A stretch of 64,000 nt of DNA. Source: Thermodesulfobacteriota bacterium (lineage in GTDB: Bacteria; Desulfobacterota; Deferrimicrobia; Deferrimicrobiales; Deferrimicrobiaceae). Shown here in pieces: positions 1 to 64,000 of the stretch. Below the pieces are notes generated by a model. The model saw nothing but the letters and a program-made list of their open reading frames with translations, did no database searches and was not told the origin of the DNA. A program made the translations under genes and the position numbers. The stretch spans positions 5,481-69,480 of the forward strand of contig JBFLWB010000144.1 of the NCBI GenBank assembly GCA_040758155.1, written 5' to 3'. Numbering within the stretch: position 1 is the stretch's first letter; every line of letters begins with the position of its first letter.

Positions 1-2
1 TG

Positions 3-1019
3 TGGGCATCGGAAACGCCGGAAGGGGAAGCGGCTCCGGCCGGCCGGTGCGAGGTGGGCCCTTCCGGCAGGTCGGACACGGAGCTCCTGGACGCGTATTC
101 GCGCGCCGTCACCGGCGTCGTGGAGGCGGTCGGGCCCGCGGTCGTCAGCGTGAACGTCGGGAGGGACGCGCCGGACGGGAGCGGAGTGGAGCCGATCGGC
201 GCGGGGTCGGGCGTCCTGCTGACGCCCGACGGGTATGTCCTCACCAATCACCATGTGGTCCAGGAGAGCGGCAGGGTCCTCCTGACGCTCATGGACGGGA
301 CGCGTCTGGGCGCGGTCGCCGTCGGCTCGGACCCTCCGAACGATCTGGCGGTCGTGCGCGCCAACGGCTCGGGACTTCCCTATGCGGCCCTCGGCGATTC
401 CTCCGCGCTCAAGGTGGGGCAGCTCGTCATCGCCATCGGGAACCCGCTGGGGTTCCAGTCGAGCGTCTCCACAGGGGTCGTCAGCGCCACGGGGCGCGCA
501 ATGCGCAGCCGCGATCACCGGCTGATCGAGAATGTCATCCAGCACACGGCCCCTCTGAACCCGGGAAACTCCGGCGGGCCGCTGGTGGACTCGCGGGGGC
601 GCGTCGTCGGGATCAACACGGCGATCATCGCCGCCGCCCAGGGGATCGGCTTTGCGGTGCCTTCCAACACGGCGCGCCACGTGGTGTCGCAGATCCTGGC
701 GCACGGCAGGGTCCGCAGGGGGTATCTCGGCATCACCGGGCGGAGGAGGGAGATCGAGCGGCGCATCGTCCGCCACCTGGCGCTTTCGAAGGAGTCGGGG
801 GTGGAGGTGATGACGCTGGACCCCGACGGCCCGGCGGGGGTCGCGGGGATCGTCTCGGGGGACATCGTTCTCGGGATGAACGGGAAGCCGGTGGAAAGCG
901 TCGACGACCTCCACCGCCTCCTGTCGGAAACGGAAGAGAGATACCTCGCGCGGATCGAACTGCTGCGGGGCGCCGAGCGCAGGACCGTGGAGGTCCTGGT
1001 GGGGGAGTCGAAGGAGTGA
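3..1019 (+). CDS. HtrA/DegP-family periplasmic serine endoprotease (trypsin-like domain plus PDZ), 5' end truncated by the window edge
   Basis: The frame is open back to the window start. Catalytic motifs TNHHVV (His), DLAVV (Asp) and GNSGGPL (Ser) are present. The C-terminal GYLGI...GDIVLGMNGKPV segment is PDZ-like. Confidence 0.85.
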   Translation, partial: WASETPEGEAAPAGRCEVGPSGRSDTELLDAYSRAVTGVVEAVGPAVVSVNVGRDAPDGSGVEPIGAGSGVLLTPDGYVLTNHHVVQESGRVLLTLMDGTRLGAVAVGSDPPNDLAVVRANGSGLPYAALGDSSALKVGQLVIAIGNPLGFQSSVSTGVVSATGRAMRSRDHRLIENVIQHTAPLNPGNSGGPLVDSRGRVVGINTAIIAAAQGIGFAVPSNTARHVVSQILAHGRVRRGYLGITGRRREIERRIVRHLALSKESGVEVMTLDPDGPAGVAGIVSGDIVLGMNGKPVESVDDLHRLLSETEERYLARIELLRGAERRTVEVLVGESKE

Positions 1020-1023
1020 TCCG

Positions 1024-1488
1024 TCAGTTCGGGACGGGATCCCCCGCCTTCACGACGAAGCAGGTCCCCCGGATGCCGATGGTGGCCGTGGGGGTTTCGA
1101 ACCGGACCGATTCCGGAGAAAGCTTTCCGATCAGCCCGGACATGTAGGCCATGGTGCCCCGGGCGAGACGGGCGAAAAGGGCCATCCTGCCGTCGGCGGG
1201 CGAGAAGAGGAACTTACCGATGACCATGTCGCTTCGAGGCCCGAGGGAGAGACTCGAGTTGTCGCGCAGGATGACTCCCACCGAGCCGTCGGCTCCCGTC
1301 CTCAAGATGTCCCCCATTTCGATCCTGGAGCCCACGGCGGCGGGAAAGCTTTTCTCTCCGCGGATGATGCTCGCCTCGCCCTTCGATACCCGGACGATCC
1401 CGATCGTGTCTTCCCGTGGCGGGGACGCGCCCCACGAGACGATCGGCAGCGCCGCCAGCAGGACCGTAGCCAACAGGAATCGTCTCAT
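1024..1488 (-). CDS. Secreted FecR-domain protein (paralog of 31416..31892)
   Basis: A signal peptide (MRRFLLATVLLAALPIVSWGAS) is followed by a FecR-type beta-rich domain (GDILRTGADGSVGVILRDNSSLSLGP...ETPTATIGIRGT). A longer ORF to 1530 is possible. The C-terminal 45 aa are nearly identical to the second copy. Confidence 0.7.
   Translation of the reverse strand: MRRFLLATVLLAALPIVSWGASPPREDTIGIVRVSKGEASIIRGEKSFPAAVGSRIEMGDILRTGADGSVGVILRDNSSLSLGPRSDMVIGKFLFSPADGRMALFARLARGTMAYMSGLIGKLSPESVRFETPTATIGIRGTCFVVKAGDPVPN
1041..1182. repeat. About 140-nt segment with roughly 75-80% nucleotide identity (by eye) to 31431..31575, covering the 3' ends of the two FecR-like genes
   Basis: Direct comparison by eye of ...cttcacgacgaagcaggtcccccggatgccgatggtggccgtggg... 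against ...cttcacggcgaagtgggttccccggatgccgatggtggtcgtggg... Confidence 0.8.
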
Positions 1489-1633
1489 CCCATCCCTCCG
1501 GCGGGATCCGGGCGGCATGCCTCGTTCCATCTATTCCGCCCGTTCCCACGGAAGGATCTTGAAAAAAATGTGCCAAGCGGTCCGAAACGCGAATACTCGT
1601 TAAAACGCAGGCTTACGAGAGCGAGGGGCAGGG

Positions 1634-2815
1634 ATGAAAACAAATAACGGCAAGCCGGCAGGACCGTTTCCCGAAAAAAGCCGAAAAACGTCACATCCCC
1701 CCGGGATCCTCGCCCTGCCCGCGGCCGTAGTCGCCCTGTCCATCCTCTGGTCCGCCGGATGCCTCGCGAAAACGCCTGCGCCCATGGGGGAGATCCGGCT
1801 GCCGCCGGGATTTTCGATCTCCCTGTACGCCTCCGTGCCCAATGCCCGGTCGATGACCCTCGGAGACGGGGGAATCCTCTACGTGGGGACGCGGAGAGGG
1901 GATGGATCGGTCTACGCGGTGCTTCCGGAGAAATCGGCGGACGGGACGCGGCGCGTCGTACGGATCGCGCGGGGGCTGAACACTCCCAACGGCGTGGCGT
2001 TCCGCGACGGCGCGCTGTACGTCGCGGAGATCCGCCGCGTTCTCCGGTACGACGGGATCGGCGCCCGCCTCGACAATCCGCCGGAACCGGTCGTCGTGAA
2101 CGACGGGTTTCCGGCCGACAAGCACCACGGATGGAAGTTCATCCGTTTCGGCCCGGACGGGCTGCTGTACGTTCCCGTCGGAGCGCCGTGCAACGTCTGC
2201 GACCGGGACGACCCGCGGTTCGCGTCGATCCTGCGGATGCGCCCCGACGGGAAAGGGCTGGAGGTCTTCGCGCGGGGCGTGCGCAACACGGTCGGCTTCG
2301 ACTGGAATCCCGCCACGAAGGAGCTCTGGTTCACCGACAACGGCCGCGACTGGCTCGGAGACGACATCCCGCCGGACGAACTGAACCGCGCATCGAAGCA
2401 GGGGCTCCATTTCGGCTTCCCCTACCTGCACGGGAATACGGTGCGCGATCCGGAACACTGGGAAAACCGGGGGAGCAGGGAATTCACCCTCCCGGAATGG
2501 GAGCTTCCCGCCCACGTCGCCTCGCTCGGGATGCGGTTCTACACCGGAGAGATGTTTCCGAAGGAATACCGGGGGCAGATCTTCATCGCGGAGCACGGCT
2601 CCTGGAACCGTTCGGTCCCTCAGGGGTACAGGGTCTCCCTGGTCCGCCTCTCGGGGGGCAGGGCGGTCGCGTACGAAACGTTCGCCGACGGGTGGCTCCG
2701 GAAAGGGGAGGCGTGGGGGCGCCCCGTCGACCTCGAAGTGATGCCCGACGGCTCCCTCATGGTATCGGACGACATGTCCGGATCGATCTACCGGATCGCA
2801 TACGGGGGAAAATGA
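1634..2815 (+). CDS. PQQ-dependent soluble sugar (glucose/sorbosone) dehydrogenase, beta-propeller, secreted
   Basis: The YliI/GSDH-family pattern is present (GLNTPNGVAF, LYVAE, DGLLYVPVGAPCNVCD, ELWFTDNGRDWLGDDIPPDELN, HYGFPY-like), after an N-terminal signal/TM segment. Confidence 0.8.
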   Translation: MKTNNGKPAGPFPEKSRKTSHPPGILALPAAVVALSILWSAGCLAKTPAPMGEIRLPPGFSISLYASVPNARSMTLGDGGILYVGTRRGDGSVYAVLPEKSADGTRRVVRIARGLNTPNGVAFRDGALYVAEIRRVLRYDGIGARLDNPPEPVVVNDGFPADKHHGWKFIRFGPDGLLYVPVGAPCNVCDRDDPRFASILRMRPDGKGLEVFARGVRNTVGFDWNPATKELWFTDNGRDWLGDDIPPDELNRASKQGLHFGFPYLHGNTVRDPEHWENRGSREFTLPEWELPAHVASLGMRFYTGEMFPKEYRGQIFIAEHGSWNRSVPQGYRVSLVRLSGGRAVAYETFADGWLRKGEAWGRPVDLEVMPDGSLMVSDDMSGSIYRIAYGGK

Positions 2816-2893
2816 AGAAGGAAGCGGCCGTCCGGCCGCGCCCGGCGCGGCGGAGATCCGCCTGCCGGGGCGACAGGGCCGGCCGCCGGTGCG

Positions 2894-3337
2894 TCAGGCG
2901 ACCCTTTCCTCCGGCCTGAGCTCGATCTGCTTCTCCATAAGCGCCATGTCGAAGAGGTGGGTGACCGATTCCACCGTTCCCTCCTCCCCGACATCGACCG
3001 TCATGGTCACGGGGACGTCGATCTTCTTCCCGGTCGGGAAGATCGTCCCCCCCGGCGTGTCGATCGGACCTTCGTGGGTCCCGGTCCACTTCAAGATGAA
3101 GCTCGCGGTCTTGCCGTAGTCCGACATGTCCTTGATCTCTATCTTCGAATCGGGGAAAGAGGCTCCCCATTCCTGCATGATGGTCATGAACCTCTTGATG
3201 CCGTGCGTTTTCCTGCGCGTGGGAATCTCGTCCAGGACGATCCTCCAGTCGGACAGGGCCCACAACCCGGCCCAGTCCTTCTTCGCGTACGCTTCAACGA
3301 ACGCCTTCGCGATGTCGACCGGCAACTTCTCCGACAT
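2894..3337 (-). CDS. SnoaL-like/NTF2-fold ester cyclase family protein
   Basis: A 147-aa ORF with an ester-cyclase-like N-terminus (VAKAFVEAYAKKDWAGL, DWRIVLDEIP). Its GC content is visibly lower than that of neighbouring genes. Confidence 0.55.
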   Translation of the reverse strand: MSEKLPVDIAKAFVEAYAKKDWAGLWALSDWRIVLDEIPTRRKTHGIKRFMTIMQEWGASFPDSKIEIKDMSDYGKTASFILKWTGTHEGPIDTPGGTIFPTGKKIDVPVTMTVDVGEEGTVESVTHLFDMALMEKQIELRPEERVA

Positions 3338-3435
3338 TTCGTCCTCCTGACGCCTCTTGAGATGTCATGGTCACGGATTGACGGCTCGCCGATACCTCAA
3401 AATAGGATTATTCTCGATATCGCAACGGTTCGGTC

Positions 3436-3620
3436 TAAACCCGCATTTCTCTCCAGCCTCCTACTGCGGCGGCGGATACGGGCATGTCTACTGCGTTGCG
3501 CTCGGTCGGGCTCCTCGACGCACTTTCAAGTGCGCCTCCGGGGCCCTCGGTCGCGACGCCTTGTAGCCACGCCCGTCTCCACCGCCTCGCTACGGACGCT
3601 GGTGAGAAATGCGGGTTTTA
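3436..3620 (+). ncRNA. Candidate structured small RNA, rod-shaped with a 6S-RNA-like architecture, in an otherwise non-coding 335-nt gap
   Basis: A 22-bp near-perfect inverted repeat (TAAACCCGCATTTCTCTCCAGC ... GCTGGTGAGAAATGCGGGTTTTA) closes a ~140-nt GC-rich segment. The interior folds by hand into consecutive stems (ACGGGC/GCCCGU, CUAC/GUAG, GCGUUGCG/CGCGACGC, GGGCUCC/GGGGCCC, apical GCAC-UUUCAA-GUGC) with an internal loop flanked by a CUCGGUC direct repeat. The 3' arm is followed by UUUUAAAGUUUU. Strand assignment is tentative. Confidence 0.35.
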
Positions 3621-3672
3621 AAGTTTTCCGGTGTCTTGCCGATGAATCATCCGGACCGGAAGGAGGCCATCC

Positions 3673-4068
3673 TTGGGATCCGAGGGGAAGCGAAAAGTCC
3701 TGTTGATGGACGACGAGGAAATGGTGAGGTCGGTCGTCGGAGAAATGCTGAAGATGTTCGGTCACGAGGTGGAGTTCGCCAGGGACGGTAAGGAAGCCAT
3801 CGACCTGTACGTGAAGGCGAAGGAATCCGACCAGCCCTTCTCCGCGGTGATCGTCGACCTGAACGTCCCCGGCGGGATGGGGGGGAGGGAGGCCGTGGAG
3901 GAGCTCCGCAGGATCGACTCCGGCCTGAAAGCCGTCGTCTCCAGCGGTCATTCGAGCGACCCCGTCGTGACGAACTACCGGGAATACGGCTTCGACGCCG
4001 TGATCTCCAAGCCGTTCCGCGTCTCGGATCTCGGCGACACCCTGCGGATGCTGGATTGCGGGCCCTGA
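3673..4068 (+). CDS. Stand-alone response regulator receiver (CheY-like) protein
   Basis: REC-domain hallmarks are present: LLMDDEE acidic pocket, phospho-acceptor Asp in VIVDLNVPGGMGG, and SSGHS ... KPF. Confidence 0.85.
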   Translation: MGSEGKRKVLLMDDEEMVRSVVGEMLKMFGHEVEFARDGKEAIDLYVKAKESDQPFSAVIVDLNVPGGMGGREAVEELRRIDSGLKAVVSSGHSSDPVVTNYREYGFDAVISKPFRVSDLGDTLRMLDCGP

Positions 4069-4080
4069 CGCCCCGCCGCG

Positions 4081-4383
4081 CTAACTCTCCAGCTTTTCCC
4101 TGACGGCCTGCAGTTTCCCCTCGATCGTTCCCTTCTTGTCGCGCCGGTCGTCGATCCGGATCGAGGTCGACACCCGCATGGCCCCTTCGCCGAAGGGCTG
4201 CTCGTGCATTTTCCTGAGGACGGGCAGGATCGCGTCGAGGTCGCCCTCGATGATCGTTCCCATCGCGGTCAGCTCGTGCTTGAGACCGCTGTCGCGGAGC
4301 ACCCGCTCCACCCCGGCCACAAAGCGGGAAACGCTCGGCGTGGCGGTCCCGAGCGGGACCACGGTGACGAATACGACGGCCAT
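4081..4383 (-). CDS. MTH1187/YkoF-family (UPF0045) small protein
   Basis: MAVVFVTVVPLGTATPSVSRFVAGVERVLRDSGLKHELTAMGTIIEGDLD matches the MTH1187/YkoF ferredoxin-like fold family. An internal Met is chosen as the start over the longer ORF to 4425. Confidence 0.65.
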   Translation of the reverse strand: MAVVFVTVVPLGTATPSVSRFVAGVERVLRDSGLKHELTAMGTIIEGDLDAILPVLRKMHEQPFGEGAMRVSTSIRIDDRRDKKGTIEGKLQAVREKLES

Positions 4384-4444
4384 GGACGACCTCCGTTCCG
4401 ATCGGTTTTCCTGGAAATGTATCATGAATCGCGGCCGGGCATTC

Positions 4445-5215
4445 CTACCCCCGCCGGGACGGCTTCCGCCGCGCGGCGGCGCTCCCGCGGGCGCCGGGCG
4501 TCTCCTGCCCGCGGATGAACCGGGCGAGGCGGCCCACGTTCACCCGAAGGTACTTCCCGTCGCGGCGGGCCATCCCCATCCTGCGGAACCTGCCGAGCTG
4601 CGTCGTCACGGTTTCCCGCGTGGTGCCGATCAGGTTCGCAAGCTCTTCGTGGGTCAGGCGGACCGCGATCTCCGTGCCTCCCGGGGCCTTCACGCCGTGC
4701 TCCCCGGCGAGCCGCAGGAGGATCCTGGCCAGGCGGTGATAGGACCAGGTGTGGCCGAAACTCGCGTACTCCTGCTCGACCTTCGCGAGGCGCCTGGAAA
4801 GGATGCGGATGAAATTCATGGAGAACGCGGGGACCGTCGCCAGCAGTCGCTCGAGCGCGCGCCTGGGAAGGGCGGCGACCTCGGAGTCCTTCCCGGCGAG
4901 GGCCGTGAACGTCCGCCGGTCCTCGGAGAACAGGAGCTCCCCGAAGATCGCGCCGGGCGGGAGCATGTGAAGGATCGTCTCCGTTCCGCGCCCGGAATGG
5001 GAGACCAGCTTGACCATCCCATCCTTCACGATGAAGAGCGCGTCGCCGGAATCTCCCCGCTCGAAGATCACGCGGCCCTTCGGATATTTCCGTTCCGTGA
5101 ACAGGGGGAGGATCCTGTCCAGCTCCGCCTTCTCCATCCCGAGGAACAGGTCGTTCGCCGTGATGACGGAAAGCCCCATGGAATCCAATTTATCGCCCTT
5201 CCGGGGGAAGAGCAA
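4445..5215 (-). CDS. Crp/Fnr-family transcriptional regulator (cNMP-binding domain plus C-terminal HTH)
   Basis: A cNMP-binding beta-roll (GDSGDALFIVKDGMVKL, FGELLF) is followed by a C-terminal HTH (LTHEELANLIGTTRETVTTQLGRFRRMG). There is no Fnr-type N-terminal Cys cluster. The start could be the internal Met at 5179. Confidence 0.85.
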   Translation of the reverse strand: MLFPRKGDKLDSMGLSVITANDLFLGMEKAELDRILPLFTERKYPKGRVIFERGDSGDALFIVKDGMVKLVSHSGRGTETILHMLPPGAIFGELLFSEDRRTFTALAGKDSEVAALPRRALERLLATVPAFSMNFIRILSRRLAKVEQEYASFGHTWSYHRLARILLRLAGEHGVKAPGGTEIAVRLTHEELANLIGTTRETVTTQLGRFRRMGMARRDGKYLRVNVGRLARFIRGQETPGARGSAAARRKPSRRG

Positions 5216-5324
5216 TCCGGTCGGGGGCTATCATCCGGAATTGTGAAAGGTTTCACAGAACGGTTCCTGCGCGGAGAATTACGCTTTCCTTATGCAGACG
5301 CCATGAAGGCGAAAGGGGATCGCG

Positions 5325-6233
5325 ATGGAAAACGAAAGCGGGAGAGGATTCGGCTCCCTTTACATAAACGAAAGGGAAGGCAAGCCGCGGAAAAGGGGAG
5401 TGACGGAGATCCGGGGTCCGTATTACACGCCCCTCGGGAAGCGGGCGCTCCAGGACATCCTGGAAACGATGGGCGAGTACGTGGACATCTTCAAGTTCAG
5501 CGGCGGCTCTTTCGTCCTCATGCCGGAGAAGTCGGTCCGCGACCTGATCGATCTCTGCCACGGGGACGACGTCCTCGTGTCCACGGGCGGGTTCATCGAG
5601 CACGTGCTGACGATGGGGCCGGATGTCGTGGACCGGTACCTCGAGGAGTGCCGGCGGGTGGGATTTGACATCGTGGAGGTATCTTCGGGGTTCATCTCGA
5701 TCCCCGACGACGACCTCGTCCGCCTCGTTGAGAAGGTCCGCGGGCTCGGGATGCTGCCGAAGCCCGAGGTCGGGATCCAGTTCGGGGCCGGCGGCGCAAG
5801 CCCCGCCGCGGAGCTGGAAGCCGAGGGGGTGGCGGACCCGGACCGGGCGATCCGCCAGGCGAAGCGGTACCTGGACGCGGGGGCCCACCTGGTGATGATC
5901 GAGTCGGAGGGGATCACCGAAAACGTCAAGGCATGGCGCACCGGCGTCCCGGCCCGGTTCATCCGGGAGCTCGGGCTGGAAAACGTGATGTTCGAGGCGG
6001 CCGACCCGGACGTGTTTTCCTGGTACGTGAAGTCGTACGGCCCGGAGGTGAACCTGTTCGTGGACCACTCCCAGATCGTGCAGCTCGAATGCCTGCGCTC
6101 CGGTATCTGGGGAACCGCGGGAACGTGGGGCCGCGTGGTCACCTATAAAGTGCCCGCGAGAGGGCGCGCGGCGCCCGCGGCGGGCGTGCGGCAGCTGAAG
6201 GTCGCGGCGAAGGTCCGGGGGAAGGCGGCATGA
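5325..6233 (+). CDS. comA: (2R)-phospho-3-sulfolactate synthase (ComA) family protein
   Basis: Aligns by eye with archaeal ComA across its length (YVDIFKFSGGSFVL, VLVSTGGFIEHVL, GFDIVEVSSGFISIPDDD, YLDAGAHLVMIESEGIT, NVMFEAADPDVFSWYVKSYGPEVNLFVDHSQIVQLECLRSG). Confidence 0.8.
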   Translation: MENESGRGFGSLYINEREGKPRKRGVTEIRGPYYTPLGKRALQDILETMGEYVDIFKFSGGSFVLMPEKSVRDLIDLCHGDDVLVSTGGFIEHVLTMGPDVVDRYLEECRRVGFDIVEVSSGFISIPDDDLVRLVEKVRGLGMLPKPEVGIQFGAGGASPAAELEAEGVADPDRAIRQAKRYLDAGAHLVMIESEGITENVKAWRTGVPARFIRELGLENVMFEAADPDVFSWYVKSYGPEVNLFVDHSQIVQLECLRSGIWGTAGTWGRVVTYKVPARGRAAPAAGVRQLKVAAKVRGKAA

Positions 6234-7627
6234 GCCCCCGGGGCGGGGCCGATTCGGCCCGTCTTCTCCACGGGCGGACGCGGCTCCAGGAACTGTCGAC
6301 GTTCGTGCACCGGGCGGAATGGGACGGCATCTCCCGCGCCGCCCGGAAGGCGCTCAAGATCAGAGTGCTCGATTCCCTCGGGTGCGCCTGGGGCGCCATG
6401 GAGGCCGGACCGATCCGGAAGATCCGGCGGCACGTGGCGGAGTTCGGCGGCAAGCCGCTCTGCACGCTCATCGGGGGCGGCCGGACGTCGCCCGACCGGG
6501 CTGCGTTCTACAATTCCGCTCTGATCCGCTACCTCGATTTCAACGACAGCTACCTCGCGAAGGGGGAGACGTGCCACCCCAGCGACAACCTGGGGGCCGT
6601 GCTGGCGGCGGCGGAATACGCGGGGATCTGCGGGAGAGAGCTGCTCGCCTCCCTCGCGGCGGCGTACCAGGTGCAGTGCCGCCTGTCGGACGTCGCCCCG
6701 CTGCGCGCCCGCGGTTTCGACCACGTCACGCAGGGCGTCATCGCCGCGGCGGCGGGGGCGGGGAGGGCCCTGTCGCTCGACGAGGAACAGCTGGCGAACG
6801 CCCTGGCGATCGCGGCGACCGCGAACAACGCGGTGCGCGCCACCCGGACGGGGGAGCTCTCCCACTGGAAGGGGCTGGCCGCCCCCAACGCGGCGTTCAA
6901 CGGGCTGCGCGCCGCCTTCCTCGCGAAGGAGGGGATCACCGGGCCCGCCGGCGCCTTCGAGGGGCCGAAAGGGTGGATGCAGGTCGTCTCCGGGCCGTTC
7001 GAGATCGATTGGGAGGGCGAGGGGCTGGAGCGTGTGAGCCGCACCGTCCTGAAGAAATACAACGCGGAGATCCACTCCCAGTCCGCGATCGAGGGGCTGC
7101 TCGGCATGATGGAGGCGGAGCGGTTCACGGGCCGGCAGATCGCGCGGATCCGCGTGGAGATCTTCGACGTCGCCTTCCTGATCATCGGGGGAGGCGCCGA
7201 GGGGGACAAGACGGTCGTGCGGACGAAGGAGGAGGCAGACCACAGCCTTCCCTACATCCTGGCCGTGGCCGCGCTGGACGGGGAGGTGACCCCCGCGCAA
7301 TATGCGCCGGAGCGGATCCTGCGGGACGATGTCCAGGAGCTTCTCCGGAAGGTGGAGGTCGTGCCGGATCCCGTCTTTTCCGCCCGTTTTCCGGAGGAGC
7401 ATGCCTGCCGCCTGACCGTCGCCCTGAGAGACGGCCGGATCCTCACCCGGGAGAAGACCGACTACGAGGGTTTCCACACCCGGCCGATGTCCATGGACGG
7501 GGCCGCCGGGAAGTTCCGCCGGGTCGCGGACGGCTCTCTGGATCCCGCGCGGATGGAGTCCGTCATCCAGGCGGTTTCCGGGATGGAGAACCTCACGGCG
7601 AGGGAGCTGGCCGGCTTTCTCGTGTAG
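6230..7627 (+). CDS. MmgE/PrpD-family protein (2-methylcitrate dehydratase-like)
   Basis: A 465-aa protein with MmgE/PrpD-family length and motifs (IRYLDFNDSY, GAVLAAAEYAG, HWKGLAAPNAAFNGLRAAFLAKEG). Its ATG overlaps the comA stop (ATGA). Confidence 0.8.
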   Translation: MSPRGGADSARLLHGRTRLQELSTFVHRAEWDGISRAARKALKIRVLDSLGCAWGAMEAGPIRKIRRHVAEFGGKPLCTLIGGGRTSPDRAAFYNSALIRYLDFNDSYLAKGETCHPSDNLGAVLAAAEYAGICGRELLASLAAAYQVQCRLSDVAPLRARGFDHVTQGVIAAAAGAGRALSLDEEQLANALAIAATANNAVRATRTGELSHWKGLAAPNAAFNGLRAAFLAKEGITGPAGAFEGPKGWMQVVSGPFEIDWEGEGLERVSRTVLKKYNAEIHSQSAIEGLLGMMEAERFTGRQIARIRVEIFDVAFLIIGGGAEGDKTVVRTKEEADHSLPYILAVAALDGEVTPAQYAPERILRDDVQELLRKVEVVPDPVFSARFPEEHACRLTVALRDGRILTREKTDYEGFHTRPMSMDGAAGKFRRVADGSLDPARMESVIQAVSGMENLTARELAGFLV

Positions 7628-7633
7628 CCGCGC

Positions 7634-8617
7634 TCACACGTGGTTGCGCAGCATCAGCTCGACGGGGTGGGGATGGAGGAAAACCTGCCGCTCCAGGTAG
7701 GGGACCCTGTACTTGCGGACGTAATGGTTGATCAGCGTGACGGGGACGATCAGCGGGATCATGCGGTTCCTGTACCGATCGACCACCTCGAGCAGCTCCT
7801 GCTTCTCTTCGTGCATCAGGAGCACCCGGAGATGCCCCATCATGTGGACGAGCACGTCGGCGCACCTGGCGGGGGTGGCGCGCTGCGCCAGCGCCTCCAT
7901 CAGGAGCCGCTGGTAGCGTTCGTAGAGCTCGTCCGGAGGGAGATCCTTCGAGCGGCCCACGAGTTGCCCCATCTCGGTGTACCGCGTCCTCCCGTGGGCG
8001 AGGATCAGCATCTTGTGGTCGGTGTGGAACCCCGCGAGGTTCCCCCGGGACTTTCCCCTGCGAAGCGACTCGCGGAACCGGCGCAGGGTGAACATGCGCT
8101 CGATGAACATCTCCCGGAGGATCGGGTCCTGGAGCCGGCCTTCCTCCTCCACCGGGATCAGCGGGAAATGCTCCATGAACGCCTTCGTGAACAGCCCCGC
8201 GCCCACCTTGGCCGGGACTCCGTCCGCGCCGAACACCTTGACGCGCTCCATCCCCGAGGTCGGCGAGTCCTTCTTGCAGATGTAGCCGCTCAGGTCGGAC
8301 TCCTCGAGGTTCCGCAGCTTCTTCCGGCCGTAGGACAGCATCAGGTCGGTGAAATCCGTACCCGTCCCCGCCCCGACAAGCCGGGGGGCGTCCGGGTTCC
8401 CCTTCAGGCGCATGGCCTCCCTCGGGACCGGGAAGCCGCACTCCACTTCAGGGCACACGGGGACGAATTCCACGAACCGGCCCAGCGTCTCCGTGAGGAA
8501 GGGATCCCTCTTGTGACTGCCGTCGTAACGGACCTTCTCGCCCAGCAGGCAGGAGCTGATCAGGATCCGGATCGGCCCGCCCGGGGGATCCCTGCGCGAA
8601 GTCTCTTCGGTTTCCAT
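7634..8617 (-). CDS. DUF523 (2-thiouracil desulfurase-like) plus DUF1722 protein, YbgA family
   Basis: The N-terminal ILISSCLLGEKVRYDGSHK motif typical of DUF523/YbgA is followed by a DUF1722-like helical C-terminal half. Confidence 0.8.
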   Translation of the reverse strand: METEETSRRDPPGGPIRILISSCLLGEKVRYDGSHKRDPFLTETLGRFVEFVPVCPEVECGFPVPREAMRLKGNPDAPRLVGAGTGTDFTDLMLSYGRKKLRNLEESDLSGYICKKDSPTSGMERVKVFGADGVPAKVGAGLFTKAFMEHFPLIPVEEEGRLQDPILREMFIERMFTLRRFRESLRRGKSRGNLAGFHTDHKMLILAHGRTRYTEMGQLVGRSKDLPPDELYERYQRLLMEALAQRATPARCADVLVHMMGHLRVLLMHEEKQELLEVVDRYRNRMIPLIVPVTLINHYVRKYRVPYLERQVFLHPHPVELMLRNHV

Positions 8618-8690
8618 TTAGTGCATTATAAACAACGATTCCCGCGTTGGTGTATTCTCTTATAATTTGGTTGACCGAGGAGGGCTTGGC

Positions 8691-9995
8691 ATGTCCGGAA
8701 CCGGACCGATCCTGATCGTCGACGACGAAGCGAGCATCCGGCAGTCGCTGGAAGGCGTCCTGGCCGACGAGGGATATTCCTGCATCCTGGCGGGGGACGG
8801 GGCCGAGGCGATAGCGCGGCTCCGGGATTCGCGGCCGGCGCTCGTGCTTCTCGATATCTGGATGCCGGGCATGGACGGCCTCGAGACGTTGCGCCGGATC
8901 AAGGAGGAGAGCCCCCGCACCCCCGTCGTCATGATGAGCGGGCACGCGACGATCTCGACCGCGATCCGCGCCACGAAGGACGGCGCCGCCGATTTCATCG
9001 AGAAGCCGCTGGAGATCGAGACGGTGCTGAACGCCATCCGCCGCGCGCTCGGGTCCGGCGAGGGCGCGGCGGAAGCGGGCGGGGGAGAGGCCTCCGTGCC
9101 GGCCGGCCTTCACGATGCAGCCGAGCTTCCCGAGCTGAAGACCGTGGTGTTCGCGAAGCAGGCGCTTCCCGGCGACCGGATGCCGCAGAGGACGCTCGCC
9201 CGCGGGGCGGTGATGTACGGGCAGGGGCTCCACTCGGGGAAGAAGAGCGGGCTGATCTTCGAGCCGCTCGGGCCCGGATCCGGGATCCATTTCGCCGGCG
9301 TCTCGGACAACCGGCCGATCCCGGCGCACATCGATTTCGTCGGGTCGACCGGATGGGCCACGACGATCCGCCTCGGGACCACCCAGGCGGCCACCATCGA
9401 GCACGTCATGTCCGCGCTGAACGCGTACGGGATCTCCAACCTGCTCGTCAAGTGCGACGGGGAGGTTCCGGTCCTGGACGGCTCCGCCGTCGAGATCTGC
9501 AACCTGATCGAGGAAGTCGGAATGGTGGAGCAGAAGGGGGACTGGCGGCGGATCGCGCTTTCGGAGCCGATCCAGGTCGATTCGGGGAAGGCGTCGATCC
9601 GGCTGGAGCCGTTCGACGGGTTCGAGATCGATTACACGCTCGAGTACCCCGCGCCCGTCGGGAAGCAGCGCTTCGTATTCCGCCTCGGCGACCCGTCGGA
9701 CTTCCGCAGGGAGATCGCCCCGGCCCGGACCTTCGGATTCGCCAGGGACATCGGCGCGCTGCAGAAGCAGGGACTTGCGCTGGGAGGCCGCTTCGACAAC
9801 TTCGTCCTGTTCGGGGACGAGGGGCCGATCAACGGAGCGCTCCGGTTTCCGGACGAGCCCGTCCGCCACAAGATCCTCGACGCGTTCGGCGACTTCTACC
9901 TCCTCGGGCGGCGCCTCCAGGCGAGGGTGATCGCCCGCATGACGGGGCATTCGCACAACATCGCCCTGCTGAAGAAGGTCCGCGAGCTGATGTGA
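8691..9995 (+). CDS. Response-regulator receiver domain fused to an LpxC-type deacetylase domain (REC-LpxC)
   Basis: The N-terminal REC (ILIVDDEASIR, VLLDIWMPGMDG, VVMMSGH, FIEKPL) is followed by a full LpxC fold that aligns with E. coli LpxC (RTLARGAVMYGQGLHSGKKSGLIFEP, TIEHVMSALNAYGISNLLVKCDGEVPVLDGSA, ARTFGFARDIGALQKQGLALGGRFDNFVLF, VRHKILDAFGDFYLLG, MTGHSHNIALLKKV). Zinc-ligand and catalytic positions are conserved. A GAGGAGGG ribosome-binding site lies 7 nt upstream of the ATG at 8691. Confidence 0.85.
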   Translation: MSGTGPILIVDDEASIRQSLEGVLADEGYSCILAGDGAEAIARLRDSRPALVLLDIWMPGMDGLETLRRIKEESPRTPVVMMSGHATISTAIRATKDGAADFIEKPLEIETVLNAIRRALGSGEGAAEAGGGEASVPAGLHDAAELPELKTVVFAKQALPGDRMPQRTLARGAVMYGQGLHSGKKSGLIFEPLGPGSGIHFAGVSDNRPIPAHIDFVGSTGWATTIRLGTTQAATIEHVMSALNAYGISNLLVKCDGEVPVLDGSAVEICNLIEEVGMVEQKGDWRRIALSEPIQVDSGKASIRLEPFDGFEIDYTLEYPAPVGKQRFVFRLGDPSDFRREIAPARTFGFARDIGALQKQGLALGGRFDNFVLFGDEGPINGALRFPDEPVRHKILDAFGDFYLLGRRLQARVIARMTGHSHNIALLKKVRELM

Positions 9996-10024
9996 CCATC
10001 AGAATACCTACCGGAGAGACAGCC

Positions 10025-11056
10025 ATGCGAACGAGAACGCCGATTCACCTCTTCCTCGCGGCCCTTGCGGCCGGAATCCTCTGCGCGCCCGTACCCGCCT
10101 CCGCCGCCGCGGACGCGCCGATCAAGCTCACCTACGCCAACTTCCCGCCCGCCCCCACCTTCCCCTGCGTGCAGATGGAGCACTGGGCGCGGGAGGTGGA
10201 GAAGCGGACCGCGGGGAAGGTGAAGGTCCAGACCTTCCCGGGCGGGACGCTTCTCCCCGCGAAGAACATCCTGGACGGCGTCATATCCGGCCTCGCCGAC
10301 ATCGGGAACTTCGCCATGAGCTACCAACCGGGCCGGTTTCCCTTGTCCGAGGCCATCGACCTCCCGCTGGGGTTCACGAGCTCCCGGGTCGCCAGCCTGA
10401 CGCTTTACGACCTCATGGAGAAATACAAGCCGAAGGAATTCGACCAGGTGAAGATCCTGGCGCTCTTCACCTGCCCCCCGACCAACTTCATGACCCGGAC
10501 CCCCGTGAAATCGCTCGCCGACCTCAAGGGGATGGAGCTCCGGGTGGCGGGGACCTCCGCGGAGATCGTCAAGCGGCTCGGCGGGATCCCGGTCGCCATG
10601 CCGCAGTCCGAGACCCCCGAGGCGATCCAGAAGGGGGTGGTGAAGGGGATCGTCTCCTCCATGGAGATCCTCCAGGACTTCAAGTTCGCGGCCTATACGC
10701 CCAACGCCACCGTCGCCAACCTGCCCGTGGTCTCCTTCGCGGTCGTGATGAACAAGCAGAAGTGGGACTCTCTGCCGGCCGACGTGAAAAAGGTCCTGGA
10801 CGACATGCGGCGGGAACACTCCCTTTGGACCGGGAACTACGTCGACGGCCACGTGGAGGAGGCGCTGGGCTGGTCGAAGAAGAGCTACGGGCTCCAGGTC
10901 CACACCCTTCCCGCGAGCGAGGCCGAGACCGTGAAGGGGCTGCTCCGGCCGCTGACCGAAGATTACATCAAGCGGGTTACCGCCCTCGGCCTGCCCGGCG
11001 ATCAGATCGTCGCCGACGCGCTGGCGCTGAAGAAGAAGCACGAGCTGCAGAAATAG
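10025..11056 (+). CDS. dctP: TRAP transporter substrate-binding subunit (DctP family)
   Basis: A signal peptide is followed by DctP-family solute-binding features (LTYANFPPAPTFPCVQMEHWAREVEKRTAGKVKVQTFPGGTL ... GMELRVAG). The gene is an internal-start portion of ORF 9353..11056. Confidence 0.85.
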   Translation: MRTRTPIHLFLAALAAGILCAPVPASAAADAPIKLTYANFPPAPTFPCVQMEHWAREVEKRTAGKVKVQTFPGGTLLPAKNILDGVISGLADIGNFAMSYQPGRFPLSEAIDLPLGFTSSRVASLTLYDLMEKYKPKEFDQVKILALFTCPPTNFMTRTPVKSLADLKGMELRVAGTSAEIVKRLGGIPVAMPQSETPEAIQKGVVKGIVSSMEILQDFKFAAYTPNATVANLPVVSFAVVMNKQKWDSLPADVKKVLDDMRREHSLWTGNYVDGHVEEALGWSKKSYGLQVHTLPASEAETVKGLLRPLTEDYIKRVTALGLPGDQIVADALALKKKHELQK

Positions 11057-11066
11057 CGGATCCGCA

Positions 11067-11552
11067 ATGGGACTGGAAAGGCTGACGGAGCTGCTCCGGC
11101 GGGGGCTGATGTACCTCGCCGGAGCAGCGCTGCTGGGGGTCACGCTGCTGGCGACGGCCAACGTCGTCCTGCGGATCTTCCGGGTCCCCGTGGGCGGCGC
11201 CTACGAGGTCGTCTCCTTCCTCGGGGCGCTCGTCACGGCCGGCGCGCTCGGCTACACCCAGAAGCGCAGGCACCACATCGTGGTGGACATCCTCTCGGAC
11301 CGGTATCCTCCCGCGCTCAAGCGCGTCGTCGACCGGGTAAGCCAAGCCGCCATGCTCCTCCTGTTCGCCGTCGTCTCCTGGCAGACGGCGGCCTACGGGG
11401 TGCGGCTGATCCGGGTGGGGGAGCTCTCGGAGACGCTGAAGTTCCCGTTCCACCCCTTCGTGTTCCTCGTCGCCCTGGGTTTCGCCGTCCTCGCGCTGAC
11501 GATCTTCCTCGATCTCGTGGAGTCCTTCTGGGCAGAGGAGGAGAAGCGTTGA
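11067..11552 (+). CDS. dctQ: TRAP transporter small permease (DctQ family)
   Basis: A 161-aa protein with four predicted TM segments, sized and placed between DctP and DctM. Confidence 0.8.
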   Translation: MGLERLTELLRRGLMYLAGAALLGVTLLATANVVLRIFRVPVGGAYEVVSFLGALVTAGALGYTQKRRHHIVVDILSDRYPPALKRVVDRVSQAAMLLLFAVVSWQTAAYGVRLIRVGELSETLKFPFHPFVFLVALGFAVLALTIFLDLVESFWAEEEKR

Positions 11553-12853
11553 GCGGTCCCGCCATCGGCCTGCTGGGGATCGGGGCGATGTTCCTCATCC
11601 TGTTCCTCCTGCGCATCCCCGCGGCATTCACCATGATGCTCGTGGGCTCCGCGGGGATCGCCCTGATGACCTCGTTCGACGCGGCGTGCGCGATCGTAGG
11701 GACGGAGATGTGGAACATCTTCTCGAACTACGGGCTGACGGTGATCCCGCTGTTCATCCTGGTGGGGGAGATCGTCCACTACGCCGGCTACAACTTCAGC
11801 GTCTACGACGCGACGTACAAATGGTTCGGGCACTTCCGGGGCGGGCTCGCCATGACCACGATCATGGCATCGGCGGCCTTCTCGGCCATCTCGGGGTCCA
11901 ACACGGCGACGGCGGCCACGATGAGCGCGGTCGCGATCCCCGCGATGAAGGAGTACAAGTACCACCCGCTGCTCAACGCCGGCGCGGTCTCCGCGGGCGC
12001 GACGCTCGGCGTCCTGATCCCGCCCTCGCTCGTCCTCGTCGTGTACGGGCTCTACACGGGGCAGTCCATCGGGAAGCTGTTCTTCGGCAACATCATCCCC
12101 AGCGTCATCTTGACGCTGGCCATCCTCGGCACGGTGGTTTGGATCTGCCGCATCCATCCCGACTGGGGCGCGGCGGGGCCGCGGTTCGGATGGAAGGAGC
12201 GGCTGAAGGCGCTGCCGGAGGCGGCCGACATCCTCGTCCTCTTCGGGATCATCATGTACGCGATGTTCACCGGGGTCGTCACCGCGACGGAGGCGGCCGC
12301 CGTGAGCTGCTTCCTCGGATATGCGATATGCCTTGCGAGACGCAAACTTACATGGAAGAAGTTCATCGATTCCATGAAGGACACCCTGCGGATCTCCTGC
12401 ATGGTCTTCATGATCGTGGCGGGCGCGGTGGTCTTCGCGCGCTTCCTGACGCTGACCCGCCTGCCGTTCGAGATCGCGGAGTGGATCGGAACGCTCGCCC
12501 TCCCCCGGTGGATGGTCCTGTGGGTGATCCTCGGATGCTACATCCTGGGCGGCTGCGTCATGGACGCCCTTGCGTTCCTCCTCGTGTCGCTGCCGATCTT
12601 CTACCCGCTGGTCGTCCAGCTCGGCTACGACCCGATCTGGTTCGGGCAGGCGGTGACGATCGTCACCACGATGGGCGCCATCATGCCTCCCATCGGGATC
12701 TGCTGCTACGTCGTCTCCGGGATGTCCGGCATACCGTTATCGACCGTCTTCCGCGGCTCCTTCTACTATTTCCCCGCCTACATCGTCTCCATCGTCATCC
12801 TCATGATCTCCCCGTACTGGACGGTGCTCGTGCTGTCCGACATGGTGCGGTGA
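11549..12853 (+). CDS. dctM: TRAP transporter large permease (DctM family)
   Basis: A 434-aa polytopic membrane protein of DctM type (LFILVGEIVHYAGY, GSNTATAATMSAVAIPAMKE). Its start overlaps the dctQ stop. Confidence 0.85.
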   Translation: MSGPAIGLLGIGAMFLILFLLRIPAAFTMMLVGSAGIALMTSFDAACAIVGTEMWNIFSNYGLTVIPLFILVGEIVHYAGYNFSVYDATYKWFGHFRGGLAMTTIMASAAFSAISGSNTATAATMSAVAIPAMKEYKYHPLLNAGAVSAGATLGVLIPPSLVLVVYGLYTGQSIGKLFFGNIIPSVILTLAILGTVVWICRIHPDWGAAGPRFGWKERLKALPEAADILVLFGIIMYAMFTGVVTATEAAAVSCFLGYAICLARRKLTWKKFIDSMKDTLRISCMVFMIVAGAVVFARFLTLTRLPFEIAEWIGTLALPRWMVLWVILGCYILGGCVMDALAFLLVSLPIFYPLVVQLGYDPIWFGQAVTIVTTMGAIMPPIGICCYVVSGMSGIPLSTVFRGSFYYFPAYIVSIVILMISPYWTVLVLSDMVR

Positions 12854-12870
12854 CGGGAGTACGCGGCTCC

Positions 12871-14703
12871 ATGAACCGTCCGATGCTCATGCTGGGAAAC
12901 GAAGCGATCGCGCTCGCGCTGATCGAGAACGGCTGCCGGGTCGCCGCGTCGTACCCGGGGACGCCCGCATCCGAGATCCTCTCCGCCGTGGCGAAGCTGC
13001 GCAACGATCGCGGGATCCCGATGCACGCGGAATGGTCGGTGAACGAGAAGGTCGCCTTCGAGATCGCCTACACCGCGAGCGTCGCGGGGCTGCGCGCGGC
13101 GGCGGGCATGAAGCAGGTGGGGCTGAACGTGGCGTCCGACCCGCTGATGAGCGCCGTCTACTCGGGCGTGAAGGGCGGCTTCCTCGTCATCTCCGCGGAC
13201 GACCCCGGTCCGCACTCCTCACAGACCGAGCAGGACAGCCGGCTCATGGCGATGGTCGCCAAGCTCCCCGTGCTCGACCCCGATTCCCCCGCCCATGCCC
13301 GGGATCTGGTGGCGCTCGGGTATGAGCTGTCGGAAAAGTTCGAGATCCCCGTGATGCTCCGCCCCACGACGCGTGTGTGCCACGCGTGCCAGGACATCCT
13401 GCCCGGCGATTCCGTTCCTCCGGCGGGAGAGGCCGATTTCCGGAAATCTCCCTCCCGCTGGGCGGCCACGCCGGTCTTCCGCAACCTGCTTCACAAAGAG
13501 CTGACCACGAAGCTGGCAGAGATCGCCGGGTGGGCGCCGACCGCTCCGATCCGATGGAATCCGGACGCGTCGGGGACGCGAGCCGTTGTCGCCTCCGGCG
13601 TCGCCGCGGCCCACGCTCGGGAGGTCCTGGAAGGGCTCGGGCTGTGGGGGAGCGTGCCCTTTTACCAGGTGCTCCAGCCGTTTCCTCTGCATGCCGACTT
13701 CGTGTCCCACGTCCTTGGAAGCTACGGGGAGATCCTCGTGCTCGAGGAGACGGCAGCGGTCATCGAGATGCAGCTTCTCGACCGGGGGCGCGTCAGGGGG
13801 AAGGCGACCGGCGCTGTGCCCGAGGCGGGGGAGCTGCTGCCGGAGGAGATCGAGCGCATCGTCTCGGAGTTCGCCGGGATCGGGGCGGGAAAACCCGCGG
13901 AGAGGGGTGCGCCTCCGCCGGGCCGCCGTCCCACCCTGTGCGCGGGATGCCCGCACCGCGCGAGCTTCTACGCGATCCGGCGCGCCGCCCCCAACGGGAT
14001 CTACCCGAGCGACATCGGCTGCTACACGCTGGGGCTGAACCTGGGGGCGGTCGACACGGTCCTGTGCATGGGTGCGGCGGTCGGCCAGGCAGCGGGCTTT
14101 TACCAGGCATACCGGCTCGGCGGGAAGACGGTCGACATCGTCGCGACGATCGGCGACTCCACCTTCTTCCACGCGGGGATCCCCGGGCTGATCGACGCGG
14201 CGGTACAGAAGGCGAAGTTCGTCCTCGTGATCCTCGACAACGCGATGGCGGCCATGACGGGAGCGCAGCCCACGCCGGCTACCGGGTGCGGGGCGATGGG
14301 CGAGCCGACCGGTATCGTCGACATGGAGGCGCTCGTCCGCGCCTGCGGCGCCGGCTTCTGCAAGGTGGGAACGCCGTCCCGGTTCGACGAGTTCGTCGCC
14401 CTCCTCAAGGAGGCGCTCGCGTACAGCCGCGAGAACGGCCCGGCCGTGGTGATCGCCCGGGAGCCGTGCGTGATGTCGCTTGGGGGGAAGGCGCGAGCGG
14501 ATGCCCCGAAGGCGGTCGTCACCGACGCGTGCGCCGGCTGCCGGCACTGCGTAGACCGGTACGAGTGCCCGGCGATCGTCTTCGACGAGGATGGGAAGCG
14601 CGCCTGCATCGACGGGTTCCACTGCGCGGGCTGCGGCGTCTGCCTGCACGTCTGCCCCCTGGGCGCGATCCGCGCCGGCGGCGGGGAAGGGGGGGCGCCG
14701 TGA
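12871..14703 (+). CDS. iorA: Indolepyruvate:ferredoxin oxidoreductase alpha subunit (IorA)
   Basis: N-terminus MLMLGNEAIALALIENGCRVAASYPGTPASEIL, a TPP-binding region (GCYTLG, IGDSTFFHAG) and a C-terminal 2x[4Fe-4S] ferredoxin domain (CAGCRHCVDRYECP ... CAGCGVCLHVCP). Confidence 0.9.
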   Translation: MNRPMLMLGNEAIALALIENGCRVAASYPGTPASEILSAVAKLRNDRGIPMHAEWSVNEKVAFEIAYTASVAGLRAAAGMKQVGLNVASDPLMSAVYSGVKGGFLVISADDPGPHSSQTEQDSRLMAMVAKLPVLDPDSPAHARDLVALGYELSEKFEIPVMLRPTTRVCHACQDILPGDSVPPAGEADFRKSPSRWAATPVFRNLLHKELTTKLAEIAGWAPTAPIRWNPDASGTRAVVASGVAAAHAREVLEGLGLWGSVPFYQVLQPFPLHADFVSHVLGSYGEILVLEETAAVIEMQLLDRGRVRGKATGAVPEAGELLPEEIERIVSEFAGIGAGKPAERGAPPPGRRPTLCAGCPHRASFYAIRRAAPNGIYPSDIGCYTLGLNLGAVDTVLCMGAAVGQAAGFYQAYRLGGKTVDIVATIGDSTFFHAGIPGLIDAAVQKAKFVLVILDNAMAAMTGAQPTPATGCGAMGEPTGIVDMEALVRACGAGFCKVGTPSRFDEFVALLKEALAYSRENGPAVVIAREPCVMSLGGKARADAPKAVVTDACAGCRHCVDRYECPAIVFDEDGKRACIDGFHCAGCGVCLHVCPLGAIRAGGGEGGAP

Positions 14704-15284
14704 ACGGGCGCGCGGTGCGGGGCGGGGATGTCCGTCAGCAGATCCTCGTCAGCGGCGTGGGGGGGCAGGGGGTGCTCTTCGTTTCCCGGCTCCTGGCCGA
14801 GGCGGCCATCTGCCGCGGGATGAGCGTCCTGACGTCCGAGATCCACGGCATGGCGCAGCGGGGCGGGACGGTGGTGTCCCACGTGAAGGTGGGCGGCTTC
14901 CCGGGTCCCCTGATCCGCGAGGGGAAGGCCGACGGCATCGTCGTGCTCCGGGAGGAGAACCTTCCCGCCCACCGGCGCTTCCTGTCTCCTTCCGGGTGGG
15001 CCGCGGTGAATTCCACGGCCCCGGGGGCGGCTCCCCCCGATCCCCGCGTCCTTTTCGTCGACGCCGGGGGGATCGCGGTGAAGGCGGGGATGCCGAAAGG
15101 GATCAACCTGGTCCTGATCGGGTATCTTCTCGCGCGGCTCGATTCCGCGGGAGAGGGGGGGCGGATCTTCTGCGAACCGGAAGACATCCGGGAGGCGCTG
15201 GGCGCCCGCTTCGCGCGGAATCCCCGCGTCCTAGAGGAGTCCCTGGCGGCGTTCGCGCTGGGAATACGTCACGGTAGGGAATGA
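14700..15284 (+). CDS. iorB: Indolepyruvate:ferredoxin oxidoreductase beta subunit (IorB)
   Basis: A GTG start overlaps the iorA stop. Contains ILVSGVGGQGVLFVSRLLAEAA, the typical IorB/gamma-like CoA-binding Rossmann motif. Confidence 0.8.
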   Translation: MNGRAVRGGDVRQQILVSGVGGQGVLFVSRLLAEAAICRGMSVLTSEIHGMAQRGGTVVSHVKVGGFPGPLIREGKADGIVVLREENLPAHRRFLSPSGWAAVNSTAPGAAPPDPRVLFVDAGGIAVKAGMPKGINLVLIGYLLARLDSAGEGGRIFCEPEDIREALGARFARNPRVLEESLAAFALGIRHGRE

Positions 15285-16588
15285 GGTATCAAGCCATGCT
15301 CAAAAGATTCCCCCCGAAATACTCATCCGTCGACGCGCTTCCCGGCTACCAGCTCCGGGGGCTCCAATGGACGGTGTCGCACGCCTTCCGGCACTCCCCC
15401 TTCTACCGCCAGCGCCTCGAAGCGGCGGGGGTGACGCCCGGAGACATCCGCTCGCTCGACGACATCCGGCGGCTCCCCTTCACGACGGCGGACGACCTGA
15501 GGGAGGGGTACCCGCTGCCGCTTTTGTCGGTCGATCCGAAGGAGATCGTGCGGATCCATTCCTCCTCGGGGACCACGGGGAAGCGGAAGGTCCTTTGCTA
15601 CACGCAGAAAGACGTCTCCGACTGGGGCTGCATGTTCGCCCGCTGCTTCGAGATGGCGGGGCTCACGCAGGAGGACCGTGTTCAGATCTGCGTGGGGTAC
15701 GGGCTCTGGACGGCCGGGGCGGGCTTCCAGGCGGGAGTGGAGAAGTTCGGCGCGATGGCCATCCCCGTGGGGCCGGGGAACCTCGACCTGCAGTGCACCT
15801 TCCTGCTCGATCTGCGGTCGACCGTCCTCTGCTGCACCGCCTCCATGGGGCTGCTGCTGGCGGAGGAGGTGCACCGGCGGGGGATCCGCGGCCTGCTCAA
15901 ACTGAAGAAGGTCATCCTCGGGGCGGAGCGGACCAGCGACGCGATGATCGCGACGATCAAGGCGCTGCTGGGCGTCCGGGAGGTGTACGACATCCCGGGG
16001 CTCACGGAGCTGTACGGCCCCGGGACGGGACTGTCGTGCCGCCACGAGTCGGGGATCCACTACTGGGCCGACTACTACATCCTCGAGCTGCTCGACCCGG
16101 AAACGCTGGAGCCGGTCAAGCCCGGCGAGATCGGGGAGATGGTGTTCACCACGCTCGGCAAGGAAGGGTCGCCCCTCATCCGGTACCGGTCGCGCGACCT
16201 GACGCGGACGGTCGAGGGCGTCTGCCAGTGCGGCTGCATCCTGCCGCGGCACGACAAGATCCTCGGCCGCTCCGACGACATGATCGTCTTCCGGGGAGTC
16301 AACGTGTATCCCGGGCAGCTCGACGAGGTGCTCTCAAGGATCGACGGGGCCGGAAGCGAGTTCCAGGCGCACATCGAGCGGCGGGAGGACGGGAAGGACT
16401 ACATGACCATCAAGGTGGAGCGGGGGGCCCACATGGGCGAGGGCGCCGACGGCCCCATCGCCTCCGCGATCGCCGGGGAGATCAAGCACAACCTGATGGT
16501 ATCGTGCAACGTGCAGGTCGTCCCGTACGGGTCGCTCCCGAGGTCCGAGAAGAAGACCCGGAGGGTGTTCGACAGCCGCGTGTTCTGA
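15281..16588 (+). CDS. paaK: Phenylacetate-CoA ligase (PaaK) / coenzyme F390 synthetase family
   Basis: Shows the SSGTTGKRKV AMP-binding motif, PaaK-like length (about 435 aa) and a C-terminal domain (GVNVYPGQLDEVL). The ATG overlaps the iorB stop; an alternative start is at 15296. Confidence 0.85.
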   Translation: MRYQAMLKRFPPKYSSVDALPGYQLRGLQWTVSHAFRHSPFYRQRLEAAGVTPGDIRSLDDIRRLPFTTADDLREGYPLPLLSVDPKEIVRIHSSSGTTGKRKVLCYTQKDVSDWGCMFARCFEMAGLTQEDRVQICVGYGLWTAGAGFQAGVEKFGAMAIPVGPGNLDLQCTFLLDLRSTVLCCTASMGLLLAEEVHRRGIRGLLKLKKVILGAERTSDAMIATIKALLGVREVYDIPGLTELYGPGTGLSCRHESGIHYWADYYILELLDPETLEPVKPGEIGEMVFTTLGKEGSPLIRYRSRDLTRTVEGVCQCGCILPRHDKILGRSDDMIVFRGVNVYPGQLDEVLSRIDGAGSEFQAHIERREDGKDYMTIKVERGAHMGEGADGPIASAIAGEIKHNLMVSCNVQVVPYGSLPRSEKKTRRVFDSRVF

Positions 16589-16616
16589 GGGGGCATCCGC
16601 GCTCCGGAGGCGGACT

Positions 16617-17171
16617 TTACGGTTTCGAGACGAACGGATTCCCTCTGATGTAGAACCGCAGGAGCCGGCCGGCCCAACGGCGGCCGGCGTAGTCGACGCC
16701 GACCCGGGGCCTCTTCACGATCGCGGCGGGGGAGGCGCCGGGCTCCTCCGCGATGAAAAAACCGTCGCCCGTCAGGTCGTGCGCGTTCAGGCGCCGGTCG
16801 ATCCCCATCGCCTTGCACAACCGGCCCGGCCCGTTCGTGGCGGCGTCGACGTTCGCCACCGGTTCGAGGGCGCGCAGCAATACGGCCGAGGCGTGCCCTT
16901 CGCCCTCCGTGACCACGTTCATGCAATGGTACATGCCGTACACAAGGTAGATGTACGCGTGTCCCGGCGGCCCGAACATGACCCGGGTCCGCCCCGTCAT
17001 CCCCTTCGACGAATGGCAGGCGAGGTCGTGCGGCCCGACGTACGCCTCGACCTCCACGATCCGCGCGACCCGGTCCTTTCCGTCAACGTTGTGGACGAGC
17101 AGCTTCCCGAGCAGCTCCTGGGCGACTTCCACGGTGTTCCTGTCGTAGAAGGAGCGGGGGAGCTTCTTCAC
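16617..17171 (-). CDS. DNA-3-methyladenine glycosylase (Mpg/AAG family)
   Basis: A 184-aa protein with a GTG start overlapping the upstream activase stop by 4 bp. Carries the family pattern AQELLGKLLVH...ARIVEVEAYVGPHDLACHS...GHAYIYLVYGMYHCMNVV. Confidence 0.8.
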   Translation of the reverse strand: MKKLPRSFYDRNTVEVAQELLGKLLVHNVDGKDRVARIVEVEAYVGPHDLACHSSKGMTGRTRVMFGPPGHAYIYLVYGMYHCMNVVTEGEGHASAVLLRALEPVANVDAATNGPGRLCKAMGIDRRLNAHDLTGDGFFIAEEPGASPAAIVKRPRVGVDYAGRRWAGRLLRFYIRGNPFVSKP

Positions 17172-17950
17172 GTCCGCGGAGCCTCCGCCTCCAGTGCCGA
17201 CAGCGCGGCGCCGAGGGCGCCGACGAGCTGCGGGTCGGGGACCACGGCAACAGGCGCGCCCAGCGCCTGCGACAGGGCGTCCACCATCGCCGGGTTCAGC
17301 GCGACGCCGCCGCTCATGAACACCCTGGCCCCCGCGGGGACCGGGCCGACCAGCGAAGCCACCCGGCTCGCAAGCGCCGCGTGCAGCCCCTTGACGATGT
17401 CCTCCACCGGCTCTCCGCGCGCGACAAGGGAGACGACTTCGCTCTCCGCGAAGACGGTGCAGGTGCTGGTCACAGGGACCGTGCGGGAGGCGCGCGCGAC
17501 GTATTGCGCCACCTCGCCCGGCGGCACCCGGAGCCGCGCCAGGACGACTTCCAGGAAGCGGCCGGTTCCGGCGGCGCACTTGTCGTTCATCGCGAAGTCG
17601 AGGACGGTTCCGCCCGGCCCGACGCGGACGACCTTCGTGTCCTGCCCGCCGACGTCCACCAGGATGCCGGGCTCCCGGGTCCGGAAGAAGGCGCCCCGGG
17701 CGTGGCAGGTGATCTCGGTGAGCGCCCGGGTTGCGGCGACGCGTCTGCGGCCGTAGCCCGTCGCGCCGACGGGAACCGCAGGAACGCCGCCTTCCGCGCC
17801 GAGGGAGGCGAGCGCCCGTGCCGCCTGCTCCTCGATGCGGGGGTCGGCCGGCTCGAGGAAGGAGGCGACGATCCGTCCTTCGCCGTCGATGGCGACCGCC
17901 TTGAAGGTCGTGCTGCCGGCGTCGACGCCGACGGATGCGGGAGCGCTCAT
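17168..17950 (-). CDS. CoA-substrate-specific enzyme activase (BadF/BadG/BcrA/BcrD-type ATPase, HgdC-like)
   Basis: Contains VGVDAGSTTFKAVAID and the diagnostic MNDKCAAGTGRFLE motif. The protein is 260 aa. Confidence 0.85.
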   Translation of the reverse strand: MSAPASVGVDAGSTTFKAVAIDGEGRIVASFLEPADPRIEEQAARALASLGAEGGVPAVPVGATGYGRRRVAATRALTEITCHARGAFFRTREPGILVDVGGQDTKVVRVGPGGTVLDFAMNDKCAAGTGRFLEVVLARLRVPPGEVAQYVARASRTVPVTSTCTVFAESEVVSLVARGEPVEDIVKGLHAALASRVASLVGPVPAGARVFMSGGVALNPAMVDALSQALGAPVAVVPDPQLVGALGAALSALEAEAPRT

Positions 17951-19272
17951 TCGAACCCCTCCATGAAGGCCTGCAGGCGGTGATCGGCCTGTTCCTCCGA
18001 CCAGGCGCGCGGATCCGCGTGGTCCGCCTCCAGCAGCAGCGCCCGGACCCCCGCCTCCGAGACGAGGCGTCTCTGGAGGTCCACCTGGCCGATCGAGTAC
18101 GGCTTGCACGAGCGGTCGCTGTGAAGGATCGCGCCGGCAGCGCCGTACTCCCGGCAAAGCCGCTTCATGAGGGCGAGCCGGTACGGAAGGTCCCGGTTGA
18201 GGAACACGTGCAGATAGGCGCGCGCCATGGAACCTTCGGGATCGGAGGGATCGACCAGGGCGCCGGCATCGGCCCAGGCGCTCGTGTAGGTGGAGCAGAC
18301 GATGTTGAACCCGTTTTCCGCAAGCCGGGTGGAAAGCTCGCGGAGCCGGAACCACACGGGCAGGTTGTCCCAGAGCAGTCGCACCCGCTCGTCCGCGATG
18401 CCGCCCACGCCGCGCGCGGCGCGGTCCTTCAGCTCGTCCCGGAGCATCCGGTAATAGCGGTTGCACTCGGCGGTGCCGCGGATGGCGACGATCGGGGCCA
18501 GGTGGAAGAACGCGTCGAACCCGGTCCATGGGGACGGCCTCGCCCGACCGGCCTCCAGGCACTCCCCCCAGAGCAGCGAGCCTTCGCGGGAGCGGCGCAG
18601 CGTTTCGGCCAGCGCTTCCCGGTCCAGCCTGCGGCGAGCGATCCGTTCCGCCGTCGCGGCGAGCTCCAGAAGCTGCTCCGCGACGTAGTCCAGGTGACGC
18701 GGCTTCGCCTCGCCGTACAGGAATGGGGCATCGATGACGACGAGTGGGACGCGGAAGCGGTCCGCGAGGGCTCGGTACCAGTAAAGGACCGTCTGGCAGA
18801 TGTTCGTGCAGCAGCAGAGCAGGTCGGGGCGGGGGAGGCGCCCCACGGGGGTCGTCCCCGTGACGGCGCAGCCGATGTCGGCGCGCGCGTAGCCGCAGAG
18901 GTCCCTCGAATAGCCGAGCCGCTCCACCGCCGCGGAAAGGTCCGGGACCATGCGCTTCACCGAGCAGATCGCGGCGTGGTTTTCAGGGTAGACCGTATGG
19001 AATCCGAGCGCCCGCAGAATCTCGACGGGGAAGCCGGAGGTGACCCAGGCGACCGGAACGGCGCCGTCGGCGTACCGGCCCGCAAGGTAATGGAGGGAGG
19101 TCAGCTCCTTCAGCTTGCGCGTGGATTCCAGGGGGGGGCCGAAGGGACCGGTCGGACGTGTCCTACCCTTGCGCCCCGCGCGCGCACGGATCCGCGAAAC
19201 CGCGGAGACCGCGGACAAGGCCGCTCCACCGTATCGCGCCAGTGCTTCATATTGAATCCTTCGTAATATCAA
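17947..19272 (-). CDS. 2-hydroxyacyl-CoA dehydratase / benzoyl-CoA reductase B-C family subunit (HgdA-like)
   Basis: A 441-aa protein with an N-terminal VAWVTSGFPVEILRALGFHTVYPENHAAI pattern and the conserved Cys spacing of the HgdAB/BcrBC family. Its stop overlaps the activase start. Confidence 0.7.
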   Translation of the reverse strand: MILRRIQYEALARYGGAALSAVSAVSRIRARAGRKGRTRPTGPFGPPLESTRKLKELTSLHYLAGRYADGAVPVAWVTSGFPVEILRALGFHTVYPENHAAICSVKRMVPDLSAAVERLGYSRDLCGYARADIGCAVTGTTPVGRLPRPDLLCCCTNICQTVLYWYRALADRFRVPLVVIDAPFLYGEAKPRHLDYVAEQLLELAATAERIARRRLDREALAETLRRSREGSLLWGECLEAGRARPSPWTGFDAFFHLAPIVAIRGTAECNRYYRMLRDELKDRAARGVGGIADERVRLLWDNLPVWFRLRELSTRLAENGFNIVCSTYTSAWADAGALVDPSDPEGSMARAYLHVFLNRDLPYRLALMKRLCREYGAAGAILHSDRSCKPYSIGQVDLQRRLVSEAGVRALLLEADHADPRAWSEEQADHRLQAFMEGFE

Positions 19273-20363
19273 TTTGATGGATACCTATATTTTAAGTTCT
19301 CCACGAATGCTTCCAGTCGGGTGGCTGCCTGTGCGGGCATCTCCTTTTCCAGCCCGGTTTCCAGCAGCAGCACAGGCGCGCCGAGACCGGCGAACCGCTG
19401 CAGGATCGCGGGGACGTCGAAGCTTTCAGGCTCGCAGAATTTCGGGATGTGAACGACAAGCCCCGCGGAACCCGACCGCCGATACAGCCCCTCCAGGTAA
19501 GCCATCCTGCGCACCAGGTCCGCAGAGCGGGTCGGGCAGGGAGGCAGCCGGAACGGAAGGACGGAAAGCCGGTCGAGCGGGTCCGCGTCCTCATCTTCCG
19601 AAGGAAGGGGGATTCGTCGCCCGATCGCGGCGTAATCGTCGGCGGCCACGTAGGCGCCCGCGGCGTCCAGAAGATCGAAGAGGGTCATGGGCTCCGGAAC
19701 ATAACCGGTGACCATCAGGGGGATCCCGCTCCTGCGGCGCCCTTCGCGGATCCCGCGCACGGCGTCCTCCAGCTCCGCGAGGTGATCTTCGGGCCAGAGA
19801 TATTCGCCCCGGCGGAGCAGGCGGTACAAAGCGCCGTCGTCCGTCTCGAGATATGCGCGCCGGGACAGCAGCGTCCCGCGTAGACGGTCGATCTTGGCTT
19901 GAAGCGCTATCGCCTCCCGGAGCCGGCCGGCATCCGGCGGTTTGCCGGTCAGGCGGGAAAGCTCCCCGGCCAGCGCCTCCAGCTCCGAGCGGACGAATTT
20001 CCTTGCGGAAGGGCGGTCCTCCCCCTTCGGGTGATGGTATCGGAACGCCGGCTTCTCCCAGCCGCCGAGGTCGGGGGCGAGGGTCGCCAGCCCCTGGAGG
20101 GCGTCGCAGGTGTGGGGGATCAGGAGCGCGTCCGCATCCTTCCCCCCGCCCGACGCGAGGAACGCGAGGGCGTTGCGCGCCACGGCGCATACGTAGCTCT
20201 GGATGCGCCCGGAATCCGGCCCGCGGGGAGGGCCGGGCGGGCCCCACAGCTCCACCGCGTGGACATCCATCGCGGTGAGCAGCTCCCGCGGGTAGAACAC
20301 CGGCAGGACGATCGCGGTCTTCCTGCCGAGTTCCTTCTGCCGGGCGATGACTTCAGTTCGCAT
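19269..20363 (-). CDS. 2-hydroxyacyl-CoA dehydratase / benzoyl-CoA reductase B-C family subunit (HgdB-like)
   Basis: A 364-aa protein with AIVLPVFYPRELLTAMDVHAVELWG and LIPHTCDALQG, patterns typical of this family. Translationally coupled to the downstream subunit. Confidence 0.7.
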   Translation of the reverse strand: MRTEVIARQKELGRKTAIVLPVFYPRELLTAMDVHAVELWGPPGPPRGPDSGRIQSYVCAVARNALAFLASGGGKDADALLIPHTCDALQGLATLAPDLGGWEKPAFRYHHPKGEDRPSARKFVRSELEALAGELSRLTGKPPDAGRLREAIALQAKIDRLRGTLLSRRAYLETDDGALYRLLRRGEYLWPEDHLAELEDAVRGIREGRRRSGIPLMVTGYVPEPMTLFDLLDAAGAYVAADDYAAIGRRIPLPSEDEDADPLDRLSVLPFRLPPCPTRSADLVRRMAYLEGLYRRSGSAGLVVHIPKFCEPESFDVPAILQRFAGLGAPVLLLETGLEKEMPAQAATRLEAFVENLKYRYPSN

Positions 20364-20466
20364 GGGCGAATTACCTCATAATCGATTATCTCCCGCAAGG
20401 GCGCCGGATGTGACCGCGCGGCACGGCTGATATATAATCCGGACATCCCAACGGGAGGGGACGGAA

Positions 20467-21288
20467 ATGGGGAAGAGGACAGGGAAGGGGATCGTTGCTC
20501 TCGCGTTCCTGGCCGCGGCGGTTGCGGCGTTTTCGGGGGCGTCCTTCGCGGCCGGCCTCGCGCCCGCCAGCGTCGAATACTCGGCGGACCGCCATGTGAC
20601 CACGGGATCGGGTGAAGCCATGACGGGGAAGGTCCACGCCGCCCCGGGGAAGGAGCGCAACGAGTTCGGGGCGGGGGCCGTCAGCATCATGCGCATGGAC
20701 AAGAAGGTCATGTGGACGCTGATGCCCGATCAGAAGAAGTACATGGAGCACAAGTTCGGCGAGAGTACCGCGAAACGGGACCCGGGGAACATCCAGGATT
20801 GCGACGTGAAGCAGACGGCCGCGGGCGAGGAGACGCTCGACGGGTTCAGGACGAGGAAAAGCACGATCGAGGTTTCCTGCCCGGGCAAGGAGAAGTTCGG
20901 CGGGACGATGTGGATCACGAAGGAAAACATCGTGATGCGGATGGAGACCGACGTGAAGACCTCCGGGGCAAAGAAGGAGAAGTTCCGGATGGAGCTGAAA
21001 AACCTGAAGATCGGGAAGCAGGACCCCGCGCTGTTCGAGATCCCGAAGGGATACGAGAAGTTCGAGGTTCCCTCGATCGGGAACATCCAGCAGATGTTCC
21101 GGGACCAGGCGGCGAAGGACGAACAGCGCCGCAGGGAGCAGGAAGAGGCGAAGGCGAGGGAGAGGGAAGAAGCCGCGGCGAAGGCCCGGGAGACCGGCCG
21201 CTCCTATTCCGCGCAGCCCCGGGAGCAGACCCCGCTCGAGTCGGGCGTCGACAAGGCGAAGAAGCTCAAGAACCTGCTGGGCTGGTGA
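20467..21288 (+). CDS. Secreted hypothetical protein (DUF4412-like) with a charged KE-rich C-terminal tail
   Basis: A signal peptide is followed by a beta-rich domain and a low-complexity QRRREQEEAKAREREEAAAKARE tail. GC content is lower than in flanking genes. Confidence 0.6.
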   Translation: MGKRTGKGIVALAFLAAAVAAFSGASFAAGLAPASVEYSADRHVTTGSGEAMTGKVHAAPGKERNEFGAGAVSIMRMDKKVMWTLMPDQKKYMEHKFGESTAKRDPGNIQDCDVKQTAAGEETLDGFRTRKSTIEVSCPGKEKFGGTMWITKENIVMRMETDVKTSGAKKEKFRMELKNLKIGKQDPALFEIPKGYEKFEVPSIGNIQQMFRDQAAKDEQRRREQEEAKAREREEAAAKARETGRSYSAQPREQTPLESGVDKAKKLKNLLGW

Positions 21289-22118
21289 TACGCGCGCCGA
21301 AGATCGTTTTGATCGCCTGCCTGCTGGCGGCGGCTTCGCCGGCCCGGGCGGGCGAAAGGCGGCCTGACCCCTTTCCGGGGGTCGCCGCCTCCTACCTGCT
21401 GAAAGTTGACGGGACGGCGGTCTGGGAGCATTCGCCGGACCGCCGCCTGCCTCCCGCGAGCCTCACGAAGATGATGACGGCGCTGCTCGTCCTGGAGCGC
21501 GGACGCCTCGGCGAGGTGGCGACGGTCAGCCGGGCGGCCGCGGCGGAGACCGGCGCGCGGATCGGCCTTAAGCCCGGCGACCGGCTGCGCGTCGCCGAGC
21601 TGCTTGCCGCGACGCTTCTGCGGTCGGCAAACGACGCCGCCCACGCCCTGGCGGAGCACGTGGACGGGACGGAAGGGCGGTTCGTGAAGCGCATGAACGC
21701 CCGGGCGGCGGCCCTCGGGATGCGCAATACCCGCTTCGCCAACGCGTCGGGGCGCCACCATCCCGGCCACTACTCGACGGCGAACGACCTCGCCCTGCTC
21801 GCGGAGGCAGCGCTCGCGGACGACCGGTTCGCGCGGCTCGTCGCGCAGGTGCGCCTCGACATCGAAAACGCCGACGGCAGCCGGACGTTTCCGCTGGAAA
21901 ACGGCAACGAGATGGTGGGGCGGTACCGGGGCGCGGTCGGAGTGAAGACCGGCTACACCCGGGAGGCGGGACCTTGCCTCGTCGTTCTGGCGGAGCGCGG
22001 CCCCAACCGCGTCCTCCTCGTCCTGCTGAACGCGCCGAACCGGTGGTGGGACGCCGTCGGGATGCTGGACAACGCATTCTCCCTGGCCGCGGCGGGGGGC
22101 GCGACGCCGCGGCCATGA
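21285..22118 (+). CDS. D-alanyl-D-alanine carboxypeptidase (peptidase S11, PBP5-like)
   Basis: Contains the SLTKMMT (SxxK), SANDAA (SxN) and KTGYT (KTG) motifs and a signal-like N-terminus. The GTG start overlaps the preceding stop; the upstream part of ORF 20712..22118 is non-coding overlap. Confidence 0.8.
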   Translation: MIRAPKIVLIACLLAAASPARAGERRPDPFPGVAASYLLKVDGTAVWEHSPDRRLPPASLTKMMTALLVLERGRLGEVATVSRAAAAETGARIGLKPGDRLRVAELLAATLLRSANDAAHALAEHVDGTEGRFVKRMNARAAALGMRNTRFANASGRHHPGHYSTANDLALLAEAALADDRFARLVAQVRLDIENADGSRTFPLENGNEMVGRYRGAVGVKTGYTREAGPCLVVLAERGPNRVLLVLLNAPNRWWDAVGMLDNAFSLAAAGGATPRP

Positions 22119-23479
22119 ACCGGAAGGGATGGGCAGGAACGGCGGCGCTGTTGGGCGGCGTGGCCGTCGCGTACGCCAACTCGCTCTCCGGCTCCTTCCA
22201 GTACGACGACTTCAACGTGATCGTGGACAACCCCTCGGTCCATTCGCTCCGGGCCTGGCTTTCCGGGGCCGCCGGGGGAATCCGGCCGCTCCTGAAGCTG
22301 TCCTATGCGCTGAACCGGACCGTGGGCACGGGGCCGTTCGGATTCCACCTGGTCAACACGGCGGTGCACGCGGCGAACGTATGCCTCGTCTACGCGCTGT
22401 CACGGAGGATCCTCCCGGCGAGAAATGGAACGCAGGCCGACGGGATCGCGCCGGGCCCCTTCATCGCTGCGCTGCTGTTCGCCCTCCACCCGATCCAGAC
22501 CGAAGCGGTCACTTACGTCAGCGGCCGGTCGATGTCGCTCATGGCTTTCTTCTACCTGGCAAGCCTGCTGTGCTACGTCCGCGGGGTGGAGGAGAACGAC
22601 CGGGCGCGCATCTACTTCGCCTCACCGTCGCTGTTCCTCCTTGCGCTGCTGACACGGGAAACCGCGGCGACGCTCCCTGCGGCGCTACTTTTATGGGAGA
22701 CCGCCGCGCCGGGACGGAGGGCGGTATTCCGGGAATCCGCGCGGAGGCAATCCGTCCACTGGGCGCTTCTCGCCTGCGCGGCGGCCTGGTTCCTGCTGCA
22801 TCCCGCGTACGGGAAGATCTGGGGCGCCCGGATCGTGTCCGGCGACATGGCGGGAGCCGCGATCGCGCAGGTGCGCGGCGTATCCTACCTCCTGTCGCGT
22901 CTCGCCATGGCGCACCGGCTGAGCATCGATCCCGATATCGCGGTCCCGGGCGCATGGACGCTCCTGACCGGAGCGGAAGGGGTCCTCCTCCTGTCGCTGG
23001 CCGCGGCGGGAGTCGCCGCATGGCGCAGATTCCCGGCGGTCGCCTTCGGGATCCTGTGGTTCTTCCTGCACCTTGCGCCCGCGTATTCCTTCATCCGGCG
23101 GCTGGACGTCGCCAGCGAGCGCCACCTGTATCTCGCGTGCTGGGGAATCTTCCTGGCGGTCGGCGCGTGGGCGGGGACCTTGCGGACGGCCCATTGGGTG
23201 CCCGTTGCGGTCCTGGGCGGCATCCTGCTGACGGTCCTCACGATCGCACGGAACCACGAATACCGGTCCGAGGTCGCCCTTTGGGAAAAGGAGGTACGGC
23301 TTTTTCCCGCCAATCCCCGCGCGCGCAACAACCTCGGCTACGCGTACCAGCAGGCGGGGCGGCGGGAAGATGCGATAGGCTGTTACAGGGAGGCGCTTCG
23401 CCTCGACCCGGGCCACCGGCGCGCCCGGGGCAACCTTGCCGTCCTGACGGGGGATGCGCCGCAGGAAGGGGAATACTAG
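22115..23479 (+). CDS. Integral membrane DUF1736 (TMTC-like) protein with C-terminal TPR repeats
   Basis: Has the YANSLSGSFQYDDFNVIVDNPSV motif, multiple TM helices and a C-terminal TPR region (NNLGYAYQQAGRREDAIGCYREALRLDP). The ATG overlaps the preceding stop. Confidence 0.75.
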   Translation: MNRKGWAGTAALLGGVAVAYANSLSGSFQYDDFNVIVDNPSVHSLRAWLSGAAGGIRPLLKLSYALNRTVGTGPFGFHLVNTAVHAANVCLVYALSRRILPARNGTQADGIAPGPFIAALLFALHPIQTEAVTYVSGRSMSLMAFFYLASLLCYVRGVEENDRARIYFASPSLFLLALLTRETAATLPAALLLWETAAPGRRAVFRESARRQSVHWALLACAAAWFLLHPAYGKIWGARIVSGDMAGAAIAQVRGVSYLLSRLAMAHRLSIDPDIAVPGAWTLLTGAEGVLLLSLAAAGVAAWRRFPAVAFGILWFFLHLAPAYSFIRRLDVASERHLYLACWGIFLAVGAWAGTLRTAHWVPVAVLGGILLTVLTIARNHEYRSEVALWEKEVRLFPANPRARNNLGYAYQQAGRREDAIGCYREALRLDPGHRRARGNLAVLTGDAPQEGEY

Positions 23480-23480
23480 G

Positions 23481-24317
23481 ATGGTCCCGTATTTCGAACC
23501 GATCAAGTTCCACCTGTTCGGCCCGGTGTACATCCACGTCTTCGGGTTGCTGGTCGCCGCGGCGGTGGTGACGGGGTGGTCGATCTCCCTGGCGCGCTGC
23601 CGCCGGGCGTCGCTGGATTCCGACGCCTGCAGGGACCTGATGACCTGGGCGATCGTCGTGGGCTTCGTGTCGGCCCATTTGTACTCGGTGATCGCCTATT
23701 TCCCGCAGGAGGCGGCGAGGAACCCGCTCCTGCTGCTCAAGTTGTGGGAGAACATCAGCTCCTTCGGGGGGATTGCGGGAGGCGTGCTGGGAATCTGGCT
23801 CTGGTTCCGCTTCCGGGGCGGCGGCGTCGGAACGACGGACAGGATCCGGTACCTCGACGCGGTCGCGTACGGTTTCACGTTCGCGTGGATCTTCGGGCGC
23901 CTTGGCTGCACGGTGGCGCACGACCATCCCGGCGTCGTGACTTCCTTCCCGCTGGCGGTCAGCCTGGAAACCCCGGAAGCGCAGGCGTTCATCGCATCGG
24001 TTTACAGGGCGGCGGGCCGTCTGGCGGAGCTCCCTCCGGCGGCGGAGCTGGCGAAACTCGGATACCACGACCTCGGCTGGTACGAATTCCTCTACACGCT
24101 GACGGTGATGGCGCCGGCCTTCCTGTGGCTGGGCCGGAAGGAGCGCAGGCCGGGGTACTTGTCGGTGGCGTTCCTTCTCCTCTACACTCCGGTGCGGTTC
24201 TTCCTGGATTTCCTTCGCCTGGCGGACGCGACGTATTACGGGCTGACTCCCGCCCAGTACGCCGCCGTTGCGGCGTTCGTCGCGGCGCTGGGTGCGGCGC
24301 GGAGGCTCACGCGCTAA
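23481..24317 (+). CDS. lgt: Prolipoprotein diacylglyceryl transferase (Lgt)
   Basis: Collinear with E. coli Lgt: PIKFHLFGPVYIHVFGLL, LWENISSFGGIAGGVLG, FGRLGC, YEFLYTL and the C-terminal VRFFLDFLR. Confidence 0.8.
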   Translation: MVPYFEPIKFHLFGPVYIHVFGLLVAAAVVTGWSISLARCRRASLDSDACRDLMTWAIVVGFVSAHLYSVIAYFPQEAARNPLLLLKLWENISSFGGIAGGVLGIWLWFRFRGGGVGTTDRIRYLDAVAYGFTFAWIFGRLGCTVAHDHPGVVTSFPLAVSLETPEAQAFIASVYRAAGRLAELPPAAELAKLGYHDLGWYEFLYTLTVMAPAFLWLGRKERRPGYLSVAFLLLYTPVRFFLDFLRLADATYYGLTPAQYAAVAAFVAALGAARRLTR

Positions 24318-25552
24318 TCGGGCGTCGTCCGCTCCCCGTCGACCGCGTCGGCGAGGCTCGAGACCTTGGCGACGACCGTCCGGTTCCTCCCTTTTCGCTT
24401 CGCCTCGTACAGGGCATGATCGGCCGCCTGCATCAGGTCGGTCGTGGTCTGCCCGTGGATGGGGAAGAACGCCAGCCCGCCGCTGATCGTCAGCCGGACG
24501 GGATCATTCACCCCCTGGATCCTCAGCTCGTCTTCGGCGATCCGGCTGCGGATGTTCTCGGAGTACCGGAGCGCCTGCTCCCGGGTCGTGGAGGTGATCA
24601 GCACCAGGAACTCGTCGCCGCCGTAGCGTCCGACGATGTCGGAGATGCGGGTGTATTTCTTCGTGATCTCGGCGACCCGCTGGATCACGGCGTCGCCCAC
24701 GGAATGCCCATAGGCATCGTTGATCGTCTTGAAACGGTCGATGTCGAACATGAAGAGGGAGAAGGACTGCTGGTAGTTCTCCGTCCGCCGGATCTCGCTC
24801 TCGAACCGCTGCAGGAAATGGAGGCGGGTGGACACTCCGGTGAGCTCGTCCCTCCACGCGCCGGTCCGGGTCGCGTCGGCGAGGGCCGCCTTCTCCATCG
24901 CGATGGAAAACAGGTCGGCCAGCATCGAGACGTATTTCCTCTCCTCCTCCAGGGAGTGCGGGCAGCCCGTGATGACGAGGACGCCGTTGATCCCGGTGGG
25001 GCCGAAGATCGGCGCCGCGAAGTCGGGAGGGATCCCGATCCGTTCCAGCGACCGGGACGAAACCCTCAGGCCGGAGCCGGCCAAGGGGTCGATCCGCGCG
25101 GCGACGATCTTTTTCTGGAGCGCGAGCCCCAGCAGTCCCTCGTCCGGAGCGACCCGGATCTTCCCCTGCCATTCCGCGGGATAACCCGTTCCCACCGCGA
25201 GCGTGAAGTCGGTAGAGCCCTCGAGGGGAGAAAAGTAGCCCACCTGGTCCGCGCCGAAGAGTTCCTTCGCTCCCCGTACCAGGATGGAAGGGAACGCGCT
25301 CTCCGGCAGCCTTTCGGTGAGGTTCTTCGCGATGACGGGAAGCCGGTCGGCGATTTCGGCCTTGCGGGAGAGCGTCTTTTTCAGGCCGCTCAGCTCTTCG
25401 CGGAGGGCGGCGGCCTGTTGGCGGGTCATGCGGTCCTGCGGGGGCTCTCCCGGGAACGGCCGCTTCCACAGCCTGCGCCCGCCGACGAGCGCCAGGAGCG
25501 CGACGGCGGCGGCGAAGACGACGACGATCAGGAGGAGGATGGTCGACGGCAT
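24314..25552 (-). CDS. Membrane-anchored diguanylate cyclase (TM + GAF-like + GGDEF)
   Basis: An N-terminal TM helix is followed by the GGDEF signature RYGGDEFLVLI and an RxxD I-site-like region. Confidence 0.85.
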   Translation of the reverse strand: MPSTILLLIVVVFAAAVALLALVGGRRLWKRPFPGEPPQDRMTRQQAAALREELSGLKKTLSRKAEIADRLPVIAKNLTERLPESAFPSILVRGAKELFGADQVGYFSPLEGSTDFTLAVGTGYPAEWQGKIRVAPDEGLLGLALQKKIVAARIDPLAGSGLRVSSRSLERIGIPPDFAAPIFGPTGINGVLVITGCPHSLEEERKYVSMLADLFSIAMEKAALADATRTGAWRDELTGVSTRLHFLQRFESEIRRTENYQQSFSLFMFDIDRFKTINDAYGHSVGDAVIQRVAEITKKYTRISDIVGRYGGDEFLVLITSTTREQALRYSENIRSRIAEDELRIQGVNDPVRLTISGGLAFFPIHGQTTTDLMQAADHALYEAKRKGRNRTVVAKVSSLADAVDGERTTPD

Positions 25553-25561
25553 GCCTTCCGC

Positions 25562-26572
25562 CTAATTCGCGGAGACGTCTTCGATCGAGCGAAGGATATT
25601 TTCCTGCGTGATCTCCTTGACTCCGTTCAGCCGCTTCACCTTCCCCGTCCGGGTGTCCGTCACGATGACCGCGGGCGTACCCGGGATCTTGTATTTCTGG
25701 ACCAGGGAGTAATGGTACTGCGTCCCCGCCATGACGTCCGTGAAGTTCAACGGAACGTATTTCACCCCGAGGGGGGAAACCGCCGCCTGCACGTCCTCGG
25801 GCGTCGGCTCCTTCGTCTTGAGCGCCAGCGCGGCGAGCGCCTCCCGGATCTGGAGATATTTCTCCTTTTCCTTGAACATGAACGACAGGTTGTAGGGGAT
25901 GAAGTTAATCGTCTCCCGGTGGATGGGATAATCCACGAAGACGACCTTCGCCTGCTTCATGGCCGCCTTCGCCCCTTTGAGGATCTCCGGTTCCGCAACG
26001 CGGCAAGCCGGGCAGAACCAGTCGCTTACGATGTACACCTCCCGCGTGCTGTCCGCGGGGCCGAAGGAGAGCATCTCCGGCGCCAGCCCGGCCGCGTGGG
26101 CGTCGGGGCGGGAGAGGCCCGCCGCGGTGACTCCCAGCCCGGCCAGGAATGCGAGAAGGACCAGCGCGCCGTGCACGGCGAATCGCTTCATGACGGTTTT
26201 CCTTTCCCTTTCAGGATACATGCGTTCCCTTTCGGCGAAGTACTCCTGCGCGATCAATGCGCTTCCGGCCGCCACGCAGAGGGCGACCCCAACGCACATG
26301 GGACACCATTTCCCGATCACGGCCCTCTGGATGTAGGTGAATACCGCCTCCGCTCCGAGCCCGCCTGAAAACAGGAGGGCGAGCGTCCCGAAATACGCGG
26401 CGTGCCGGCGACGCAGGAGACAGGCGGTCCCGCACAACGCGAAGTATGCGACTCCCAGGGGAGGGAGCGAAAATCCGAAAAGACGGTAGAGCGAAGTCTC
26501 CGCGCACGCCTCGGTGCAGACGCCGGCCCAGTCGAGGGCGGAGAGCGTCAGACCCGCGGCGATCGGCGCCAT
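25562..26572 (-). CDS. Vitamin K epoxide reductase (VKOR) domain fused to a periplasmic thioredoxin-like (DsbA-like) domain
   Basis: The VKOR membrane domain carries a CPMC active site. The C-terminal Trx-fold carries DWFCPACR (CxxC). The longer ORF to 26641 would overlap the PAP2 gene by 23 nt. Confidence 0.75.
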   Translation of the reverse strand: MAPIAAGLTLSALDWAGVCTEACAETSLYRLFGFSLPPLGVAYFALCGTACLLRRRHAAYFGTLALLFSGGLGAEAVFTYIQRAVIGKWCPMCVGVALCVAAGSALIAQEYFAERERMYPERERKTVMKRFAVHGALVLLAFLAGLGVTAAGLSRPDAHAAGLAPEMLSFGPADSTREVYIVSDWFCPACRVAEPEILKGAKAAMKQAKVVFVDYPIHRETINFIPYNLSFMFKEKEKYLQIREALAALALKTKEPTPEDVQAAVSPLGVKYVPLNFTDVMAGTQYHYSLVQKYKIPGTPAVIVTDTRTGKVKRLNGVKEITQENILRSIEDVSAN

Positions 26573-26618
26573 CGGCAGGTGGCTCCGCAGAATGCCCGGA
26601 GCGCGACCCGGGGCGGGG

Positions 26619-27266
26619 CTAACGTTCGGCCCTGGAATCATATCGCTCCAACGCCCGGCGGATTGCCGCTGCGACCGCCAGGCCGAGATACCCCCCCGCG
26701 ACGACGTCGCCGAGGAAATGGTAGTTCGTCACGACCAGCGCCGCGCCGAGAAGCAGCGGGGCGAAAATCAGGAGCGGGCGGTGCTCCGGGAAATGGATCC
26801 AGCACGCGGCCGCGACGGCGGCGATCACCGTCATGTGCCCGGAAGGGAAGCCGCTGTGCCCGTTCCCGGAATTGAACCAGTGGAAGCCGTCGGGCAGCGG
26901 ATCCCTCAGCCAGGCGCGCGTTTCGACCCGCCCGAAGAGGGTCTTGAACGCCGCCTTCGCGACGTGCGCGGCCGGGAGGACGGTCCCCGCGAACCGGTAG
27001 AACGCGGCCCTTTCGTCCCGGAACCCCCTGCGGACCCGGAGGAACCATGCGGTCCACATCCAGGCCGACAAGATGAGGACGAAGGGAAGAAGAAGGTCCG
27101 GGAGATCGTCGGTATATCTGTTGAGGAAGGGGCTGGATCGCCGGAAGCCGTCGATCGCCAGGGCGAGCGGCTCGTCGAGGTATGCGACGCAGACGGCGGC
27201 GGCGGGAAGGGCGACGGGAAGGCCCAGGAGGGTCGCCCTCGTCAGGGGATGCATCGGCTTCGTCAT
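26619..27266 (-). CDS. PAP2-family membrane phosphatase
   Basis: Contains the PAP2 motifs KxxxxxxRP-like, FPSGH (PSGH) and HFLGDVVAGGYLG (SRxxxxxHxxxD-like). Confidence 0.75.
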   Translation of the reverse strand: MTKPMHPLTRATLLGLPVALPAAAVCVAYLDEPLALAIDGFRRSSPFLNRYTDDLPDLLLPFVLILSAWMWTAWFLRVRRGFRDERAAFYRFAGTVLPAAHVAKAAFKTLFGRVETRAWLRDPLPDGFHWFNSGNGHSGFPSGHMTVIAAVAAACWIHFPEHRPLLIFAPLLLGAALVVTNYHFLGDVVAGGYLGLAVAAAIRRALERYDSRAER

Positions 27267-27328
27267 ATCGGCCTGTATTATACACGTCGGGATTCTCCCG
27301 GCCGGTCCCTTTTGATACTTTGGTCACC

Positions 27329-28573
27329 ATGACGAACGCCGCCGGCCTCCTGGTCTTCCTGACGGGCATCAACATGCTCAACTACGTGGACCGCTACGTG
27401 GCGGCGGCCGTGCTCGAGCCCATGGGCCGGGACATGGGGCTGAGCGACGCCCAGCTCGGGTGGATCCATCCGGTATTCATCTACGCTTACATGCTGGCGG
27501 CGCCCGTCGTCGGGACGCTCGCGGACCGCATGCACCGCCCCCGGCTGATCGCCTCTGGAATCGCATTGTGGAGCCTGGCCACCGCCGGGGCCGCGTTTGC
27601 CGGGGGGTTCGGGGGCCTTCTTCTCTCCCGCGCCCTCGTCGGGGTGGGGGAGGCGGCGTATGCCGCGCTGGGACCGGCGCTCCTCTCCGACTGTTACGCC
27701 GAAAAGGACAGGGCGAGGGTGTTCACCTGGTACTTCATGGCGATACCGGTCGGAAGCGCCATCGGATACGGGCTGGGGGGGCTCGTCGCACAGGCGTGGG
27801 GCTGGCGCGCGTCGTTCCTTGTCGCCGGACTCCCGGGCCTCCTCCTGGCGGCGCGCATGTGGCGGGTCGCCGATCCGCCGCGGGGCGGCATGGACACGAT
27901 GGAAGACCGCCTCGGGGGAGCTTCCTTTTCCGCGAAGCTGAAACACCTGTTCACCAACCGGATCTGGGTGGCGTGCACCCTGTCCTACACCGCCTATACC
28001 TTCGCCATGGGGGCGCTGAGCGCCTGGGCCCCGACGCTCCTCCAGCGGGTCCACGGGATCGGCGCGGGGAGGGCGGGGATCGTGTTCGGGGGGATGGCCG
28101 TCGTCACCGGGATCGCGGGCACGTTCGCGGGAGGCGCGCTGACCTCCCGGCTGCAGAGGCGTTGGACCGACGCGGGCGTGTGGATCGCGGGGGGGACCCT
28201 GCTCGCGGCCGCCCCGGTGGTGGCCTGGGCGCTTCGCGCCCCGACGCCCGGCGGGACATACGCGGCGTTCTTCCTGGGGATGCTGCTCCTTTTCTGCAAC
28301 ACAAGCCCGGTGAATGCGCTGACGGTGAGCTGCGTCCCGGGGAGCATCCGGGCGACGGGTCTCGCCGTCAACGTTTTCCTGATCCACCTGCTGGGAGACG
28401 CGTTGAGCCCGGAATGGGTGGGGCACAGGAGCGCGGGATTCATCGAGGCCGGCATGGAACGGGGCGAAGCGCTTTCCAGGGCCTTGTGGATCGCCGTGCC
28501 CGCCGTCGCCGCAAGCGGAGCCGTGCTGATCTGTTGGGCGAGGGGGGGGCGGCGCGAGGGGAAAAACGAATAG
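27329..28573 (+). CDS. MFS transporter
   Basis: Twelve predicted TM segments and the MFS signature GTLADRMHRPR. This is the internal-start portion of ORF 27182..28573. Confidence 0.8.
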   Translation: MTNAAGLLVFLTGINMLNYVDRYVAAAVLEPMGRDMGLSDAQLGWIHPVFIYAYMLAAPVVGTLADRMHRPRLIASGIALWSLATAGAAFAGGFGGLLLSRALVGVGEAAYAALGPALLSDCYAEKDRARVFTWYFMAIPVGSAIGYGLGGLVAQAWGWRASFLVAGLPGLLLAARMWRVADPPRGGMDTMEDRLGGASFSAKLKHLFTNRIWVACTLSYTAYTFAMGALSAWAPTLLQRVHGIGAGRAGIVFGGMAVVTGIAGTFAGGALTSRLQRRWTDAGVWIAGGTLLAAAPVVAWALRAPTPGGTYAAFFLGMLLLFCNTSPVNALTVSCVPGSIRATGLAVNVFLIHLLGDALSPEWVGHRSAGFIEAGMERGEALSRALWIAVPAVAASGAVLICWARGGRREGKNE

Positions 28574-28737
28574 GGAGTGGCGGCCGGCCTTCCACCGGCA
28601 TCCGCGGCTTGCCTGCGTCTTCACCTTGTCCGGGGAGTTCCTGCCTTTCCCCGGGTGGTCGGGCGGTTGAGCCGGTTATCTCTCCGCCGCCGTCCGCATG
28701 GCCGTGGGGCCTGTGTGACCCCGCCGCGCCACTCCAT

Positions 28738-30747
28738 TCACATTATAGCAGATTGGTATCCTTTCGGCGGTTCGGGCTCCACGCCCCCGCCGCTGGCGAA
28801 CCGGGAGGCGATCTCCGCGAATTCGTCGCCCGCGGACAGGAACGCGTCGACCACGTCGGGATCGAAGTAGACCCCCTTGAGGCCGCGGATGATGGCGATC
28901 GCCTCCTCGTGGGAGATCGCGGGCTTGTACAGCCGCGGGCTGATGATGGCGTCGTAGGAGTCCGCCGCCGCCATCAGGCGGCCGGGGATGGGGATCGCGT
29001 CCCCCTTCAGCCCGCGCGGATAACCGGTTCCGTCCCACCGTTCGTGGTGGTTCAACGCGATCTCGTCGGCCACCTGGAGGAACGAATCCTCTCCCAGGAA
29101 GTTCCTTGCCAACCGGATCGTCTCCGAGCCGTACAGGGTGTGCTTCTTCATCTCCTCGAATTCCTCCACCGTGAGGCGGGCCGGCTTGAGGAGGATGTGG
29201 TCGGGGACGCCGACCTTCCCGATATCGTGCAGCGGGGCGAGGCGGAACAGCAGGTCGATCGCGTCGTCGTCCAGGTAGGCGCGGAAGCGGGGGTGGTCCT
29301 TCAGGCGGAGCGCGAGCGTGCGCATGTAGTGACGGGTCCGCTGGATGTGCCCCCCGGTCTCGTGGTGCCGCGTTTCCGCAAGCGCGGCCAGGCTCTGGAT
29401 GACGGCGTCCTGCGTCAGCGACAGCTTCCGCGTCCGCTCCCGGACCTCCCGTTCGGTTTCGAGGTAGCGGATCGAGGTGAGCAGCGTGAAGACGGACCCG
29501 AGGGTGGCCGTCGGAACGAGCGGGGACAGGAACAGTTGGGAATGGGCGAGGAGCCACCAGGAGCCCGCCCAGACGCCGGCGGCGGCCGGCACGACGATCG
29601 CCAGGCTCCATGCGGCCGTCCCGCGGGCCAGGACGAGCGTCAGGAGGACGCCGACGAGGAGGACCAGCAGCGCCATGAGCCCGCGGATCCAGCGGGGGCT
29701 CGAGATCGGGTCGGATGCGATCAGGTTCTCGATGGCCGAGGCGTGGATCTCCACACCGGGCTGCGCGGCTTCGAGCGGCGTGGTCCGGATCTCGTGGAGC
29801 CCCGCCGAGGTCGTTCCCACGAGGACCACTTTCCCGCGGAGCGCGGCCGCGTCCGCGGTTCCGTCCAGCAGGGAGGCCGCCGGGATGTGGGGGAACGCGC
29901 GGCGGCTGCCGCGGTAGTTCACGAGGAGGTTGCCGCGCGGGTCGAGGGGGATCCTGTTCCCCCCGAGAAGGATGGACTCGATCCCTCCCGCCCCCGCTTC
30001 GAGGACGACGTCGCCGCCCAGCGTCTTCCGGTAGACGGCCAGGGCGAGGCTCGGGTAATACGCGTCCCGGTGCCGGATCACCAGGGGGACGCGCCGGACC
30101 ACGCCGTCCGAGTCGGGGGTGACGTTGAAGAAACCGGAAGAGGCCGCCGCCCGCGCCAGCACGGGGAGGTTGCAGACGACTCCCATGGCATCGAAGAGGT
30201 TCGCCGGCCCGGCCGCGTCCTTCGCGGACCGGACCGCGGCGGGAAGCGGGTGCAGGACGCAGCGCTCGCCGCGGGGGGCGTCGAAATCGAACTGGTAGCC
30301 GAGGACGAAGGGACCCCGCGCCAGCACGGCCGCGAGGGTCCGGTCGGAATCGAGGGCTTCGACGGGCATCCCTTCCAGGGAGATGCCGACGCCGAGGTCG
30401 CGGCGGATCTCGCCGGAAAGGGACGCAAGCGAGGTGCGGTCGGGTTCCGCGAAGAGCATGTCGAGCCCCACGGCGGAGGCTCCAGCGCGCCGGATCTCCT
30501 CGAGGAGCCGCGCGACGCGGTAGCGGGGCCAGGGCCATTGGCCGTAAGCGGCGATGCTGGCCTCGTCGAGGTCCACGATCGCCACGGAGCCCGAAACGGG
30601 GCTCCGCGGCGCGGACCGGAGGAAGGAGTCGTAGATCTTGCCGTCCAGGTACAGGAAGAGCTGCGGCGGCCAGACGCTCAGGGCGGCCATCGCAAGGGTC
30701 AGGAGGAAGCCGACGACCAGAATGGGAAGGGAGCGGTTACCGGTCAT
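28738..30747 (-). CDS. CHASE2 sensor domain-containing HD-GYP phosphodiesterase
   Basis: An N-terminal TM helix and a periplasmic CHASE2 domain (VAIVDLDEASIAAYGQWPWPR) are followed by 3 TM segments and a C-terminal HD-GYP domain (HDIGKVGVPDHILLKP ... HHERWDGTGYPRGL). Confidence 0.85.
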   Translation of the reverse strand: MTGNRSLPILVVGFLLTLAMAALSVWPPQLFLYLDGKIYDSFLRSAPRSPVSGSVAIVDLDEASIAAYGQWPWPRYRVARLLEEIRRAGASAVGLDMLFAEPDRTSLASLSGEIRRDLGVGISLEGMPVEALDSDRTLAAVLARGPFVLGYQFDFDAPRGERCVLHPLPAAVRSAKDAAGPANLFDAMGVVCNLPVLARAAASSGFFNVTPDSDGVVRRVPLVIRHRDAYYPSLALAVYRKTLGGDVVLEAGAGGIESILLGGNRIPLDPRGNLLVNYRGSRRAFPHIPAASLLDGTADAAALRGKVVLVGTTSAGLHEIRTTPLEAAQPGVEIHASAIENLIASDPISSPRWIRGLMALLVLLVGVLLTLVLARGTAAWSLAIVVPAAAGVWAGSWWLLAHSQLFLSPLVPTATLGSVFTLLTSIRYLETEREVRERTRKLSLTQDAVIQSLAALAETRHHETGGHIQRTRHYMRTLALRLKDHPRFRAYLDDDAIDLLFRLAPLHDIGKVGVPDHILLKPARLTVEEFEEMKKHTLYGSETIRLARNFLGEDSFLQVADEIALNHHERWDGTGYPRGLKGDAIPIPGRLMAAADSYDAIISPRLYKPAISHEEAIAIIRGLKGVYFDPDVVDAFLSAGDEFAEIASRFASGGGVEPEPPKGYQSAIM

Positions 30748-30753
30748 GCCCGC

Positions 30754-31419
30754 CTATCGGATCGTCACTTCGACGCGGCGGTTCCGGGGCTCGGAGACCT
30801 GGTCGCCGGTGGGGATCAGGGGGTTGTCCTTTCCGTGCGAAGTGATCTCCAGGATGGATTCCTCCACGCCTGCGGCGACAAGCAGGTCGGCCACGGTCTG
30901 TGCCCGCTTGCGGGAGAGCTTGTAGTTGTACTGCCGGTCCCCCACGGTGTCCGTGTGTCCGACGACGCTGATGTCCACCGGGGCCATCGCCTTGATCGTC
31001 CGCACGACCTGGAGCATCAGCCCCCTGGACGGACCGGTGAGCGTCGCGGTCCCGTGCTCGAAATGGAGGATGAACTGCTTCGGCGGCGGCGGAAGCGCGT
31101 TGAGCGCGGCTCCCGCGATGGACGCCACCTCGTTGTCCTGCATGATGAACGGGGCGCCGGGGGCGGAGTTCTCCCCGACGACCACCGCCTGCCGGGTTTC
31201 CGAGAGCACGAGGTCCTTCCCGCCGCCGGACACGACGATGGCGCCGGTCTTCCCCGACGCGTCGGGAAGGAGAACGATCGTGTCCGGAGTCCGGGAAGGC
31301 AGGGTGGGCGGCGCCGAAGCGCATCCGGGGACGACAGTGATGGCGAACAGGCATGCGGCGAGGAGGCGGAAGCTCCGCGCCCTTGGGAGCATTTCCGCGC
31401 TGCCGCCCGCGCGCGTCAT
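30754..31419 (-). CDS. OmpA-family (peptidoglycan-binding) lipoprotein
   Basis: The C-terminal OmpA-like domain VVGHTDTVGDRQYNYKLSRKRAQTVADLLVAAG...NRRVEVTI follows a signal peptide. Its ATG overlaps the upstream FecR-like stop (ATGA). A 6-nt gap separates it from the CHASE2 gene. Confidence 0.85.
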   Translation of the reverse strand: MTRAGGSAEMLPRARSFRLLAACLFAITVVPGCASAPPTLPSRTPDTIVLLPDASGKTGAIVVSGGGKDLVLSETRQAVVVGENSAPGAPFIMQDNEVASIAGAALNALPPPPKQFILHFEHGTATLTGPSRGLMLQVVRTIKAMAPVDISVVGHTDTVGDRQYNYKLSRKRAQTVADLLVAAGVEESILEITSHGKDNPLIPTGDQVSEPRNRRVEVTIR

Positions 31420-31892
31420 CTTGCGATCGGCTCCCCGGTCTTCACGGCGAAGTGGGTTCCCCGGATGCCGATGGTGGTCGTGGGAGTTTCGAAGCGGGCC
31501 GATTCGGGGGAGAGTTTGCCGATCAGCCCCGAGAGGTACGCGAGGGAGCCCCGGGTGATGCGGATGAAGAGGCCGAACTTCCCTTGATCGGGCTGGAATT
31601 CGAAGTTCCGGACGACCACGCTGCTTCCCGGCCCCAGCGAGAGGGTGGAGTCGTCCCGGAAGATCGCTCCCAGGGATCCGTCCTCCCCGGTAACGAGGGT
31701 ATCGCCGACCTGGAGTTTCGTCCCGATGCCCGCGGGGAGGCGTTCCCCGTCGCGCACCACGAACGCCGAACCCGCGGCGTTCTTTATGAAACCGACGGGC
31801 TCCCCGGCCGCAACCGCCGGGATGGGCGGCAGGAGGAGCGCAGCGGCCAGCGAATATCCGATCAAGGCGGCGAGACGGATGGCCTTCCTCAT
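31416..31892 (-). CDS. Secreted FecR-domain protein (paralog of 1024..1488)
   Basis: A signal peptide is followed by a FecR domain (GDTLVTGEDGSLGAIFRDDSTLSLGP ... ETPTTTIGIRGT). It is the first or second gene of the FecR-OmpA-CHASE2/HD-GYP operon. Confidence 0.8.
   Translation of the reverse strand: MRKAIRLAALIGYSLAAALLLPPIPAVAAGEPVGFIKNAAGSAFVVRDGERLPAGIGTKLQVGDTLVTGEDGSLGAIFRDDSTLSLGPGSSVVVRNFEFQPDQGKFGLFIRITRGSLAYLSGLIGKLSPESARFETPTTTIGIRGTHFAVKTGEPIAR
31431..31575. repeat. Second copy of the FecR-like 3'-end repeat (see 1041..1182)
   Basis: Same comparison as for the first copy. Confidence 0.8.
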
Positions 31893-31924
31893 GATTTCCT
31901 TATCGGAACGGTTTCCCGTCGTCT

Positions 31925-32329
31925 TTAAAGGAAACGCACTTTTTGGACGGCGGCGGAGACGATGAACACCCTCGTGTTGTTCGATCCCTTGTCGACGGGG
32001 AACAGGAAGAAGCCGGGGCGCTTCGGGTCGTATCCCTGGGTGGTCCCGAGGATGGTCTCGTTGTCCCGGAATGTCACCTCCATCACCCGCCCCTGCGGCT
32101 TTTCCCCTTCGGAGATCCGATTCTTTTCCTGAAAATCCTTGTTCCCCGTGAAGTCCCGGACGAAAAACACCGCCTTCAGGTTGTCCAGGGGGATCTCCAC
32201 CGGCCCCTTGAAGGGCTCCCCTTCCAGCGGCAGGAGATGGAACGAAGGACGGTTCGGGAAGAAGTTCTGCGTATGCCCCTTGAGGACCCTTCCGCTGGCG
32301 TAGCGGACCACGATCTTGCTCGGTTCCAT
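31925..32329 (-). CDS. Hypothetical protein (134 aa), lower-GC, immediately upstream of the FecR-OmpA-CHASE2 operon on the same strand
   Basis: A clean 134-aa ORF with plausible codon usage and no recognisable domain. A 32-nt gap separates it from the FecR-like gene. Confidence 0.45.
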   Translation of the reverse strand: MEPSKIVVRYASGRVLKGHTQNFFPNRPSFHLLPLEGEPFKGPVEIPLDNLKAVFFVRDFTGNKDFQEKNRISEGEKPQGRVMEVTFRDNETILGTTQGYDPKRPGFFLFPVDKGSNNTRVFIVSAAVQKVRFL

Positions 32330-32499
32330 ATTCTGCCTCCTTCCGGGGCGGTTCCGCCCGCCATCCCTAACGATATTCCATCGTCCGGAAAAATCAACTG
32401 GCCCGCGAAATGCGGGCCGTGCCGTTTCCCCGTCTTGACGGTCGCCCCCGGCCTTGTGAAAATGACGTTCTCGTACGACATCCGGACCTGGAGGCGCAT

Positions 32500-33627
32500 A
32501 TGAACCGCAAGATCAATTTCAACGCCGGACCGGCGGCGCTTCCGCTGCCCGCATTGGAGCGCGCGCGTGAGGAGCTGCTCGACTTCGCTGGAAGCGGCAT
32601 GTCGGTGATGGAGCACAGCCACCGGGGCAAGGAATACGAGGCCGTCCACGACGAGGCCATCGCCCTGGTCCGGGAGCTCCTCTCCGTTCCCGAGAGCTAC
32701 GAGGTCCTGCTGCTCCAGGGAGGGGCCACCACGCTGTTCGCGCAGATCCCACTGAACCTGCTCGACAAGGGGAAGAGCGCGCAGTACCTCGTCACGGGCG
32801 CCTGGGGCGAAAAGGCGGTCGGCGAGGCGAAGTCCGTCGCCGGGCTGACCGGAGCGGCCGTTTCCGTCCAGAGCCTCGGCGAGGGGGAAGGCAAGGAGAA
32901 GAGATACACCCGTGTGCCCGGCGCCTCCGGGACGAACGTCGATCCGGCCTCCGCCTATTTTCACATCACCTCGAACGAGACCATCCACGGAGTCCAGTTC
33001 AACGCCGACGGCTCCCGTCCGTTCCCCGACACGGCTTCCGTGCCGCTCGTGGCCGACATGTCGAGCGATTTCCTCTGGCGGCCGTTCGACATCACCCGGT
33101 TCGGCCTGGCGTACGCGGGCGCCCAGAAGAACATCGGACCGTCGGGCGTGGTGATCGTCGTGGTCTCGAAGGAGCTGATCGAGAAGGGGAGGAAGGACAT
33201 CCCGAAGATCTGGCAGTTCCGCACGCACGCGGAGAACAAGTCGCTCTACAACACCCCTCCGACGTTCGGCGTCTACATGGTCCGCAACGTTTTGTCCTGG
33301 CTGAAGGGGCAGGGCGGCCTCCCGAAGATCGAGGAGGCGAACCGGAAAAAGGCGGCGCGCCTCTACGGCGTCATCGACGCCAATCCCGGCTTCTACCGCT
33401 CTCCGGTGGAGAAGGAGAGCCGGTCGATGATGAACGTGGTGTACCGCCTCCCGAGCCCGGAGCTCGAGGAGCAGTTCATCGCCGAGGCGAAGAAGCGCGG
33501 GATGGTCGGCCTCAAAGGGCACCGCTCCGTGGGCGGGATCCGGGCCTCCATCTACAACGCCGCCTCCTACGAGTGGGTGGACTCCCTGGCGGGCTTCATG
33601 GAAGAGTTCATGTCTTCCGTGGGATAA
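32500..33627 (+). CDS. serC: Phosphoserine aminotransferase (SerC)
   Basis: [41 protein letters not shown] and the PLP-lysine region [12 protein letters not shown]. Confidence 0.9.
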
Positions 33628-33663
33628 TGGTCCTGCAGGTGACGCAGGGACGGGAGGGACGAC

Positions 33664-33936
33664 ATGGACCCCGAAGCGCTTGCCGATGCTTATGCGAAGG
33701 AAGGGGACGCGCTCCTTGCGAAGCGGAAGACGGCCGAGGCCATTGCGCTCTACGACCGGGCAATCGAGGTGCACCCGGAGAGCTGCGAGGCCTGGACCCG
33801 CAAGGCCGTCGCCCTGAAGGCGATGGGGAGATTCCGGGAATCCCTCGAGTGCGTGGAGAGGGCCCTGGAGATCTACCAGGACCCTATCGCGGAGGAACTG
33901 CGGGACTCCTTGAGGCCCGACGCGGACCGGGGCTGA
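33664..33936 (+). CDS. Small TPR-repeat protein (90 aa)
   Basis: Two TPR-like helix pairs (AIALYDRAIEVHPESCEAWTRKAVALKAMGRFRESLECVERALEIY). Its stop codon shares bases with the stop of the convergent cysK. Confidence 0.5.
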   Translation: MDPEALADAYAKEGDALLAKRKTAEAIALYDRAIEVHPESCEAWTRKAVALKAMGRFRESLECVERALEIYQDPIAEELRDSLRPDADRG

Positions 33937-33937
33937 A

Positions 33938-34891
33938 TCACGGGGGGCACTTCCCGCAGGTGGAGCGGAACAGGGAGGTACTGAGGTAGCGGTCTCCGCG
34001 GTCGGGCAGCAGGACGACGACCGTGCCGCGCGCCATGCCCCGGGCGACCTCGATCGCCCCGGCGACCGCGGCGCCGCTCGACATTCCCACGAACAGCCCC
34101 TCCTCGAGGGCGAGGCGCCTCGCGGTCAGGAAGGCCGGCTCGTCCTCGACGACGATTTTCCAGTCGAGGCTCTCTTCGCGGTAGATCGGCGGTACGATCG
34201 CCTCCTTCATGTTCTTCAATCCCTGGATCCGGTGGCCGAGCGTCGGCTCGACGCCCACGACCTGCGCCTTCGGCGCCTTCTCCCGGAGGAAGCGGCTCAC
34301 TCCCATGAGGGTGCCGCCCGTCCCCATGCCGGCGACGAAGCAGTCGATCTCTCCCCCCGTCTGCCGGAGGATCTCCGGCCCCGTGGTCTCGTAGTGCGCG
34401 AGCGGATTGTCCGGGTTGGCGTACTGGTTCGGCATGTAATACCGGTCGGGGGTCTCCTCCAGGATCCGGTGGGCGAGACGGATCGCCCCGTCGGTCCCTT
34501 CCTGGGCGGGCGAAAGGACCAGCTCGGCTCCGAACGCGGAAAGGACGGCGCGGCGCTCCAGACTGACGCAGGCGGGCATGACCAGCTTTACCGGGTAGCC
34601 GCGGGACGCGCCGATCATTGCGATGGCGATCCCGGTGTTGCCGGACGTGGGCTCGAGGATCGTCTTTTCCCGCGTCAGCTCGCCGCGGACCTCCGCCATG
34701 GAGAGCATGTAGAGGGCGGGCCGGTCCTTGACCGAGCCGCCGGGGTTGTTTCCTTCCAGCTTGGCAAGGATTCGAACCCGCGGATTCGGATTCAGCGTCC
34801 GCAGCTCGACGACGGGGGTGTTGCCTAATGCATGCCGGAGGTCGTGCGCGCCGGGCCGGGCCGCGTCCTGCGCCTGCAACTTCGTGATCAT
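33938..34891 (-). CDS. cysK: Cysteine synthase / O-acetylserine sulfhydrylase family (CysK/CysM), PLP-dependent
   Basis: PLP-lysine motif SVKDRPAL, the glycine loop GNTGIAIA and MGTGGT. An internal Met is chosen as the start. The C-terminus has an extra CGKCPP tail. Confidence 0.85.
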   Translation of the reverse strand: MITKLQAQDAARPGAHDLRHALGNTPVVELRTLNPNPRVRILAKLEGNNPGGSVKDRPALYMLSMAEVRGELTREKTILEPTSGNTGIAIAMIGASRGYPVKLVMPACVSLERRAVLSAFGAELVLSPAQEGTDGAIRLAHRILEETPDRYYMPNQYANPDNPLAHYETTGPEILRQTGGEIDCFVAGMGTGGTLMGVSRFLREKAPKAQVVGVEPTLGHRIQGLKNMKEAIVPPIYREESLDWKIVVEDEPAFLTARRLALEEGLFVGMSSGAAVAGAIEVARGMARGTVVVLLPDRGDRYLSTSLFRSTCGKCPP

Positions 34892-35018
34892 TGCTTTTCC
34901 CTCGGATATGCCGAATATGAAAGCAGAATTATACATGCAGGGGGCGGGCTTGTCGAGGCGCCGCGCCTCGCTTGACTTGTTCCGTTCCCTCTCCCGAGAA
35001 TAGAACGAAGGGGGAATC

Positions 35019-35762
<744 letters not shown>

Positions 35763-35766
35763 GCCC

Positions 35767-38130
35767 GTGAAGGCGCTGGACAGGAAGCTGTTCCGGGACC
35801 TGTGGGGGATGAAGGGGCAGGCGCTGGCGATCGCCATGGTCATCGTGAGCGGGGTGGCCACCCTCGTCATTTCCCTGAGCACGCTGGATTCGTTGAGGGA
35901 GTCGCGCGCCGCGTTCTACCGGGACTACCGGTTCGCCGAGCTGTTCGCGTCGCTGAAGCGCGCGCCGGAGTCGCTCGCGGAGGCGATCCGGGCCGTCCCG
36001 GGGCTGGACCGGCTGGAGACGCGCGTCGTGGCGGCGGGGAACCTCGACGTGCCCGGCTTCCCGGAGCCCGTCCGGGCGATGATGATCTCCGTTCCGGGGG
36101 GGAGGGAGCCGGCTCTCAACGCCCTGCATCTCAAGGAAGGGCGCTCCGTGGCGGCGGGCGCGGACGACGAGGCGGTGGTTAGCGACGTCTTCGCCATCGC
36201 GCACTCGCTGAATCCGGGAGACCGCATCGGCGCGGTCGTCAACGGGAAGCGGAAGGAATTGCGGATCGTCGGCATCGGCGTCTCCCCGGAGTTCGTCTAC
36301 CAGCTTGCCCCCGGATCGATCCTGCCCGACTCGAAGCGGTTCGGGCTGCTATGGCTGGACCGGGAGGGGCTGGCCGCCGCGTACGGCATGGAAGGCGCGT
36401 TCAACGACATCGTGGCGACGCTGTCCCCGGGCGCATCGCAGGGGGACGTCCTCCGTCGGCTCGACGCTCTGATCGCATCCTACGGGGGGCTGGGCGCCTA
36501 CGGCCGCGACGACCAGGTTTCCCACCGCTACCTTTCGGAGGAATTCCGGGGGCTGGAGAACATGGCCTCGATCTTCCCCGTCATCTTCCTCGGGGTGGCC
36601 GCCTTCCTGCTGAACGTTTCCGTGAATCGGCTGGTCAGCCTCCAGCGGGACCAGGTCGGGACGCTCAAGGCATTCGGCTGGAGCGACGCCTCCATCGGGG
36701 CGCACTACGTGAAGCTGGTCGCCCTGATCGTCCTTGCGGGGGTCGCAGGCGGGCTTGCGGCCGGGGCGTGGCTCGGCAGGGGGATGACCCGGATGTACAT
36801 GGAATTCTACAGATTCCCCGAGCTCCGTTACGAGCTGCGCCCTTCCGTGGCGGCGGTCGCGGTCCTGGTCAGCGGCGGAGCGGCGCTGCTGGGGGCGTTC
36901 CAGGCCGTGAGGAAGGCGACCCTCCTCCCCCCGGCGGAGGCCATGCGGGCCGAGCCGCCGGAGAGGTACCGTGTGACGTTCCTGGAGCGGCTGGGATTGA
37001 GGCGCTTCCTTTCCCAGCCCGCCCGCATGATCGCCCGGAACATGGGGAGGCGTCCGGTGAAGACCTCCCTCTCGATCCTCGGCATCGGCCTGTCCTGCGG
37101 CATCCTCGTCCTGTCGGGGGTGCAGGGCGACGCGATCCATTACCTGGTCGACGTCCAGTTCCGCCTGGCCCAGCGGGAGGACCTGACCGTCGCTTTCGTC
37201 GAGCCCGCCGCCTCGCGGGCTCTTTATTCGCTGGAAGCCCTGCCGGGAGTCCGTCTCGGCGAGCCGTACCGGACGGTCGCCGCCCGGATCCGGTCCGGCC
37301 CGCGGGAGCGGCGTCTCGCGATCCAGGGGCTCCGGCAGGAGGGACGCCTCCACCGGGTCCTGGACACGCGGCTTCGACCGCTGCGGATGCCCGATTCCGG
37401 AGTCGTCTTTACGGATTACCTCGCCGGCCTCCTCGGCGTCCGTCCGGGGGACCGGGTGACGGTGGAGATCCTGGAGGGAAAGCGGCGGGTGCTCGAGATC
37501 CCCGTCGCCGGGCTGGTCCCCGAGTACGTCGGGGTCAACGCGTACATGGAGATGGACGCCCTCAACCGGCTGCTGGGAGAGGGGGACGTGATCTCGGGGG
37601 CCTACCTGTCGGTGGACCGGGCGGAACGCGCCTTGGTGTACGATGCACTCAAGCGGATGCCCGCGGTGGCTGGCACGATGGCCCAGGAGGACGCGATCCG
37701 GACCTTTTACGAGACGATGGGGGGGACGTTCCTCCTGTTCACCCTCGTCATAACGGCGCTGGCCGGGAGCGTCGCGGTCGGCGTGGTGTACAACAGCGCA
37801 AGGATCGCCCTTTCCGAACGCGCCAGGGAGCTCGCCAGCCTGCGGGTCCTGGGATTCACGCGGGGAGAGATCTCGTTCATCCTGCTCGGAGAGCTCGGCG
37901 CGCTCGTCGCCGCCGGGATCCCCCTCGGGTTCCTCCTGGGGGAGGGGATGGCGAGGTACATTGCGGATGAGCTGAAATCCGACCTGTTCCGGGTCCCTTT
38001 CGTTATGGAGCCGTCCACGTACGGCTTCGCCGCCGCCGTAGTCGTCGCATCCGCGGTCCTGTCCGGCCTCCTGGTGCGCCGCCGCCTCGACCGGCTCGAC
38101 CTCGTGGCCGTGCTGAAGACAAGGGAGTGA
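35767..38130 (+). CDS. ABC transporter permease with duplicated FtsX domains (MacB-like, about 787 aa)
   Basis: Two 4-TM FtsX-type modules separated by large periplasmic domains. The GTG start follows the ATPase stop. Confidence 0.8.
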   Translation: MKALDRKLFRDLWGMKGQALAIAMVIVSGVATLVISLSTLDSLRESRAAFYRDYRFAELFASLKRAPESLAEAIRAVPGLDRLETRVVAAGNLDVPGFPEPVRAMMISVPGGREPALNALHLKEGRSVAAGADDEAVVSDVFAIAHSLNPGDRIGAVVNGKRKELRIVGIGVSPEFVYQLAPGSILPDSKRFGLLWLDREGLAAAYGMEGAFNDIVATLSPGASQGDVLRRLDALIASYGGLGAYGRDDQVSHRYLSEEFRGLENMASIFPVIFLGVAAFLLNVSVNRLVSLQRDQVGTLKAFGWSDASIGAHYVKLVALIVLAGVAGGLAAGAWLGRGMTRMYMEFYRFPELRYELRPSVAAVAVLVSGGAALLGAFQAVRKATLLPPAEAMRAEPPERYRVTFLERLGLRRFLSQPARMIARNMGRRPVKTSLSILGIGLSCGILVLSGVQGDAIHYLVDVQFRLAQREDLTVAFVEPAASRALYSLEALPGVRLGEPYRTVAARIRSGPRERRLAIQGLRQEGRLHRVLDTRLRPLRMPDSGVVFTDYLAGLLGVRPGDRVTVEILEGKRRVLEIPVAGLVPEYVGVNAYMEMDALNRLLGEGDVISGAYLSVDRAERALVYDALKRMPAVAGTMAQEDAIRTFYETMGGTFLLFTLVITALAGSVAVGVVYNSARIALSERARELASLRVLGFTRGEISFILLGELGALVAAGIPLGFLLGEGMARYIADELKSDLFRVPFVMEPSTYGFAAAVVVASAVLSGLLVRRRLDRLDLVAVLKTRE

Positions 38131-38136
38131 CGCCGC

Positions 38137-39327
38137 ATGGCATGGAAAAACAGGATCCTGCCGATCGTCCTGCTCCTATTCGCCGCCCTGTTTCTCCTCT
38201 GGGCGTTCCTGCCGCGTCCGGTTCCCGTGGAGACGGCGAAGGTCGCGCGGGGTCCGTTGAGTGTCGTCGTGGAGGAAGAGGGAAAGACGCGCCTGCGCGA
38301 CCGGTTCGTCGTGTCCGCCCCCGTTTCCGGCTATGTAGAGCGGGTGGACCTCGAAGTCGGGGACCCGGTGAAGAAGGGACAGCCGGTGGCCGCCCTGGAG
38401 CCGCTGCGCGCGGATGCCCTCGATCCGCGGTCCCGGGCCGCCGCCCAGGCCCGCGTCGCGGCCGCGGAGGCGGCGCTGGAGGCCGCGGAGGCGCGCGCAC
38501 GGGAGGCCGCGGCGGCGGACGACTACGCGGGGGAGCTGCTCCGGCGGACCCGCCGGCTCGCGGAGGCGGGGCTCGCGACGAGGGACACGCTGGATCGGGT
38601 CGATTCGGAGGCGCGACGGGCGGCGGCGGCAAAGGCATCGGCGGAAGCGGCGGCGGAGGCCGCGCGGCACGAGGTCGCGCAGGCGCGGGCGATGCTGATC
38701 CGGGGCGGAAAAGGAGCCGGCCCGGGCGGCGAGAAAGTCGTGGTCCGTTCGCCGGCGACGGGTCGTGTGATGGCCGTGGCGCGGGAGAGCGAGGGCGTGG
38801 TGGCGGCGGGTACCCCCCTGATGGTCGTGGGCGATCCCGCCCGGATCGAAGTGGAGGTCGACGTGCTTTCGGCGGACGCCGTCCGGATCGCGGAGGGCAC
38901 CCCGGTGCGCTTCAAGAGGTGGGGAGGCGATGGGGTGCTGGAAGGAAGGGTGCGCCGGGTGGAGCCGACGGGGTTCACGAAGATCTCCGCGCTGGGAGTG
39001 GAGGAGCAGCGGGTGTTCGTGATCGTGGACTTCACCTCCCCCCGGGAGATCTGGGAGAGGATCGGCGACGGCTACCGGCTGGTGGCCGGTTTCGTCCTGT
39101 GGGAGGAGAAGGACGTCCTGCAGGTTCCGGAAGGCGCAGTGTTCCGGAAGGGCGACCGGCACGCCGTTTATGCGGTGGCGGGGGGGCGGGCGAAAGTCCG
39201 CGAGGTGACGATCGGGAAACGGAACGGGTTCGCCGCCCAGGTTCTCTCGGGGCTTACGGAAGGGGAAACGGTGGTCGTCCACCCGGGAGACTCGGTGAGC
39301 GACGGAAGGAAGGTGGCTCCTCGGTGA
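38137..39327 (+). CDS. HlyD/RND-type periplasmic adaptor (membrane fusion protein)
   Basis: An N-terminal TM helix, an Ala-rich coiled coil and the beta-barrel/lipoyl motifs of efflux adaptors. Confidence 0.8.
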   Translation: MAWKNRILPIVLLLFAALFLLWAFLPRPVPVETAKVARGPLSVVVEEEGKTRLRDRFVVSAPVSGYVERVDLEVGDPVKKGQPVAALEPLRADALDPRSRAAAQARVAAAEAALEAAEARAREAAAADDYAGELLRRTRRLAEAGLATRDTLDRVDSEARRAAAAKASAEAAAEAARHEVAQARAMLIRGGKGAGPGGEKVVVRSPATGRVMAVARESEGVVAAGTPLMVVGDPARIEVEVDVLSADAVRIAEGTPVRFKRWGGDGVLEGRVRRVEPTGFTKISALGVEEQRVFVIVDFTSPREIWERIGDGYRLVAGFVLWEEKDVLQVPEGAVFRKGDRHAVYAVAGGRAKVREVTIGKRNGFAAQVLSGLTEGETVVVHPGDSVSDGRKVAPR

Positions 39328-39352
39328 CGGGGATGCGTCCGGCGGATGGCGG

Positions 39353-39721
39353 TCAGCCGCCTGAGGGTTTCGCTTTGAAACCGCGGCGCGAAAGCTCCGC
39401 GAGGATCTTCTCTCGGTGGTCCCCCTGGATCTGGATCGCCCCCTCCTTGACGGTCCCGCCCGTCCCGCAGCAGCGCTTCAGTTCCGCACACAGCTCATTC
39501 AGGGCGTCGCCCGGAAGGGGGATGCCGTCCGCGACGGTGACCGTTTTCCCGCCGTGCCCCTTCGTCTCCCGCCGGACGCGGACGATCCCGTCCCCCTTCG
39601 GAGGCGGGGATTCGCGTCGGCAGGAGCACTTTGCCATCGAGGCGCGGCATTTCGGGCACACAAGACCCCGGTCGGTGGAATAGACGAGCCGGAGATCGTC
39701 GCTTTTCGGAGGACAGGGCAT
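39353..39721 (-). CDS. yciH: Translation initiation factor SUI1/YciH family
   Basis: The C-terminal 108 aa align with E. coli YciH (RLVYST...KGDGIVRVRRETKGHGGKTVTV...CGTGGTVKEGAIQIQGDHREKILAELSRRGFKAK). The longer 454-aa ORF is artefactual. Confidence 0.85.
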   Translation of the reverse strand: MPCPPKSDDLRLVYSTDRGLVCPKCRASMAKCSCRRESPPPKGDGIVRVRRETKGHGGKTVTVADGIPLPGDALNELCAELKRCCGTGGTVKEGAIQIQGDHREKILAELSRRGFKAKPSGG

Positions 39722-39763
39722 CCTATAAATATAACCCGGATCCGTTCCGGCAAGGAGGGGCCC

Positions 39764-40783
39764 ATGAACGCGAGCGGTCTGGAAGCGACGGCAAGGGCGC
39801 TGGTCGCGCCGGGCAAGGGGATCCTGGCCGCGGACGAAAGCGCTCCCACGATCGAAAAAAGGTTCCGGTCCGTCGGCGTCCCGTCGACGGAGCCGAACCG
39901 CCGGGCGTACCGGGAGCTGCTGTTCACGGCACCGGGGGCGGGCGAATACATCGGCGGCGCGATCCTGTACGACGAGACGATACGCCAAGGCGCCTCGGAC
40001 GGCACCCCGTTCCCCGCCGTGCTGTCGCGGCAGGGGATCGTGCCGGGGATCAAGGTGGACGCGGGGGCGAAGCCGCTGGCGGGATATCCCGGGGAGACGG
40101 TCACCGAAGGGCTCGACGGCCTGCGCGCGCGCTTCGCGGAATACAGGGAGCTCGGAGCGCGCTTCGCCAAGTGGCGCGCCGTAATCGAAGTCGGGGACGG
40201 GATCCCGACGGCGTTCTGCATCCGCGCGAACGCGCACGCGCTGGCCCGGTACGCGGCGCTTTCCCAGGAGGCGGGGCTGGTCCCCATCGTGGAGCCGGAG
40301 GTCCTGATGGACGGCGGCCACACGATCGAGCGCTGCGCGGAGGTGACGGAAGCGCTCCTTTCCCGGGTCTACGCGGAGCTGGCGGCCCACCGGGTGCGCA
40401 TCGAGGGGACGCTGCTGAAGCCCAACATGGTGATCGCCGGGAAGAAGTGCCCGGCGCAGGGGGACGCCACCCGGGTCGCGGGGGAAACCGTCCGCGTCCT
40501 GTCGCGGACGGTGCCGCCGGCGGTCCCGGGGATCGTCTTCCTCTCGGGCGGCCAGACGCCCCGGCAGGCGACGGAAAACCTGAACGCCATGAACGCAACG
40601 GGCAGGCACCCCTGGGAGCTCGGCTTCTCCTACGGCCGGGCGCTGCAGGATCCCGTCCTGAAGACGTGGAAAGGGGAGCCCGGGAACGTCGCCGCGGCGC
40701 AGAGGGCTTTTCTGCACCGGGCGCGGCTCAACGGGGCGGCCCGCTCAGGGGTGTACCATCCCCGCATGGAGGAAGCGGAGTGA
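39764..40783 (+). CDS. fba: Fructose-bisphosphate aldolase, class I
   Basis: GKGILAADESAPTIEKRF and the Schiff-base Lys region (IEGTLLKPNMV) of class I FBA. Confidence 0.9.
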   Translation: MNASGLEATARALVAPGKGILAADESAPTIEKRFRSVGVPSTEPNRRAYRELLFTAPGAGEYIGGAILYDETIRQGASDGTPFPAVLSRQGIVPGIKVDAGAKPLAGYPGETVTEGLDGLRARFAEYRELGARFAKWRAVIEVGDGIPTAFCIRANAHALARYAALSQEAGLVPIVEPEVLMDGGHTIERCAEVTEALLSRVYAELAAHRVRIEGTLLKPNMVIAGKKCPAQGDATRVAGETVRVLSRTVPPAVPGIVFLSGGQTPRQATENLNAMNATGRHPWELGFSYGRALQDPVLKTWKGEPGNVAAAQRAFLHRARLNGAARSGVYHPRMEEAE

Positions 40784-43700
40784 CACGGAAAAAGGCGATC
40801 GTCACCCTCGGAGCGTTGTGCATCTTCGTCCTCCTCGGGTTCCTCGCCGTGCCCGCGATCCTGAAGCCGGTATTGCGGAACGCCATCTCCGAGGCGCTCC
40901 ACCGGAAGGCCGAGATCCGCGAGGTCCGCTTCAATCCGTTCTTCCTTTCCGTCTCCATCCGGGGGCTGGAGATCTCCGACCGGGACTCCCCGGAGCGATG
41001 GGTTGCGGCGGAGGAGATCTTCGCGAACCTCCAGGTCGCATCCGTGTATCGCATGGGCCCCGTCCTGAAGGAGATCCGGCTGACGCGGCCGCATGTGCGC
41101 ATCGTCCGTCGCCCGGACGGTACGTACAACTTCTCTGATATTCTGGAAGAAGCATCGAAAAAACCGAAGAAAGAGTCAAAACCTTTAAAGTATTCCTTTA
41201 ACAACATCCAGATCGTCGACGGCAGGGTGGAATTCCTCGACGGGCCGAAAGGCGCGCGGCACGTCGTCGAGGGGATCCAGGTCGCGGTCCCGTTCGTGTC
41301 GAATCTGAAATACGCGGTCGACCGGTACGTCACCCCTTCCTTCGCCGCGGTCGTCAACGGGGACGCGGTGTCCCTGAGAGGGAGGACGAAGCCCTTCCAG
41401 GAGTCGCTAGAGACGGCGTTCGAGATCGACATCGTCGACCTGAGCCTCCCGAGATATCTCGAATACCTTCCCTTCCGGAGGGATTACGAAGTCCCGAGCG
41501 CGCTCCTCGACGTGAAGGCGGTGCTTTCCTTCCGACAGGAGAAGTCGGGGAAGCCCTCCATCCGGGCGGAAGGGTACGCCCAGCTCCGGGACGTGCGGAT
41601 CACCGGCGGCGACAGCAGCCCGATGATCCGCCTGCCGGTGGTGCGCGCCGTCATCGCTCCGGCCGACCTGGCGGCGCGGGAGTTCCGATTCGCCTCCCTC
41701 ACGGTCCGCGATCCGGAACTCGATATCGTCATCGACGGCGGCGGGAGGTTGAACCTGCTCTCGATGGTCCCCGGGAAGGAGGGTACGGCGGCTGGGGAGA
41801 ACGGGGAAAAGGCCGCCGTTTCCGTGGATGCGTTCCGGATCTCCGGCGGGAAGATCCGCTTCACGGACGCCTCCAGGCGGGACGTTTTCCGGACCGCCAT
41901 CGGGGAGCTCAGGATCGATGCGGCCCGCTTGGGCAACGAGGAAGGGAAGGCGGCGGACGTCTCGCTTTCTCTGTCGACGGAGTCCGGGGAGTCCGCGGGG
42001 CTGAAGGGGACTCTGAAGCTCGCCCCGCTCGGCTCGGATGGGACGCTCACCGTCTCGAAGCTTGCGCTGGGGAAGTACGCGCCGTACTACGGAGACGCGA
42101 TCCTGTTCGACGTGATGCAGGGAACGCTCGACCTCCAGGCGGGTTATTCCTTCGCTCAAGGTGCCGAAGGGGCCCGATACCGGGTCCACGGGCTGGGCGC
42201 GACGGTCGAGCGGCTGCGGCTCCGCCGAAGGGACGAGAAGGAGGATTTCCTGGAGGTCCCCAGGTTTTCCCTCAAGGACGGGTCGATCGATCCGGAACGG
42301 AAGGAGATCGCGGCCGGGGAAATCTCGACGGATGGGGGACGGGTCGCGATCCGGCGGGCGAAGGGCGGGGCGATCAACGTGGCCCGCCTGGTTCCCGAAA
42401 CGCCGCCCCCGGCGGATGCGCGCGCGGCGCCGCCGTGGACCGTGACGGCGGGGAAGGTGTCCGTCGGGCGATACCGCGTGGCGTTCGACGACGGCGCGAC
42501 GGATCCTCCCGCGGCGCTGGACTTCGATGAGATGCGCCTCCGGGCGGAGAACGTGACGACCGCGGAGAAGGGGAAGGGCGCGTTCGCCTTCTCCACGAGA
42601 TTCAACCGGGAAGGGACGCTGTCTCTGGGCGGATCCTTCTCCCTGGAGCCGGTCTCGATGGCCGGAAAGCTCCGGGCGAAGACGCTGCCGATCGGCCCGC
42701 TGCAGCCGTACTTCGCCGAGAGCGTGAAGATCCTCCTGACGGGCGGGAGCGTCTCGGCGGACGGGGAGGTGCGGCTCTCCGTCCCGAAAGGCGGGGCGCT
42801 CCAGGCGGCATACCGGGGGGACGCGTCCGTCAACGGCTTCGCCTCCCTGGACAAGGAGCGGGGGGAGGATTTCCTGAAGTTCTCGACGCTGCACTTCGCC
42901 GGGATCGACGTGCGCCACCGGCCGACGAGCGTCGCGATCCGGGACATCGCCCTGACCGATTTCTACTCGCGGCTCATCGTCAACGAGGATGGGACGCTGA
43001 ACGTCCAGGGGATCCTCGTGCATGGAGGGGCGGCGGACAATGCCGCGACGGCCTCCCTGGAGGACACGGCCGCGCGGGACAACGCCGCGGCATCGCCCGC
43101 GGTGCCCGTCCGGATCGACGCCGTGACGCTGCAGGGCGGGGACGTGAATTTCAGCGACCGGTACGTGAAGCCGAACTACAGCGCGAACCTCGTCGAGATC
43201 GGGGGACGGGTGTCCGGACTCTCCTCGGACGAGTCGATGCTCGCGGACGTCGACCTCCGGGGGAAGCTGCAGAACTCGGCCCCCCTGGAGATCCGGGGGA
43301 AGATCAACCCGCTGGCGAAGGATCTGTTCCTGGACCTGAAGGTCGATTTCCGGGACATGGACCTTTCGCCGCTGACCCCGTATTCCGGCCGGTACGCCGG
43401 CTACGCGATCGAGAAGGGGAAGCTGACGCTGAACCTCGCCTACCATATCGAAAAGCGGAAGCTCGACGCCGGGAACAAGGTGTTCATCGACCAGTTCACC
43501 TTCGGGGAGGCGGTGGACAGCCCGGAGGCGACGAAGCTCCCGGTCCGGCTCGCGGTCGCCCTGCTCAAGGACCGCCGGGGGGAGATCCGCCTGGACATCC
43601 CCGTCACGGGCCGGATCGACGATCCGAAGTTCAGCGTGTGGAGGATCGTCTGGCAGGTCGTCGGAAACCTCCTGGCGAAAGCCGCCACCGCGCCCTTCGC

Positions 43701-44298
43701 CCTGATCGGGGCGCTGTTCGGGGGCGGGGGGGAGGAGCTCTCCTACGTCGAGTTCGACCCGGGGAGGTCCGACATCCCGGCTGCCGGCGCGGGGAAGCTG
43801 GCGAACCTCTCGAAGGCGCTGTACGAGCGTCCTTCCCTGAAGCTCGAAATCGCGGGGCACGCGGACCTCGAGCGGGACCGGGAGGAGCTCCGGAATATCC
43901 TTTTCCGGAGGAAGGTCGCCGCGCAGAAGGTGAAGGGGCTCGCGAGGTCCGGGCAGCCGGCGCCCGCGATCGACAACGTGCGCGTCGAACCCGCGGAATA
44001 CCCGAAGTACCTTGAGGGCGCGTACCGGGAGGAGAAGTTCCCCAAGCCGCGGAATGCGCTCGGGATGGTGAAGGGGCTCCCCGCTCCCGAGATGGAGAAG
44101 CTGATGCTGGCGCACATCCGGGTGACGGACGGCGACCTGCGGCAGCTCGCCGTCGAGCGCGCGTCGAGGGTCCGCGACGCGCTGCTCGCGGACGGGAAGG
44201 TGGAGCCCGGCAGGATCTTCCTCGTGGAGCCGAAGGAGCTCGCTCCCGGGAAGAAGGAGAATTTAAGGGACAGCCGGGTCGATTTTTTGATCAAATAA
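40780..44298 (+). CDS. Large DUF748/AsmA-like envelope protein (about 1170 aa)
   Basis: A single N-terminal TM helix is followed by repetitive beta-rich DUF748-type repeats (GGKIRFTD, GGDVNFSD). The GTG start overlaps the fba stop. Confidence 0.7.
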   Translation: MTRKKAIVTLGALCIFVLLGFLAVPAILKPVLRNAISEALHRKAEIREVRFNPFFLSVSIRGLEISDRDSPERWVAAEEIFANLQVASVYRMGPVLKEIRLTRPHVRIVRRPDGTYNFSDILEEASKKPKKESKPLKYSFNNIQIVDGRVEFLDGPKGARHVVEGIQVAVPFVSNLKYAVDRYVTPSFAAVVNGDAVSLRGRTKPFQESLETAFEIDIVDLSLPRYLEYLPFRRDYEVPSALLDVKAVLSFRQEKSGKPSIRAEGYAQLRDVRITGGDSSPMIRLPVVRAVIAPADLAAREFRFASLTVRDPELDIVIDGGGRLNLLSMVPGKEGTAAGENGEKAAVSVDAFRISGGKIRFTDASRRDVFRTAIGELRIDAARLGNEEGKAADVSLSLSTESGESAGLKGTLKLAPLGSDGTLTVSKLALGKYAPYYGDAILFDVMQGTLDLQAGYSFAQGAEGARYRVHGLGATVERLRLRRRDEKEDFLEVPRFSLKDGSIDPERKEIAAGEISTDGGRVAIRRAKGGAINVARLVPETPPPADARAAPPWTVTAGKVSVGRYRVAFDDGATDPPAALDFDEMRLRAENVTTAEKGKGAFAFSTRFNREGTLSLGGSFSLEPVSMAGKLRAKTLPIGPLQPYFAESVKILLTGGSVSADGEVRLSVPKGGALQAAYRGDASVNGFASLDKERGEDFLKFSTLHFAGIDVRHRPTSVAIRDIALTDFYSRLIVNEDGTLNVQGILVHGGAADNAATASLEDTAARDNAAASPAVPVRIDAVTLQGGDVNFSDRYVKPNYSANLVEIGGRVSGLSSDESMLADVDLRGKLQNSAPLEIRGKINPLAKDLFLDLKVDFRDMDLSPLTPYSGRYAGYAIEKGKLTLNLAYHIEKRKLDAGNKVFIDQFTFGEAVDSPEATKLPVRLAVALLKDRRGEIRLDIPVTGRIDDPKFSVWRIVWQVVGNLLAKAATAPFALIGALFGGGGEELSYVEFDPGRSDIPAAGAGKLANLSKALYERPSLKLEIAGHADLERDREELRNILFRRKVAAQKVKGLARSGQPAPAIDNVRVEPAEYPKYLEGAYREEKFPKPRNALGMVKGLPAPEMEKLMLAHIRVTDGDLRQLAVERASRVRDALLADGKVEPGRIFLVEPKELAPGKKENLRDSRVDFLIK

Positions 44299-44336
44299 GC
44301 GCTTGCGAATGAACAAACGATCCGTCAGGAGACGAT

Positions 44337-46802
44337 ATGGCCAGAATCCTGCCCCCCGAAGAGATCCACGCCCCCTGCGACCCGTCCCGTTTCCGCTTCA
44401 AGACGACGAAGGACCTTCCCCCGCTGGCGCGTTTCGTCGGCCAGGAGCGCGCCCTCGGCGCGATCGACTTCGGGCTGAACATGCGCAGCCTCGGCTTCAA
44501 CATCTATGCCCTGGGGGAGAACGGCACGGGAAAGACCTCCGCCGTGCGCCAGTTCATCGCGGAGAAGGCGAAGGCGGAGCCCGTCCCCCGGGACTGGGTA
44601 TACGTCTACAACTTCCGCGATACCGCGGAGCCGGTCGCCATTTCCCTCGCTCCGGGGCGCGGCATCGATTTCCAGCAGGACATGGCGGAGCTGGTGGGGT
44701 ACCTGCGGGTGACGATCCCGAAGGTCTTCGACTCGAAGGAATACGATCAGCAGAAGAGCCGGATCGTCGAGGAGTTCCAGAACATGCAGAAGGAGCTCTT
44801 CGGCGCGTTCGAGGAGCAGGCCGAGGGGTGGGGATTCAAGGTGCACCGCGCGGTCAACGGCTACAACATCGTCGCGGTGAACGCGCAGGGGGAACCGATC
44901 AAGGAGGAGGAGTACGAGACCTTCGACGAGCAGAGAAAGAACGACATGCGGGTGCACGGGAAGCAGATCCAGGAGCGCCTGGAGGACGTCGTCCGCGTAA
45001 TGAAGGAGGAGGACAAGAAGACCAAGAGGGCTCTGGCCGACCTCGAGCGGACCGCGGCGCTTTCCGTGCTGGGGCGCGGCATAGAGGACATGCGGCGGAA
45101 GCACGAAGACAACGAGAAGGTGAAGCTGTACCTCGACGAGGTGCGGGAGGACGTCCTGACGAATCTCGACGATTTCAAGGGGGGCGGCGAGCCGCAGCCG
45201 CCTCCGCAGATGCCGTTCCTCAAGATCCCGAAGCCGGAACCAGATTTCCAGCGCTACTCGGTGAACGTGATCGTGAACAACCTGGGAGCGGAAGGGGCCC
45301 CCGTCGTGTTCGAGAGCAACCCGACCTACTTCAACCTCTTCGGACGGGTGGAGCACAAGCTGCAGATGGGGGCGGCCGTCACCGATTTCACCATGATCCG
45401 CGGAGGGGCGCTCCACAAGGCGAACGGCGGCTTCCTGGTCCTCCAGGCGATCGACCTGCTCCGGAACATGTTCTCCTACGACGCCCTGAAGCGGGCCGTG
45501 CGGCAGGAGGAGGTCCGCATCGAGGACGTGGCGGAGCAGTACCGCCTCGTGTCCACAGCGGTGCTGAAGCCGGAGCCGATTCCTTTGAAGGTGAAGATCG
45601 TCCTGATCGGCAACCCGGAGCTTTACTACATGCTGTACAACCTCGACGAGGATTACCGCGAACTTTTCAAGGTGAAGGCGGACTTCGACCACCGGATCGA
45701 GCGGACGGACGACACCATGGATCATTACGCCCGGTTCGTGGCGACCAAGACGCAGGAGGAGGGGCTGCTCCCGTTCGACCCGGACGGCGTGGCGAAGGTG
45801 GTCGATTTCGGCGTCCGGCTGGCGGAGGACCAGGAGAAGCTTTCCACGAAATTCAGCGACATCTCCAACCTGCTGCGGGAGGCGCACTACTGGGCGTCGA
45901 AGGAGAAGGCCGACGCGGTCTCCGGATCCCACGTGAAGAAGGCGCTCCGGGCGAAGATCCACCGGAACAGCCTGGTCGAGGACCGGATGCGGGACCTGAC
46001 CGCCGAGGGGTCCTTCATCGTCGAGACCGGCGGAGAGCTCGCGGGACAGGTGAACGGGCTTGCCGTCTACGACGCGGGCGACCACAGCTTCGGGAAGGCG
46101 TCCCGAATCACCGCGACGGTGTACGTCGGCAGGGGCGGGGTCCTGAACATCGAGCGCCAGACGAAGATGTCGGGGAAGATCCACGAAAAGGCGGTCCTCA
46201 TCCTTTCGAACTGGCTCGGACGGATGTTCGCTGCGCGGGCGCCGATCAGCCTCACCGCGTCGCTGACGTTCGAGCAGCTCTACGGGATGATCGAGGGCGA
46301 CTCCGCGACCTGCGCGGAGCTCTACGCGCTGCTGTCGGCCATCTCCGGAGCGCCGATACGGCAGGGGATCGCGATCACCGGGTCGATGGACCAGAACGGC
46401 ACCGTGCAGCCCATCGGAGGGGTCAACCAGAAGATCGAGGGGTTCTTCGACCTGTGCGCGCTGCGCGGGCTCGACGGCTCCCACGGCGTCATCATCCCGA
46501 GCCGGAACCGGCGGAATCTGATGCTGAAGGAAGAGGTCGTGGAGGCGGTCCGCTCCGGGAAGTTCCGCATCCACGAGATCGACCGGATCGAGGAGGGGAT
46601 CCCGATCCTGACGGGGCTTCCGGCGGGGGAGGCGGGTGCGGACGGAGCGTATCCCGAGGGCACCTTCTACCGGAAGGTCGCCGACCGGCTGGACGCGCTG
46701 CGCAAGGCGGCGAAGGGTGCGGAGGGGGAGAAGGAGAAGGAGAGCGGGGAGGACGACGGGGGCGGGTGCGGGTCCTGCGGGGTCACCGGCCCGCCAGCGT
46801 GA
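44337..46802 (+). CDS. Lon-like (S16) protease with N-terminal P-loop NTPase-like domain
   Basis: P-loop GENGTGKTSAVRQF. The C-terminal Lon proteolytic domain carries a Ser-Lys dyad (GDSATCAELYALLSA ... GVNQKIEGF). The tail is Cys-rich (GGGCGSCG). Confidence 0.8.
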   Translation: MARILPPEEIHAPCDPSRFRFKTTKDLPPLARFVGQERALGAIDFGLNMRSLGFNIYALGENGTGKTSAVRQFIAEKAKAEPVPRDWVYVYNFRDTAEPVAISLAPGRGIDFQQDMAELVGYLRVTIPKVFDSKEYDQQKSRIVEEFQNMQKELFGAFEEQAEGWGFKVHRAVNGYNIVAVNAQGEPIKEEEYETFDEQRKNDMRVHGKQIQERLEDVVRVMKEEDKKTKRALADLERTAALSVLGRGIEDMRRKHEDNEKVKLYLDEVREDVLTNLDDFKGGGEPQPPPQMPFLKIPKPEPDFQRYSVNVIVNNLGAEGAPVVFESNPTYFNLFGRVEHKLQMGAAVTDFTMIRGGALHKANGGFLVLQAIDLLRNMFSYDALKRAVRQEEVRIEDVAEQYRLVSTAVLKPEPIPLKVKIVLIGNPELYYMLYNLDEDYRELFKVKADFDHRIERTDDTMDHYARFVATKTQEEGLLPFDPDGVAKVVDFGVRLAEDQEKLSTKFSDISNLLREAHYWASKEKADAVSGSHVKKALRAKIHRNSLVEDRMRDLTAEGSFIVETGGELAGQVNGLAVYDAGDHSFGKASRITATVYVGRGGVLNIERQTKMSGKIHEKAVLILSNWLGRMFAARAPISLTASLTFEQLYGMIEGDSATCAELYALLSAISGAPIRQGIAITGSMDQNGTVQPIGGVNQKIEGFFDLCALRGLDGSHGVIIPSRNRRNLMLKEEVVEAVRSGKFRIHEIDRIEEGIPILTGLPAGEAGADGAYPEGTFYRKVADRLDALRKAAKGAEGEKEKESGEDDGGGCGSCGVTGPPA

Positions 46803-47670
46803 CCCCCGCGAGGATCAGCGCGATGCCCGCCATGTGGAAATGGCGGAACGTCTCGCCGAGGAGGAGCACCGCCAGCAGCGAGCCGAACGCCGGCATCAGG
46901 TGGAGGAACGCCCCGGCGCGGTTCGCCCCCAGCTCCTCCACCGCCTGGTTCCAGAAGACGTAGGCCGCCAGCGACGCCAGGAGCGCGAGGTAGAGCAGGC
47001 TCCCGGCCGTGGGGGCGTCGAACGCGATCCGCAATCCCCTGGAGATCTCCCATGCGTACAGGGGGGCCAGGCACGCCACGCCGACCCCCATAAGGACGGT
47101 CAGCAGCGCCAGCGGGTGGAGCCCCTCCGGCCGCCGCTTCAGCAATATCGTGTAGAACGCCCAGCAGAAGACCGCCGTCAGCACCCAGAGGTCGCCCCGG
47201 TTGAACGACAGCGAGAGAAGCGTGTCGAGGGAGCCGCGGGAGACGATCGTCGCCACGCCGAGCAGGGAGACGGCGATCCCGACGCACTGCCGGGAGGTCG
47301 CCATCTGGCTGCGGAGGACGAAGGAGATCGCAAGGATGAAGGCGGGACACGCCGAGTTCAGCAGGATCGCGTTCGTGGCGGTCGTCTCGTGGAGGCCGAT
47401 GTAGACCAGCGTGTTGAACGAGCCGATCCCCAAGATGCCGAGCGGCAGCACCGTCCTCCACGACCGGAGGATCTCCGGGAACCTCTCTTTTAGATGCGGC
47501 CAGGAGAAGGGGAGCAGCACCGCCAGCGCCAGCGCCCAGCGCCAGAAGGCCATGCCGATCGGCGGGATGCGCGCGCTGACCGCCCGGCCGAGTACGAAGT
47601 TCCCGGACCAGAAGAGGGTGGCCAGGACGAGGAGAAGGGCGGGGTGGGCCGGGACGTGTCGCGGTCGCAA
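46783..47670 (-). CDS. DMT superfamily (EamA-like) transporter
   Basis: Ten predicted TM helices with two EamA repeats. The last 20 nt overlap convergently with the Lon-like gene. Confidence 0.75.
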   Translation of the reverse strand: MRPRHVPAHPALLLVLATLFWSGNFVLGRAVSARIPPIGMAFWRWALALAVLLPFSWPHLKERFPEILRSWRTVLPLGILGIGSFNTLVYIGLHETTATNAILLNSACPAFILAISFVLRSQMATSRQCVGIAVSLLGVATIVSRGSLDTLLSLSFNRGDLWVLTAVFCWAFYTILLKRRPEGLHPLALLTVLMGVGVACLAPLYAWEISRGLRIAFDAPTAGSLLYLALLASLAAYVFWNQAVEELGANRAGAFLHLMPAFGSLLAVLLLGETFRHFHMAGIALILAGVTLAGR

Positions 47671-47700
47671 GGCGCGGCCCTCCCCCGGGATGCGTCGGGC

Positions 47701-49074
47701 CTACTTCCGGAAGGCCCGCGCGGGAGCGGAGGCGTCCCGGTGCTGGGTCTTCCTGCCGCCGGAGCCGGCGGTCGGACGGGCTTCCTCCTCCGTGTGCCTC
47801 GAGGCGCGGGAAGGGGGGCTCCCCCCCGGCGCGGAGCGCATCGACGAGAGGAATGACGCGTCTACGGTGATCATGTAGGGGCGGTGCCGCGGCTCCATGC
47901 GTCCCGTCTCGAGCACGGTCGGAGGGCCCGCCTTCGCCGGGGAGGCGAACGGGTGCTCCGTCGCGACCGTGAGGTGCTTCCGGATCAGCCGCTCGATCTC
48001 CGCCAGCAGCGGCCGCTCCTCGAAGGCGCAGAAGGACACCGCGATGCCCGACAGGCCGGCGCGGCCGGTGCGCCCGATGCGGTGCACGTACGCCTCCGGC
48101 TCGTTGGGCAGGTCGTAGTTGAAGACGTGGGACAGCTCGACGATGTCCAGCCCCCTGGCGGCGATGTCCGTGGCCACCAGGACCCGGATCGTCCCCTTCT
48201 TGAAGGCCGAGAGCGCCCGCTCCCGGGCCCCCTGGGACTTGTCGCCGTGGATCGCCTCGGTCCGGATGTCCGCGCGGCTCAGGATCCGCTCCACGCGGTC
48301 GGCGCCGTGGCGCGTCCGGGTGAACACCAGGGCGTTCTTGACGGCGTCGTCGGAGAGGAGGTGCTTCAGAAGCGCCGCCTTCTCCGCCTTCTCCACGTAA
48401 TACAGGAAATGGTCGACCGCCTCCGCCGGCGCGGAGGCCGGGGCCACGGAGACGCGCACCGGGTCGCGCAGGATCGTGTCCGCGAGCCGCGCGATGTCGT
48501 ACGGGATCGTGGCGGAGAACAGCAGCGTCTGGCGCACGTCCGGGAGCTTCGAGATCACCCGGCGGATGTCGGGGAGGAAGCCCATGTCGAGCATCCGGTC
48601 CGCCTCGTCGAGGACGAAAATCTCCACCGCGGACAGGTCGATGAGCTTCTGGTTCATGAGGTCGAGGAGCCGCCCCGGCGTGGCGATCAGGACGTCCACC
48701 CCCTTGCCGAGCGCCTGCTCCTGCGGCCGCTGGCTCACGCCGCCGTAGACGGTCGTGTGGCGCAGGCCGGTGTGGACGGCGTAGTCGCGGAAGCTTTCGC
48801 CGATCTGCACGGCCAGCTCCCGCGTGGGGGTGAGGACCAGGGAGCGGATCGGGCGCCGTCCACGCTTCGGGCGGCCCGCAGCGGAGAGGCGCTGGAGGAT
48901 GGGCAGCGCGAACGCCGCCGTCTTCCCGGTGCCCGTCTGGGCCGATCCGAGGATGTCGCGCCCTTCCAGCACGTGGGGGATCGCCTGCTCCTGGATGGGG
49001 GTCGGTGTGGTGTAGTTCATCGCCTGCACGGCCCGGAGGATCTCCGGGGATAAGCCGAAATCGCGAAAATGCAT
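47701..49074 (-). CDS. DEAD-box ATP-dependent RNA helicase (RhlE-like)
   Basis: Q-motif TPTPIQ, Walker [16 protein letters not shown] and [10 protein letters not shown]. Confidence 0.9.
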
Positions 49075-49242
49075 GTTCTTGTTCGTTCTCCTTGGAAGTT
49101 CGGTTCTATGTTGACGGTTGAAGTACGACGAACGTTTCAGGCGTGGATCATCCGCTGGGACGGGGATGCCGGGAAAATGGATGATCGGGGGCGCGCAAGC
49201 TGGACGTAAATTATCACACAGGCTCCCGATCTGGCAAGCCGT

Positions 49243-49740
49243 CTATAGATCCGACAGGTCGTCTACCCTGCGTTCCCCGTCCCGCAGCCATACGAACGTC
49301 CCCTTGTCCCGCTTTCCGGAGTCGGGAAAGGAGAAGGCCGCAACGCCCCCTTTCGGCATGGCGAATCCGCCCGGCCGGCCGAGCAGCCGGGCGACGATCC
49401 GTCCGATGTCCGGCTCGTGGCCGACGAGCGCGATTTCCGTCTCCCCGGGAAAGGAGAGCAGGATCTCGTTCATCTTCTCGAGGTCGAATCCCGGACCCAG
49501 GAGGAGGGATGACGACACCTCGCCCTCGTATTCCAGCCGCTCCGCGAGGATGTCCGCCGTCTGCAAGGCGCGGACGAGCGGGCTCGAAAGGATCAGGGAG
49601 GGGCGGACGCCGTCGTCCATCAGGCGCCGGGCCGTTTCGCGAAAGGAGGCGCGCCCGTCGGCCGAAAGGTGGCGGGAGGCATCCGGAAGGACCGGCGCGG
49701 CGGGGATCGCATCGGCGTGGCGCACCAGGTAGACCTTCAT
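49243..49740 (-). CDS. sixA: Phosphohistidine phosphatase SixA (histidine phosphatase superfamily)
   Basis: The VYLVRHADA (RHG motif) N-terminus and a length of about 165 aa. The start overlaps the trxB stop. Confidence 0.75.
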
Positions 49741-50663
49741 CTTCCCTCCGCTTCGAGGAAGCGTTCCGCGTCGATCGCCGCGCGGCACCCCGCCCCGGCC
49801 GCGGTGACCGCCTGGCGGTACGTCTTGTCGTGCACGTCTCCGGCGCCGAACACCCCTTCGACGCTCGTTCGGGAGCCGCCCCGCAGTACGAGGTAGCCGT
49901 GGTCGAGCTCGATCTGCCCCTCGAAGACCTTCGTGTTCGGATCGTGCCCGATGGCGACGAAGACTCCATCCACCTTCCTCGTCGTTTCGGAGCCGTCCTT
50001 AACGTTCTTCAGCCGGACGCCGGTGACTTCGTTCGCGGCCGGATCGAGGATCTCCGTGACGACGGTGTCGAGGACGAATTCGATCTTCGGGTTGTTCCGG
50101 GCGCGGTCCACCATGATTTTGGAGGCGCGGAACTGGTCGCGCCGGTGGATCAGGGTCACTTTCGAAGCGAACCGCGTCAGGAAGGTCGCCTCCTCGAGGG
50201 CCGTGTCTCCGCCGCCGACGACCGCGACCTCGCGGTTCCGGAAGAAGGCGCCGTCGCAGGTGGCGCAGGTCGAGACGCCGCGCCCCATCAGCTTCCTTTC
50301 CGAATCCAGCCCGAGCATCCGGGCCGATGCGCCCGTGGCGACGATCAGGGTACGGGCCTTGTACTCGTCTTCCTCGGTCCGGACGGTGAAGGGACGGTTC
50401 GAAAGATCCACGGATACGACGGTCTCGGTCCTGTATTCCGCGCCGAACCGTTCGGCCTGCTTCTTCATGACCTCGACGAGCTCCGGACCCTGGATCCCGT
50501 CCGGGAATCCCGGGAAATTCTCGACGTCTGTGGTGAGGGTGAGCTGCCCTCCGGGCTCTCGTCCTTCGAGGACGAGGGGAGACAGGTTGGCGCGGGCGGT
50601 GTAGATCGCAGCCGTGGAGCCGGCGCAGCCGGATCCCAGGATGATCACGTCTCGGACCATGGA
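49737..50663 (-). CDS. trxB: Thioredoxin-disulfide reductase (TrxB)
   Basis: FAD motif [14 protein letters not shown], redox-active CATCDG and the NADPH motif [14 protein letters not shown]. Confidence 0.9.
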
Positions 50664-50703
50664 ATACCTCCGGAACGATCTGGAAGGGTACGATTCAAGG
50701 TAC

Positions 50704-50783
50704 CGCGAAATCGTTTCCCGCGGCGATATTTCCATGCAAGAATATATCTCGTTAGTCTTTCCGGACAATATCGTTTCGCGAAA
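50704..50783. promoter_or_regulatory. Palindromic candidate operator sites in the divergent trxB/bfr intergenic region
   Basis: CGCGAAATCGTTTCCCGCG (50704..50722) and the perfect palindrome TTTCGCGAAA (50774..50783, directly upstream of the bfr AGGAGG ribosome-binding site) share a TCGTTTC/CGCGAAA half-site. Confidence 0.3.
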
Positions 50784-50797
50784 GGAGGCATCAACCG

Positions 50798-51229
50798 ATG
50801 TGCGCGCAGAAAGCCTCGAAGGAGCTGCTTGACCTTCTGAACCAGGCCATCGCCAGGGAGATCCAGGTCTCCGTCCAGTACATGTGGCAGCACGTACTAT
50901 GGAAGGGGGCCGACGGATACGCCGTGAAGGACGTGTTCAAGAAATTCGCGATCACCGAGATGAAGCACGCCGAGGCGTTCGCGGAGCGGCTGGCATATCT
51001 CGGCGGCATCCCCACCACGAAGCCCGAGCCGATCTTCGTCGGGTCGACGCTCAAGGAGATGCTGGACCGGGACAAGAAGGACGAGGAAGGGGCGATCGCC
51101 CTGTACCGGAAGGGCATCGAGCTCGCCGGGAAAGAAGGGGACGAAACCACCAAGGGGCTTTTCCGGGCGATCCTTGCGGACGAGGAGGAGCACCACGACG
51201 TGTTCAGTTCGCTGCTCGAAAAAGATTAA
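50798..51229 (+). CDS. bfr: Bacterioferritin-like ferritin-domain protein
   Basis: Di-iron ligand pattern ([10 protein letters not shown] ... EMKHAEAF ... EEEHHD), collinear with Bfr. Confidence 0.75.
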
Positions 51230-52349
51230 AGGTAAAGGGCGGATAACGAAACCGGATGTCGGGCGGGCCGGCCGGTTCCCGGCGGCCCGCTTTTCCGCCT
51301 CCCTCCTGCGATGGTTCCGCAAGGCAGCCCGCAAGATGGAGTGGCGCGAGACCTCGGACCCATACCGGATATGGGTCTCGGAGATCATGCTGCAGCAGAC
51401 CCGTGCGGATACCGTCGCCGGATACTACTCCCGATTCCTCGCGCGCTTTCCCGATGTGAAGTCGCTTGCCTCCGCGAAAGTGGACGATGTTCTCTCCGCG
51501 TGGGAGGGGCTCGGGTACTACGCCCGGGCGAGGAACCTGCACAAGGCGGCCGGAATCGTCGCCGGGCGCTTCGGGGGTACGCTTCCCGCCGCGGCGGAGG
51601 TGCTCGCATCCCTTCCCGGAATCGGGCGGTCTACGGCGGGGGCGATCGCGTCCATCGCGTTCGGCCGGGACGAGCCGATCCTCGACGCCAACGTGCGGAG
51701 GGTCGTCGCGCGCCTGTTCGCTGTTCGGGGGAGCCTCCGGACAGCCTCCGCGGAAAAATGGCTGTGGCGGTATTCCTCCTCCCTGATTGCGAAGGGAAAA
51801 GGGCGGGAAACGGCGCTGGCGCTGATGGACCTTGGCGCCGGGGTGTGCCTGCCCGCGTCCCCCCGCTGTCCCGTCTGCCCCGTGCGCGCGTTCTGCGCGG
51901 CCTTCCGGGACGGGATCCAGGGAGAGATCCCCTCCCGGCCGCCCCGTCGCGCCGTTCCACACCACGACATCGTCGCCGCGCTGATCCGCAGGGACGGCGG
52001 ATATTTTCTGCTTCGAAGGCCGGAGGACGGCCTCCTGGGAGGGCTTTGGTCCTTCCCGTCCGGGAGACGGCTTCCCGGGGAGTCGCTCGAGGCCGCTCTC
52101 CGGCGTGCGATCCGGGAAAAGCTCGGCCTGCGGATTGCGATTCAAGGGGAGGCGGGGACCGTTCGGCACGCCTATTCCCATTTCCGCATCACACTGCACG
52201 GTTTCTTCTGCACGGTGATCCGCGGAAAATTGCCTTCCGGAGAAGGGACCTGCTGGCTCGCCCAGGGGTCGGCGAGCGGACCCGCGATGCCGGCAGCGGA
52301 TCGGAAGCTGATGGAAAGTAGGTGTACACCCCGGGACGGTCGGCTGTAA
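51174..52349 (+). CDS. mutY: A/G-specific adenine DNA glycosylase MutY (HhH-GPD + [4Fe-4S] + NUDIX-like C-terminus); start codon uncertain
   Basis: DPYRIWVSEIMLQQTRADTV, the HhH motif LPGIGRSTAGAIASIAF, Cys cluster CLPASPRCPVCPVRAFC and a C-terminal MutT-like domain. The ORF caller starts at TTG 51174, overlapping bfr by 56 nt. The first in-frame ATG is at 51336. Confidence 0.8.
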   Translation: MRTRRSTTTCSVRCSKKIKGKGRITKPDVGRAGRFPAARFSASLLRWFRKAARKMEWRETSDPYRIWVSEIMLQQTRADTVAGYYSRFLARFPDVKSLASAKVDDVLSAWEGLGYYARARNLHKAAGIVAGRFGGTLPAAAEVLASLPGIGRSTAGAIASIAFGRDEPILDANVRRVVARLFAVRGSLRTASAEKWLWRYSSSLIAKGKGRETALALMDLGAGVCLPASPRCPVCPVRAFCAAFRDGIQGEIPSRPPRRAVPHHDIVAALIRRDGGYFLLRRPEDGLLGGLWSFPSGRRLPGESLEAALRRAIREKLGLRIAIQGEAGTVRHAYSHFRITLHGFFCTVIRGKLPSGEGTCWLAQGSASGPAMPAADRKLMESRCTPRDGRL

Positions 52350-52369
52350 AATGTGCCGGGTTCATGTCT

Positions 52370-52417
52370 GTCCCGGTTCTGCGCTTGTTCTGCGCTTTGC
52401 AGGAACGTCCCGGTTCT
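52370..52417. repeat. Short direct repeats upstream of the liv-type operon (GTCCCGGTTCT x2; GTTCTGCGCT x2)
   Basis: Read directly from the sequence, 13-60 nt upstream of the substrate-binding-protein ATG. Confidence 0.5.
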
Positions 52418-52429
52418 TATGGAGGCACC

Positions 52430-53578
52430 ATGAAGCGCCATATCGCCATGCTTGCGGTCGTATTCCTCGGGAGTTGCCTCGTCCTCGCAGCGGCGGGGCC
52501 CGCCCTCGCCAAGGACATCAAGATCGGGCTGATCACTCCGCTCTCGGGCGACGTGAAGACCTACGGGGAATCGGTGAAAAACTCCTTCCTCATCGCCGTC
52601 GAGGAGGCCAACGCGAAGGGCGGCGTGGCCGGCATGAAAGTCGTTTATATCATCCAGGACGACAAGAACGACCCCACGGAGGCCGCGAACGTGGCGAACC
52701 TCCTGGTGAACCAGCACCGCGTCAGGGCGATCGTCGGGGCGGTCACCTCCAAGGCGAGCATCCCGGTCTCCGACATCGTCCAGGCCGCGCGGATCCCGGC
52801 GCTCACGCCGACGGGGACGAACCCGAAGATCACGGTGGCGGACGGGAAGCGGAAGGGCTACATGTTCCGGAGCTGCTTCATCGACCCGTTCCAGGGTACG
52901 GTGATGGCCCGGTTCGCGCGCGAGACGCTGAAGAAATCCACCGCCGCCGTGCTGTACGACGCCTCGAACGACTACTCCAAGGGCACCGCCGAGGTCTTCC
53001 GCGAGAGCTTCCCCAAATTCGGCGGGAAGATCATCGCCTACGAGGCGTACGGGAAGGACGATGTGGATTTCTCGGCGCTCCTGACCAAGGTGAAGGCTTC
53101 CGGCGCGGAGGCGCTCTACCTTCCCGACTACTATGGAAAGGTGGGGCTGATCGCCAAGCAGGCGCGGGAGAAGGGGGTGAAGGCGCTGCTCATCGGGGTC
53201 GACGGGTGGGATTCCCCGGACCTCGTCAAGATCGCGGGCGACGCGATCGAGGGGGGGTATTTCGTCAACCATTACTCTCCGGACGACCCGCGGCCGGAGG
53301 TGGCGGCGTGGGTGAAGAAATATCGGGAGCGGCACGGGCAGCTCCCGGACGCGCTCGGGACCCTGGCGTACGACGGCACCAACCTGCTGTTCGAGGCGAT
53401 CCGCAAGGCGGGGAGCGACGACCCGCAGAAGATCCGGGACGCCCTTGCGTCGATCCGGGATTTCAAGGGGGTTACCGGGAAGATGATCCTCGACCGGAAC
53501 GGGGACGCCGTCAAGAGCGCCGCGATCCTGAAGATCGAGGGCGGCCGTCAGAAGTTCGTGAAGACCGTGAATCCGTAG
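52430..53578 (+). CDS. Branched-chain amino acid ABC transporter substrate-binding protein (LivJ/K family)
   Basis: A signal peptide is followed by the type I periplasmic-binding fold (IKIGLITPLSGDVKTYGES). Confidence 0.85.
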   Translation: MKRHIAMLAVVFLGSCLVLAAAGPALAKDIKIGLITPLSGDVKTYGESVKNSFLIAVEEANAKGGVAGMKVVYIIQDDKNDPTEAANVANLLVNQHRVRAIVGAVTSKASIPVSDIVQAARIPALTPTGTNPKITVADGKRKGYMFRSCFIDPFQGTVMARFARETLKKSTAAVLYDASNDYSKGTAEVFRESFPKFGGKIIAYEAYGKDDVDFSALLTKVKASGAEALYLPDYYGKVGLIAKQAREKGVKALLIGVDGWDSPDLVKIAGDAIEGGYFVNHYSPDDPRPEVAAWVKKYRERHGQLPDALGTLAYDGTNLLFEAIRKAGSDDPQKIRDALASIRDFKGVTGKMILDRNGDAVKSAAILKIEGGRQKFVKTVNP

Positions 53579-53608
53579 CTCTGTACGCCAGGCGGGCCGT
53601 CCGGCGCC

Positions 53609-54493
53609 ATGGAATATTTCCTGCAGCAGGCACTGAACGGGCTGCAGCTCGGGCTGGTGTACGCGCTGATCGCGCTCGGCTACACGATGGTGTACGGGAT
53701 CGTGCGGCTGATCAACTTCGCCCACGGCGACGTCTTCATGGTCGGGTCGTTCCTCGCGTTCTTCGCCATCGAACGGTACGGGCTGCCGCTCCCCGCCGTG
53801 TTCTGCGCCGCGGTCCTCGGCTGCGCCGCCCTGGCGATCGGGATCGAACGGGTGGCGTACCGGCCGTTGCGGAACGCGCCGAAGATCGCCTCCCTCATCA
53901 CCGCCATCGGCGTGTCGCTGTTCCTCGAGTACTTCACCGCCCTCCACCAGCTGTTCGGCCCCAATTTCCGGGCCTTCCCCCGGCCGTTCCGGATCGTGTC
54001 CGTGCAGGCGGGGGAGATCGCCTTCACCAACCTGCAGGGGATCATCCTGGCGGTGACCGTGGCGTGCCTGCTGGTCCTCCAGTACATCGTCTACCGGACC
54101 CGGGTGGGGCGCGGGATGCGCGCGGTCTCGTACGACGTCGTGACCGCGGGGCTCATGGGGGTGAACGTGGATGCGGTGATCTCCTTCACGTTCGGCCTCG
54201 GTGCGGCGCTCGCCGGCGTGGGAGGGGTCCTCTACGGGATCGCCTATCCGCAGATCCACACCTTCATGGGGATCATGCCGGGGCTCAAGGCCTTCACCGC
54301 CGCCGTCCTCGGCGGGATCGGCAGCATCCCGGGCGCGGTGCTGGGGGCGCTGATCATGGGGCAGTCGGAGACGATGACCGCCGCATACCTGTCCTCGACG
54401 TACCGCGACGGGATCGCCTTCCTCCTGCTCATCGGAGTGCTCCTCTGGAGACCCACGGGGATCCTCGGAAGCCCGCGGGCGGAGAAGGTCTGA
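53609..54493 (+). CDS. livH: Branched-chain amino acid ABC permease (LivH family)
   Basis: LivH-type polytopic permease (LVYALIALGYTMVYGI ... ). Confidence 0.85.
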   Translation: MEYFLQQALNGLQLGLVYALIALGYTMVYGIVRLINFAHGDVFMVGSFLAFFAIERYGLPLPAVFCAAVLGCAALAIGIERVAYRPLRNAPKIASLITAIGVSLFLEYFTALHQLFGPNFRAFPRPFRIVSVQAGEIAFTNLQGIILAVTVACLLVLQYIVYRTRVGRGMRAVSYDVVTAGLMGVNVDAVISFTFGLGAALAGVGGVLYGIAYPQIHTFMGIMPGLKAFTAAVLGGIGSIPGAVLGALIMGQSETMTAAYLSSTYRDGIAFLLLIGVLLWRPTGILGSPRAEKV

Positions 54494-54505
54494 AAGAGGG
54501 CGGGG

Positions 54506-55429
54506 ATGGAGCTCCTCGAGACGATCTTCAATCCCTACTGGATCATGATCTTCCAGCATGCGTGCATCGTCGCGGTCTCCGCGCTGGGGCTGAACGTCGT
54601 CTTCGGCTACGCGGGGCTGTTCTCCCTCGGGCACGCGGCGTTCTACGGGGTGGGGGCCTATACGGCGGCGCTGCTGATGAAGACGTTCGCAGGGACGTAC
54701 GCGGACGCGGGATTCCTTGCTTCGCAGGCGGCGTTTCTCGGGTCGCTGCTTGCGGGAGGGGTGGCCGCGGGGCTGTTGGCCGCGCTTGTCGGGCTGCCGG
54801 TGCTGCGGCTGACCTCGGACTACCTCGGCGTCGCCACGCTGGGGCTCGGGGTGATCGTGAAGGTGCTGTTCGACAACGCCGACGCGTTCCTCCCCCAGCT
54901 CGGCGGCGCGAGGGGGATGACCGGGATCCCCCGGATGACCACGGTGCCCTGGGCCGTCCTCTCCCTGGCCGCGGCGGTGCTGGTGGTCCGGAACGTCGTG
55001 CATTCGACGTACGGGAGGGTCCTCGTCGCGATCCGCGAGGACGAGGTCGCGGCCGGCGCCATGGGGATCGACACGTTCCGCTGCAAGGTGGCCGGTTTCG
55101 CCCTCGGGTGCGCCTTCGCGGGGGTCGCCGGCGGCCTGTACGCCCATCTGTACATCTTCCTCCACCCGAGCAGCTTCGACTTCTTCAAGTCGTTCGACGT
55201 GCTGATGATCGTCGTGCTGGGAGGGCTGGGGAGCATGACGGGGACCCTGGCCGCCTCGTTCGGGTGGGTCTTCCTGCTGGAAGCGCTCCGTGTGTTCCTC
55301 CCCCCGGAATACCTGGAGTTCCGGTGGGTGCTGATCCCGGTGCTGCTGGTCGTCACGATGCTCCTGCGGCCGCAGGGGCTGCTCGGGGAGCGGGAGCTGC
55401 CGTTCCTGCGGAGCCGGGCGGGCCGATGA
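54506..55429 (+). CDS. livM: Branched-chain amino acid ABC permease (LivM family)
   Basis: LivM-type permease with the GYAGLFSLGHAAFYGVGAY motif. Confidence 0.85.
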   Translation: MELLETIFNPYWIMIFQHACIVAVSALGLNVVFGYAGLFSLGHAAFYGVGAYTAALLMKTFAGTYADAGFLASQAAFLGSLLAGGVAAGLLAALVGLPVLRLTSDYLGVATLGLGVIVKVLFDNADAFLPQLGGARGMTGIPRMTTVPWAVLSLAAAVLVVRNVVHSTYGRVLVAIREDEVAAGAMGIDTFRCKVAGFALGCAFAGVAGGLYAHLYIFLHPSSFDFFKSFDVLMIVVLGGLGSMTGTLAASFGWVFLLEALRVFLPPEYLEFRWVLIPVLLVVTMLLRPQGLLGERELPFLRSRAGR

Positions 55430-56211
55430 TGCTCGATGTGGCCGGGATCGTGAAGCACTTCGGAGGGGTCAAGGCGGTGGACGGTGTGGACTTCCGGCTG
55501 GCGGAGGGGGAGCTGATCGGCATCATCGGGCCCAACGGGTCCGGGAAGACCACCCTCTTCAACGTGATCACGGGGATCTACCGGCCCGACAGCGGGTCCG
55601 TGAAGATGGAGGGGGAGGAGATCGCCGGGCTGCCGCCCCACAGGATCACCCGGATGGGGATCGCGCGGACGTTCCAGAACATCCGGCTCTTCCGGAACCT
55701 GACGGTCGCGGACAATGTGCGGATCGCCCACCACCCGCACATCCGGTACGGCGCGGGCGATGCCGTATTCCGGACCGGGGCCTTCTACCGGGAGGAGCGG
55801 CGGCTGCGGGAGGAGGTCGACGGATTCCTGTCGCTGTTCTCGCTCCAGGACCGGCGGGGAGAGCTCGCGAAGAACCTGTCGTACGGCGACCAGAGGAAGC
55901 TGGAGATCGCAAGGGCCCTCGCATCGTGTCCGAAGCTGCTTCTGCTCGACGAGCCGGCCGCCGGCATGAACCCGTCCGAGGTCGGGAAGCTGATGGAGTT
56001 CATCTTGGGCATCCGGGAGCGCTTTTCCCTTACCGTCCTTCTCATCGAGCACCAGATGCGGCTGGTGATGGGGATCTGCCAGCGGCTGATCGTGCTGGAC
56101 TTCGGCCAGGTGATCGCGCGGGGGATCCCTTCGGAGATCCGGAAGGACCCGCTGGTCGTCGAGGCGTACCTCGGGAAGAGCGTCCCCGCGTGGGACGAGA
56201 GCCAGGGATAG
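55426..56211 (+). CDS. livG: Branched-chain amino acid ABC ATP-binding protein (LivG family)
   Basis: Walker A GPNGSGKTT, the signature LSYGDQRKLEIARAL and Walker B LLLLDEPAAG. The ATG overlaps the livM stop. Confidence 0.9.
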   Translation: MMLDVAGIVKHFGGVKAVDGVDFRLAEGELIGIIGPNGSGKTTLFNVITGIYRPDSGSVKMEGEEIAGLPPHRITRMGIARTFQNIRLFRNLTVADNVRIAHHPHIRYGAGDAVFRTGAFYREERRLREEVDGFLSLFSLQDRRGELAKNLSYGDQRKLEIARALASCPKLLLLDEPAAGMNPSEVGKLMEFILGIRERFSLTVLLIEHQMRLVMGICQRLIVLDFGQVIARGIPSEIRKDPLVVEAYLGKSVPAWDESQG

Positions 56212-56215
56212 GACA

Positions 56216-56932
56216 TTGCTCCTGAGAGTCAACAACCTGAGCGTGTATTACGGCTCGATCCAGGCGCTGCGGGGGATCTCCTTCACGGTACGGAAGGGGG
56301 AGATCGTCTCCCTGATCGGGGCGAACGGCGCGGGGAAGAGCACGACGCTGCGGACGATCTCGGGGATCCTGCGCCCCGCCTCCGGGAGCATCCTCCACGA
56401 GGGGAAGAGCATTGCGGGGCTTCCGCCGCACCGGATCGCCCGCATGGGACTTGCGCATGTCCCCGAGGGGCGGGGGGTGTTCGCGAACATGAGCGTCCTC
56501 GAGAACCTCGAGATGGGAGCGTACGCCCGGACTTCGAAAAAGGAATCGCAGGAGACGCTGGAGCGCGTCCACGCGCTGTTTCCCCGGCTGCGGGAGCGGT
56601 CCGGGCAGGCCGCGGGAACCCTGTCGGGCGGGGAGCAGCAGATGCTGGCGATCGGACGGGCGCTGATGCAGCGGCCGGACCTGCTCCTCCTCGACGAGCC
56701 GTCGATGGGGCTGTCCCCTCTGCTCGTGCGCGAGATCTTCGAGCTGATCCGCGGCATCAACCGGTCCGGAACGACGATCCTCCTTGTGGAGCAGAACGCG
56801 AGCATGGCCCTTTCCGTCGCGCACCGGGCGTACGTCCTCGAGACGGGGGAGATCACCTTGGAGGGGAAGGCCTCCGACCTTCGCGAGAACCCCGCGGTGC
56901 GCGCCGCCTACCTGGGGGAAGGGACGGGGTGA
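56216..56932 (+). CDS. livF: Branched-chain amino acid ABC ATP-binding protein (LivF family)
   Basis: Walker A GANGAGKST and the signature LSGGEQQMLAIGRAL. Probable TTG start. Confidence 0.85.
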   Translation: MLLRVNNLSVYYGSIQALRGISFTVRKGEIVSLIGANGAGKSTTLRTISGILRPASGSILHEGKSIAGLPPHRIARMGLAHVPEGRGVFANMSVLENLEMGAYARTSKKESQETLERVHALFPRLRERSGQAAGTLSGGEQQMLAIGRALMQRPDLLLLDEPSMGLSPLLVREIFELIRGINRSGTTILLVEQNASMALSVAHRAYVLETGEITLEGKASDLRENPAVRAAYLGEGTG

Positions 56933-56948
56933 CGCGGTGATCCGCATA

Positions 56949-57000
56949 TTGACCCCGTGCGCGAATCCTGTATAGGATGTAGCGAATATTGTTATATAGT
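56949..57000 (+). promoter_or_regulatory. Candidate sigma-70 promoter(s) for the csp gene, with a long (about 165 nt) 5' UTR
   Basis: TTGACC-16 nt-TATAGG and an extended -10-like TGtTATATAGT sit in an AT-rich island. The downstream UTR contains the 16-bp perfect palindrome CGCGGCGCGCGCCGCG (57015..57030). Confidence 0.3.
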
Positions 57001-57169
57001 CTGGCAACAAATGGCGCGGCGCGCGCCGCGGTGGACGTGACGAGGATAGGTGCACCGGTCGCTCGGCCCGCCCCGTCGAAAAACGCCACGAAGGAATCCT
57101 CAACACGCGGGGGCTGCTGACCCCGTACAGCCACGGATGACCCATGGGGCATCGGAAGGAGCATCAGGA

Positions 57170-57370
57170 ATGGCGACTGGCACGGTGAAATGGTTCAACG
57201 ACGCGAAGGGCTTCGGCTTCATCACGGAAGAAGGCGGCGAGGACATCTTCGTCCACTTCAGCGAAATCAAGGGCGACGGATTCCGCACCCTCGCGGAAGG
57301 CCAGCGGGTGGAGTTCGACGTCACGACGGGCCCCAAGGGAAAGAAGGCGGCCAACGTCCGGAAGACCTGA
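57170..57370 (+). CDS. Cold-shock protein (CspA family)
   Basis: [16 protein letters not shown] (RNP1) and DIFVHFS (RNP2) over a 66-aa protein. Confidence 0.95.
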
Positions 57371-57439
57371 TCCCCTGAGAAGAACCCGCCCCGGCCCGCT
57401 TCGCGGGCCGGGAGCCGGGGCATCGCGGGAGCGCAACCC

Positions 57440-58558
57440 ATGCGGATAGGAATCCCGCGGGAAACGAAGTCGGGGGAGAACCGCGTCGCGCTGACCCCGG
57501 AAGGGGCCCGGGAGCTCGTCGCCGCGGGAGCCGATGTAATCGTGGAGTCCGGCGCGGGGGCCGCGAGCGGTTTTCCGGACGAGGCGTACCGGGAAGCCGG
57601 CGCGAAGACCGCCGCGGCGGAAGAGGCGTGGGCGTCGGACCTGGTGGTCAAGGTCAAGGAGCCGGTTTCCCCGGAGTTCCGTTTCCTCTCGAAATCCTCC
57701 GTCCTGTTCACCTACCTTCATCTCGCCGCCGCCCCGGCGCTCACGGAAGAGCTGTTGAAGCGCCGGGTCACCGCCGTCGGCTACGAGACTGTGACGAGCG
57801 ACGAGGGGGGGCTGCCGCTCCTTCGCCCGATGAGCGAGGTCGCCGGCATCCTGTCCGTCCAGGCCGGGGCGCGGGGGCTGGAAAGGGTTTGCGGGGGACG
57901 GGGGGTGCTTCTCCCGCCTGTGTGGGGAAATCCTCCGGGCGACGTGGTGGTCCTGGGAGCCGGAGTCGCGGGGCGCGCGGCGGCGCGCATCGCGGCGGGG
58001 ATCGAGGCGAACGTGACGGTGTTCGACCTGAGCGGCGAGAAGCTGCTTCTGGCGAAGAGGGAGTGCGGAGAGCGGGTCCGGACGGTCCTGTCCACGAAGG
58101 AGGCGGTCGCGGATGCGCTCCGGGAAGCGGATCTTGTGATCTCGGCTGTCCTCGTGGCGGGGGAACGCGCCCCGCGGATGATCACGCGGGAGGCGCTGCG
58201 GACGATGCGCCCCGGCGCTGTCGTCGTCGATATCTCCATCGACCAGGGAGGGGCCTTCGAGACGTCCCGCCCCACAACCCACGACGATCCTTATTACGTG
58301 GAGGAAGGGGTCGTCCACTACTGCGTGACCAACATGCCAGCCGCGGTCCCGCGCACCTCCACACTCGCGCTGACCGCCTCCACGCTGCCGTACCTCGTGT
58401 CCATCGCGCGGCTGGCAGTTGCCGGGGCGATGCGTTCGGATCCCGGGCTGATGGAAGGGCTGAACACCTACGACGGGCACGTGACCTGCCCCGGAGTCGC
58501 CAAGGCGTTCGGGAAACCGTACGTCCCGCCGTCCATGGCACTCGGGGGACATTCTTAG
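57440..58558 (+). CDS. ald: Alanine dehydrogenase
   Basis: MRIGIPRETKSGENRVALTP and the NAD Rossmann motif VVVLGAGVAGRAAARIA. Confidence 0.9.
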   Translation: MRIGIPRETKSGENRVALTPEGARELVAAGADVIVESGAGAASGFPDEAYREAGAKTAAAEEAWASDLVVKVKEPVSPEFRFLSKSSVLFTYLHLAAAPALTEELLKRRVTAVGYETVTSDEGGLPLLRPMSEVAGILSVQAGARGLERVCGGRGVLLPPVWGNPPGDVVVLGAGVAGRAAARIAAGIEANVTVFDLSGEKLLLAKRECGERVRTVLSTKEAVADALREADLVISAVLVAGERAPRMITREALRTMRPGAVVVDISIDQGGAFETSRPTTHDDPYYVEEGVVHYCVTNMPAAVPRTSTLALTASTLPYLVSIARLAVAGAMRSDPGLMEGLNTYDGHVTCPGVAKAFGKPYVPPSMALGGHS

Positions 58559-58578
58559 CTTCAAACACGAGCGAAGGG

Positions 58579-59187
58579 TTAAGAGTGTCCCCCCCCACCG
58601 AGCAGGGCCAGCGCGAGGCGCTCGACCTGGGCGCGCGTCTCTTCCAGACCCCCCGAGTTGTCGATCACGTAATCCGAGCGGCCCGCCTTGTCTCCCGCAT
58701 CCATCTGGGCGCGGATCCGCGCCAGCGCCTGTTCCCTGGAGATCCCGTCCCTGGCCATCGCCCGGCGGAGCTGCTCCTCCTCTCCGCAACGGACGGAGAT
58801 CACCGCGTCGAACAGCCCCTTTCCGCCCGATTCGTGGATCAGGGCCGCCTCCACGACGACGGCGCGGCAACCCTGACGGGAGAGACCTTCGAGCGTTTCC
58901 TTCATCGACGCGAGAATGGCGGGGTGGGTGATCTCTTCCAGCCGCGCGCGGCGGGCGGGGTCCGCGAATACGATGTCCGCCAGTTTCCCGCGGTCGATCG
59001 TACCGTCCGGCCGCACGATCCCCGGGCCGAATTCCCGGACGACGGGGGAATGGGCGGAGCCGCCGGGGTCCGTCACCTCCCGGGAGATCCGGTCGGCGTC
59101 GATAACCGGGATTCCCGCATGGCGGAACATTTCCGCCACCGTGCTTTTTCCCGAACCGAAGTTCCCCGTGAGCCCGAAGACGCGCAT
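58579..59187 (-). CDS. coaE: Dephospho-CoA kinase (CoaE)
   Basis: P-loop GLTGNFGSGKST and a length of about 200 aa, taking the internal Met start. Confidence 0.8.
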   Translation of the reverse strand: MRVFGLTGNFGSGKSTVAEMFRHAGIPVIDADRISREVTDPGGSAHSPVVREFGPGIVRPDGTIDRGKLADIVFADPARRARLEEITHPAILASMKETLEGLSRQGCRAVVVEAALIHESGGKGLFDAVISVRCGEEEQLRRAMARDGISREQALARIRAQMDAGDKAGRSDYVIDNSGGLEETRAQVERLALALLGGGGHS

Positions 59188-59296
59188 GGCGCGGATTATA
59201 GCATCCGCGGCGTCGTTGACATCGCCCGAGGTCCGGTGTACGGTCGTCTCCATTGAACGACGATTCATTCCTCATGGGGAGGAGCGAGGAGGAGAC

Positions 59297-59617
59297 ATGC
59301 CCGATTTGACGGTGAAAGGATTCTTCGAAGGGCTGGAGGCGAAGTTAGCGGAAAAATCGTCGCTGCTCGCCGGGATGAATTGCGTGTATCAGTTCAATGT
59401 TGGGGAATCCGCCTACAACATCACGATGAAGGACGGAAAGGCCTCCGTGGCGGAAGGCCAGACAGCTTCCCCCAATTGCACGGTGACGGTCGCGGAAAAC
59501 GATTTCCTGGACATGGTCGCCGGAAAACTGGATGGACAGATGGCCTTCCTTACCGGCAAACTGAAGGTTGCCGGCGACATGGGCCTGGCGCTGAAGCTGG
59601 GGTCGTTCATCGGCTGA
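59297..59617 (+). CDS. SCP2 sterol-carrier-like domain protein
   Basis: A 106-aa protein with the SCP2 pattern (FLTGKLKVAGDMGLALKL). A GGAGG ribosome-binding site lies 6 nt upstream. Confidence 0.75.
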   Translation: MPDLTVKGFFEGLEAKLAEKSSLLAGMNCVYQFNVGESAYNITMKDGKASVAEGQTASPNCTVTVAENDFLDMVAGKLDGQMAFLTGKLKVAGDMGLALKLGSFIG

Positions 59618-59638
59618 TCCGGCATCCGGGAGGGGGGC

Positions 59639-60418
59639 TTGGCCGGGGTCGACCCGTTCGCGAAAGTGGCGCGTCTCCTGGTCGAGCGGGGCAACGCCGT
59701 GGCCCTCACCGGCGCGGGGATCTCGGTGGAAAGCGGCATCCCTGCGTTCCGCGGCTCCCAGGGGCTTTGGGAAAAATACGCCCCGATGGAGTACGCCTCC
59801 ATCGGGGCGTTCCTTCGTCATCCTGAGAAATCCTGGAAGATGCTGGCGGAGCTTTTGGCCCTCTGCGGCGGCGCGGCGCCCAACCCCGCGCATTTCGGGC
59901 TGGCGCGGCTCGAAGAGATGGGGCTGCTGCGCGCCGTCATTACCCAGAACGTCGATCGCCTACACCAGGCGGCGGGTTCCCGGAGGGTCATCGAGTACCA
60001 CGGGAACCTGGAGGAGCTGGTCTGCGTCTCCTGCTGGAGGAGCTACGCCACGAAGGACCGCTGGGAGGACGGCGGAGCGCCGCCCCGGTGCGACTGCGGG
60101 GAGGCCCTCAAGCCCAACATCGTCCTGTTCGGGGAGCCCATCCCGTGGATCGCGCAGGAGCGCGCCGAGGAGGAGGCGAGGACGTGCGGCATGCTCCTGG
60201 TCATCGGCACCTCCGCGCAGGTCGCGCCGGCATGCGACATCCCGCGGATCGCGAAGGAGTCGGGGGCGGTCGTGGTGGAGGTCAACCCGGTGGAGACGCA
60301 CCTGACCGCCGCGGTGACGGACATCCGCATTTCAGGTACGGCGTCCGGCGTCGTCGAAGGGCTCCTTGCGACGATTGCCGGGATGCGGGACGAGGCCGAA
60401 TCGTCTCTCCGGGATTAA
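59639..60418 (+). CDS. cobB: NAD-dependent protein deacylase (Sir2/CobB sirtuin)
   Basis: GAGISVESGIPAFRG, QNVDRLH and a Zn ribbon (CVSC ... CDCG). Confidence 0.85.
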   Translation: MAGVDPFAKVARLLVERGNAVALTGAGISVESGIPAFRGSQGLWEKYAPMEYASIGAFLRHPEKSWKMLAELLALCGGAAPNPAHFGLARLEEMGLLRAVITQNVDRLHQAAGSRRVIEYHGNLEELVCVSCWRSYATKDRWEDGGAPPRCDCGEALKPNIVLFGEPIPWIAQERAEEEARTCGMLLVIGTSAQVAPACDIPRIAKESGAVVVEVNPVETHLTAAVTDIRISGTASGVVEGLLATIAGMRDEAESSLRD

Positions 60419-60512
60419 ATCTTTTAATCCTTCGTTCATTTTTTTCCATCGGAGATGGGTGTTCCCTGCCTGCCACGCTCCAGGAAAACGGCATGTTACA
60501 GCGTTTTTCCTG

Positions 60513-60530
60513 TCGGCACGCCTCCTGCTT
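60513..60530 (+). promoter_or_regulatory. Candidate sigma-54 (-24/-12) promoter upstream of the minor-pilin operon
   Basis: cGGCACGcctccTGCt has GG and GC spaced as in the TGGCAC-N5-TTGC consensus, about 30 nt upstream of the fimT-like ATG. Confidence 0.35.
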
Positions 60531-60557
60531 GCATAGCTCGCCAGGGAGGATCTCGGA

Positions 60558-61091
60558 ATGGGGAACCGTAACGGATTCACGCTGGTGGAAATCTTTATCG
60601 CTTTGGCGATCGTAGCGATCATGATCGTCATCGCCTCGTCGAACCTGTTCGCCTGGCTGGGGCATGCCTCGGCCGTCGACTTCCAGCGGGAGGTCCTTGC
60701 CAGGAGCAACGAGGCGAGGACCCGCGCCATGGCCTCGAATCTCCAGCACCGCATGGTGATCGACCTGGGACAGGAAACCGTGGCGCTCGAGAGGGGAAAC
60801 CTGGGAGCAGCGTCCACCGGCTGGACCCCCATCGGGAACGGAATCGCGGGGACCCGGGGCGCGGGAGTCCAGGAAATCATCGTGGACGGCGGAGCCCCCG
60901 TGACGGCGAACATCCATTCCTTCCTTTACAACCCGGGCGGCCAGGTGATGTACATGGACAACTCCGCCGCGATCCTTCCCGTGACGCAGGCGCTGATCCA
61001 CCTGACATCGGAAAACCCTGTGGACCGATCCACGATTCGCATCTTCGGCTGGACCTCGAAAGCGAGGCTTGAGAATGACTGGACCAACTAG
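60558..61091 (+). CDS. Type IV minor pilin / pseudopilin (FimT/GspH-like) with a prepilin N-methylation motif
   Basis: N-terminal GFTLVEIFIALAIVAI prepilin-peptidase cleavage/methylation motif. Confidence 0.8.
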   Translation: MGNRNGFTLVEIFIALAIVAIMIVIASSNLFAWLGHASAVDFQREVLARSNEARTRAMASNLQHRMVIDLGQETVALERGNLGAASTGWTPIGNGIAGTRGAGVQEIIVDGGAPVTANIHSFLYNPGGQVMYMDNSAAILPVTQALIHLTSENPVDRSTIRIFGWTSKARLENDWTN

Positions 61092-61536
61092 GCTTTCCCG
61101 GGACGAGGGGTTCTCCCTGCTCGAGGTGCTCATCTCCCTCGTGATCCTCGCGGTGGGGCTGCTGGCTCTGGCGCTGTTCCAGGTCACCGCGATCAAGGGG
61201 AACGCGATCGCCTCGCGGTGGACCGTCGCCACCCAGTTGACGCAGGACCGCCTGGAATCGTTCCGGCACGGCCCGTGGGACAATGTCGTCTCCTCGAACG
61301 CCGCGGGATTCAGCACCGCCACCATGCAGCCGATCTACGCGAACCTTCCCGCGAGCTCGGGGGACAACGTCGTCGTTCCCGGCGCGCAGCACCAGTATTT
61401 CCGCGTCTGGTGCGTGACCACGGACAACACCGCGACGCTGAGGACCATCACCGTATGGACCTGCTGGCAGGACGACCAGGGGACCTGGCACAACGTGATG
61501 CTGACGACGCAGCGCGCGAACCTGGGGGGGATCTGA
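61069..61536 (+). CDS. pilV: Type IV pilus minor pilin PilV
   Basis: GFSLLEVLISLVIL N-terminus in operon position two, with an overlapping start. Confidence 0.75.
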   Translation: MRMTGPTRLSRDEGFSLLEVLISLVILAVGLLALALFQVTAIKGNAIASRWTVATQLTQDRLESFRHGPWDNVVSSNAAGFSTATMQPIYANLPASSGDNVVVPGAQHQYFRVWCVTTDNTATLRTITVWTCWQDDQGTWHNVMLTTQRANLGGI

Positions 61537-61538
61537 CG

Positions 61539-62591
61539 ATGATGGCGGATTGCCGGTACGGGAGGCGCTCCCCCCGCGGAAATCCCGAGGCGGGATTCAC
61601 CCTCATCGAGGTAATGGCCGCGCTGGCGATCCTGGGCATCGCCATGACGGCGGTGTTCTCGACGTTCATATCCCAGCAGCAGTCATTCACCACCCAGAGC
61701 CGCGTGGCGGAGATGCAGCAGAACCTGCGGCTGGCCGTGGACTGCATGACCCGGGACATCCGGATGGCGGGATACGGTATGCCGATGAGCACCAACACCG
61801 CCAGCGACAACGTCGCCCTGCCCGCCGGAGTCCTTCCCGGCGGCATCACGGCCATCCGGGCGATCTTCCCGGTCGACAACAACGCCGGGCCCGACCAGAT
61901 CTACATCCTGTACCGGTACGACATGGACCTGGAACGGTACGACACCGTCAATAACCTGCTTCTGCCGCCGCCCGAGCTGCAGTCGATGGCCGCCGACCGG
62001 TCGTTCGTCACCGTCGACAACAGCTTCGGGTTCCTTGCCGGAGGAGGGGAGCACGCGCTCGTCACCGACGGCGCGACCGCCGACCTGTTCCAGAGCACGA
62101 GCGTCGTCGGGGCGACGGTGAATTTCGCAGGGGGGGGCTACAACGGGGCCCATCACACGAAGGTATACGTTGCCGGCGCGACCCCGGGCTTTCCCCCGTC
62201 CGTCGTGTCCAAGGCCCGGTTCGTGAGGTATTTCATCGACAATTCCGATCCGGCCCGGCCGACGCTGATGCTCGACCGTATGATTCCGGGGCAAGCCCCC
62301 CAGCCCGTGGCCGACGACATCGAGGACATGCAGTTCACCTACGGGCTCGACACGAACGCCGACGGGAACATCGACGCCTTCCGGTGCGACTCGGGCGGGA
62401 CCGTCATCACGGCCGCCGAGGTCACCAGGATCCGGCAGGTGCGGATGCATCTCATCGCGAGGTCCCGTCTGCCGGAGGGGGGCATGATCGGAACGCGCCC
62501 CGCGCTCGCGAACCGGCCCGCGGGGGGGACGGACGGCTACCGAAGGAGGATCATCGAAGTGAATATCGACGCACGGAATTCCGGAACATGA
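61539..62591 (+). CDS. pilW: Type IV pilus assembly protein PilW
   Basis: GFTLIEVMAALAILGIAMTAVFSTFISQQ prepilin N-terminus on a protein of about 350 aa. Confidence 0.75.
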   Translation: MMADCRYGRRSPRGNPEAGFTLIEVMAALAILGIAMTAVFSTFISQQQSFTTQSRVAEMQQNLRLAVDCMTRDIRMAGYGMPMSTNTASDNVALPAGVLPGGITAIRAIFPVDNNAGPDQIYILYRYDMDLERYDTVNNLLLPPPELQSMAADRSFVTVDNSFGFLAGGGEHALVTDGATADLFQSTSVVGATVNFAGGGYNGAHHTKVYVAGATPGFPPSVVSKARFVRYFIDNSDPARPTLMLDRMIPGQAPQPVADDIEDMQFTYGLDTNADGNIDAFRCDSGGTVITAAEVTRIRQVRMHLIARSRLPEGGMIGTRPALANRPAGGTDGYRRRIIEVNIDARNSGT

Positions 62592-63022
62592 CGTCGCCGC
62601 GGGGATCCTTCATGGACGAACGGGGAAGCGCGCTCGTGGTGACGCTGATGCTCCTGGTGATCCTGACCGCCATCGGCATCTACGCCATCAGCATATCGAC
62701 GACCGAGATGGGCATCGCGCTGCAGTCGCGGGTGGGGACGGGGGCGCTCAACTCCGCCGACGCCGGGGCCAATTACGGGATGAACAGGGTTCCCGAGGTT
62801 CTGCTGTTCGAGGAATCGTTGGGCCTTCCCGACGGATCCCTGTACCGGGTCACCTCGAGAACGACCGGCGTGATGACCCTTCGGGCGGGGTACGGATCGA
62901 ATTTCCGGTTCGCGGATTTCGAAGTGACGAGCCGGGGGGAGCCGCCTCCGCAGTTCACGGGTTCGCGCAGCGTGCAGGCCGTGGTGGATTTCGGCCCCGT
63001 GCCTACGGGCACGATGTATTAG
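62588..63022 (+). CDS. pilX: Type IV pilus minor pilin PilX
   Basis: ERGSALVVTLMLLVILTAIG PilX-type N-terminus. The start may be the internal Met at 62612. Confidence 0.7.
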   Translation: MTSPRGSFMDERGSALVVTLMLLVILTAIGIYAISISTTEMGIALQSRVGTGALNSADAGANYGMNRVPEVLLFEESLGLPDGSLYRVTSRTTGVMTLRAGYGSNFRFADFEVTSRGEPPPQFTGSRSVQAVVDFGPVPTGTMY

Positions 63023-63040
63023 GCGGAAGGAGATACGGAG

Positions 63041-64000
63041 ATGACGACGATGAGGAAACCGGCTGCATGGCTGGCGCTGCTGCTCTGCTGCCTCGTGGCG
63101 CTTCCCCCGTCGGCGCCGGCCGACGATACGGAGCTGTTCACCACCGCGGCGAACCCGAACGTGCTCCTGATGCTCGACACCACCGGTTCCATGGACACAT
63201 CGGCGGACCTCTCCGTCGGCGACCTCGACGGGGACAGCCCTTCGGGGAGCCGGATGGACATCCTCTGGAAGGTCATTTACACCCTGCTCAACGCGGACCT
63301 GAGCACGCCCACCTACGACAATACCGCCACGGGGACGGCCCGGGGGGAGCTGCAGTACGCGAAGCGTACGGACCGGACCACCCTGTCCACAAGCATCAGC
63401 GACAACCGGTATTACGAATACATCATCGTTTACCACATCAGCGCCTCCGACTGGGCGCTCTTCCCCGGCGGTCCCTCTTCCGGAGGCACCGTACGGATCG
63501 GCTCCTGGTCGACCAACGAAAACGTGACCTATACGAGAAGGAGCTCGGGTTCTCCCTACACGCTTTATTTCGACAACCCGCCGTTCGATCCGGGAAAGCG
63601 ATTCAACCACGATTACAACCAGGGGGCGAGGATCTCTTATACCTACACGATCGCCGGCGGCGAGGTGCCGTACCCGGAGAACTTCCCGACCAACAACACG
63701 GAGGCCGAAAGCACCGATTTCCGCAACAACCTCACCACGGAGGATGAGAACATCCTGAAGGCCCGACTGGGGCTCATGACGTTCACTACCTATTTCGGAG
63801 AGGTAAGGACCCTGATTCGGGACCAGATCTACCCCTCGGACAACAACGTCCCGCCGTTCAACACGAGCTATCGGGATATCTGGGATTCCACCACCAATTA
63901 CGCCCACGCCAGCGGCGGCACCCCCACCGCGCAGGCGCTCAACGCCGCGAAGAACTTCTTCAACGTCGCCACGAGCGGCAACACGGTCGACATCTGCCGC
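63041..64000 (+). CDS. pilY1: PilY1-like pilus tip adhesin (N-terminal vWA-like domain), 3' end truncated by the window edge
   Basis: The frame is open from ATG 63041 to the window end and is missing from the ORF track. It has a signal peptide and the MIDAS-like LLMLDTTGSMD motif. A GGAAGGAGA ribosome-binding site lies upstream. Confidence 0.7.
   Translation, partial: MTTMRKPAAWLALLLCCLVALPPSAPADDTELFTTAANPNVLLMLDTTGSMDTSADLSVGDLDGDSPSGSRMDILWKVIYTLLNADLSTPTYDNTATGTARGELQYAKRTDRTTLSTSISDNRYYEYIIVYHISASDWALFPGGPSSGGTVRIGSWSTNENVTYTRRSSGSPYTLYFDNPPFDPGKRFNHDYNQGARISYTYTIAGGEVPYPENFPTNNTEAESTDFRNNLTTEDENILKARLGLMTFTTYFGEVRTLIRDQIYPSDNNVPPFNTSYRDIWDSTTNYAHASGGTPTAQALNAAKNFFNVATSGNTVDICR

Follow-up and report, generated by a model that had tools for sequence, protein, structure and literature searches.

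A rod-forming palindrome in a Thermodesulfobacteriota contig is very probably a miniature transposable element of the IS1380 family

Positions 3440-3615 of the window (the whole 64-kb stretch of DNA analysed here) are, with high confidence, occupied by a non-autonomous transposable element of the IS1380 family, a MITE without coding capacity. We identify it as such because copies of it are dispersed over unrelated loci, because these copies have terminal inverted repeats and a target-site duplication, because their ends are those of IS1380-type insertion sequences (ISs), and because the element is absent at the orthologous loci of relatives. The initial annotation had favored a 6S-like housekeeping sRNA and named a miniature inverted-repeat element as a fallback. 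It is this fallback that multicopy dispersal, terminal repeats and target duplication bear out.

The rod and its place between two divergent genes

The features of the locus are as follows (positions in the window; loci from other genomes and metagenomes are given L numbers, and A1 denotes the alignment of 46 full-length copies).

2894..3337, minus strand: SnoaL-like ester cyclase gene (Pfam PF07366)
3436..3439: flank TAAA at the position of the target duplication, degenerate in this copy
3440..3615, minus strand: core of the element, 176 nt, with boundaries from BLAST; the family consensus as aligned corresponds to the minus strand of the window
3440..3457: terminal inverted repeat CCCGCATTTCTCTCCAGC, two mismatches to the family consensus CCCGCATTTCTCACCAGG
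3501..3508: direct repeat CTCGGTCG, first copy, one side of a conserved 6x6 internal loop (A1 columns 118-123, opposite strand)
3517..3536: apical hairpin GACGCACTTTCAAGTGCGCC of the rod fold
3546..3553: direct repeat CTCGGTCG, second copy, other side of the internal loop (A1 columns 64-70, opposite strand)
3598..3615: terminal inverted repeat GCTGGTGAGAAATGCGGG, reverse complement CCCGCATTTCTCACCAGC, one mismatch to the consensus
3616..3619: flank TTTT, partner of TAAA, identical to it at only 2 of 4 positions
3617..3627, plus strand: U-rich tail TTTAAAGTTTT, outside the element and part of an older flank
3673..4068, plus strand: receiver-only response regulator gene with TTG start (Pfam PF00072)

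The element is short and lies in a non-coding gap of 335 nt (3338-3672), as had been annotated. Only two open reading frames run across it, 3357-3566 on the plus strand and 3526-3951 on the minus strand, and both are off-frame runs typical of GC-rich DNA. The previously noted 22-bp inverted repeat is present, and the 22-mers quoted for it match apart from a single mismatch (T/A) and an additional A. We found it to comprise 25 nt with 92% complementarity (3437-3461 and 3594-3618, the arms being separated by 132 nt), and within the 64-kb window the arm sequence is unique to this locus. Positions 3437-3618 make up an almost perfect hairpin of 180 nt with a z-score of about -10 to -12 against shuffled sequences. 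When the 201-nt stretch around the arms was folded as a whole, it gave a single continuous rod with a minimum free energy (MFE) of -116.5 kcal/mol on the plus strand (z -9.9) and -124.9 kcal/mol on the minus strand (z -12.4) under RNA parameters; the corresponding DNA-parameter energies were -58.8 and -67.2. None of 200 shuffles matched the MFE of the rod on either strand, so the rod fold described in the initial annotation is sound for both strands. The direct repeat and the T/U-rich stretch 3' of the 3' arm (TTTTAAAGTTTT) reported there were likewise recovered. The rod shape itself is explained by the fact that the element is an almost full-length palindrome, like many bacterial MITEs.

The two flanking genes are divergent, an orientation that had been overlooked before, and the rod therefore lies upstream of both and downstream of neither. 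For the SnoaL-like protein (147 aa), a homologue search gave an NCBI protein of 100% identity, encoded in a Thermodesulfobacteriota MAG; exact-sequence look-ups of the proteins of both neighboring genes gave no record. Four relatives (L153, L154, L156, L157) share the gene order Thiamine_BP, response regulator, SnoaL, GSDH, with 65–78% protein identity. All four lack the element in the orthologous spacer. Their spacers measure 267-294 nt and have edges in common with the window spacer, namely AACTTTAAA next to the response regulator and GAyCGAACCG...ATCyTATT next to the SnoaL gene. About 20-40 nt are kept at each edge, while each lineage has an unrelated center of its own (window 3338-3672 compared with L153 2234-2500, L156 728-995 and L157 2207-2500). 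No clean empty site was found in the relatives' spacers, where the conserved edges enclose about 150 nt of other sequence, and this is a point against the mobile-element reading. The orthologous locus thus shows a presence/absence difference for the element, without a clean empty site. The window copy would have inserted into the variable center of a divergent promoter region, and any effect on the two neighboring genes, by a hairpin in a 5' UTR or by altered promoter spacing, is a putative by-product of that insertion.

Two further observations concern the gene calls in this neighborhood. The response regulator was called as 142 aa in three of the relatives, and as 131 aa with a TTG start in the window and in L157. 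An open reading frame of 510 aa at 4136-5668 (plus strand) is an Arg/Pro/Gly-rich off-frame run and not a gene; it lies opposite the minus-strand genes for a thiamine-binding protein (4081-4425) and a Crp-family regulator (4445-5215) and overlaps in part with the beginning of ComA, a gene on the plus strand (5325-6233).

The spacer comparison also bears on a second alternative offered in the initial annotation, a large attenuator or terminator of the downstream response regulator, made of a hairpin and a U-tract on the plus strand. The plus-strand hairpin is indeed directly followed by UUUUAAAGUUUU, 55 nt before the start codon of the response regulator. However, the T-rich TTTAAAGTTTT is kept near the response regulator in L153, L154 and L156, all of which lack the hairpin. 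The U-rich tail therefore predates the insertion as a pre-existing flank, which removes the terminator or attenuator reading. The relatives, moreover, have the same gene pair without any rod, and consensus copies elsewhere are followed by CTAG and unrelated sequence, not by a U-tract. The element does not have the short hairpin with a U-tract of its own that marks an intrinsic terminator or attenuator. A promoter and terminator scan of 3200-3800 found no promoter and made no call on the rod; the sole terminator-like site is unrelated. We consider a role of the rod as an attenuator to be very improbable.

A dispersed family with IS1380-type ends

A scan of species-representative genomes with the arm pattern AAACCCGCATTTCTCNCCAG returned 29 loci in many phyla. 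Sequences of three kinds have this 21-nt terminus at their ends, namely homologues of the rod, other short palindromes and a 1.7-kb IS. Full homologues of the rod were found in MAGs labelled as Deltaproteobacteria (L015, L021, L029), in Acidobacteriota (L023) and in Bryobacterales (L028), while palindromes with the same terminus and different interiors occur, for example, in L013, L020, L022 and L002/L004/L026. A metagenome scan with the interior 24-mer pattern GAGCNCAACGCAGTNGACATGCCC returned at least 120 stretches. Among the matches listed, 77 copies had their full context and 47 were cut by a contig end, i.e. 38% of the copies are located at contig ends; so many interrupted copies are the signature of a repeat that breaks assemblies.

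BLAST comparison with 149 fetched loci matched the window unit 3440-3615 in at least 124 other loci, with identities of 69–92% and a median of 88%. The boundaries are sharp, as 45 of the 77 full-length matches among those listed start at 3440 and 50 of the 77 end at 3615. Outside the element there is almost no match, and the flanks of the copies are unrelated. The copies thus occupy many unrelated sites, and several can be present on one contig: L090, L095, L044 and L138 have two or three each, and contig L035 has one at each end. The core is 175-176 nt long in 44 of 56 distinct copies among the matches listed. A blastn search of a plasmid collection with the consensus element gave no match. 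We also noticed a rod variant of 196 nt (L036, L080, L093, L137, L140, L147) with an extra insertion of about 21 nt after A1 column 59; this insertion, e.g. CATCTGGCGCATGTCAGCCAG, forms a small hairpin in one arm only.

The dispersal weighs heavily against the idea of a stand-alone housekeeping sRNA gene, 6S-like or other, with the rod structure as its functional product. Such an RNA is suggested by the very stable fold, by a length and paired ends like those of 6S RNA, and by the fact that Rfam yields no other 6S candidate in the window. The element does share a length of about 180 nt, a rod-like fold and paired 5'/3' ends with 6S RNA (SsrS, RF00013), but it is a near-continuous duplex where 6S RNA has an open central bubble, and it lacks a covariance-model match and locus conservation. 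At gathering scores, no Rfam family matched either strand of the whole 64 kb, and at E<=10 the region 3300-3750 gave only sub-threshold, chance microRNA-like matches and no 6S; a near-consensus copy (L066) was without a match at E<=1. Lack of conservation in relatives and the presence of further copies had both been named beforehand as outcomes that would refute the 6S idea, and the orthologous spacers are without the element. The expectation of a single-copy gene is likewise refuted by at least 124 copies at unrelated loci, which have transposon ends and target duplications and lie in either orientation relative to adjacent genes. Absence from the relatives' locus together with the dispersed multicopy state rules out a 6S-like RNA gene for all practical purposes. 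The string AUUUCUCU belongs to the terminal repeat of IS1380 type, and its putative resemblance to the start of the 6S RNA of E. coli is a coincidence.

The family consensus reads CTAG-CCCGCATTTCTCACCAGG...CCTGGTGAGAAATGCGGG-CTAG, with terminal inverted repeats of 18 nt that are found across the family. In 58 copies with recognizable ends, the 4-nt flanks are mostly CTAG, followed by TTAG, CTAA, TTAA and CTGG. Both flanks are identical in 25 of the 58 copies, compared with 12.2 expected under independence. Eight of the non-palindromic flank pairs are direct repeats (TTAG five times, CTGG twice, CTAA once) and none is inverted. Since they are direct and never inverted, the flanks represent a 4-bp target-site duplication of the type YTAR and not an extension of the inverted repeat. 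A TA duplication as in IS630/mariner-like elements, suggested by the first six copies, was ruled out by the 4-bp YTAR flanks of the 58 copies and the IS1380 ends. The window copy stands against this pattern in that its flanks (TAAA/TTTT) do not form an intact target duplication. Its identity to the A1 consensus is 93.2%. Given these flanks and the two and one mismatches in its terminal repeats, it is probably an older, somewhat decayed insertion.

Forty copies had a predicted gene on both sides, as determined with a crude gene caller based on third-position GC; 27 of them lie between tandem, 10 between convergent and 3 between divergent genes. Many copies lie precisely where a gene ends: of 112 element ends, 13 have a flanking TAG or TAA that serves as stop codon for the predicted gene next to it, and in three cases the reading frame extends 26 nt into the element. 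Insertion at stop codons would be a consequence of the YTAR target in a GC-rich genome: as such tetranucleotides should be found there mainly at stop codons or between genes, element ends would often coincide with stops. The copies showed no preferred orientation with respect to the gene beside them (17 versus 14 copies).

The termini are shared with autonomous ISs. One Rhodospirillaceae MAG contains two copies (L003, L027) of a 1.7-kb IS that begins with AAACCCGCATTTCTCACCAGG; its transposase is of the PF13701 (DDE_Tnp_1_4) type and about 50% identical to plasmid proteins annotated as IS1380 and IS1380A family transposases. Annotated IS1380-family ISs have ends of the same kind:

P. putida pKF715A: CTAG-CCCGCATTTCTCACAGG...CTGTGAGAAATGCGGG-CTAG (right end also given as GTGAGAAATGCGGG)
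Rhizobium leguminosarum pRle248a: CTAG-CCCGAATCTCTC...GTGAGAAAAGCGGG-CTAG (right end also given as GAGAAAAGCGGG)
Acetobacter pasteurianus IS1380A: TCGA-CGCGGAAATCTCACAG...GTGAGAAATCCGCG-TCGA (left end also given as CGCGGAAATCTCAC)

The first 14 nt of the window element's end equal the ends of the pKF715A IS, CCCGCATTTCTCAC of the rod element being identical to both of them. These ISs also share with the rod family a palindromic 4-bp target duplication (CTAG; TCGA for IS1380A). They differ in size and content, as the ISs are about 1.7 kb long and carry a transposase, whereas the rod element has 176 nt and no transposase gene, and its interior is a long palindrome unrelated to the interiors of the IS1380-family ISs we examined. 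Published traits of the family are in agreement: IS1247 is about 1.67 kb long, with inverted repeats of 16/13 and a direct repeat of 5 bp (PMC3281130).

In both copies of the Rhodospirillaceae IS, two overlapping frames make up the transposase, with the break at an identical position (L003 1765-3185, L027 547-1991), and the two proteins differ in an 8-residue tandem repeat, IVRMIRER, with two repeats in one and three in the other. Programmed frameshifting, a defect common to both copies or an error in long-read assembly could each account for the split.

A tblastn search of the window and all loci with the L003 transposase matched L003 and L027 only. Neither the 64 kb nor any rod-bearing locus thus has an IS1380-family transposase gene, and taken by itself the lack of a partner IS there counts against the explanation. 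Since no such gene is present in the window or beside any rod copy, the element is non-autonomous, i.e. a MITE. We infer that it is mobilized in trans. The 18-nt terminal inverted repeats would be the recognition sites of IS1380-family DDE transposases, supplied by a full-length IS elsewhere in the genome. Such a transposase would excise the element and paste it at a YTAR tetranucleotide, which would be duplicated upon insertion.

The same interior is also found with another terminus, CCCGGATTATTCATGAAGG, usually with TTAA or TTAG flanks (L073, L094, L125, L127) and in L061 with CTAG-type flanks. A similar end, TTAA-ACCCGGCTTATTCATGAGG, belongs to another IS1380-family IS of pKF715A. The two ISs on that plasmid lie almost end to end (L151, about 2230-2260): the first ends with ...GAGAAATGCGGG-CTAG, and a few bases on, the second starts with TTAA-ACCCGGCTTATTCATGAGG. 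As the adjoining ISs carry both end types, the two types of terminus known from the rod family coexist on one plasmid.

There are also hybrid copies that combine one normal terminus with a third terminus, the 18-mer TCCTCGACTCTACCCAGG, at the left end in L072 and L108 and at the right end in L102; the two ends of these copies are not complementary. IS1380-family transposases reportedly misrecognize repeat-like sequences and thereby mobilize adjacent DNA (PMC9330008), and such misrecognition may be the origin of the hybrid copies.

Conversely, CCCGCATTTCTCACCAGG termini occur on short palindromes of about 57 to 300 nt with unrelated interiors:

L002 1825-2071
L004 597-860
L026 3495-3758
L005 6712-7009
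L006 1471-1715
L013 379-543
L022 about 3257-3313

Their hosts are Gammaproteobacteria, a Candidatus Versatilivorator MAG, Methylococcaceae and Hydrogenedentota MAGs. The L022 element is a minimal hairpin of about 57 nt with little beyond the two termini. Since CCCGCATTTCTCACCAGG termini surround unrelated interiors, the IS1380-type terminus bounds a set of MITE families across phyla.

Pairing in the interior of the element

The alignment A1 contains 54 predicted base pairs, and 97.8% of the cells at these positions are paired. Fourteen pairs have changed on both sides, compared with 3.7 in shuffles and with 2-6 when the partners were slid by 1-3 columns. For example, columns 41/146 form CG in 30 copies and UA in 14, and columns 94/102 in the apical hairpin form GC in 30 copies and CG in 15. 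Another pair of this hairpin (92/104) is mostly UA; L070 and L140 have U.G at these columns, and the window copy has CG. The window copy differs from the consensus at 12 positions, 8 of which fall within 4 compensated pairs. The hexamer on both sides of the internal loop is conserved. In 44 of the 46 copies, the strand as aligned, which corresponds to the minus strand of the window, folds better than its complement by about 11 kcal/mol. These counts have to be read with the way the copies were obtained in mind: they were collected with a fixed interior 24-mer, and they share ancestry, so that a few events are counted many times.

As a further point against a plain MITE, the compensatory change exceeds what neutral decay of dead copies would produce, and something beyond simple selfish spread acts on the master copies. 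It is possible that the hairpin is maintained by selection on master copies, because it aids transposition or has a role at the RNA level, or by repair from arm to arm.

A stronger proposal, compatible with the MITE reading and additional to it, is that the palindromic interior is functional and selected, as RNA or as single-stranded DNA. It could, for example, stabilize mRNA 3' ends, serve as an insulator, or form a hairpin that joins the termini for the transposase. The paired cells and two-sided changes, the compensated differences of the window copy with the U.G intermediate in other copies and the better folding of one strand all point in this direction, as do the association of the same interior with at least two types of terminal repeat and the stop codons abutting some of the element ends. 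On the other hand, shared descent inflates the event counts, the alignment was seeded with the 24-nt interior pattern, and the copies have no orientation bias to the adjacent gene. Arm-to-arm repair within a palindrome could give seemingly compensatory changes without selection, and a YTAR target in GC-rich genomes is by itself sufficient for insertions at stop codons. We therefore regard a selected interior as unlikely, although clearly less so than the RNA-gene and attenuator readings. Slightly more doubtful still is the specific version in which the interior is a portable, selected hairpin module (RNA or single-stranded DNA, one strand favored) that has been recombined with at least two to three IS1380-type termini. 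If it were true, the interior might boost transposition by joining the ends, or it might be a mobile element of the mRNA-end or insulator type that is delivered to stop codons.

Related elements and significance

As a MITE, the rod element resembles the known repeats ERIC/IRU, Correia/NEMIS and RUP, which are non-coding, intergenic, multicopy sequences of about 100-200 nt with terminal inverted repeats that form a long stem-loop when transcribed. The rod family shares the size, the multicopy state, the terminal repeats and the stem-loop spanning the whole unit. It differs in its termini and its 4-bp YTAR duplication, which point to a different transposase family (IS1380), and in its hosts, which are Thermodesulfobacteriota/Deltaproteobacteria and Acidobacteriota MAGs; this comparison was made by description only.

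Transposases of the IS1380 family have served as the prokaryotic outgroup of the piggyBac transposases (PMC10813416). The rod family is reminiscent of piggyBac in its duplicated palindromic 4-bp target, which is TTAA for piggyBac and CTAG or TTAA for the rod family. The ends of piggyBac begin with CCC, and those of the rod family do too. However, piggyBac has eukaryotic hosts and a different terminal sequence, while the rod family is bacterial.

A search of the accessible literature found no description of IS1380-derived MITEs or of the rod family, and a query with the terminal sequence as a string gave irrelevant matches only. The family is therefore probably undescribed, although it is one more example of a familiar kind of bacterial repeat and does not introduce a new principle.

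For the genome studied here, a false housekeeping-RNA candidate is removed, and a conspicuous structure is accounted for by a transposon that inserted into a variable promoter spacer. More broadly, the analysis delineates a MITE family that is widespread among the Thermodesulfobacteriota/Deltaproteobacteria and Acidobacteriota of environmental metagenomes. This family breaks assemblies, and other scans could take it for a structured RNA. For the study of how MITEs arise and persist, its maintained hairpin and swapped termini may be of interest.

Follow-up and report, generated by a model that had tools for sequence, protein, structure and literature searches.

Each characterised member of the ComA family (PF02679) is a phosphosulfolactate (PSL) synthase. 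The known role of plant HSA32, another protein of the family, is the stabilisation of HSP101. Enzymes of the MmgE/PrpD family usually work by deprotonation alpha to a carboxylate. All their known substrates are built on a 1,4-dicarboxylate backbone and react through an enolate, and plants are without MmgE/PrpD proteins (PMC12290011). A precedent for a succinyl-substrate lyase that eliminates phosphate from PSL is XcbC, whose family normally acts on 1,4-dicarboxylates and which was recruited for this elimination, giving sulfoacrylate (PMC9457059). Both enzyme families considered here are known; their pairing as a pathway is not described in the literature searched. Full-text searches returned no publication linking ComA or phosphosulfolactate with MmgE/PrpD, which supports, within the searchable full-text literature, the hint in the initial annotation of an undescribed pathway. 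The sole co-mention of ComA and MmgE/PrpD concerned SAR11 transporter islands and is unrelated. The locus described below lies in a 64-kb window (the whole stretch of DNA that was analysed) and consists of a gene for a ComA-like protein, a gene for a PrpD-like protein, and a divergent regulator (Table 1).

Conservation and setting of the gene pair

Table 1. Features of the locus, with positions counted from the first letter of the window.
Feature	Position	Strand	Description
ComA-like gene	5325..6233	+	PF02679 (ComA) TIM-barrel, HSA32-type subfamily, 302 aa
PrpD-like gene	6230..7627	+	MmgE/PrpD family, distinct subfamily, 465 aa
ATGA stop/start overlap of the two genes	6230..6233	+	Read in the sequence
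Crp/Fnr-family regulator	4445..5215	-	cNMP-binding domain and CRP-type HTH with R-E-T-V recognition motif
CRP-type palindrome TGTGAAAGGTTTCACA	5242..5257	.	Perfect; candidate operator for the adjacent regulator
Promoter-like element TTCACA-16-GAGAAT	5252..5279	+	Consensus scan

The arrangement reported in the initial annotation, in which a ComA-family gene overlaps an MmgE/PrpD gene by ATGA and the pair is divergent from a Crp-family regulator, was confirmed by Pfam matches, by the sequence itself, and by the domains of the regulator (cNMP_binding, E 2.2e-21; HTH_Crp_2, E 1.8e-16; Crp, E 6.4e-08). The GC3 of the two enzyme genes (0.88-0.92) is that expected for real genes in a genome of 67% GC. 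Their overlap of 4 nt, also found in the closest relatives (L002, L097, and L098), suggests translational coupling. No riboswitch or other RNA was identified upstream, with 0 matches in the window to Rfam at gathering thresholds.

A ComA-like gene was adjacent in 72 of the 83 loci carrying a close PrpD-like homologue (MAG loci fetched through the PrpD-like protein). Among the 66 loci scored for gene order, ComA preceded PrpD in 21 and followed it in 45; most other phyla have the reversed order, with a spacer of 40-700 nt between the two genes. The pair spans more than 15 bacterial phyla as well as archaea, and the loci bearing it include Thermodesulfobacteriota, Chloroflexota, Acidobacteriota, Gemmatimonadota, Nitrospirota, Brocadia, Armatimonadota, Zixibacteria, Calditrichaceae, Actinomycetota, Bathyarchaeia, Thermoplasmata, and others. 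Cultured hosts include Haloferax mediterranei (ComA-like HFX_RS16225, PrpD-like HFX_RS16230), Salinibacter ruber, and Methylosinus trichosporium OB3b (ComA-like CQW49_RS23005, PrpD-like CQW49_RS23010), the last with IS elements flanking the pair. On complete plasmid and megaplasmid records, the PrpD-like gene was present on 24 of the 26 replicons that carry a ComA-like one. The two proteins have correlated pairwise distances (Mantel r = 0.75, reached by 0 of 2000 permutations), and a PrpD-like gene also lies next to that for a more distant ComA-like protein (42% identity). More than 100 orthologues of the ComA-like protein were found at 70-83% identity, one scan gave at least 502 relatives, and the pair occurs in hundreds of genomes. 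Uniqueness to this genome had been named beforehand as what would speak against the pairing; since the pairing is conserved in many phyla and in both orders, the opposite is clearly the case. These findings indicate that the pairing is far beyond chance and that the two genes form a conserved functional unit, a self-contained, horizontally mobile two-gene module. Two observations count against the function proposed below, namely about 10 loci with a PrpD-like gene and no ComA-like gene nearby, and the presence in Nitrososphaeraceae of a ComA-like gene without a PrpD-like gene. No ComA-PrpD gene fusions were found; the one long match (P0283, 862 aa) proved to be a gene model from a fungus with a transcription-factor domain attached.

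When 2564 ORFs from 84 loci were clustered all against all and the 127 nearest neighbours were surveyed with Pfam, no third recurrent gene emerged, as no family had more than 5 members or occurred in more than 8 loci. The commonest neighbours were DCC1-like and DUF488 (8 loci each) and Pyr_redox_2 (5 proteins). Thiamine_BP (PF01910) was considered as a partner and set aside, since just 3 loci have it near the pair. The recurrent neighbours in 83 loci included no CoM, methylcitrate, or sulfonate gene, and none of comB/C/D/E, xcbC/D/E, suyAB, or other sulfonate genes turned up when almost all genes predicted in the window were scanned with Pfam. The earlier remark that no other CoM genes lie near the pair therefore holds, and the absence of downstream com/xcb genes supports its placement outside canonical CoM biosynthesis. 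A variant of CoM biosynthesis, with the PrpD-like protein replacing XcbC or ComB, would share the first step, and its elimination of phosphate by a non-homologous lyase would mirror XcbC (PMC9457059). This variant is very improbable: xcbA/D/E and comC/D/E are absent near the pair in at least 83 loci and in the 64-kb window, the true xcb-type cluster of M. chubuense NBB4 (L090) contrasts with the context of the pair, and the ComA of that cluster is only 28% identical to the ComA-like protein. In addition, haloarchaea, Salinibacter, Brocadia, Chloroflexota, and other hosts of the pair are not known to use CoM.

The regulator scored below every NCBIfam equivalog cut-off. Its divergent arrangement with the pair recurs in L097 and L098, and homologues adjoin the pair in L012 and L020 and are absent from the remaining loci. 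A Crp regulator was thus rejected as a general feature of the pair; the link proposed earlier is real but confined to the lineage of the window. The 109-bp intergenic region between the regulator and the ComA-like gene contains the box TGTGAAAGGTTTCACA, which is the only match with one mismatch or fewer in the 64-kb window (0.35 expected) and of which L097 has an exact copy and L098 a copy with one mismatch. Across these three loci, ATTGTGAAAGGTTTCAC forms a 17-nt invariant block within otherwise diverged intergenic DNA. The conserved CRP-type box points to control of the pair by the adjacent regulator in this lineage, and in this genome and its closest relatives the divergent Crp-family protein probably switches the operon through the conserved TGTGA-N6-TCACA box. 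The box also fits TTGTGAnnnnnnTCACAA, the consensus reported for Desulfovibrio HcpR (PMC545781), but since this fit is not diagnostic the regulator was not assigned as HcpR, which is kept as a lead. The promoter-like element was found once against 0.3 sites expected, a consensus match only and not functional evidence; its -35 hexamer overlaps the right arm of the box in a geometry like that of a class-II activator.

Families, folds, and active-site residues

The ComA-like protein matches PF02679 over its full length (E 5.5e-78, 262 bits, model positions 1-242 of 243) and scores 85.2 bits against NCBIfam TIGR03849 (arch_ComA), below the equivalog cut-off of 280 bits. The AF2 models of both proteins are of moderate confidence (pLDDT 77 for the ComA-like and 72 for the PrpD-like protein), with low confidence in the loops of interest, and were taken to confirm folds only. 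The ComA-like model is a (beta/alpha)8 barrel like 1QWG and 1U83, which were its first and second Foldseek matches (E 7e-18, TM 0.83 by target, and E 7.5e-16, TM 0.87, respectively). Identity is 39-44% to plant HSA32, with the Phoenix dactylifera protein (P0266) as reference, compared with 20-28% to the validated PSL synthases Mj ComA, Bs YitD, and NBB4 ComA, the upper value being that for the ComA of the NBB4 xcb-type cluster. Judged by these identities and by the score of 85 versus 280 bits, the ComA-like clade is not orthologous to any validated PSL synthase and belongs to the HSA32-type subfamily of PF02679. The naming of the first enzyme as ComA in the initial annotation stands for family and fold; that this HSA32-type protein with its low score is a genuine PSL synthase is not established.

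A residue signature was defined from positions identical in the three validated types, Mj ComA, Bs YitD, and NBB4 ComA. The ComA-like protein keeps, in Mj numbering, D40, K43, E79, E103, S105, E133, E168, E205, N224, E237, and R240 (D54, K57, E92, E118, S120, E148, E193, E224, N243, E255, and R258 in its own numbering) and has lost K137, R170 with the ESG loop, K209, Q212, N227, W46, and T76. Three of the lost residues are cationic, with K137 replaced by Q152 and an insert, R170 by E195 with deletion of ESG, and K209 by P228. Lys137 of Mj ComA may be the general acid, and the three lost cations could be binders of sulfite or phosphate. The clade has its own invariant set, consisting of Y33, Y34, H79, K146, E195, E199, R205, H248, W262, W268, and R270. 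Missing ComA active-site residues had been named as evidence against the first enzyme, and this is partly what was found, as the acidic core and Lys57 are kept while K137, the R170-E-S-G loop, and K209 are missing. Retention of the core and of Lys57 makes it likely that the protein still catalyses a related reaction on an enolate, be it addition or elimination; it is predicted to be an Mg2+/enolate-type lyase that probably adds a nucleophile to phosphoenolpyruvate (PEP), with sulfite as the default guess.

The PrpD-like protein matches MmgE_PrpD_N (E 7.8e-77) and MmgE_PrpD_C (E 2.5e-42), the best PDB match of its family profile is E. coli PrpD (1szq, E 1e-44), and Foldseek returned MmgE/PrpD-fold proteins only, at 20-23% identity. 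Aligned to the PrpD/CAD active site (with CAD D93, T97, H103, K207, and K272, and GLDH and AE.HSQ of PrpD, as reference positions) are D103/D106/S107, H116, D164-H165, K214, K275, E280/H282/Q284, and D337-H338-S339. Among 43 sequences, D103, S107, H116, K214, K275, D164-H165, and E280/H282/Q284 are invariant or nearly so. The alignment shows that the substrate-coordinating and enolate-stabilising residues of the family are kept, and the protein is predicted to be an enolate-forming lyase or (de)hydratase acting on the product of its partner. At the CAD Tyr318 position the protein has Phe and the clade consensus has His, followed by an invariant Gly-rich insert (I318-I-G-G-G-A-E-G-D-K327); both proteins of the pair have invariant Gly-rich inserts adjoining active-site positions, which could be binding sites for phosphate or sulfonate.

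The PrpD-like catalytic residues, and the annotation of homologues as '2-methylcitrate dehydratase' in some sources, would suit an ordinary 2-methylcitrate dehydratase or cis-aconitate decarboxylase whose adjacency to ComA is meaningless. Conservation effectively refutes this explanation, which is barely credible for a pair whose adjacency is kept in two orders and many phyla with correlated divergence. The protein also scores far below every PrpD equivalog cut-off (172/950 bits for NF042438, 146/575 for NF006943, and 119/458 for TIGR02330), is only 20-23% identical to characterised family members, and has Glu280 at the position of CAD His277, as in PrpD. Moreover, prpB, prpC, acn, and prpF were found neither in the window nor among the recurrent neighbours of homologous loci.

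Proposed reactions and their alternatives

The two enzymes may act one after the other on a small C3 acid of strongly anionic character. The ComA-like protein, whose family membership is observed and whose substrates are predicted, would add sulfite to C3 of PEP to form 2-phospho-3-sulfolactate. The PrpD-fold enzyme would then treat this carboxylate/phosphate/sulfonate tri-anion like the substituted-succinate substrates of its family, and beta-elimination of phosphate, proposed from the parallel with XcbC and with the hydratase chemistry of PrpD, would give 3-sulfoacrylate, possibly rehydrated to sulfolactate. The module would in this way turn toxic sulfite into a stable organosulfonate, whether for scavenging, detoxification, or solute formation. 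We consider sulfite scavenging by this route, from PEP and sulfite through PSL to sulfoacrylate or sulfolactate, a plausible function with somewhat less than an even chance of being correct. A broader formulation, in which an HSA32-type ComA lyase fixes sulfite or a related small nucleophile on PEP and a new PrpD-fold phosphate-lyase/hydratase carries the product to sulfoacrylate or sulfolactate, as an unrecognised route of sulfite detoxification and organosulfonate formation and the ancestral enzymatic context of HSA32, is tentative and rather doubtful. Counted in favour of sulfite are the sulfur-flavoured neighbours that recur in cultured halophiles, with which the DCC1-like genes of 8 loci were listed. 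The pair adjoins two DsrE genes, an FNT channel, and DUF302 in Salinibacter ruber, cysK in Haloferax, and a sulfurtransferase, an MBL-fold hydrolase, and DoxX in Haladaptataceae. Counted against it are the ComA-like clade's lack of orthology to validated PSL synthases and its loss of three cationic residues, the lack of enrichment of sulfur-related families among the neighbours in 83 MAG loci, the finding of no exporter or sulfoacrylate/sulfolactate consumer conserved beside the pair, and the chemistry of the second step, as the proton to be removed for elimination of phosphate from PSL is the one alpha to the sulfonate, unlike in the usual PrpD mechanism.

A serious rival to sulfite addition is that the same module carries out other chemistry, the HSA32-type protein no longer using sulfite (or PEP). 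The nucleophile added or eliminated, on an alpha-substituted acrylate, could be water, sulfide or a thiol, an amine, or another oxyanion such as selenite, arsenite, or phosphite, and the PrpD-like protein would make or consume that compound, for instance through dehydration of a hydroxy-polycarboxylate to an enoate for its partner. We regard this as possible, if on the unlikely side. It would account for the loss of three cationic PSL-synthase signature residues, one of them charge-reversed (R170 to E195), and for the different invariant set, and it is consistent with the presence in the subfamily of plant HSA32 and of Nitrososphaeraceae proteins, for which no sulfonate role is known, with PrpD then ComA as the majority gene order, with MAG neighbourhoods without sulfur enrichment, and with known PrpD-family substrates that are all true 1,4-dicarboxylates (PMC12290011). 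However, PSL synthesis is the activity of every characterised PF02679 member, the new invariant cations K146, R205, R270, and R30 could substitute for those lost, sulfur-related neighbours are recurrent in cultured halophiles, and the conserved neighbours point to no specific alternative substrate.

The initial annotation had also allowed for a dissimilatory role, in which the pair degrades an organosulfonate, whether for dissimilation or assimilation. The PrpD-like protein would hydrate or isomerise a sulfonated acid, and the ComA-like protein, in reverse, would release sulfite together with a PEP-like product. ComA-type addition can formally run both ways, epimerases and isomerases of the MmgE/PrpD family could supply the right stereoisomer (PMC12290011), sulfite respiration is conceivable in the many hosts that are anaerobes, and a SAR11 study speculates on phosphosulfolactate uptake next to ComA homologues (PMC11796062). 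Gene context nevertheless lends this role no support, and we consider it improbable: conversion of free sulfolactate to PSL needs a kinase, the pair has no conserved neighbour encoding a kinase, a sulfonate transporter, or a sulfite reductase, and it is also found in aerobic haloarchaea and methanotrophs. The window does contain a TRAP transporter, 2.5 kb from the pair and behind two unrelated genes, which is not conserved at other loci.

If sulfite is indeed the nucleophile, the module would represent a new biological source of C3 sulfonates, which are currencies of the sulfur cycle, in hosts that include anammox bacteria, Deferrimicrobia, Chloroflexota, haloarchaea, and methanotrophs. It would also be a new mechanism of sulfite tolerance and bring the reaction types of the MmgE/PrpD family to five. 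Whatever the chemistry, the names that automatic annotation currently gives, 'phosphosulfolactate synthase (CoM biosynthesis protein A)' and '2-methylcitrate dehydratase', probably mislead here and would inflate predictions of CoM and of the methylcitrate cycle in metagenomes. Haloferax mediterranei and M. trichosporium OB3b are genetically tractable, making the question directly testable, and the kinship with HSA32 offers plant biologists a tractable prokaryotic model.

Comparison with known systems

Compared to ComA, YitD, and XcbB (EC 4.4.1.19; 1QWG, 1U83), the ComA-like protein has the same Pfam family, TIM-barrel fold, and KPR N-terminal motif, and the kept residues listed above, from D54 to R258, with E224 in FEA223-225, are common to both. 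It differs in having an invariant Gln and an 'FGAGGA' insert where these enzymes have Lys at E+4 after beta5, 'S-E-G-I-T-E' in place of the 'G-R-E-S-G' loop after beta6, and Pro in place of K209, and its partner is a PrpD-fold protein rather than ComB/ComC/ComDE or XcbC/D/E. The closest named relative is plant HSA32, which shares a K-P-(E/Q) motif before beta5, a short beta6 loop without RESG, a VDHS motif, and a long, poorly ordered beta5-alpha5 loop (bioRxiv 10.1101/2024.10.15.618377). HSA32 differs by the changes of E148 to Q and E193 to D, which suggest that the plant protein may not be catalytic.

The PrpD-like protein has the same fold as PrpD and MmgE (1SZQ, 5MUX, 6S62) and the motifs LDFND(S/T), HPSDN, G(F/L)DH, K..(A)E.HSQ, and ADHS, but identity is about 22%, scores are below the equivalog cut-offs, methylcitrate-cycle neighbours are lacking, and the IIGGGAEGDK insert adjoining the CAD Tyr318 position is particular to it. 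XcbC, of the aspartase/fumarase superfamily, is proposed as its functional analogue, with a different fold and no homology; XcbC is followed by XcbD/E/A on the way to CoM, whereas nothing follows the PrpD-like protein here. IDS epimerase and the (S)-(R)-methylsuccinate isomerase share this fold and are likewise proposed to act on substituted succinates through an enolate (PMC12290011), although the profile match is weaker (E 7e-27 for 2HP0) and the pair has no itaconate or methylsuccinate gene context. By analogy with these two enzymes, a PSL 2-epimerase would be the mechanistically most conservative alternative for the PrpD-like protein.

The gene pair and its surroundings

The window (GC of about 67%) contains two same-strand open reading frames with a strong third-position bias (GC3 of 0.88 and 0.92), encoding a ComA-like and a PrpD-like protein, respectively. 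The stop codon of the former overlaps the start codon of the latter in an ATGA, and since a DUF523/DUF1722 gene, not conserved in the other loci, converges on the pair 6 nt downstream, the operon comprises these two genes only. The initial annotation had described a ComA-family gene followed with this overlap by an MmgE/PrpD-family gene, both divergent from a Crp-family regulator and with no other coenzyme M (CoM) genes nearby. This description holds in every point: both reading frames, with their Pfam matches and the overlap, lie exactly where it placed them, the regulator is on the other strand, and when nearly all the remaining predicted genes in the 64-kb window were scanned against Pfam, no comB, comC, comD, comE, xcb, suy or other sulfonate genes were identified. 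Proteins of a Thermodesulfobacteriota MAG match the window at 100% identity. A variant of the CoM pathway is very improbable here, and degradation of sulfonates by the pair is improbable.

Features of the window and of homologous loci (L numbers)
Feature	Position	Strand	Description
PF01910 gene	window 4081-4425	-	
PF01910 gene	L042 8241-8552		'Bacterium HR37'
PF01910 gene	L084 4934-5251		Haloferax mediterranei pHM300
Crp-family regulator	window 4445-5215	-	cNMP-binding and HTH_Crp_2 domains; upstream of pair
Palindrome box TGTGAAAGGTTTCACA	window 5242-5257		in 109-bp intergenic region between regulator and ComA-like gene
ComA-like gene	window 5325-6233	+	302 aa; full-length match to Pfam PF02679 (ComA), E 5.5e-78
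PrpD-like gene	window 6230-7627	+	465 aa; both MmgE/PrpD domains, E 7.8e-77 and 2.5e-42 (Pfam)
DUF523 + DUF1722 protein	window 7634-8617	-	2-thiouracil desulfurase family; converges on PrpD-like gene, 6 nt between stop codons
Receiver-LpxC fusion	window 8667-9995	+	receiver aa 15-125; complete LpxC domain aa 174-438
Possible catabolic island	window about 10100-20363		
Two ORFs of permease-like size	window 11067-12853		adjoining, same strand
Second MmgE/PrpD paralogue	L035 9492-10838	-	Chloroflexi contig; 1.2 kb from pair
Pair with flanking IS elements	L085 3310-10463		M. trichosporium OB3b pOB3b2
Neighbour genes in Halorussus/Halogeometricum	L087 6998-8683; L094 9307-10977; L095 11671-12414		

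The palindromic box between the regulator and the pair is the sole match with at most one mismatch in the 64 kb, and a promoter-like element overlaps it with its -35 hexamer. The two closest relatives, L097 and L098, have the same arrangement, with Crp on the minus strand ahead of ComA-PrpD on the plus strand, and keep the box (exactly and with one mismatch, respectively) within a 17-nt invariant block, while the flanking intergenic DNA has diverged. The regulator's HTH carries a CRP-like R-E-T-V motif, and, as a lead only, the box fits TTGTGAnnnnnnTCACAA, the consensus predicted for Desulfovibrio HcpR, which is linked to sulfate-reduction and nitrosative-stress genes (PMC545781). The regulator is absent from loci outside the window's lineage and is therefore not part of the module proper.

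Elsewhere in the window, a response-regulator receiver and LpxC (UDP-3-O-acyl-GlcNAc deacetylase) share one reading frame, an uncommon domain arrangement which suggests that lipid A synthesis is under phosphorylation control. Further along, and unrelated to the pair, lies an apparent island for the anaerobic catabolism of organic or aromatic acids, with a TRAP transporter (a DctP-family binding protein and two ORFs of permease-like size), a POR-gamma domain in a 635-aa ORF, an aryl-CoA-ligase-like AMP-binding gene and two HGD-D (2-hydroxyacyl-CoA dehydratase) genes.

Conservation and spread of the pair

Both proteins have more than 100 orthologues each (64-83% identity), and one scan of a species-representative genome collection returned at least 502 relatives of the PrpD-like protein. 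Hosts of the best 80 loci (58-71% identity) include Deferrimicrobiaceae, Syntrophobacteraceae, Geobacteraceae, several Chloroflexota classes, Acidobacteriota, Gemmatimonadota, Armatimonadota, Nitrospirota (including Ca. Manganitrophus), Ca. Brocadia (including one complete genome), Zixibacteria, Calditrichaceae, Fraserbacteria, Eisenbacteria and Solirubrobacterales, as well as the archaeal Thermoplasmata and Bathyarchaeia. By tblastn, the ComA-like gene directly adjoins the PrpD-like gene in 72 of 83 loci; a pairing unique to this genome, the outcome that the initial annotation had named as contrary to its proposal, is thereby decisively ruled out. Among 66 loci scored for order, 21 had ComA before PrpD, as in the window's lineage and often with the identical 4-nt overlap, and 45 had PrpD before ComA. 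The two proteins show strongly correlated pairwise divergences (Mantel r = 0.75, reached by 0 of 2000 permutations), which fits co-inheritance or co-transfer, with shared species phylogeny contributing too. A more distant ComA-like protein (42% identity) also has a PrpD-like neighbour, in convergent orientation, and the partners are partially decoupled in about 10 loci and in Nitrososphaeraceae.

In complete records, 24 of the 26 plasmid or megaplasmid replicons with a ComA-like gene (at least 58% identity) also carry the PrpD-like gene, directly adjacent in about 15 of the 24 and mostly 0.7-7 kb away in the rest. Cultured hosts in these records include Haloferax mediterranei (pHM300), Salinibacter ruber (pSR116), Halogeometricum, Halopiger, Natrinema, Halorussus, Methylocystis and Methylosinus trichosporium OB3b, in which the pair lies between IS5 and IS6 transposases and an IS66 element and looks like a mobile two-gene cassette. 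When all ORFs of at least 90 aa from 84 loci were clustered all-versus-all, no third family turned up more than 8 times by locus, a maximum reached by DCC1-like thiol-disulfide oxidoreductase and by DUF488; a Pfam census of the 127 nearest neighbours found no family in more than 5 proteins, and no ComA-PrpD fusions were found. The module thus consists of two genes only, and its surroundings are otherwise unrelated from locus to locus; taken with its presence on plasmids and beside IS elements, this suggests that its function is self-sufficient.

Neighbours of the pair include two DsrE genes, an FNT channel and DUF302 in Salinibacter ruber, cysK in Haloferax, and a sulfurtransferase, a large MBL-fold hydrolase and DoxX in Haladaptataceae, on whose megaplasmids the hydrolase gene (556-562 aa in Halorussus) comes after the ComA-like gene. 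Sulfurtransferase and DUF1059 genes separate the partners in Halorussus halophilus, and a histidine-phosphatase gene follows the pair in Halogeometricum. Sulfur-related families were not enriched among neighbours in the MAG loci (Pfam census), and no exporter or consumer of the product is conserved beside the pair. Three very distant hosts (3 of about 95 loci) have a small gene of the PF01910 (Thiamine_BP/YkoF-like) family close to the pair, a proximity that may be chance.

Active sites and relatives of the two proteins

The AF2 model of the ComA-like protein (pLDDT 77) best matches ComA of M. jannaschii (Mj; 1QWG, E 7e-18) and YitD of B. subtilis (1U83, E 7.5e-16), with generic PEP/pyruvate TIM barrels ten orders of magnitude behind; on this model, the ComA fold is not in doubt. 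Identity is only 20-28% to these two enzymes and to the ComA that Mycolicibacterium chubuense NBB4 encodes in a bona fide xcb-type CoM cluster, the score of 85 bits falls short of the 280 bits that the archaeal ComA equivalog requires, and, judged by sequence, the protein is an orthologue of no validated enzyme. Positions identical in three validated types of phosphosulfolactate (PSL) synthase were each examined in 46 members of the clade, and the loss of ComA active-site residues, named initially as a refuting result, was found in part. The acidic core at the barrel's C-terminal face and the beta1 lysine are retained (D54, K57, E92, E118, S120, E148, E193, E224, N243, E255, R258), but Mj K137 is replaced by an invariant Gln152 followed by an invariant F-G-A-G-G-A insert, the G-R170-E-S-G loop by S-E195-G-I-T-E (a charge reversal with a five-residue deletion), and K209 (now Pro228), Q212, N227, W46 and T76 are also lost, while K146, R205, R270 and R30 are new invariant cations. 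This pattern suggests that enolate and metal chemistry on an alpha-substituted carboxylate has been kept, and that the altered part of the pocket is the one rich in positive charges expected to hold sulfite or phosphate. PSL synthase activity is a plausible candidate function.

An exhaustive search over 50%-identity cluster representatives, followed by name look-up, gave plant HEAT-STRESS-ASSOCIATED 32 (HSA32; P0266 of Phoenix dactylifera) as the closest named relative (39-44% identity), far closer than the validated PSL synthases. HSA32, itself homologous to ComA, has a long, disordered loop between beta5 and alpha5 (bioRxiv 10.1101/2024.10.15.618377), at the place where our model has its low-confidence residues 155-167. 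It differs by E148 to Q and E193 to D and therefore may be a catalytically dead descendant of the prokaryotic subfamily. The kinship ties the module to the question of HSA32 function.

The PrpD-like family profile best matched E. coli PrpD (E 1e-44), followed by B. subtilis MmgE, cis-aconitate decarboxylase (CAD) and IDS epimerase, and Foldseek returned MmgE/PrpD-fold proteins only, all at 20-23% identity. Residues with a reported role in coordinating the 1,4-dicarboxylate substructure that the substrates share, and in stabilising the enolate (PMC12290011), are here invariant or almost so: D103/D106/S107 (CAD D93/D96/T97), H116 (CAD H103), D164-H165 (PrpD GLDH), K214 (CAD K207), K275 (CAD K272) and D337-H338-S339. 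The motif A-E280-I-H-S-Q is of the PrpD type, with Glu280 in place of the His277 of CAD, and an invariant insert, I318-I-G-G-G-A-E-G-D-K327, directly follows the position aligned with CAD Tyr318. The insert is missing from PrpD and CAD, and the second, non-ComA-linked paralogue in L035 also lacks it (IIGGGxEGDK), showing it to be specific to the ComA-linked subfamily. Because it keeps the catalytic residues, falls far below all three PrpD equivalog cut-offs and has its own insert, the protein is probably a catalytically competent member of a new subfamily. Neither prpB nor prpC was found beside its gene, and the reading as an ordinary PrpD whose adjacency to ComA means nothing is scarcely credible.

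Proposed chemistry and comparison with known systems

The two enzymes form a conserved unit; each retains its catalytic core, and each departs from its characterised relatives close to the active site. In the chemistry that we infer, the ComA-like enzyme would combine PEP and sulfite into 2-phospho-3-sulfolactate, from which the PrpD-fold enzyme would eliminate phosphate, yielding 3-sulfoacrylate that is possibly rehydrated to sulfolactate; we consider this route the best model, possible though short of probable. The second step is proposed in part because of the glycine-rich loops, which are typical anion binders. Moreover, PSL is a carboxylate/phosphate/sulfonate tri-anion whose sulfonate would mimic the distal carboxylate in a substituted succinate, and substrates of that kind recur throughout the MmgE/PrpD family (PMC12290011). 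XcbC, from a different 'succinyl' lyase family, was recruited for the same elimination (PMC9457059). Sulfite scavenging would suit a stand-alone mobile sulfite-consuming cassette, and the sulfur-related neighbours in cultured halophiles lean slightly towards it. Against the sulfite route stand the rewired ComA pocket, a deprotonation needed next to a sulfonate and not a carboxylate, the MAG neighbours with neither sulfur enrichment nor a conserved exporter or consumer, and the partial decoupling. The main alternative, that the same two-step module uses another nucleophile or substrate, is somewhat less likely; a PSL 2-epimerase as second enzyme would be its mechanistically most conservative variant.

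A literature search yielded no paper connecting the ComA and MmgE/PrpD families. By sequence the products are members of PF02679 and of the MmgE/PrpD superfamily but not ComA sensu stricto or PrpD. The genes are probably misannotated, and the module, which is conserved and widespread, can be tested in tractable hosts. Most similar to it in working are XcbB and then XcbC, the first two steps of bacterial CoM synthesis, compared to which the module has a first enzyme of the HSA32-type subfamily, a second of unrelated fold, and no continuation to CoM.

Follow-up and report, generated by a model that had tools for sequence, protein, structure and literature searches.

An NtrX-type receiver domain fused to LpxC in a widespread family of bacterial proteins

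The window, that is, the whole 64-kb stretch of DNA that was analysed, contains a gene in which a response-regulator receiver domain (REC) is joined through a linker to a complete LpxC domain. LpxC carries out the committed step of outer-membrane lipid A synthesis. We consider it probable that the encoded protein is an LpxC with an NtrX-derived receiver, in which phosphorylation of D55 by a histidine kinase would set the activity or stability of the enzyme, placing the commitment to lipid A under direct two-component control. A sensor kinase would thus probably be able to switch the pathway directly. The architecture and its conservation were observed; set apart from them are the phosphorylation, the identity of the kinase, the direction of the effect and the status of the protein as the working LpxC of the cell, which we infer. 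The features of the gene and its surroundings are as follows.

8677..8684, + strand: ribosome-binding site GAGGAGGG, read from the sequence, with the ATG 6 nt further on
8691..9995, + strand: REC-LpxC gene, 434 codons plus a stop codon (ORF translation and profile matches)
8709..9041, + strand: receiver (REC) domain of NtrX type, aa 7-117 (PF00072, E 2.4e-31)
9051..9128, + strand: variable Gly/Ala/Glu-rich linker, aa 121-146, predicted to be disordered (low identity, low pLDDT)
9129..9185, + strand: semi-conserved stretch PELKTVVFAKQALPGDRMP, aa 147-165, before the canonical LpxC start (alignments)
9186..9980, + strand: complete LpxC domain, aa 166-430 (PF03331, E 1e-79)
10025..16588, + strand: cassette encoding DctP, DctQ and DctM (TRAP transporter), IorA, IorB and a PaaK-like ligase (Pfam), context outside the feature
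16617-17171, - strand: mpg, beyond the cassette

The 434-aa reading frame at 8691-9995 on the forward strand has no internal stops, and the profile searches proposed in an earlier note on this DNA returned both PF00072 and PF03331 at full length, in agreement with its description of a single ORF uniting the two domains. A protein identical to the window protein is present at NCBI, and the best 120 of 7,849 matches (E<=1e-10) all contain both domains at about 434 aa, indicating that neither misassembly nor a frameshift created the fusion and ruling out the frameshift or stop between the halves that the note had named as grounds for rejecting it. The ribosome-binding site that it reported was also located, in a divergent, AT-rich intergenic region of 73 nt (8618-8690) that includes a TATAAT hexamer at 8661-8666; a full sigma-70 promoter was not detected in this region by a consensus scan. 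A promoter and terminator scan of 8300-17300 found no promoter-like sites, and terminator-like sites at chance level, a result that is neutral on co-transcription of the REC-LpxC gene with dctP.

The receiver is covered from end to end by the Pfam Response_reg profile (aa 7-117, profile positions 1-111 of 111), and its predicted structure follows the (beta-alpha)5 pattern of five beta-alpha units (AlphaFold). It contains the acidic pair D11/D12, the phospho-acceptor D55 (codon 8853-8855), S83 and K105, together with the NtrX-like residues W57 and S83-G84-H85. The best NCBIfam response-regulator model was NF051870 NtrX (E 5.8e-37), which matched in its REC part only, and the best PDB match of the receiver was Brucella NtrX (4d6x/5m7n, E 3.5e-28). 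The NtrX of Brucella abortus has the same alpha-1 motif (IRxxLxGVLxDEGY), the same DIW after the phospho-Asp strand and the same SGH. The receiver is therefore most similar to NtrX and, judged by its sequence, descends from an NtrX-type response regulator. NtrX itself also has an AAA+ domain and a DNA-binding domain, whereas neither an AAA+ domain nor a Fis-type HTH was found by Pfam in the 434-aa protein, whose output is an enzyme. The window protein is thus derived from the NtrX family but not a member of it, and cannot be a transcription factor.

Residue conservation was followed in three alignments of fused proteins (A1 to A3; 32, 70 and 144 sequences), the largest drawn from about seven lineages. 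The functional residues of both domains are all invariant in A1 and A2. In the 144 proteins of A3, D11, D12, D55, W57, G84, H85 and K105 are invariant, and S83 is conserved to at least 90%.

The LpxC domain spans profile positions 1-266 of 268 in PF03331 (268.3 bits, cutoff 27) and scores above the cutoff of the lpxC equivalog model TIGR00325 (208.9 bits, cutoff 187.25). It has TIEHV at aa 235-239, ARTFGF at 345-350, HKILDAFGD at 393-401 and GHSHN at 419-423. The zinc ligands H238, H393 and D397 correspond to E. coli His79, His238 and Asp242, and the catalytic residues E237, T347, K394, D401 and H420 to Glu78, Thr191, Lys239, Asp246 and His265, with the codons of E237 and H238 at 9399-9404. 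These residues align to P. aeruginosa LpxC and are invariant in the 144 fused proteins. Among 53 standalone LpxCs, 37 columns reach at least 90% conservation, and at each of them (37/37) the window protein carries the majority residue of the standalone enzymes; 32 of these columns are also at least 90% conserved among 59 fused proteins; a few positions are clade-specific in the fused LpxCs, such as K254 where the standalone enzymes mostly have E. The AlphaFold model shows the two-domain LpxC fold, which superimposes across about 271 columns on that of A. aeolicus LpxC (Foldseek; TM 0.95-0.96, rmsd 1.2-1.3 A). The earlier claim of a complete LpxC with intact zinc and catalytic residues is confirmed, all the motifs that it quoted having been found, and the encoded protein is best read as a putative catalytically competent UDP-3-O-acyl-GlcNAc deacetylase.

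The standalone LpxCs of E. coli, P. aeruginosa and A. aeolicus share with the window protein the fold, the zinc ligands, the catalytic Glu, His, Thr, Asp and Lys and the conserved columns, but not its N-terminal receiver and linker. The window protein ends four residues past the LpxC domain, without an E. coli-type C-terminal tail, and is closest in size and in the missing tail to the compact Aquifex enzyme. The bifunctional LpxC/FabZ proteins (PRK13188) are likewise natural fusions of LpxC with a second domain, but their partner is a C-terminal metabolic enzyme, whereas here it is an N-terminal signalling domain; the PRK13188 model reached 177.7 bits where its cutoff is 465, with a match to its LpxC part only (model positions 4-219), and no C-terminal FabZ dehydratase is present.

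The REC-LpxC gene is the first in a tightly packed cluster of genes on the same strand, with gaps of -4 to 29 nt between the cassette genes and 29 nt to dctP, with no terminator predicted; the TRAP transport and aryl-pyruvate/aryl-acetate genes described in the earlier note were recovered by Pfam. This arrangement would fit recruitment of the LpxC fold as an amidase acting on some other N-acyl compound, one that the TRAP system imports and IorAB and PaaK process. However, among 33 related species the fusion gene is directly followed by DctP in only four and by mpg in 10, the Ior and PaaK genes lie upstream of the fusion gene in two species and kilobases away in others (5.7 kb further on at locus L003), and the neighbours in other clades are wholly different, unrelated housekeeping genes. 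The association with TRAP, indolepyruvate and phenylacetate genes is local synteny, and for this reason, and given the equivalog score and the retention of all LpxC-conserved columns, the amidase proposed as one option in the earlier note is not supported and we regard it as very improbable. The evidence instead favours its other option, a phosphorylation-gated lipid A deacetylase.

The fusion was found in Deferrimicrobia (the lineage of this window), Bdellovibrionota, Binatia, Spirochaetota, Dadabacteria, Nitrospinota and Desulfomonilia, and the REC-LpxC architecture is common to thousands of database proteins. It is a large, old family, widespread in uncultured bacteria; its carriers include the Spirochaetota genome AP019861.1 and the contigs of 0.9-2.1 Mb that encode P0339, P0347 and P0375. 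In a neighbour-joining LpxC phylogeny, an analysis that the earlier note had suggested, the fused LpxC domains form one clade apart from the 53 closest standalone LpxCs, with moderate bootstrap support (150/200, 75%). Four short "standalone" sequences, which may be fragments, sit within the fused clade. The clade includes longer proteins of REC-AAA+-HTH-LpxC and REC-HTH-LpxC form, and the REC-only fused forms are scattered among the REC-AAA+-HTH forms. The long relatives have an NtrX-like REC, an AAA+ domain lacking GAFTGA and a Fis-type HTH next to LpxC; both the AAA+ domain and the HTH are found in P0127 and similar proteins, and the HTH in P0139. The AAA+ domain of these relatives is clearly degenerate, with loss of Walker B and the GAFTGA loop, which indicates that decay occurs in the fused family.

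Neither a second LpxC nor other lpx or lipid A genes were found in the 64-kb window, the former by Pfam and tblastn. The lack of lipid A genes nearby, the separation of the fused LpxCs from the standalone ones and their clade-specific positions, K254 among them, are compatible with a fused gene that is an auxiliary, conditional second LpxC, a standalone lpxC elsewhere doing the housekeeping while the receiver-gated copy adds capacity under certain signals. We regard this as unlikely, since one copy was found in each of 80 species-representative genomes (with fused-domain motifs as the query, a search that distant paralogues would escape), the domain scores above the lpxC equivalog cutoff, and synteny with housekeeping genes is stable within each clade (thiL-thiE-gene-mpg, infB-rbfA-truB-purA-gene and ruvCAB-ntrY-gene), as is usual for a core gene passed on by vertical descent.

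A candidate kinase partner is visible in one part of the family. In all six Binatia-like loci (6/6) the fusion gene occupies the usual ntrX position, directly downstream of an NtrY-type histidine kinase of NtrY_N-HAMP-PAS-HisKA-HATPase architecture, with spacings that range from a 4 nt overlap to a 33 nt gap; L085 and L089 are among the loci with such a pair. No histidine kinase was found in the 64-kb window by Pfam or tblastn, and no kinase adjoins the gene in most Deferrimicrobia relatives. A PBP-like gene lies downstream in 7 of 33 of these relatives, accompanied in six of the seven by a PAS kinase and a sigma-54 regulator. Orphan receivers and pseudo-receivers are common, and the missing kinase in this lineage, like the degenerate AAA+ domain of the relatives, could indicate that the receiver is a phosphorylation-independent dimerisation or scaffold module, a leftover of the fusion without signal input. 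Pseudo-receivers usually lose the acidic pair, phospho-acceptor, Ser/Thr and Lys residues, however, and here the acidic pair, D55 and K105 are invariant, and S83 nearly so (at least 90%), in the 144 sequences; REC is as conserved as the enzyme domain and the coupling to ntrY is complete in the Binatia-like loci, so that a receiver without input seems quite improbable, and a receiver that is phosphorylated remains the preferred reading.

The two domains diverge in step, with REC/LpxC identities of 77/80%, 58/65% and 50/49% in three clades. The linker is only 11-20% identical to that of relatives, against 49-80% for the two domains, and has pLDDT below 50 at aa 124-146 in the AlphaFold model. 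Within the semi-conserved stretch that follows, which includes a conserved VVF (aa 152-154), F154 is at least 90% conserved among the fused proteins, and aa 160-163 form a predicted strand leading into the LpxC fold. The model, built with the 144 fused sequences, has pLDDT 87.6 and pTM 0.80, the latter against about 0.62 expected by our own arithmetic for independently placed domains; taken by itself, this pTM value implies a defined, predicted contact between REC and LpxC. Mutual information with APC across 339 fused sequences (effective number 96) gave no usable interdomain contact signal and was dominated by clade-specific positions. A separate model from 32 close homologues was set aside, its alignment being too shallow (pLDDT 50.5, LpxC half unresolved).

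In the proposed mechanism, D55 would be phosphorylated by a histidine kinase, of NtrY type where the partner is visible and unlinked in this genome, and the receiver, in its phosphorylated or unphosphorylated state, would pack on the LpxC domain and alter its activity or stability. The nearest analogy may be CheB, in which the receiver occludes the active site until it is phosphorylated. CheB and other receiver-enzyme regulators (PleD/WspR, RpfG) resemble the window protein in their N-terminal REC and flexible linker, and CheB also in the C-terminal hydrolase and the intramolecular contact, here a predicted one; but their outputs act in signalling or chemotaxis, whereas that of the window protein is an enzyme of an essential biosynthetic pathway. 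The predicted contact, and the DNA-binding HTH that stands beside LpxC in the long relatives, as in an enzyme-regulator hybrid, would also suit a flow of information in the reverse direction, with LpxC occupancy reported to the receiver, which would act as a phosphate sink or "trigger enzyme" tuning an NtrY-dependent pathway by lipid A precursors. There is little chance of this, because LpxC is the sole output of the window protein, and many clades without the DNA-binding part keep REC and a catalytically intact LpxC.

Outer-membrane lipid A synthesis is controlled at LpxC, which is also a leading target for antibiotics. How the enzyme is regulated is an active question; in enterobacteria it is subject to proteolysis through FtsH/LapB/YejM, and in Pseudomonas to binding of MurA. 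To our knowledge, none of the known controls is a fused signalling domain; all act in trans and are specific to particular lineages. The controls described comprise proteolysis through FtsH/LapB/YejM, binding of MurA, possibly Lon, and transcription through NtrYX and ChvGI (PMC12444477). Biological precedent comes from R. sphaeroides and from C. crescentus, where NtrYX represses transcription of lpxC (PMC7240162, PMC12444477). Alphaproteobacterial NtrYX also affects lpxC, but at the level of transcription (PMC7240162). In D. vulgaris, lpxC is the sole target of a regulator of the NtrC family (PMC3333781). If the preferred reading is true, REC-LpxC, conserved in several phyla and paired with NtrY in one, would be a third mechanism of LpxC control, in which a sensor in the membrane would signal to the enzyme without an intermediate.

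The long relatives and the NtrX affinity of the receiver suggest an origin for the fusion. An ancestral NtrX-like REC-AAA+-HTH protein would have been fused to LpxC, and several lineages, including that of the window, would later have lost the AAA+ and DNA-binding parts while keeping REC, linker and LpxC. We give about an even chance to the fuller proposal that an NtrX-type regulator of lpxC was fused to its own target and then lost the ATPase and DNA-binding parts repeatedly, so that control of transcription gave way to post-translational control, exerted by an NtrY-type sensor of the envelope or of redox state. Such an evolutionary series, with a transcription factor joined to the enzyme it regulates and reduced stepwise to a receiver, may explain why NtrYX is associated with lpxC and with envelope phenotypes in alphaproteobacteria.

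The earlier note did not recall this architecture among described response-regulator outputs. No description of the fusion was found in the searchable literature (subscription-only papers lie outside that scope), in keeping with this statement. Of the refuting condition named in the note, an architecture both common and already characterised, the first half applies: the family is common, with no sign of prior characterisation in that literature. Several apparently LpxC-only genes were rejected as unfused members. In L022, L052, L054, L055 and L080, REC or REC-AAA+ is encoded immediately upstream but in a different frame, and L028 and L078 are interrupted where their contigs end; these were treated as frameshifted or truncated assemblies. 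Current annotation labels the proteins plain LpxC or NtrX, which hides the fusion, and the long forms are annotated as NtrX at JGI.

A receiver domain (REC) and an LpxC domain are joined in a single open reading frame, as the earlier note had accurately described, and the Pfam comparison proposed there recovered both Response_reg and LpxC:

8691-9995, + strand: REC-LpxC ORF, intact reading frame, 434 aa
6 nt 5' of the fusion-gene ATG, + strand: ribosome-binding site GAGGAGGG, read from the sequence
aa 7-117: full receiver domain, PF00072 (Pfam), E 2.4e-31
aa 166-430: full LpxC domain, PF03331 (Pfam), 266 of 268 profile positions, E 1e-79

At these E values a chance match of either domain is of no concern. 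The protein scored 208.9 bits against TIGR00325 (NCBIfam lpxC equivalog, cutoff 187.25), and the top solved structures for its C-terminal half were LpxC of P. aeruginosa, E. coli, Yersinia and Aquifex, in alignments spanning EH, ARTFGF, HKILDxxGD and GH. The zinc and catalytic motifs are kept, and in an alignment of 32 REC-LpxC homologues the LpxC residues E237, H238, T347, H393, K394, D397, D401 and H420 were invariant, as were D11, D12, D55, S83 and K105 of the receiver; the linker (aa 121-146) varied freely. In 53 standalone LpxCs, 37 columns are conserved at 90% or more; the fused clade agrees with them in its majority residue at all 37, and the window protein carries the standard residue at each. 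A few positions are peculiar to the fused clade, such as K254, which is mostly Glu in standalone enzymes. An AlphaFold model built from an alignment of 144 fused sequences (mean pLDDT 87.6) superposed its LpxC half on Aquifex LpxC with a TM of 0.95-0.96 and an rmsd of 1.2-1.3 A. The window protein belongs to the LpxC and receiver families.

The fusion is genuine and widespread in the sequence databases. A Thermodesulfobacteriota MAG has already supplied an identical protein, and a protein search over 5.8 billion sequences gave 7,849 matches at E<=1e-10; the best 120 of these, about 434 aa long and 73-100% identical, all carry REC and LpxC, and several are named Candidatus Deferrimicrobium. An exhaustive HMMER search over 1.84 billion cluster representatives found many 50%-identity clusters with full-length REC-LpxC, down to 34% identity, as well as proteins of 650-736 aa. 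Pfam and local domain mapping assigned three architectures: REC, a sigma-54-type AAA+ domain, in many a Fis-type HTH, and LpxC; REC-HTH-LpxC (two clusters); and REC-LpxC, which includes the window protein. When one genome was scanned for each GTDB species, 80 loci were obtained, all from different genomes, and domain mapping and labels divided them into three clades:

Clade A, 33 of 80 loci: Deferrimicrobiaceae-like, REC-LpxC
Clade B, 13 of 80 loci: Bdellovibrionota, Oligoflexia and one Dadabacteria, REC-LpxC
Clade C, 34 of 80 loci: Desulfomonilaceae-like, REC-AAA+-LpxC of about 710 aa (loci L044-L081, e.g. L057:4693-6816)

Source names added Nitrospinota (REC-HTH-LpxC form), Spirochaetota (including a closed 2.68-Mb genome) and Binatia. 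Each of the 70 full-length proteins that these loci encode matched both Pfam families. The few apparent LpxC-only ORFs in the scanned loci were explained by frameshifts or contig ends. In L022, L052, L054, L055 and L080, which are MAGs and mostly long-read "MFD" assemblies, the fusion is broken into separate frames, and automatic annotation of such MAGs would falsely give a standalone LpxC beside a truncated regulator.

The architecture is common but does not seem to be already characterised: searches of the openly accessible full-text literature returned nothing on REC-LpxC, and no description of a response regulator with LpxC as its enzymatic output was found there. On how lipid A is regulated, a 2025 review covers FtsH/LapB/YejM, MurA, possibly Lon, and Ght, together with transcriptional control by NtrYX and ChvGI, with no mention of a fused signalling domain (PMC12444477).

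The receiver has NtrX as its top response-regulator model and Brucella abortus NtrX as its top solved structures (4d6x and 5m7n, E 3.5e-28), and the alpha-1 pattern IRxxLxGVLxDEG[YH] is common to clade A, a Binatia-like group and Brucella NtrX. The window protein is NtrX-derived and lies outside the NtrX family. In a neighbour-joining tree of the LpxC domains of 59 fused and 53 best-scoring standalone proteins, the fused domains formed one clade apart from the standalone ones (bootstrap 150/200), within which REC-only forms were interspersed with REC-AAA+-HTH forms. Identity to the window protein drops in parallel for REC and LpxC across three clades (77/80%, 58/65% and 50/49%). The AAA+ domain of clade C keeps Walker A, has lost the GAFTGA loop and the arginine-finger region, carries Val/Ile-Arg in place of the Walker B Asp-Glu, and is accompanied by a low-complexity linker in place of the HTH; the domain resembles a degenerating ATPase retained between two conserved domains. 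Most simply, an NtrX/NtrC-type regulator would have been fused to LpxC long ago, after which its ATPase and DNA-binding parts decayed and were lost repeatedly, with REC and LpxC retained.

In each of the six Binatia-like loci inspected, the gene immediately 5' of the fusion gene, on the same strand, encodes a kinase (about 730-770 aa) that combines HAMP, PAS, HisKA and HATPase_c domains; NtrY_N was recognised in four of these kinases. The gene order is ruvCAB-(DUF2905)-ntrY-REC-lpxC, with a 4-nt overlap or gaps of <=33 nt between the last two genes, and REC-LpxC therefore occupies the usual ntrX position. This adjacency fits the published links of NtrYX and NtrC-type regulators to lpxC: in R. 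sphaeroides NtrYX acts as a repressor of lpxC transcription, which rises 8.8-fold on deletion, and it does so in C. crescentus too (PMC7240162; PMC12444477), and lpxC is the sole mapped target of one NtrC-family regulator in D. vulgaris (PMC3333781). No histidine kinase and no second LpxC were found in the 64-kb window. The window does encode an orphan single-domain receiver of 131 aa (3673-4068), which is conserved at the corresponding place in the related locus L001; it shares only 26% identity with the receiver of the fusion.

The AlphaFold model has a pTM of 0.80; independent placement of a 270-residue LpxC and a 120-residue REC would hardly exceed about 0.62, and the value would therefore imply a confident REC-LpxC contact in the model. 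Together with the disordered linker and the intact phospho-site, such a contact argues for gating within the molecule, in which the receiver would control the LpxC enzyme in a CheB-like manner. We favour this phosphorylation-gated LpxC, one of two options in the earlier note, as the somewhat more probable reading; the alternative is that phosphorylation sets LpxC stability instead of gating activity. The main rival to a phosphorylation-gated enzyme, that the fusion is an auxiliary second LpxC copy, seems unlikely to us.

The DctPQM-IorAB-PaaK cassette (TRAP transporter, IorA, IorB and PaaK-like ligase) 3' of the fusion gene is real and tightly packed, as had been noted, but DctP is seldom the next gene in clade A:

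Next gene 3' of the fusion gene, clade A (n = 33 species)
mpg, opposite strand: 10
PBP-like gene: 7
DctP: 4
Other: 11

IorA/PaaK lie upstream instead in two clade A species, and the cassette is not a conserved partner of the fusion gene. The most frequent clade A frame is thiL-thiE-fusion-mpg, the window having the cassette between the gene and mpg. The other frames are:

Bdellovibrionota: infB-rbfA-nrnA-truB-purA-fusion
Desulfomonilia: sucCD ... fusion ... acs, uvrA
Spirochaetota: rpmE-fusion-SMC-like

Each clade has its own housekeeping frame; the fusion gene thus behaves like a core gene passed on vertically, not like a pathway-specific amidase, and the proposal of an LpxC-fold amidase acting on another compound was rejected on the present evidence. 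The cassette itself changes place within the family: it lies between gene and mpg in the window (10025-16588), 5.7 kb 3' of the gene in L003 (11331-21296), and upstream in L015 and L021. Such shifts suggest that this metabolic block is mobile or prone to rearrangement. Next to mpg lie two 2-hydroxyacyl-CoA dehydratase D-component genes (17168-20363, - strand), with an overlapping ORF at the position matching a BcrAD/BadFG activator in L001; all of these could be part of the aromatic/aryl-acid metabolism of the cassette.

In seven of the 33 clade A species a PBP_like_2 gene lies 3' of the fusion on the same strand (L002, 11374-15091; L016, L017, L018, L020, L023 and L064), followed in six by a PAS-HisKA-HATPase kinase and a REC-sigma54 activator; L018 had no kinase match. 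This set is reminiscent of the DVU2931-2934 operon in D. vulgaris, where lpxC is the only target of the NtrC-type regulator, and of the layout in S. fumaroxidans, where lpxC adjoins that operon (PMC3333781). In the closed Spirochaetota genome AP019861.1, a 265-aa Lon substrate-binding domain protein (PF02190; L084:9015-9812) lies immediately 5' of REC-lpxC, a neighbour worth noting given the proposal that Lon degrades LpxC in alphaproteobacteria. The second Spirochaetota locus, L086, lacks it.

Elsewhere in the window, 39631-46802 encodes a 1,555-aa DUF748/AsmA-like protein of the outer-membrane lipid-transport type and, 38 nt after it, an 821-aa LonC-like protease (AAA_32, LonB lid, Lon_C). 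At 28738-32329 (- strand), a single co-directional block contains OmpA-family, FecR-domain and DUF6982 genes and, downstream of these, a 669-aa CHASE2 sensor-HD_5 (HD-GYP-type) fusion; a second FecR-domain gene is located at 1024-1530.
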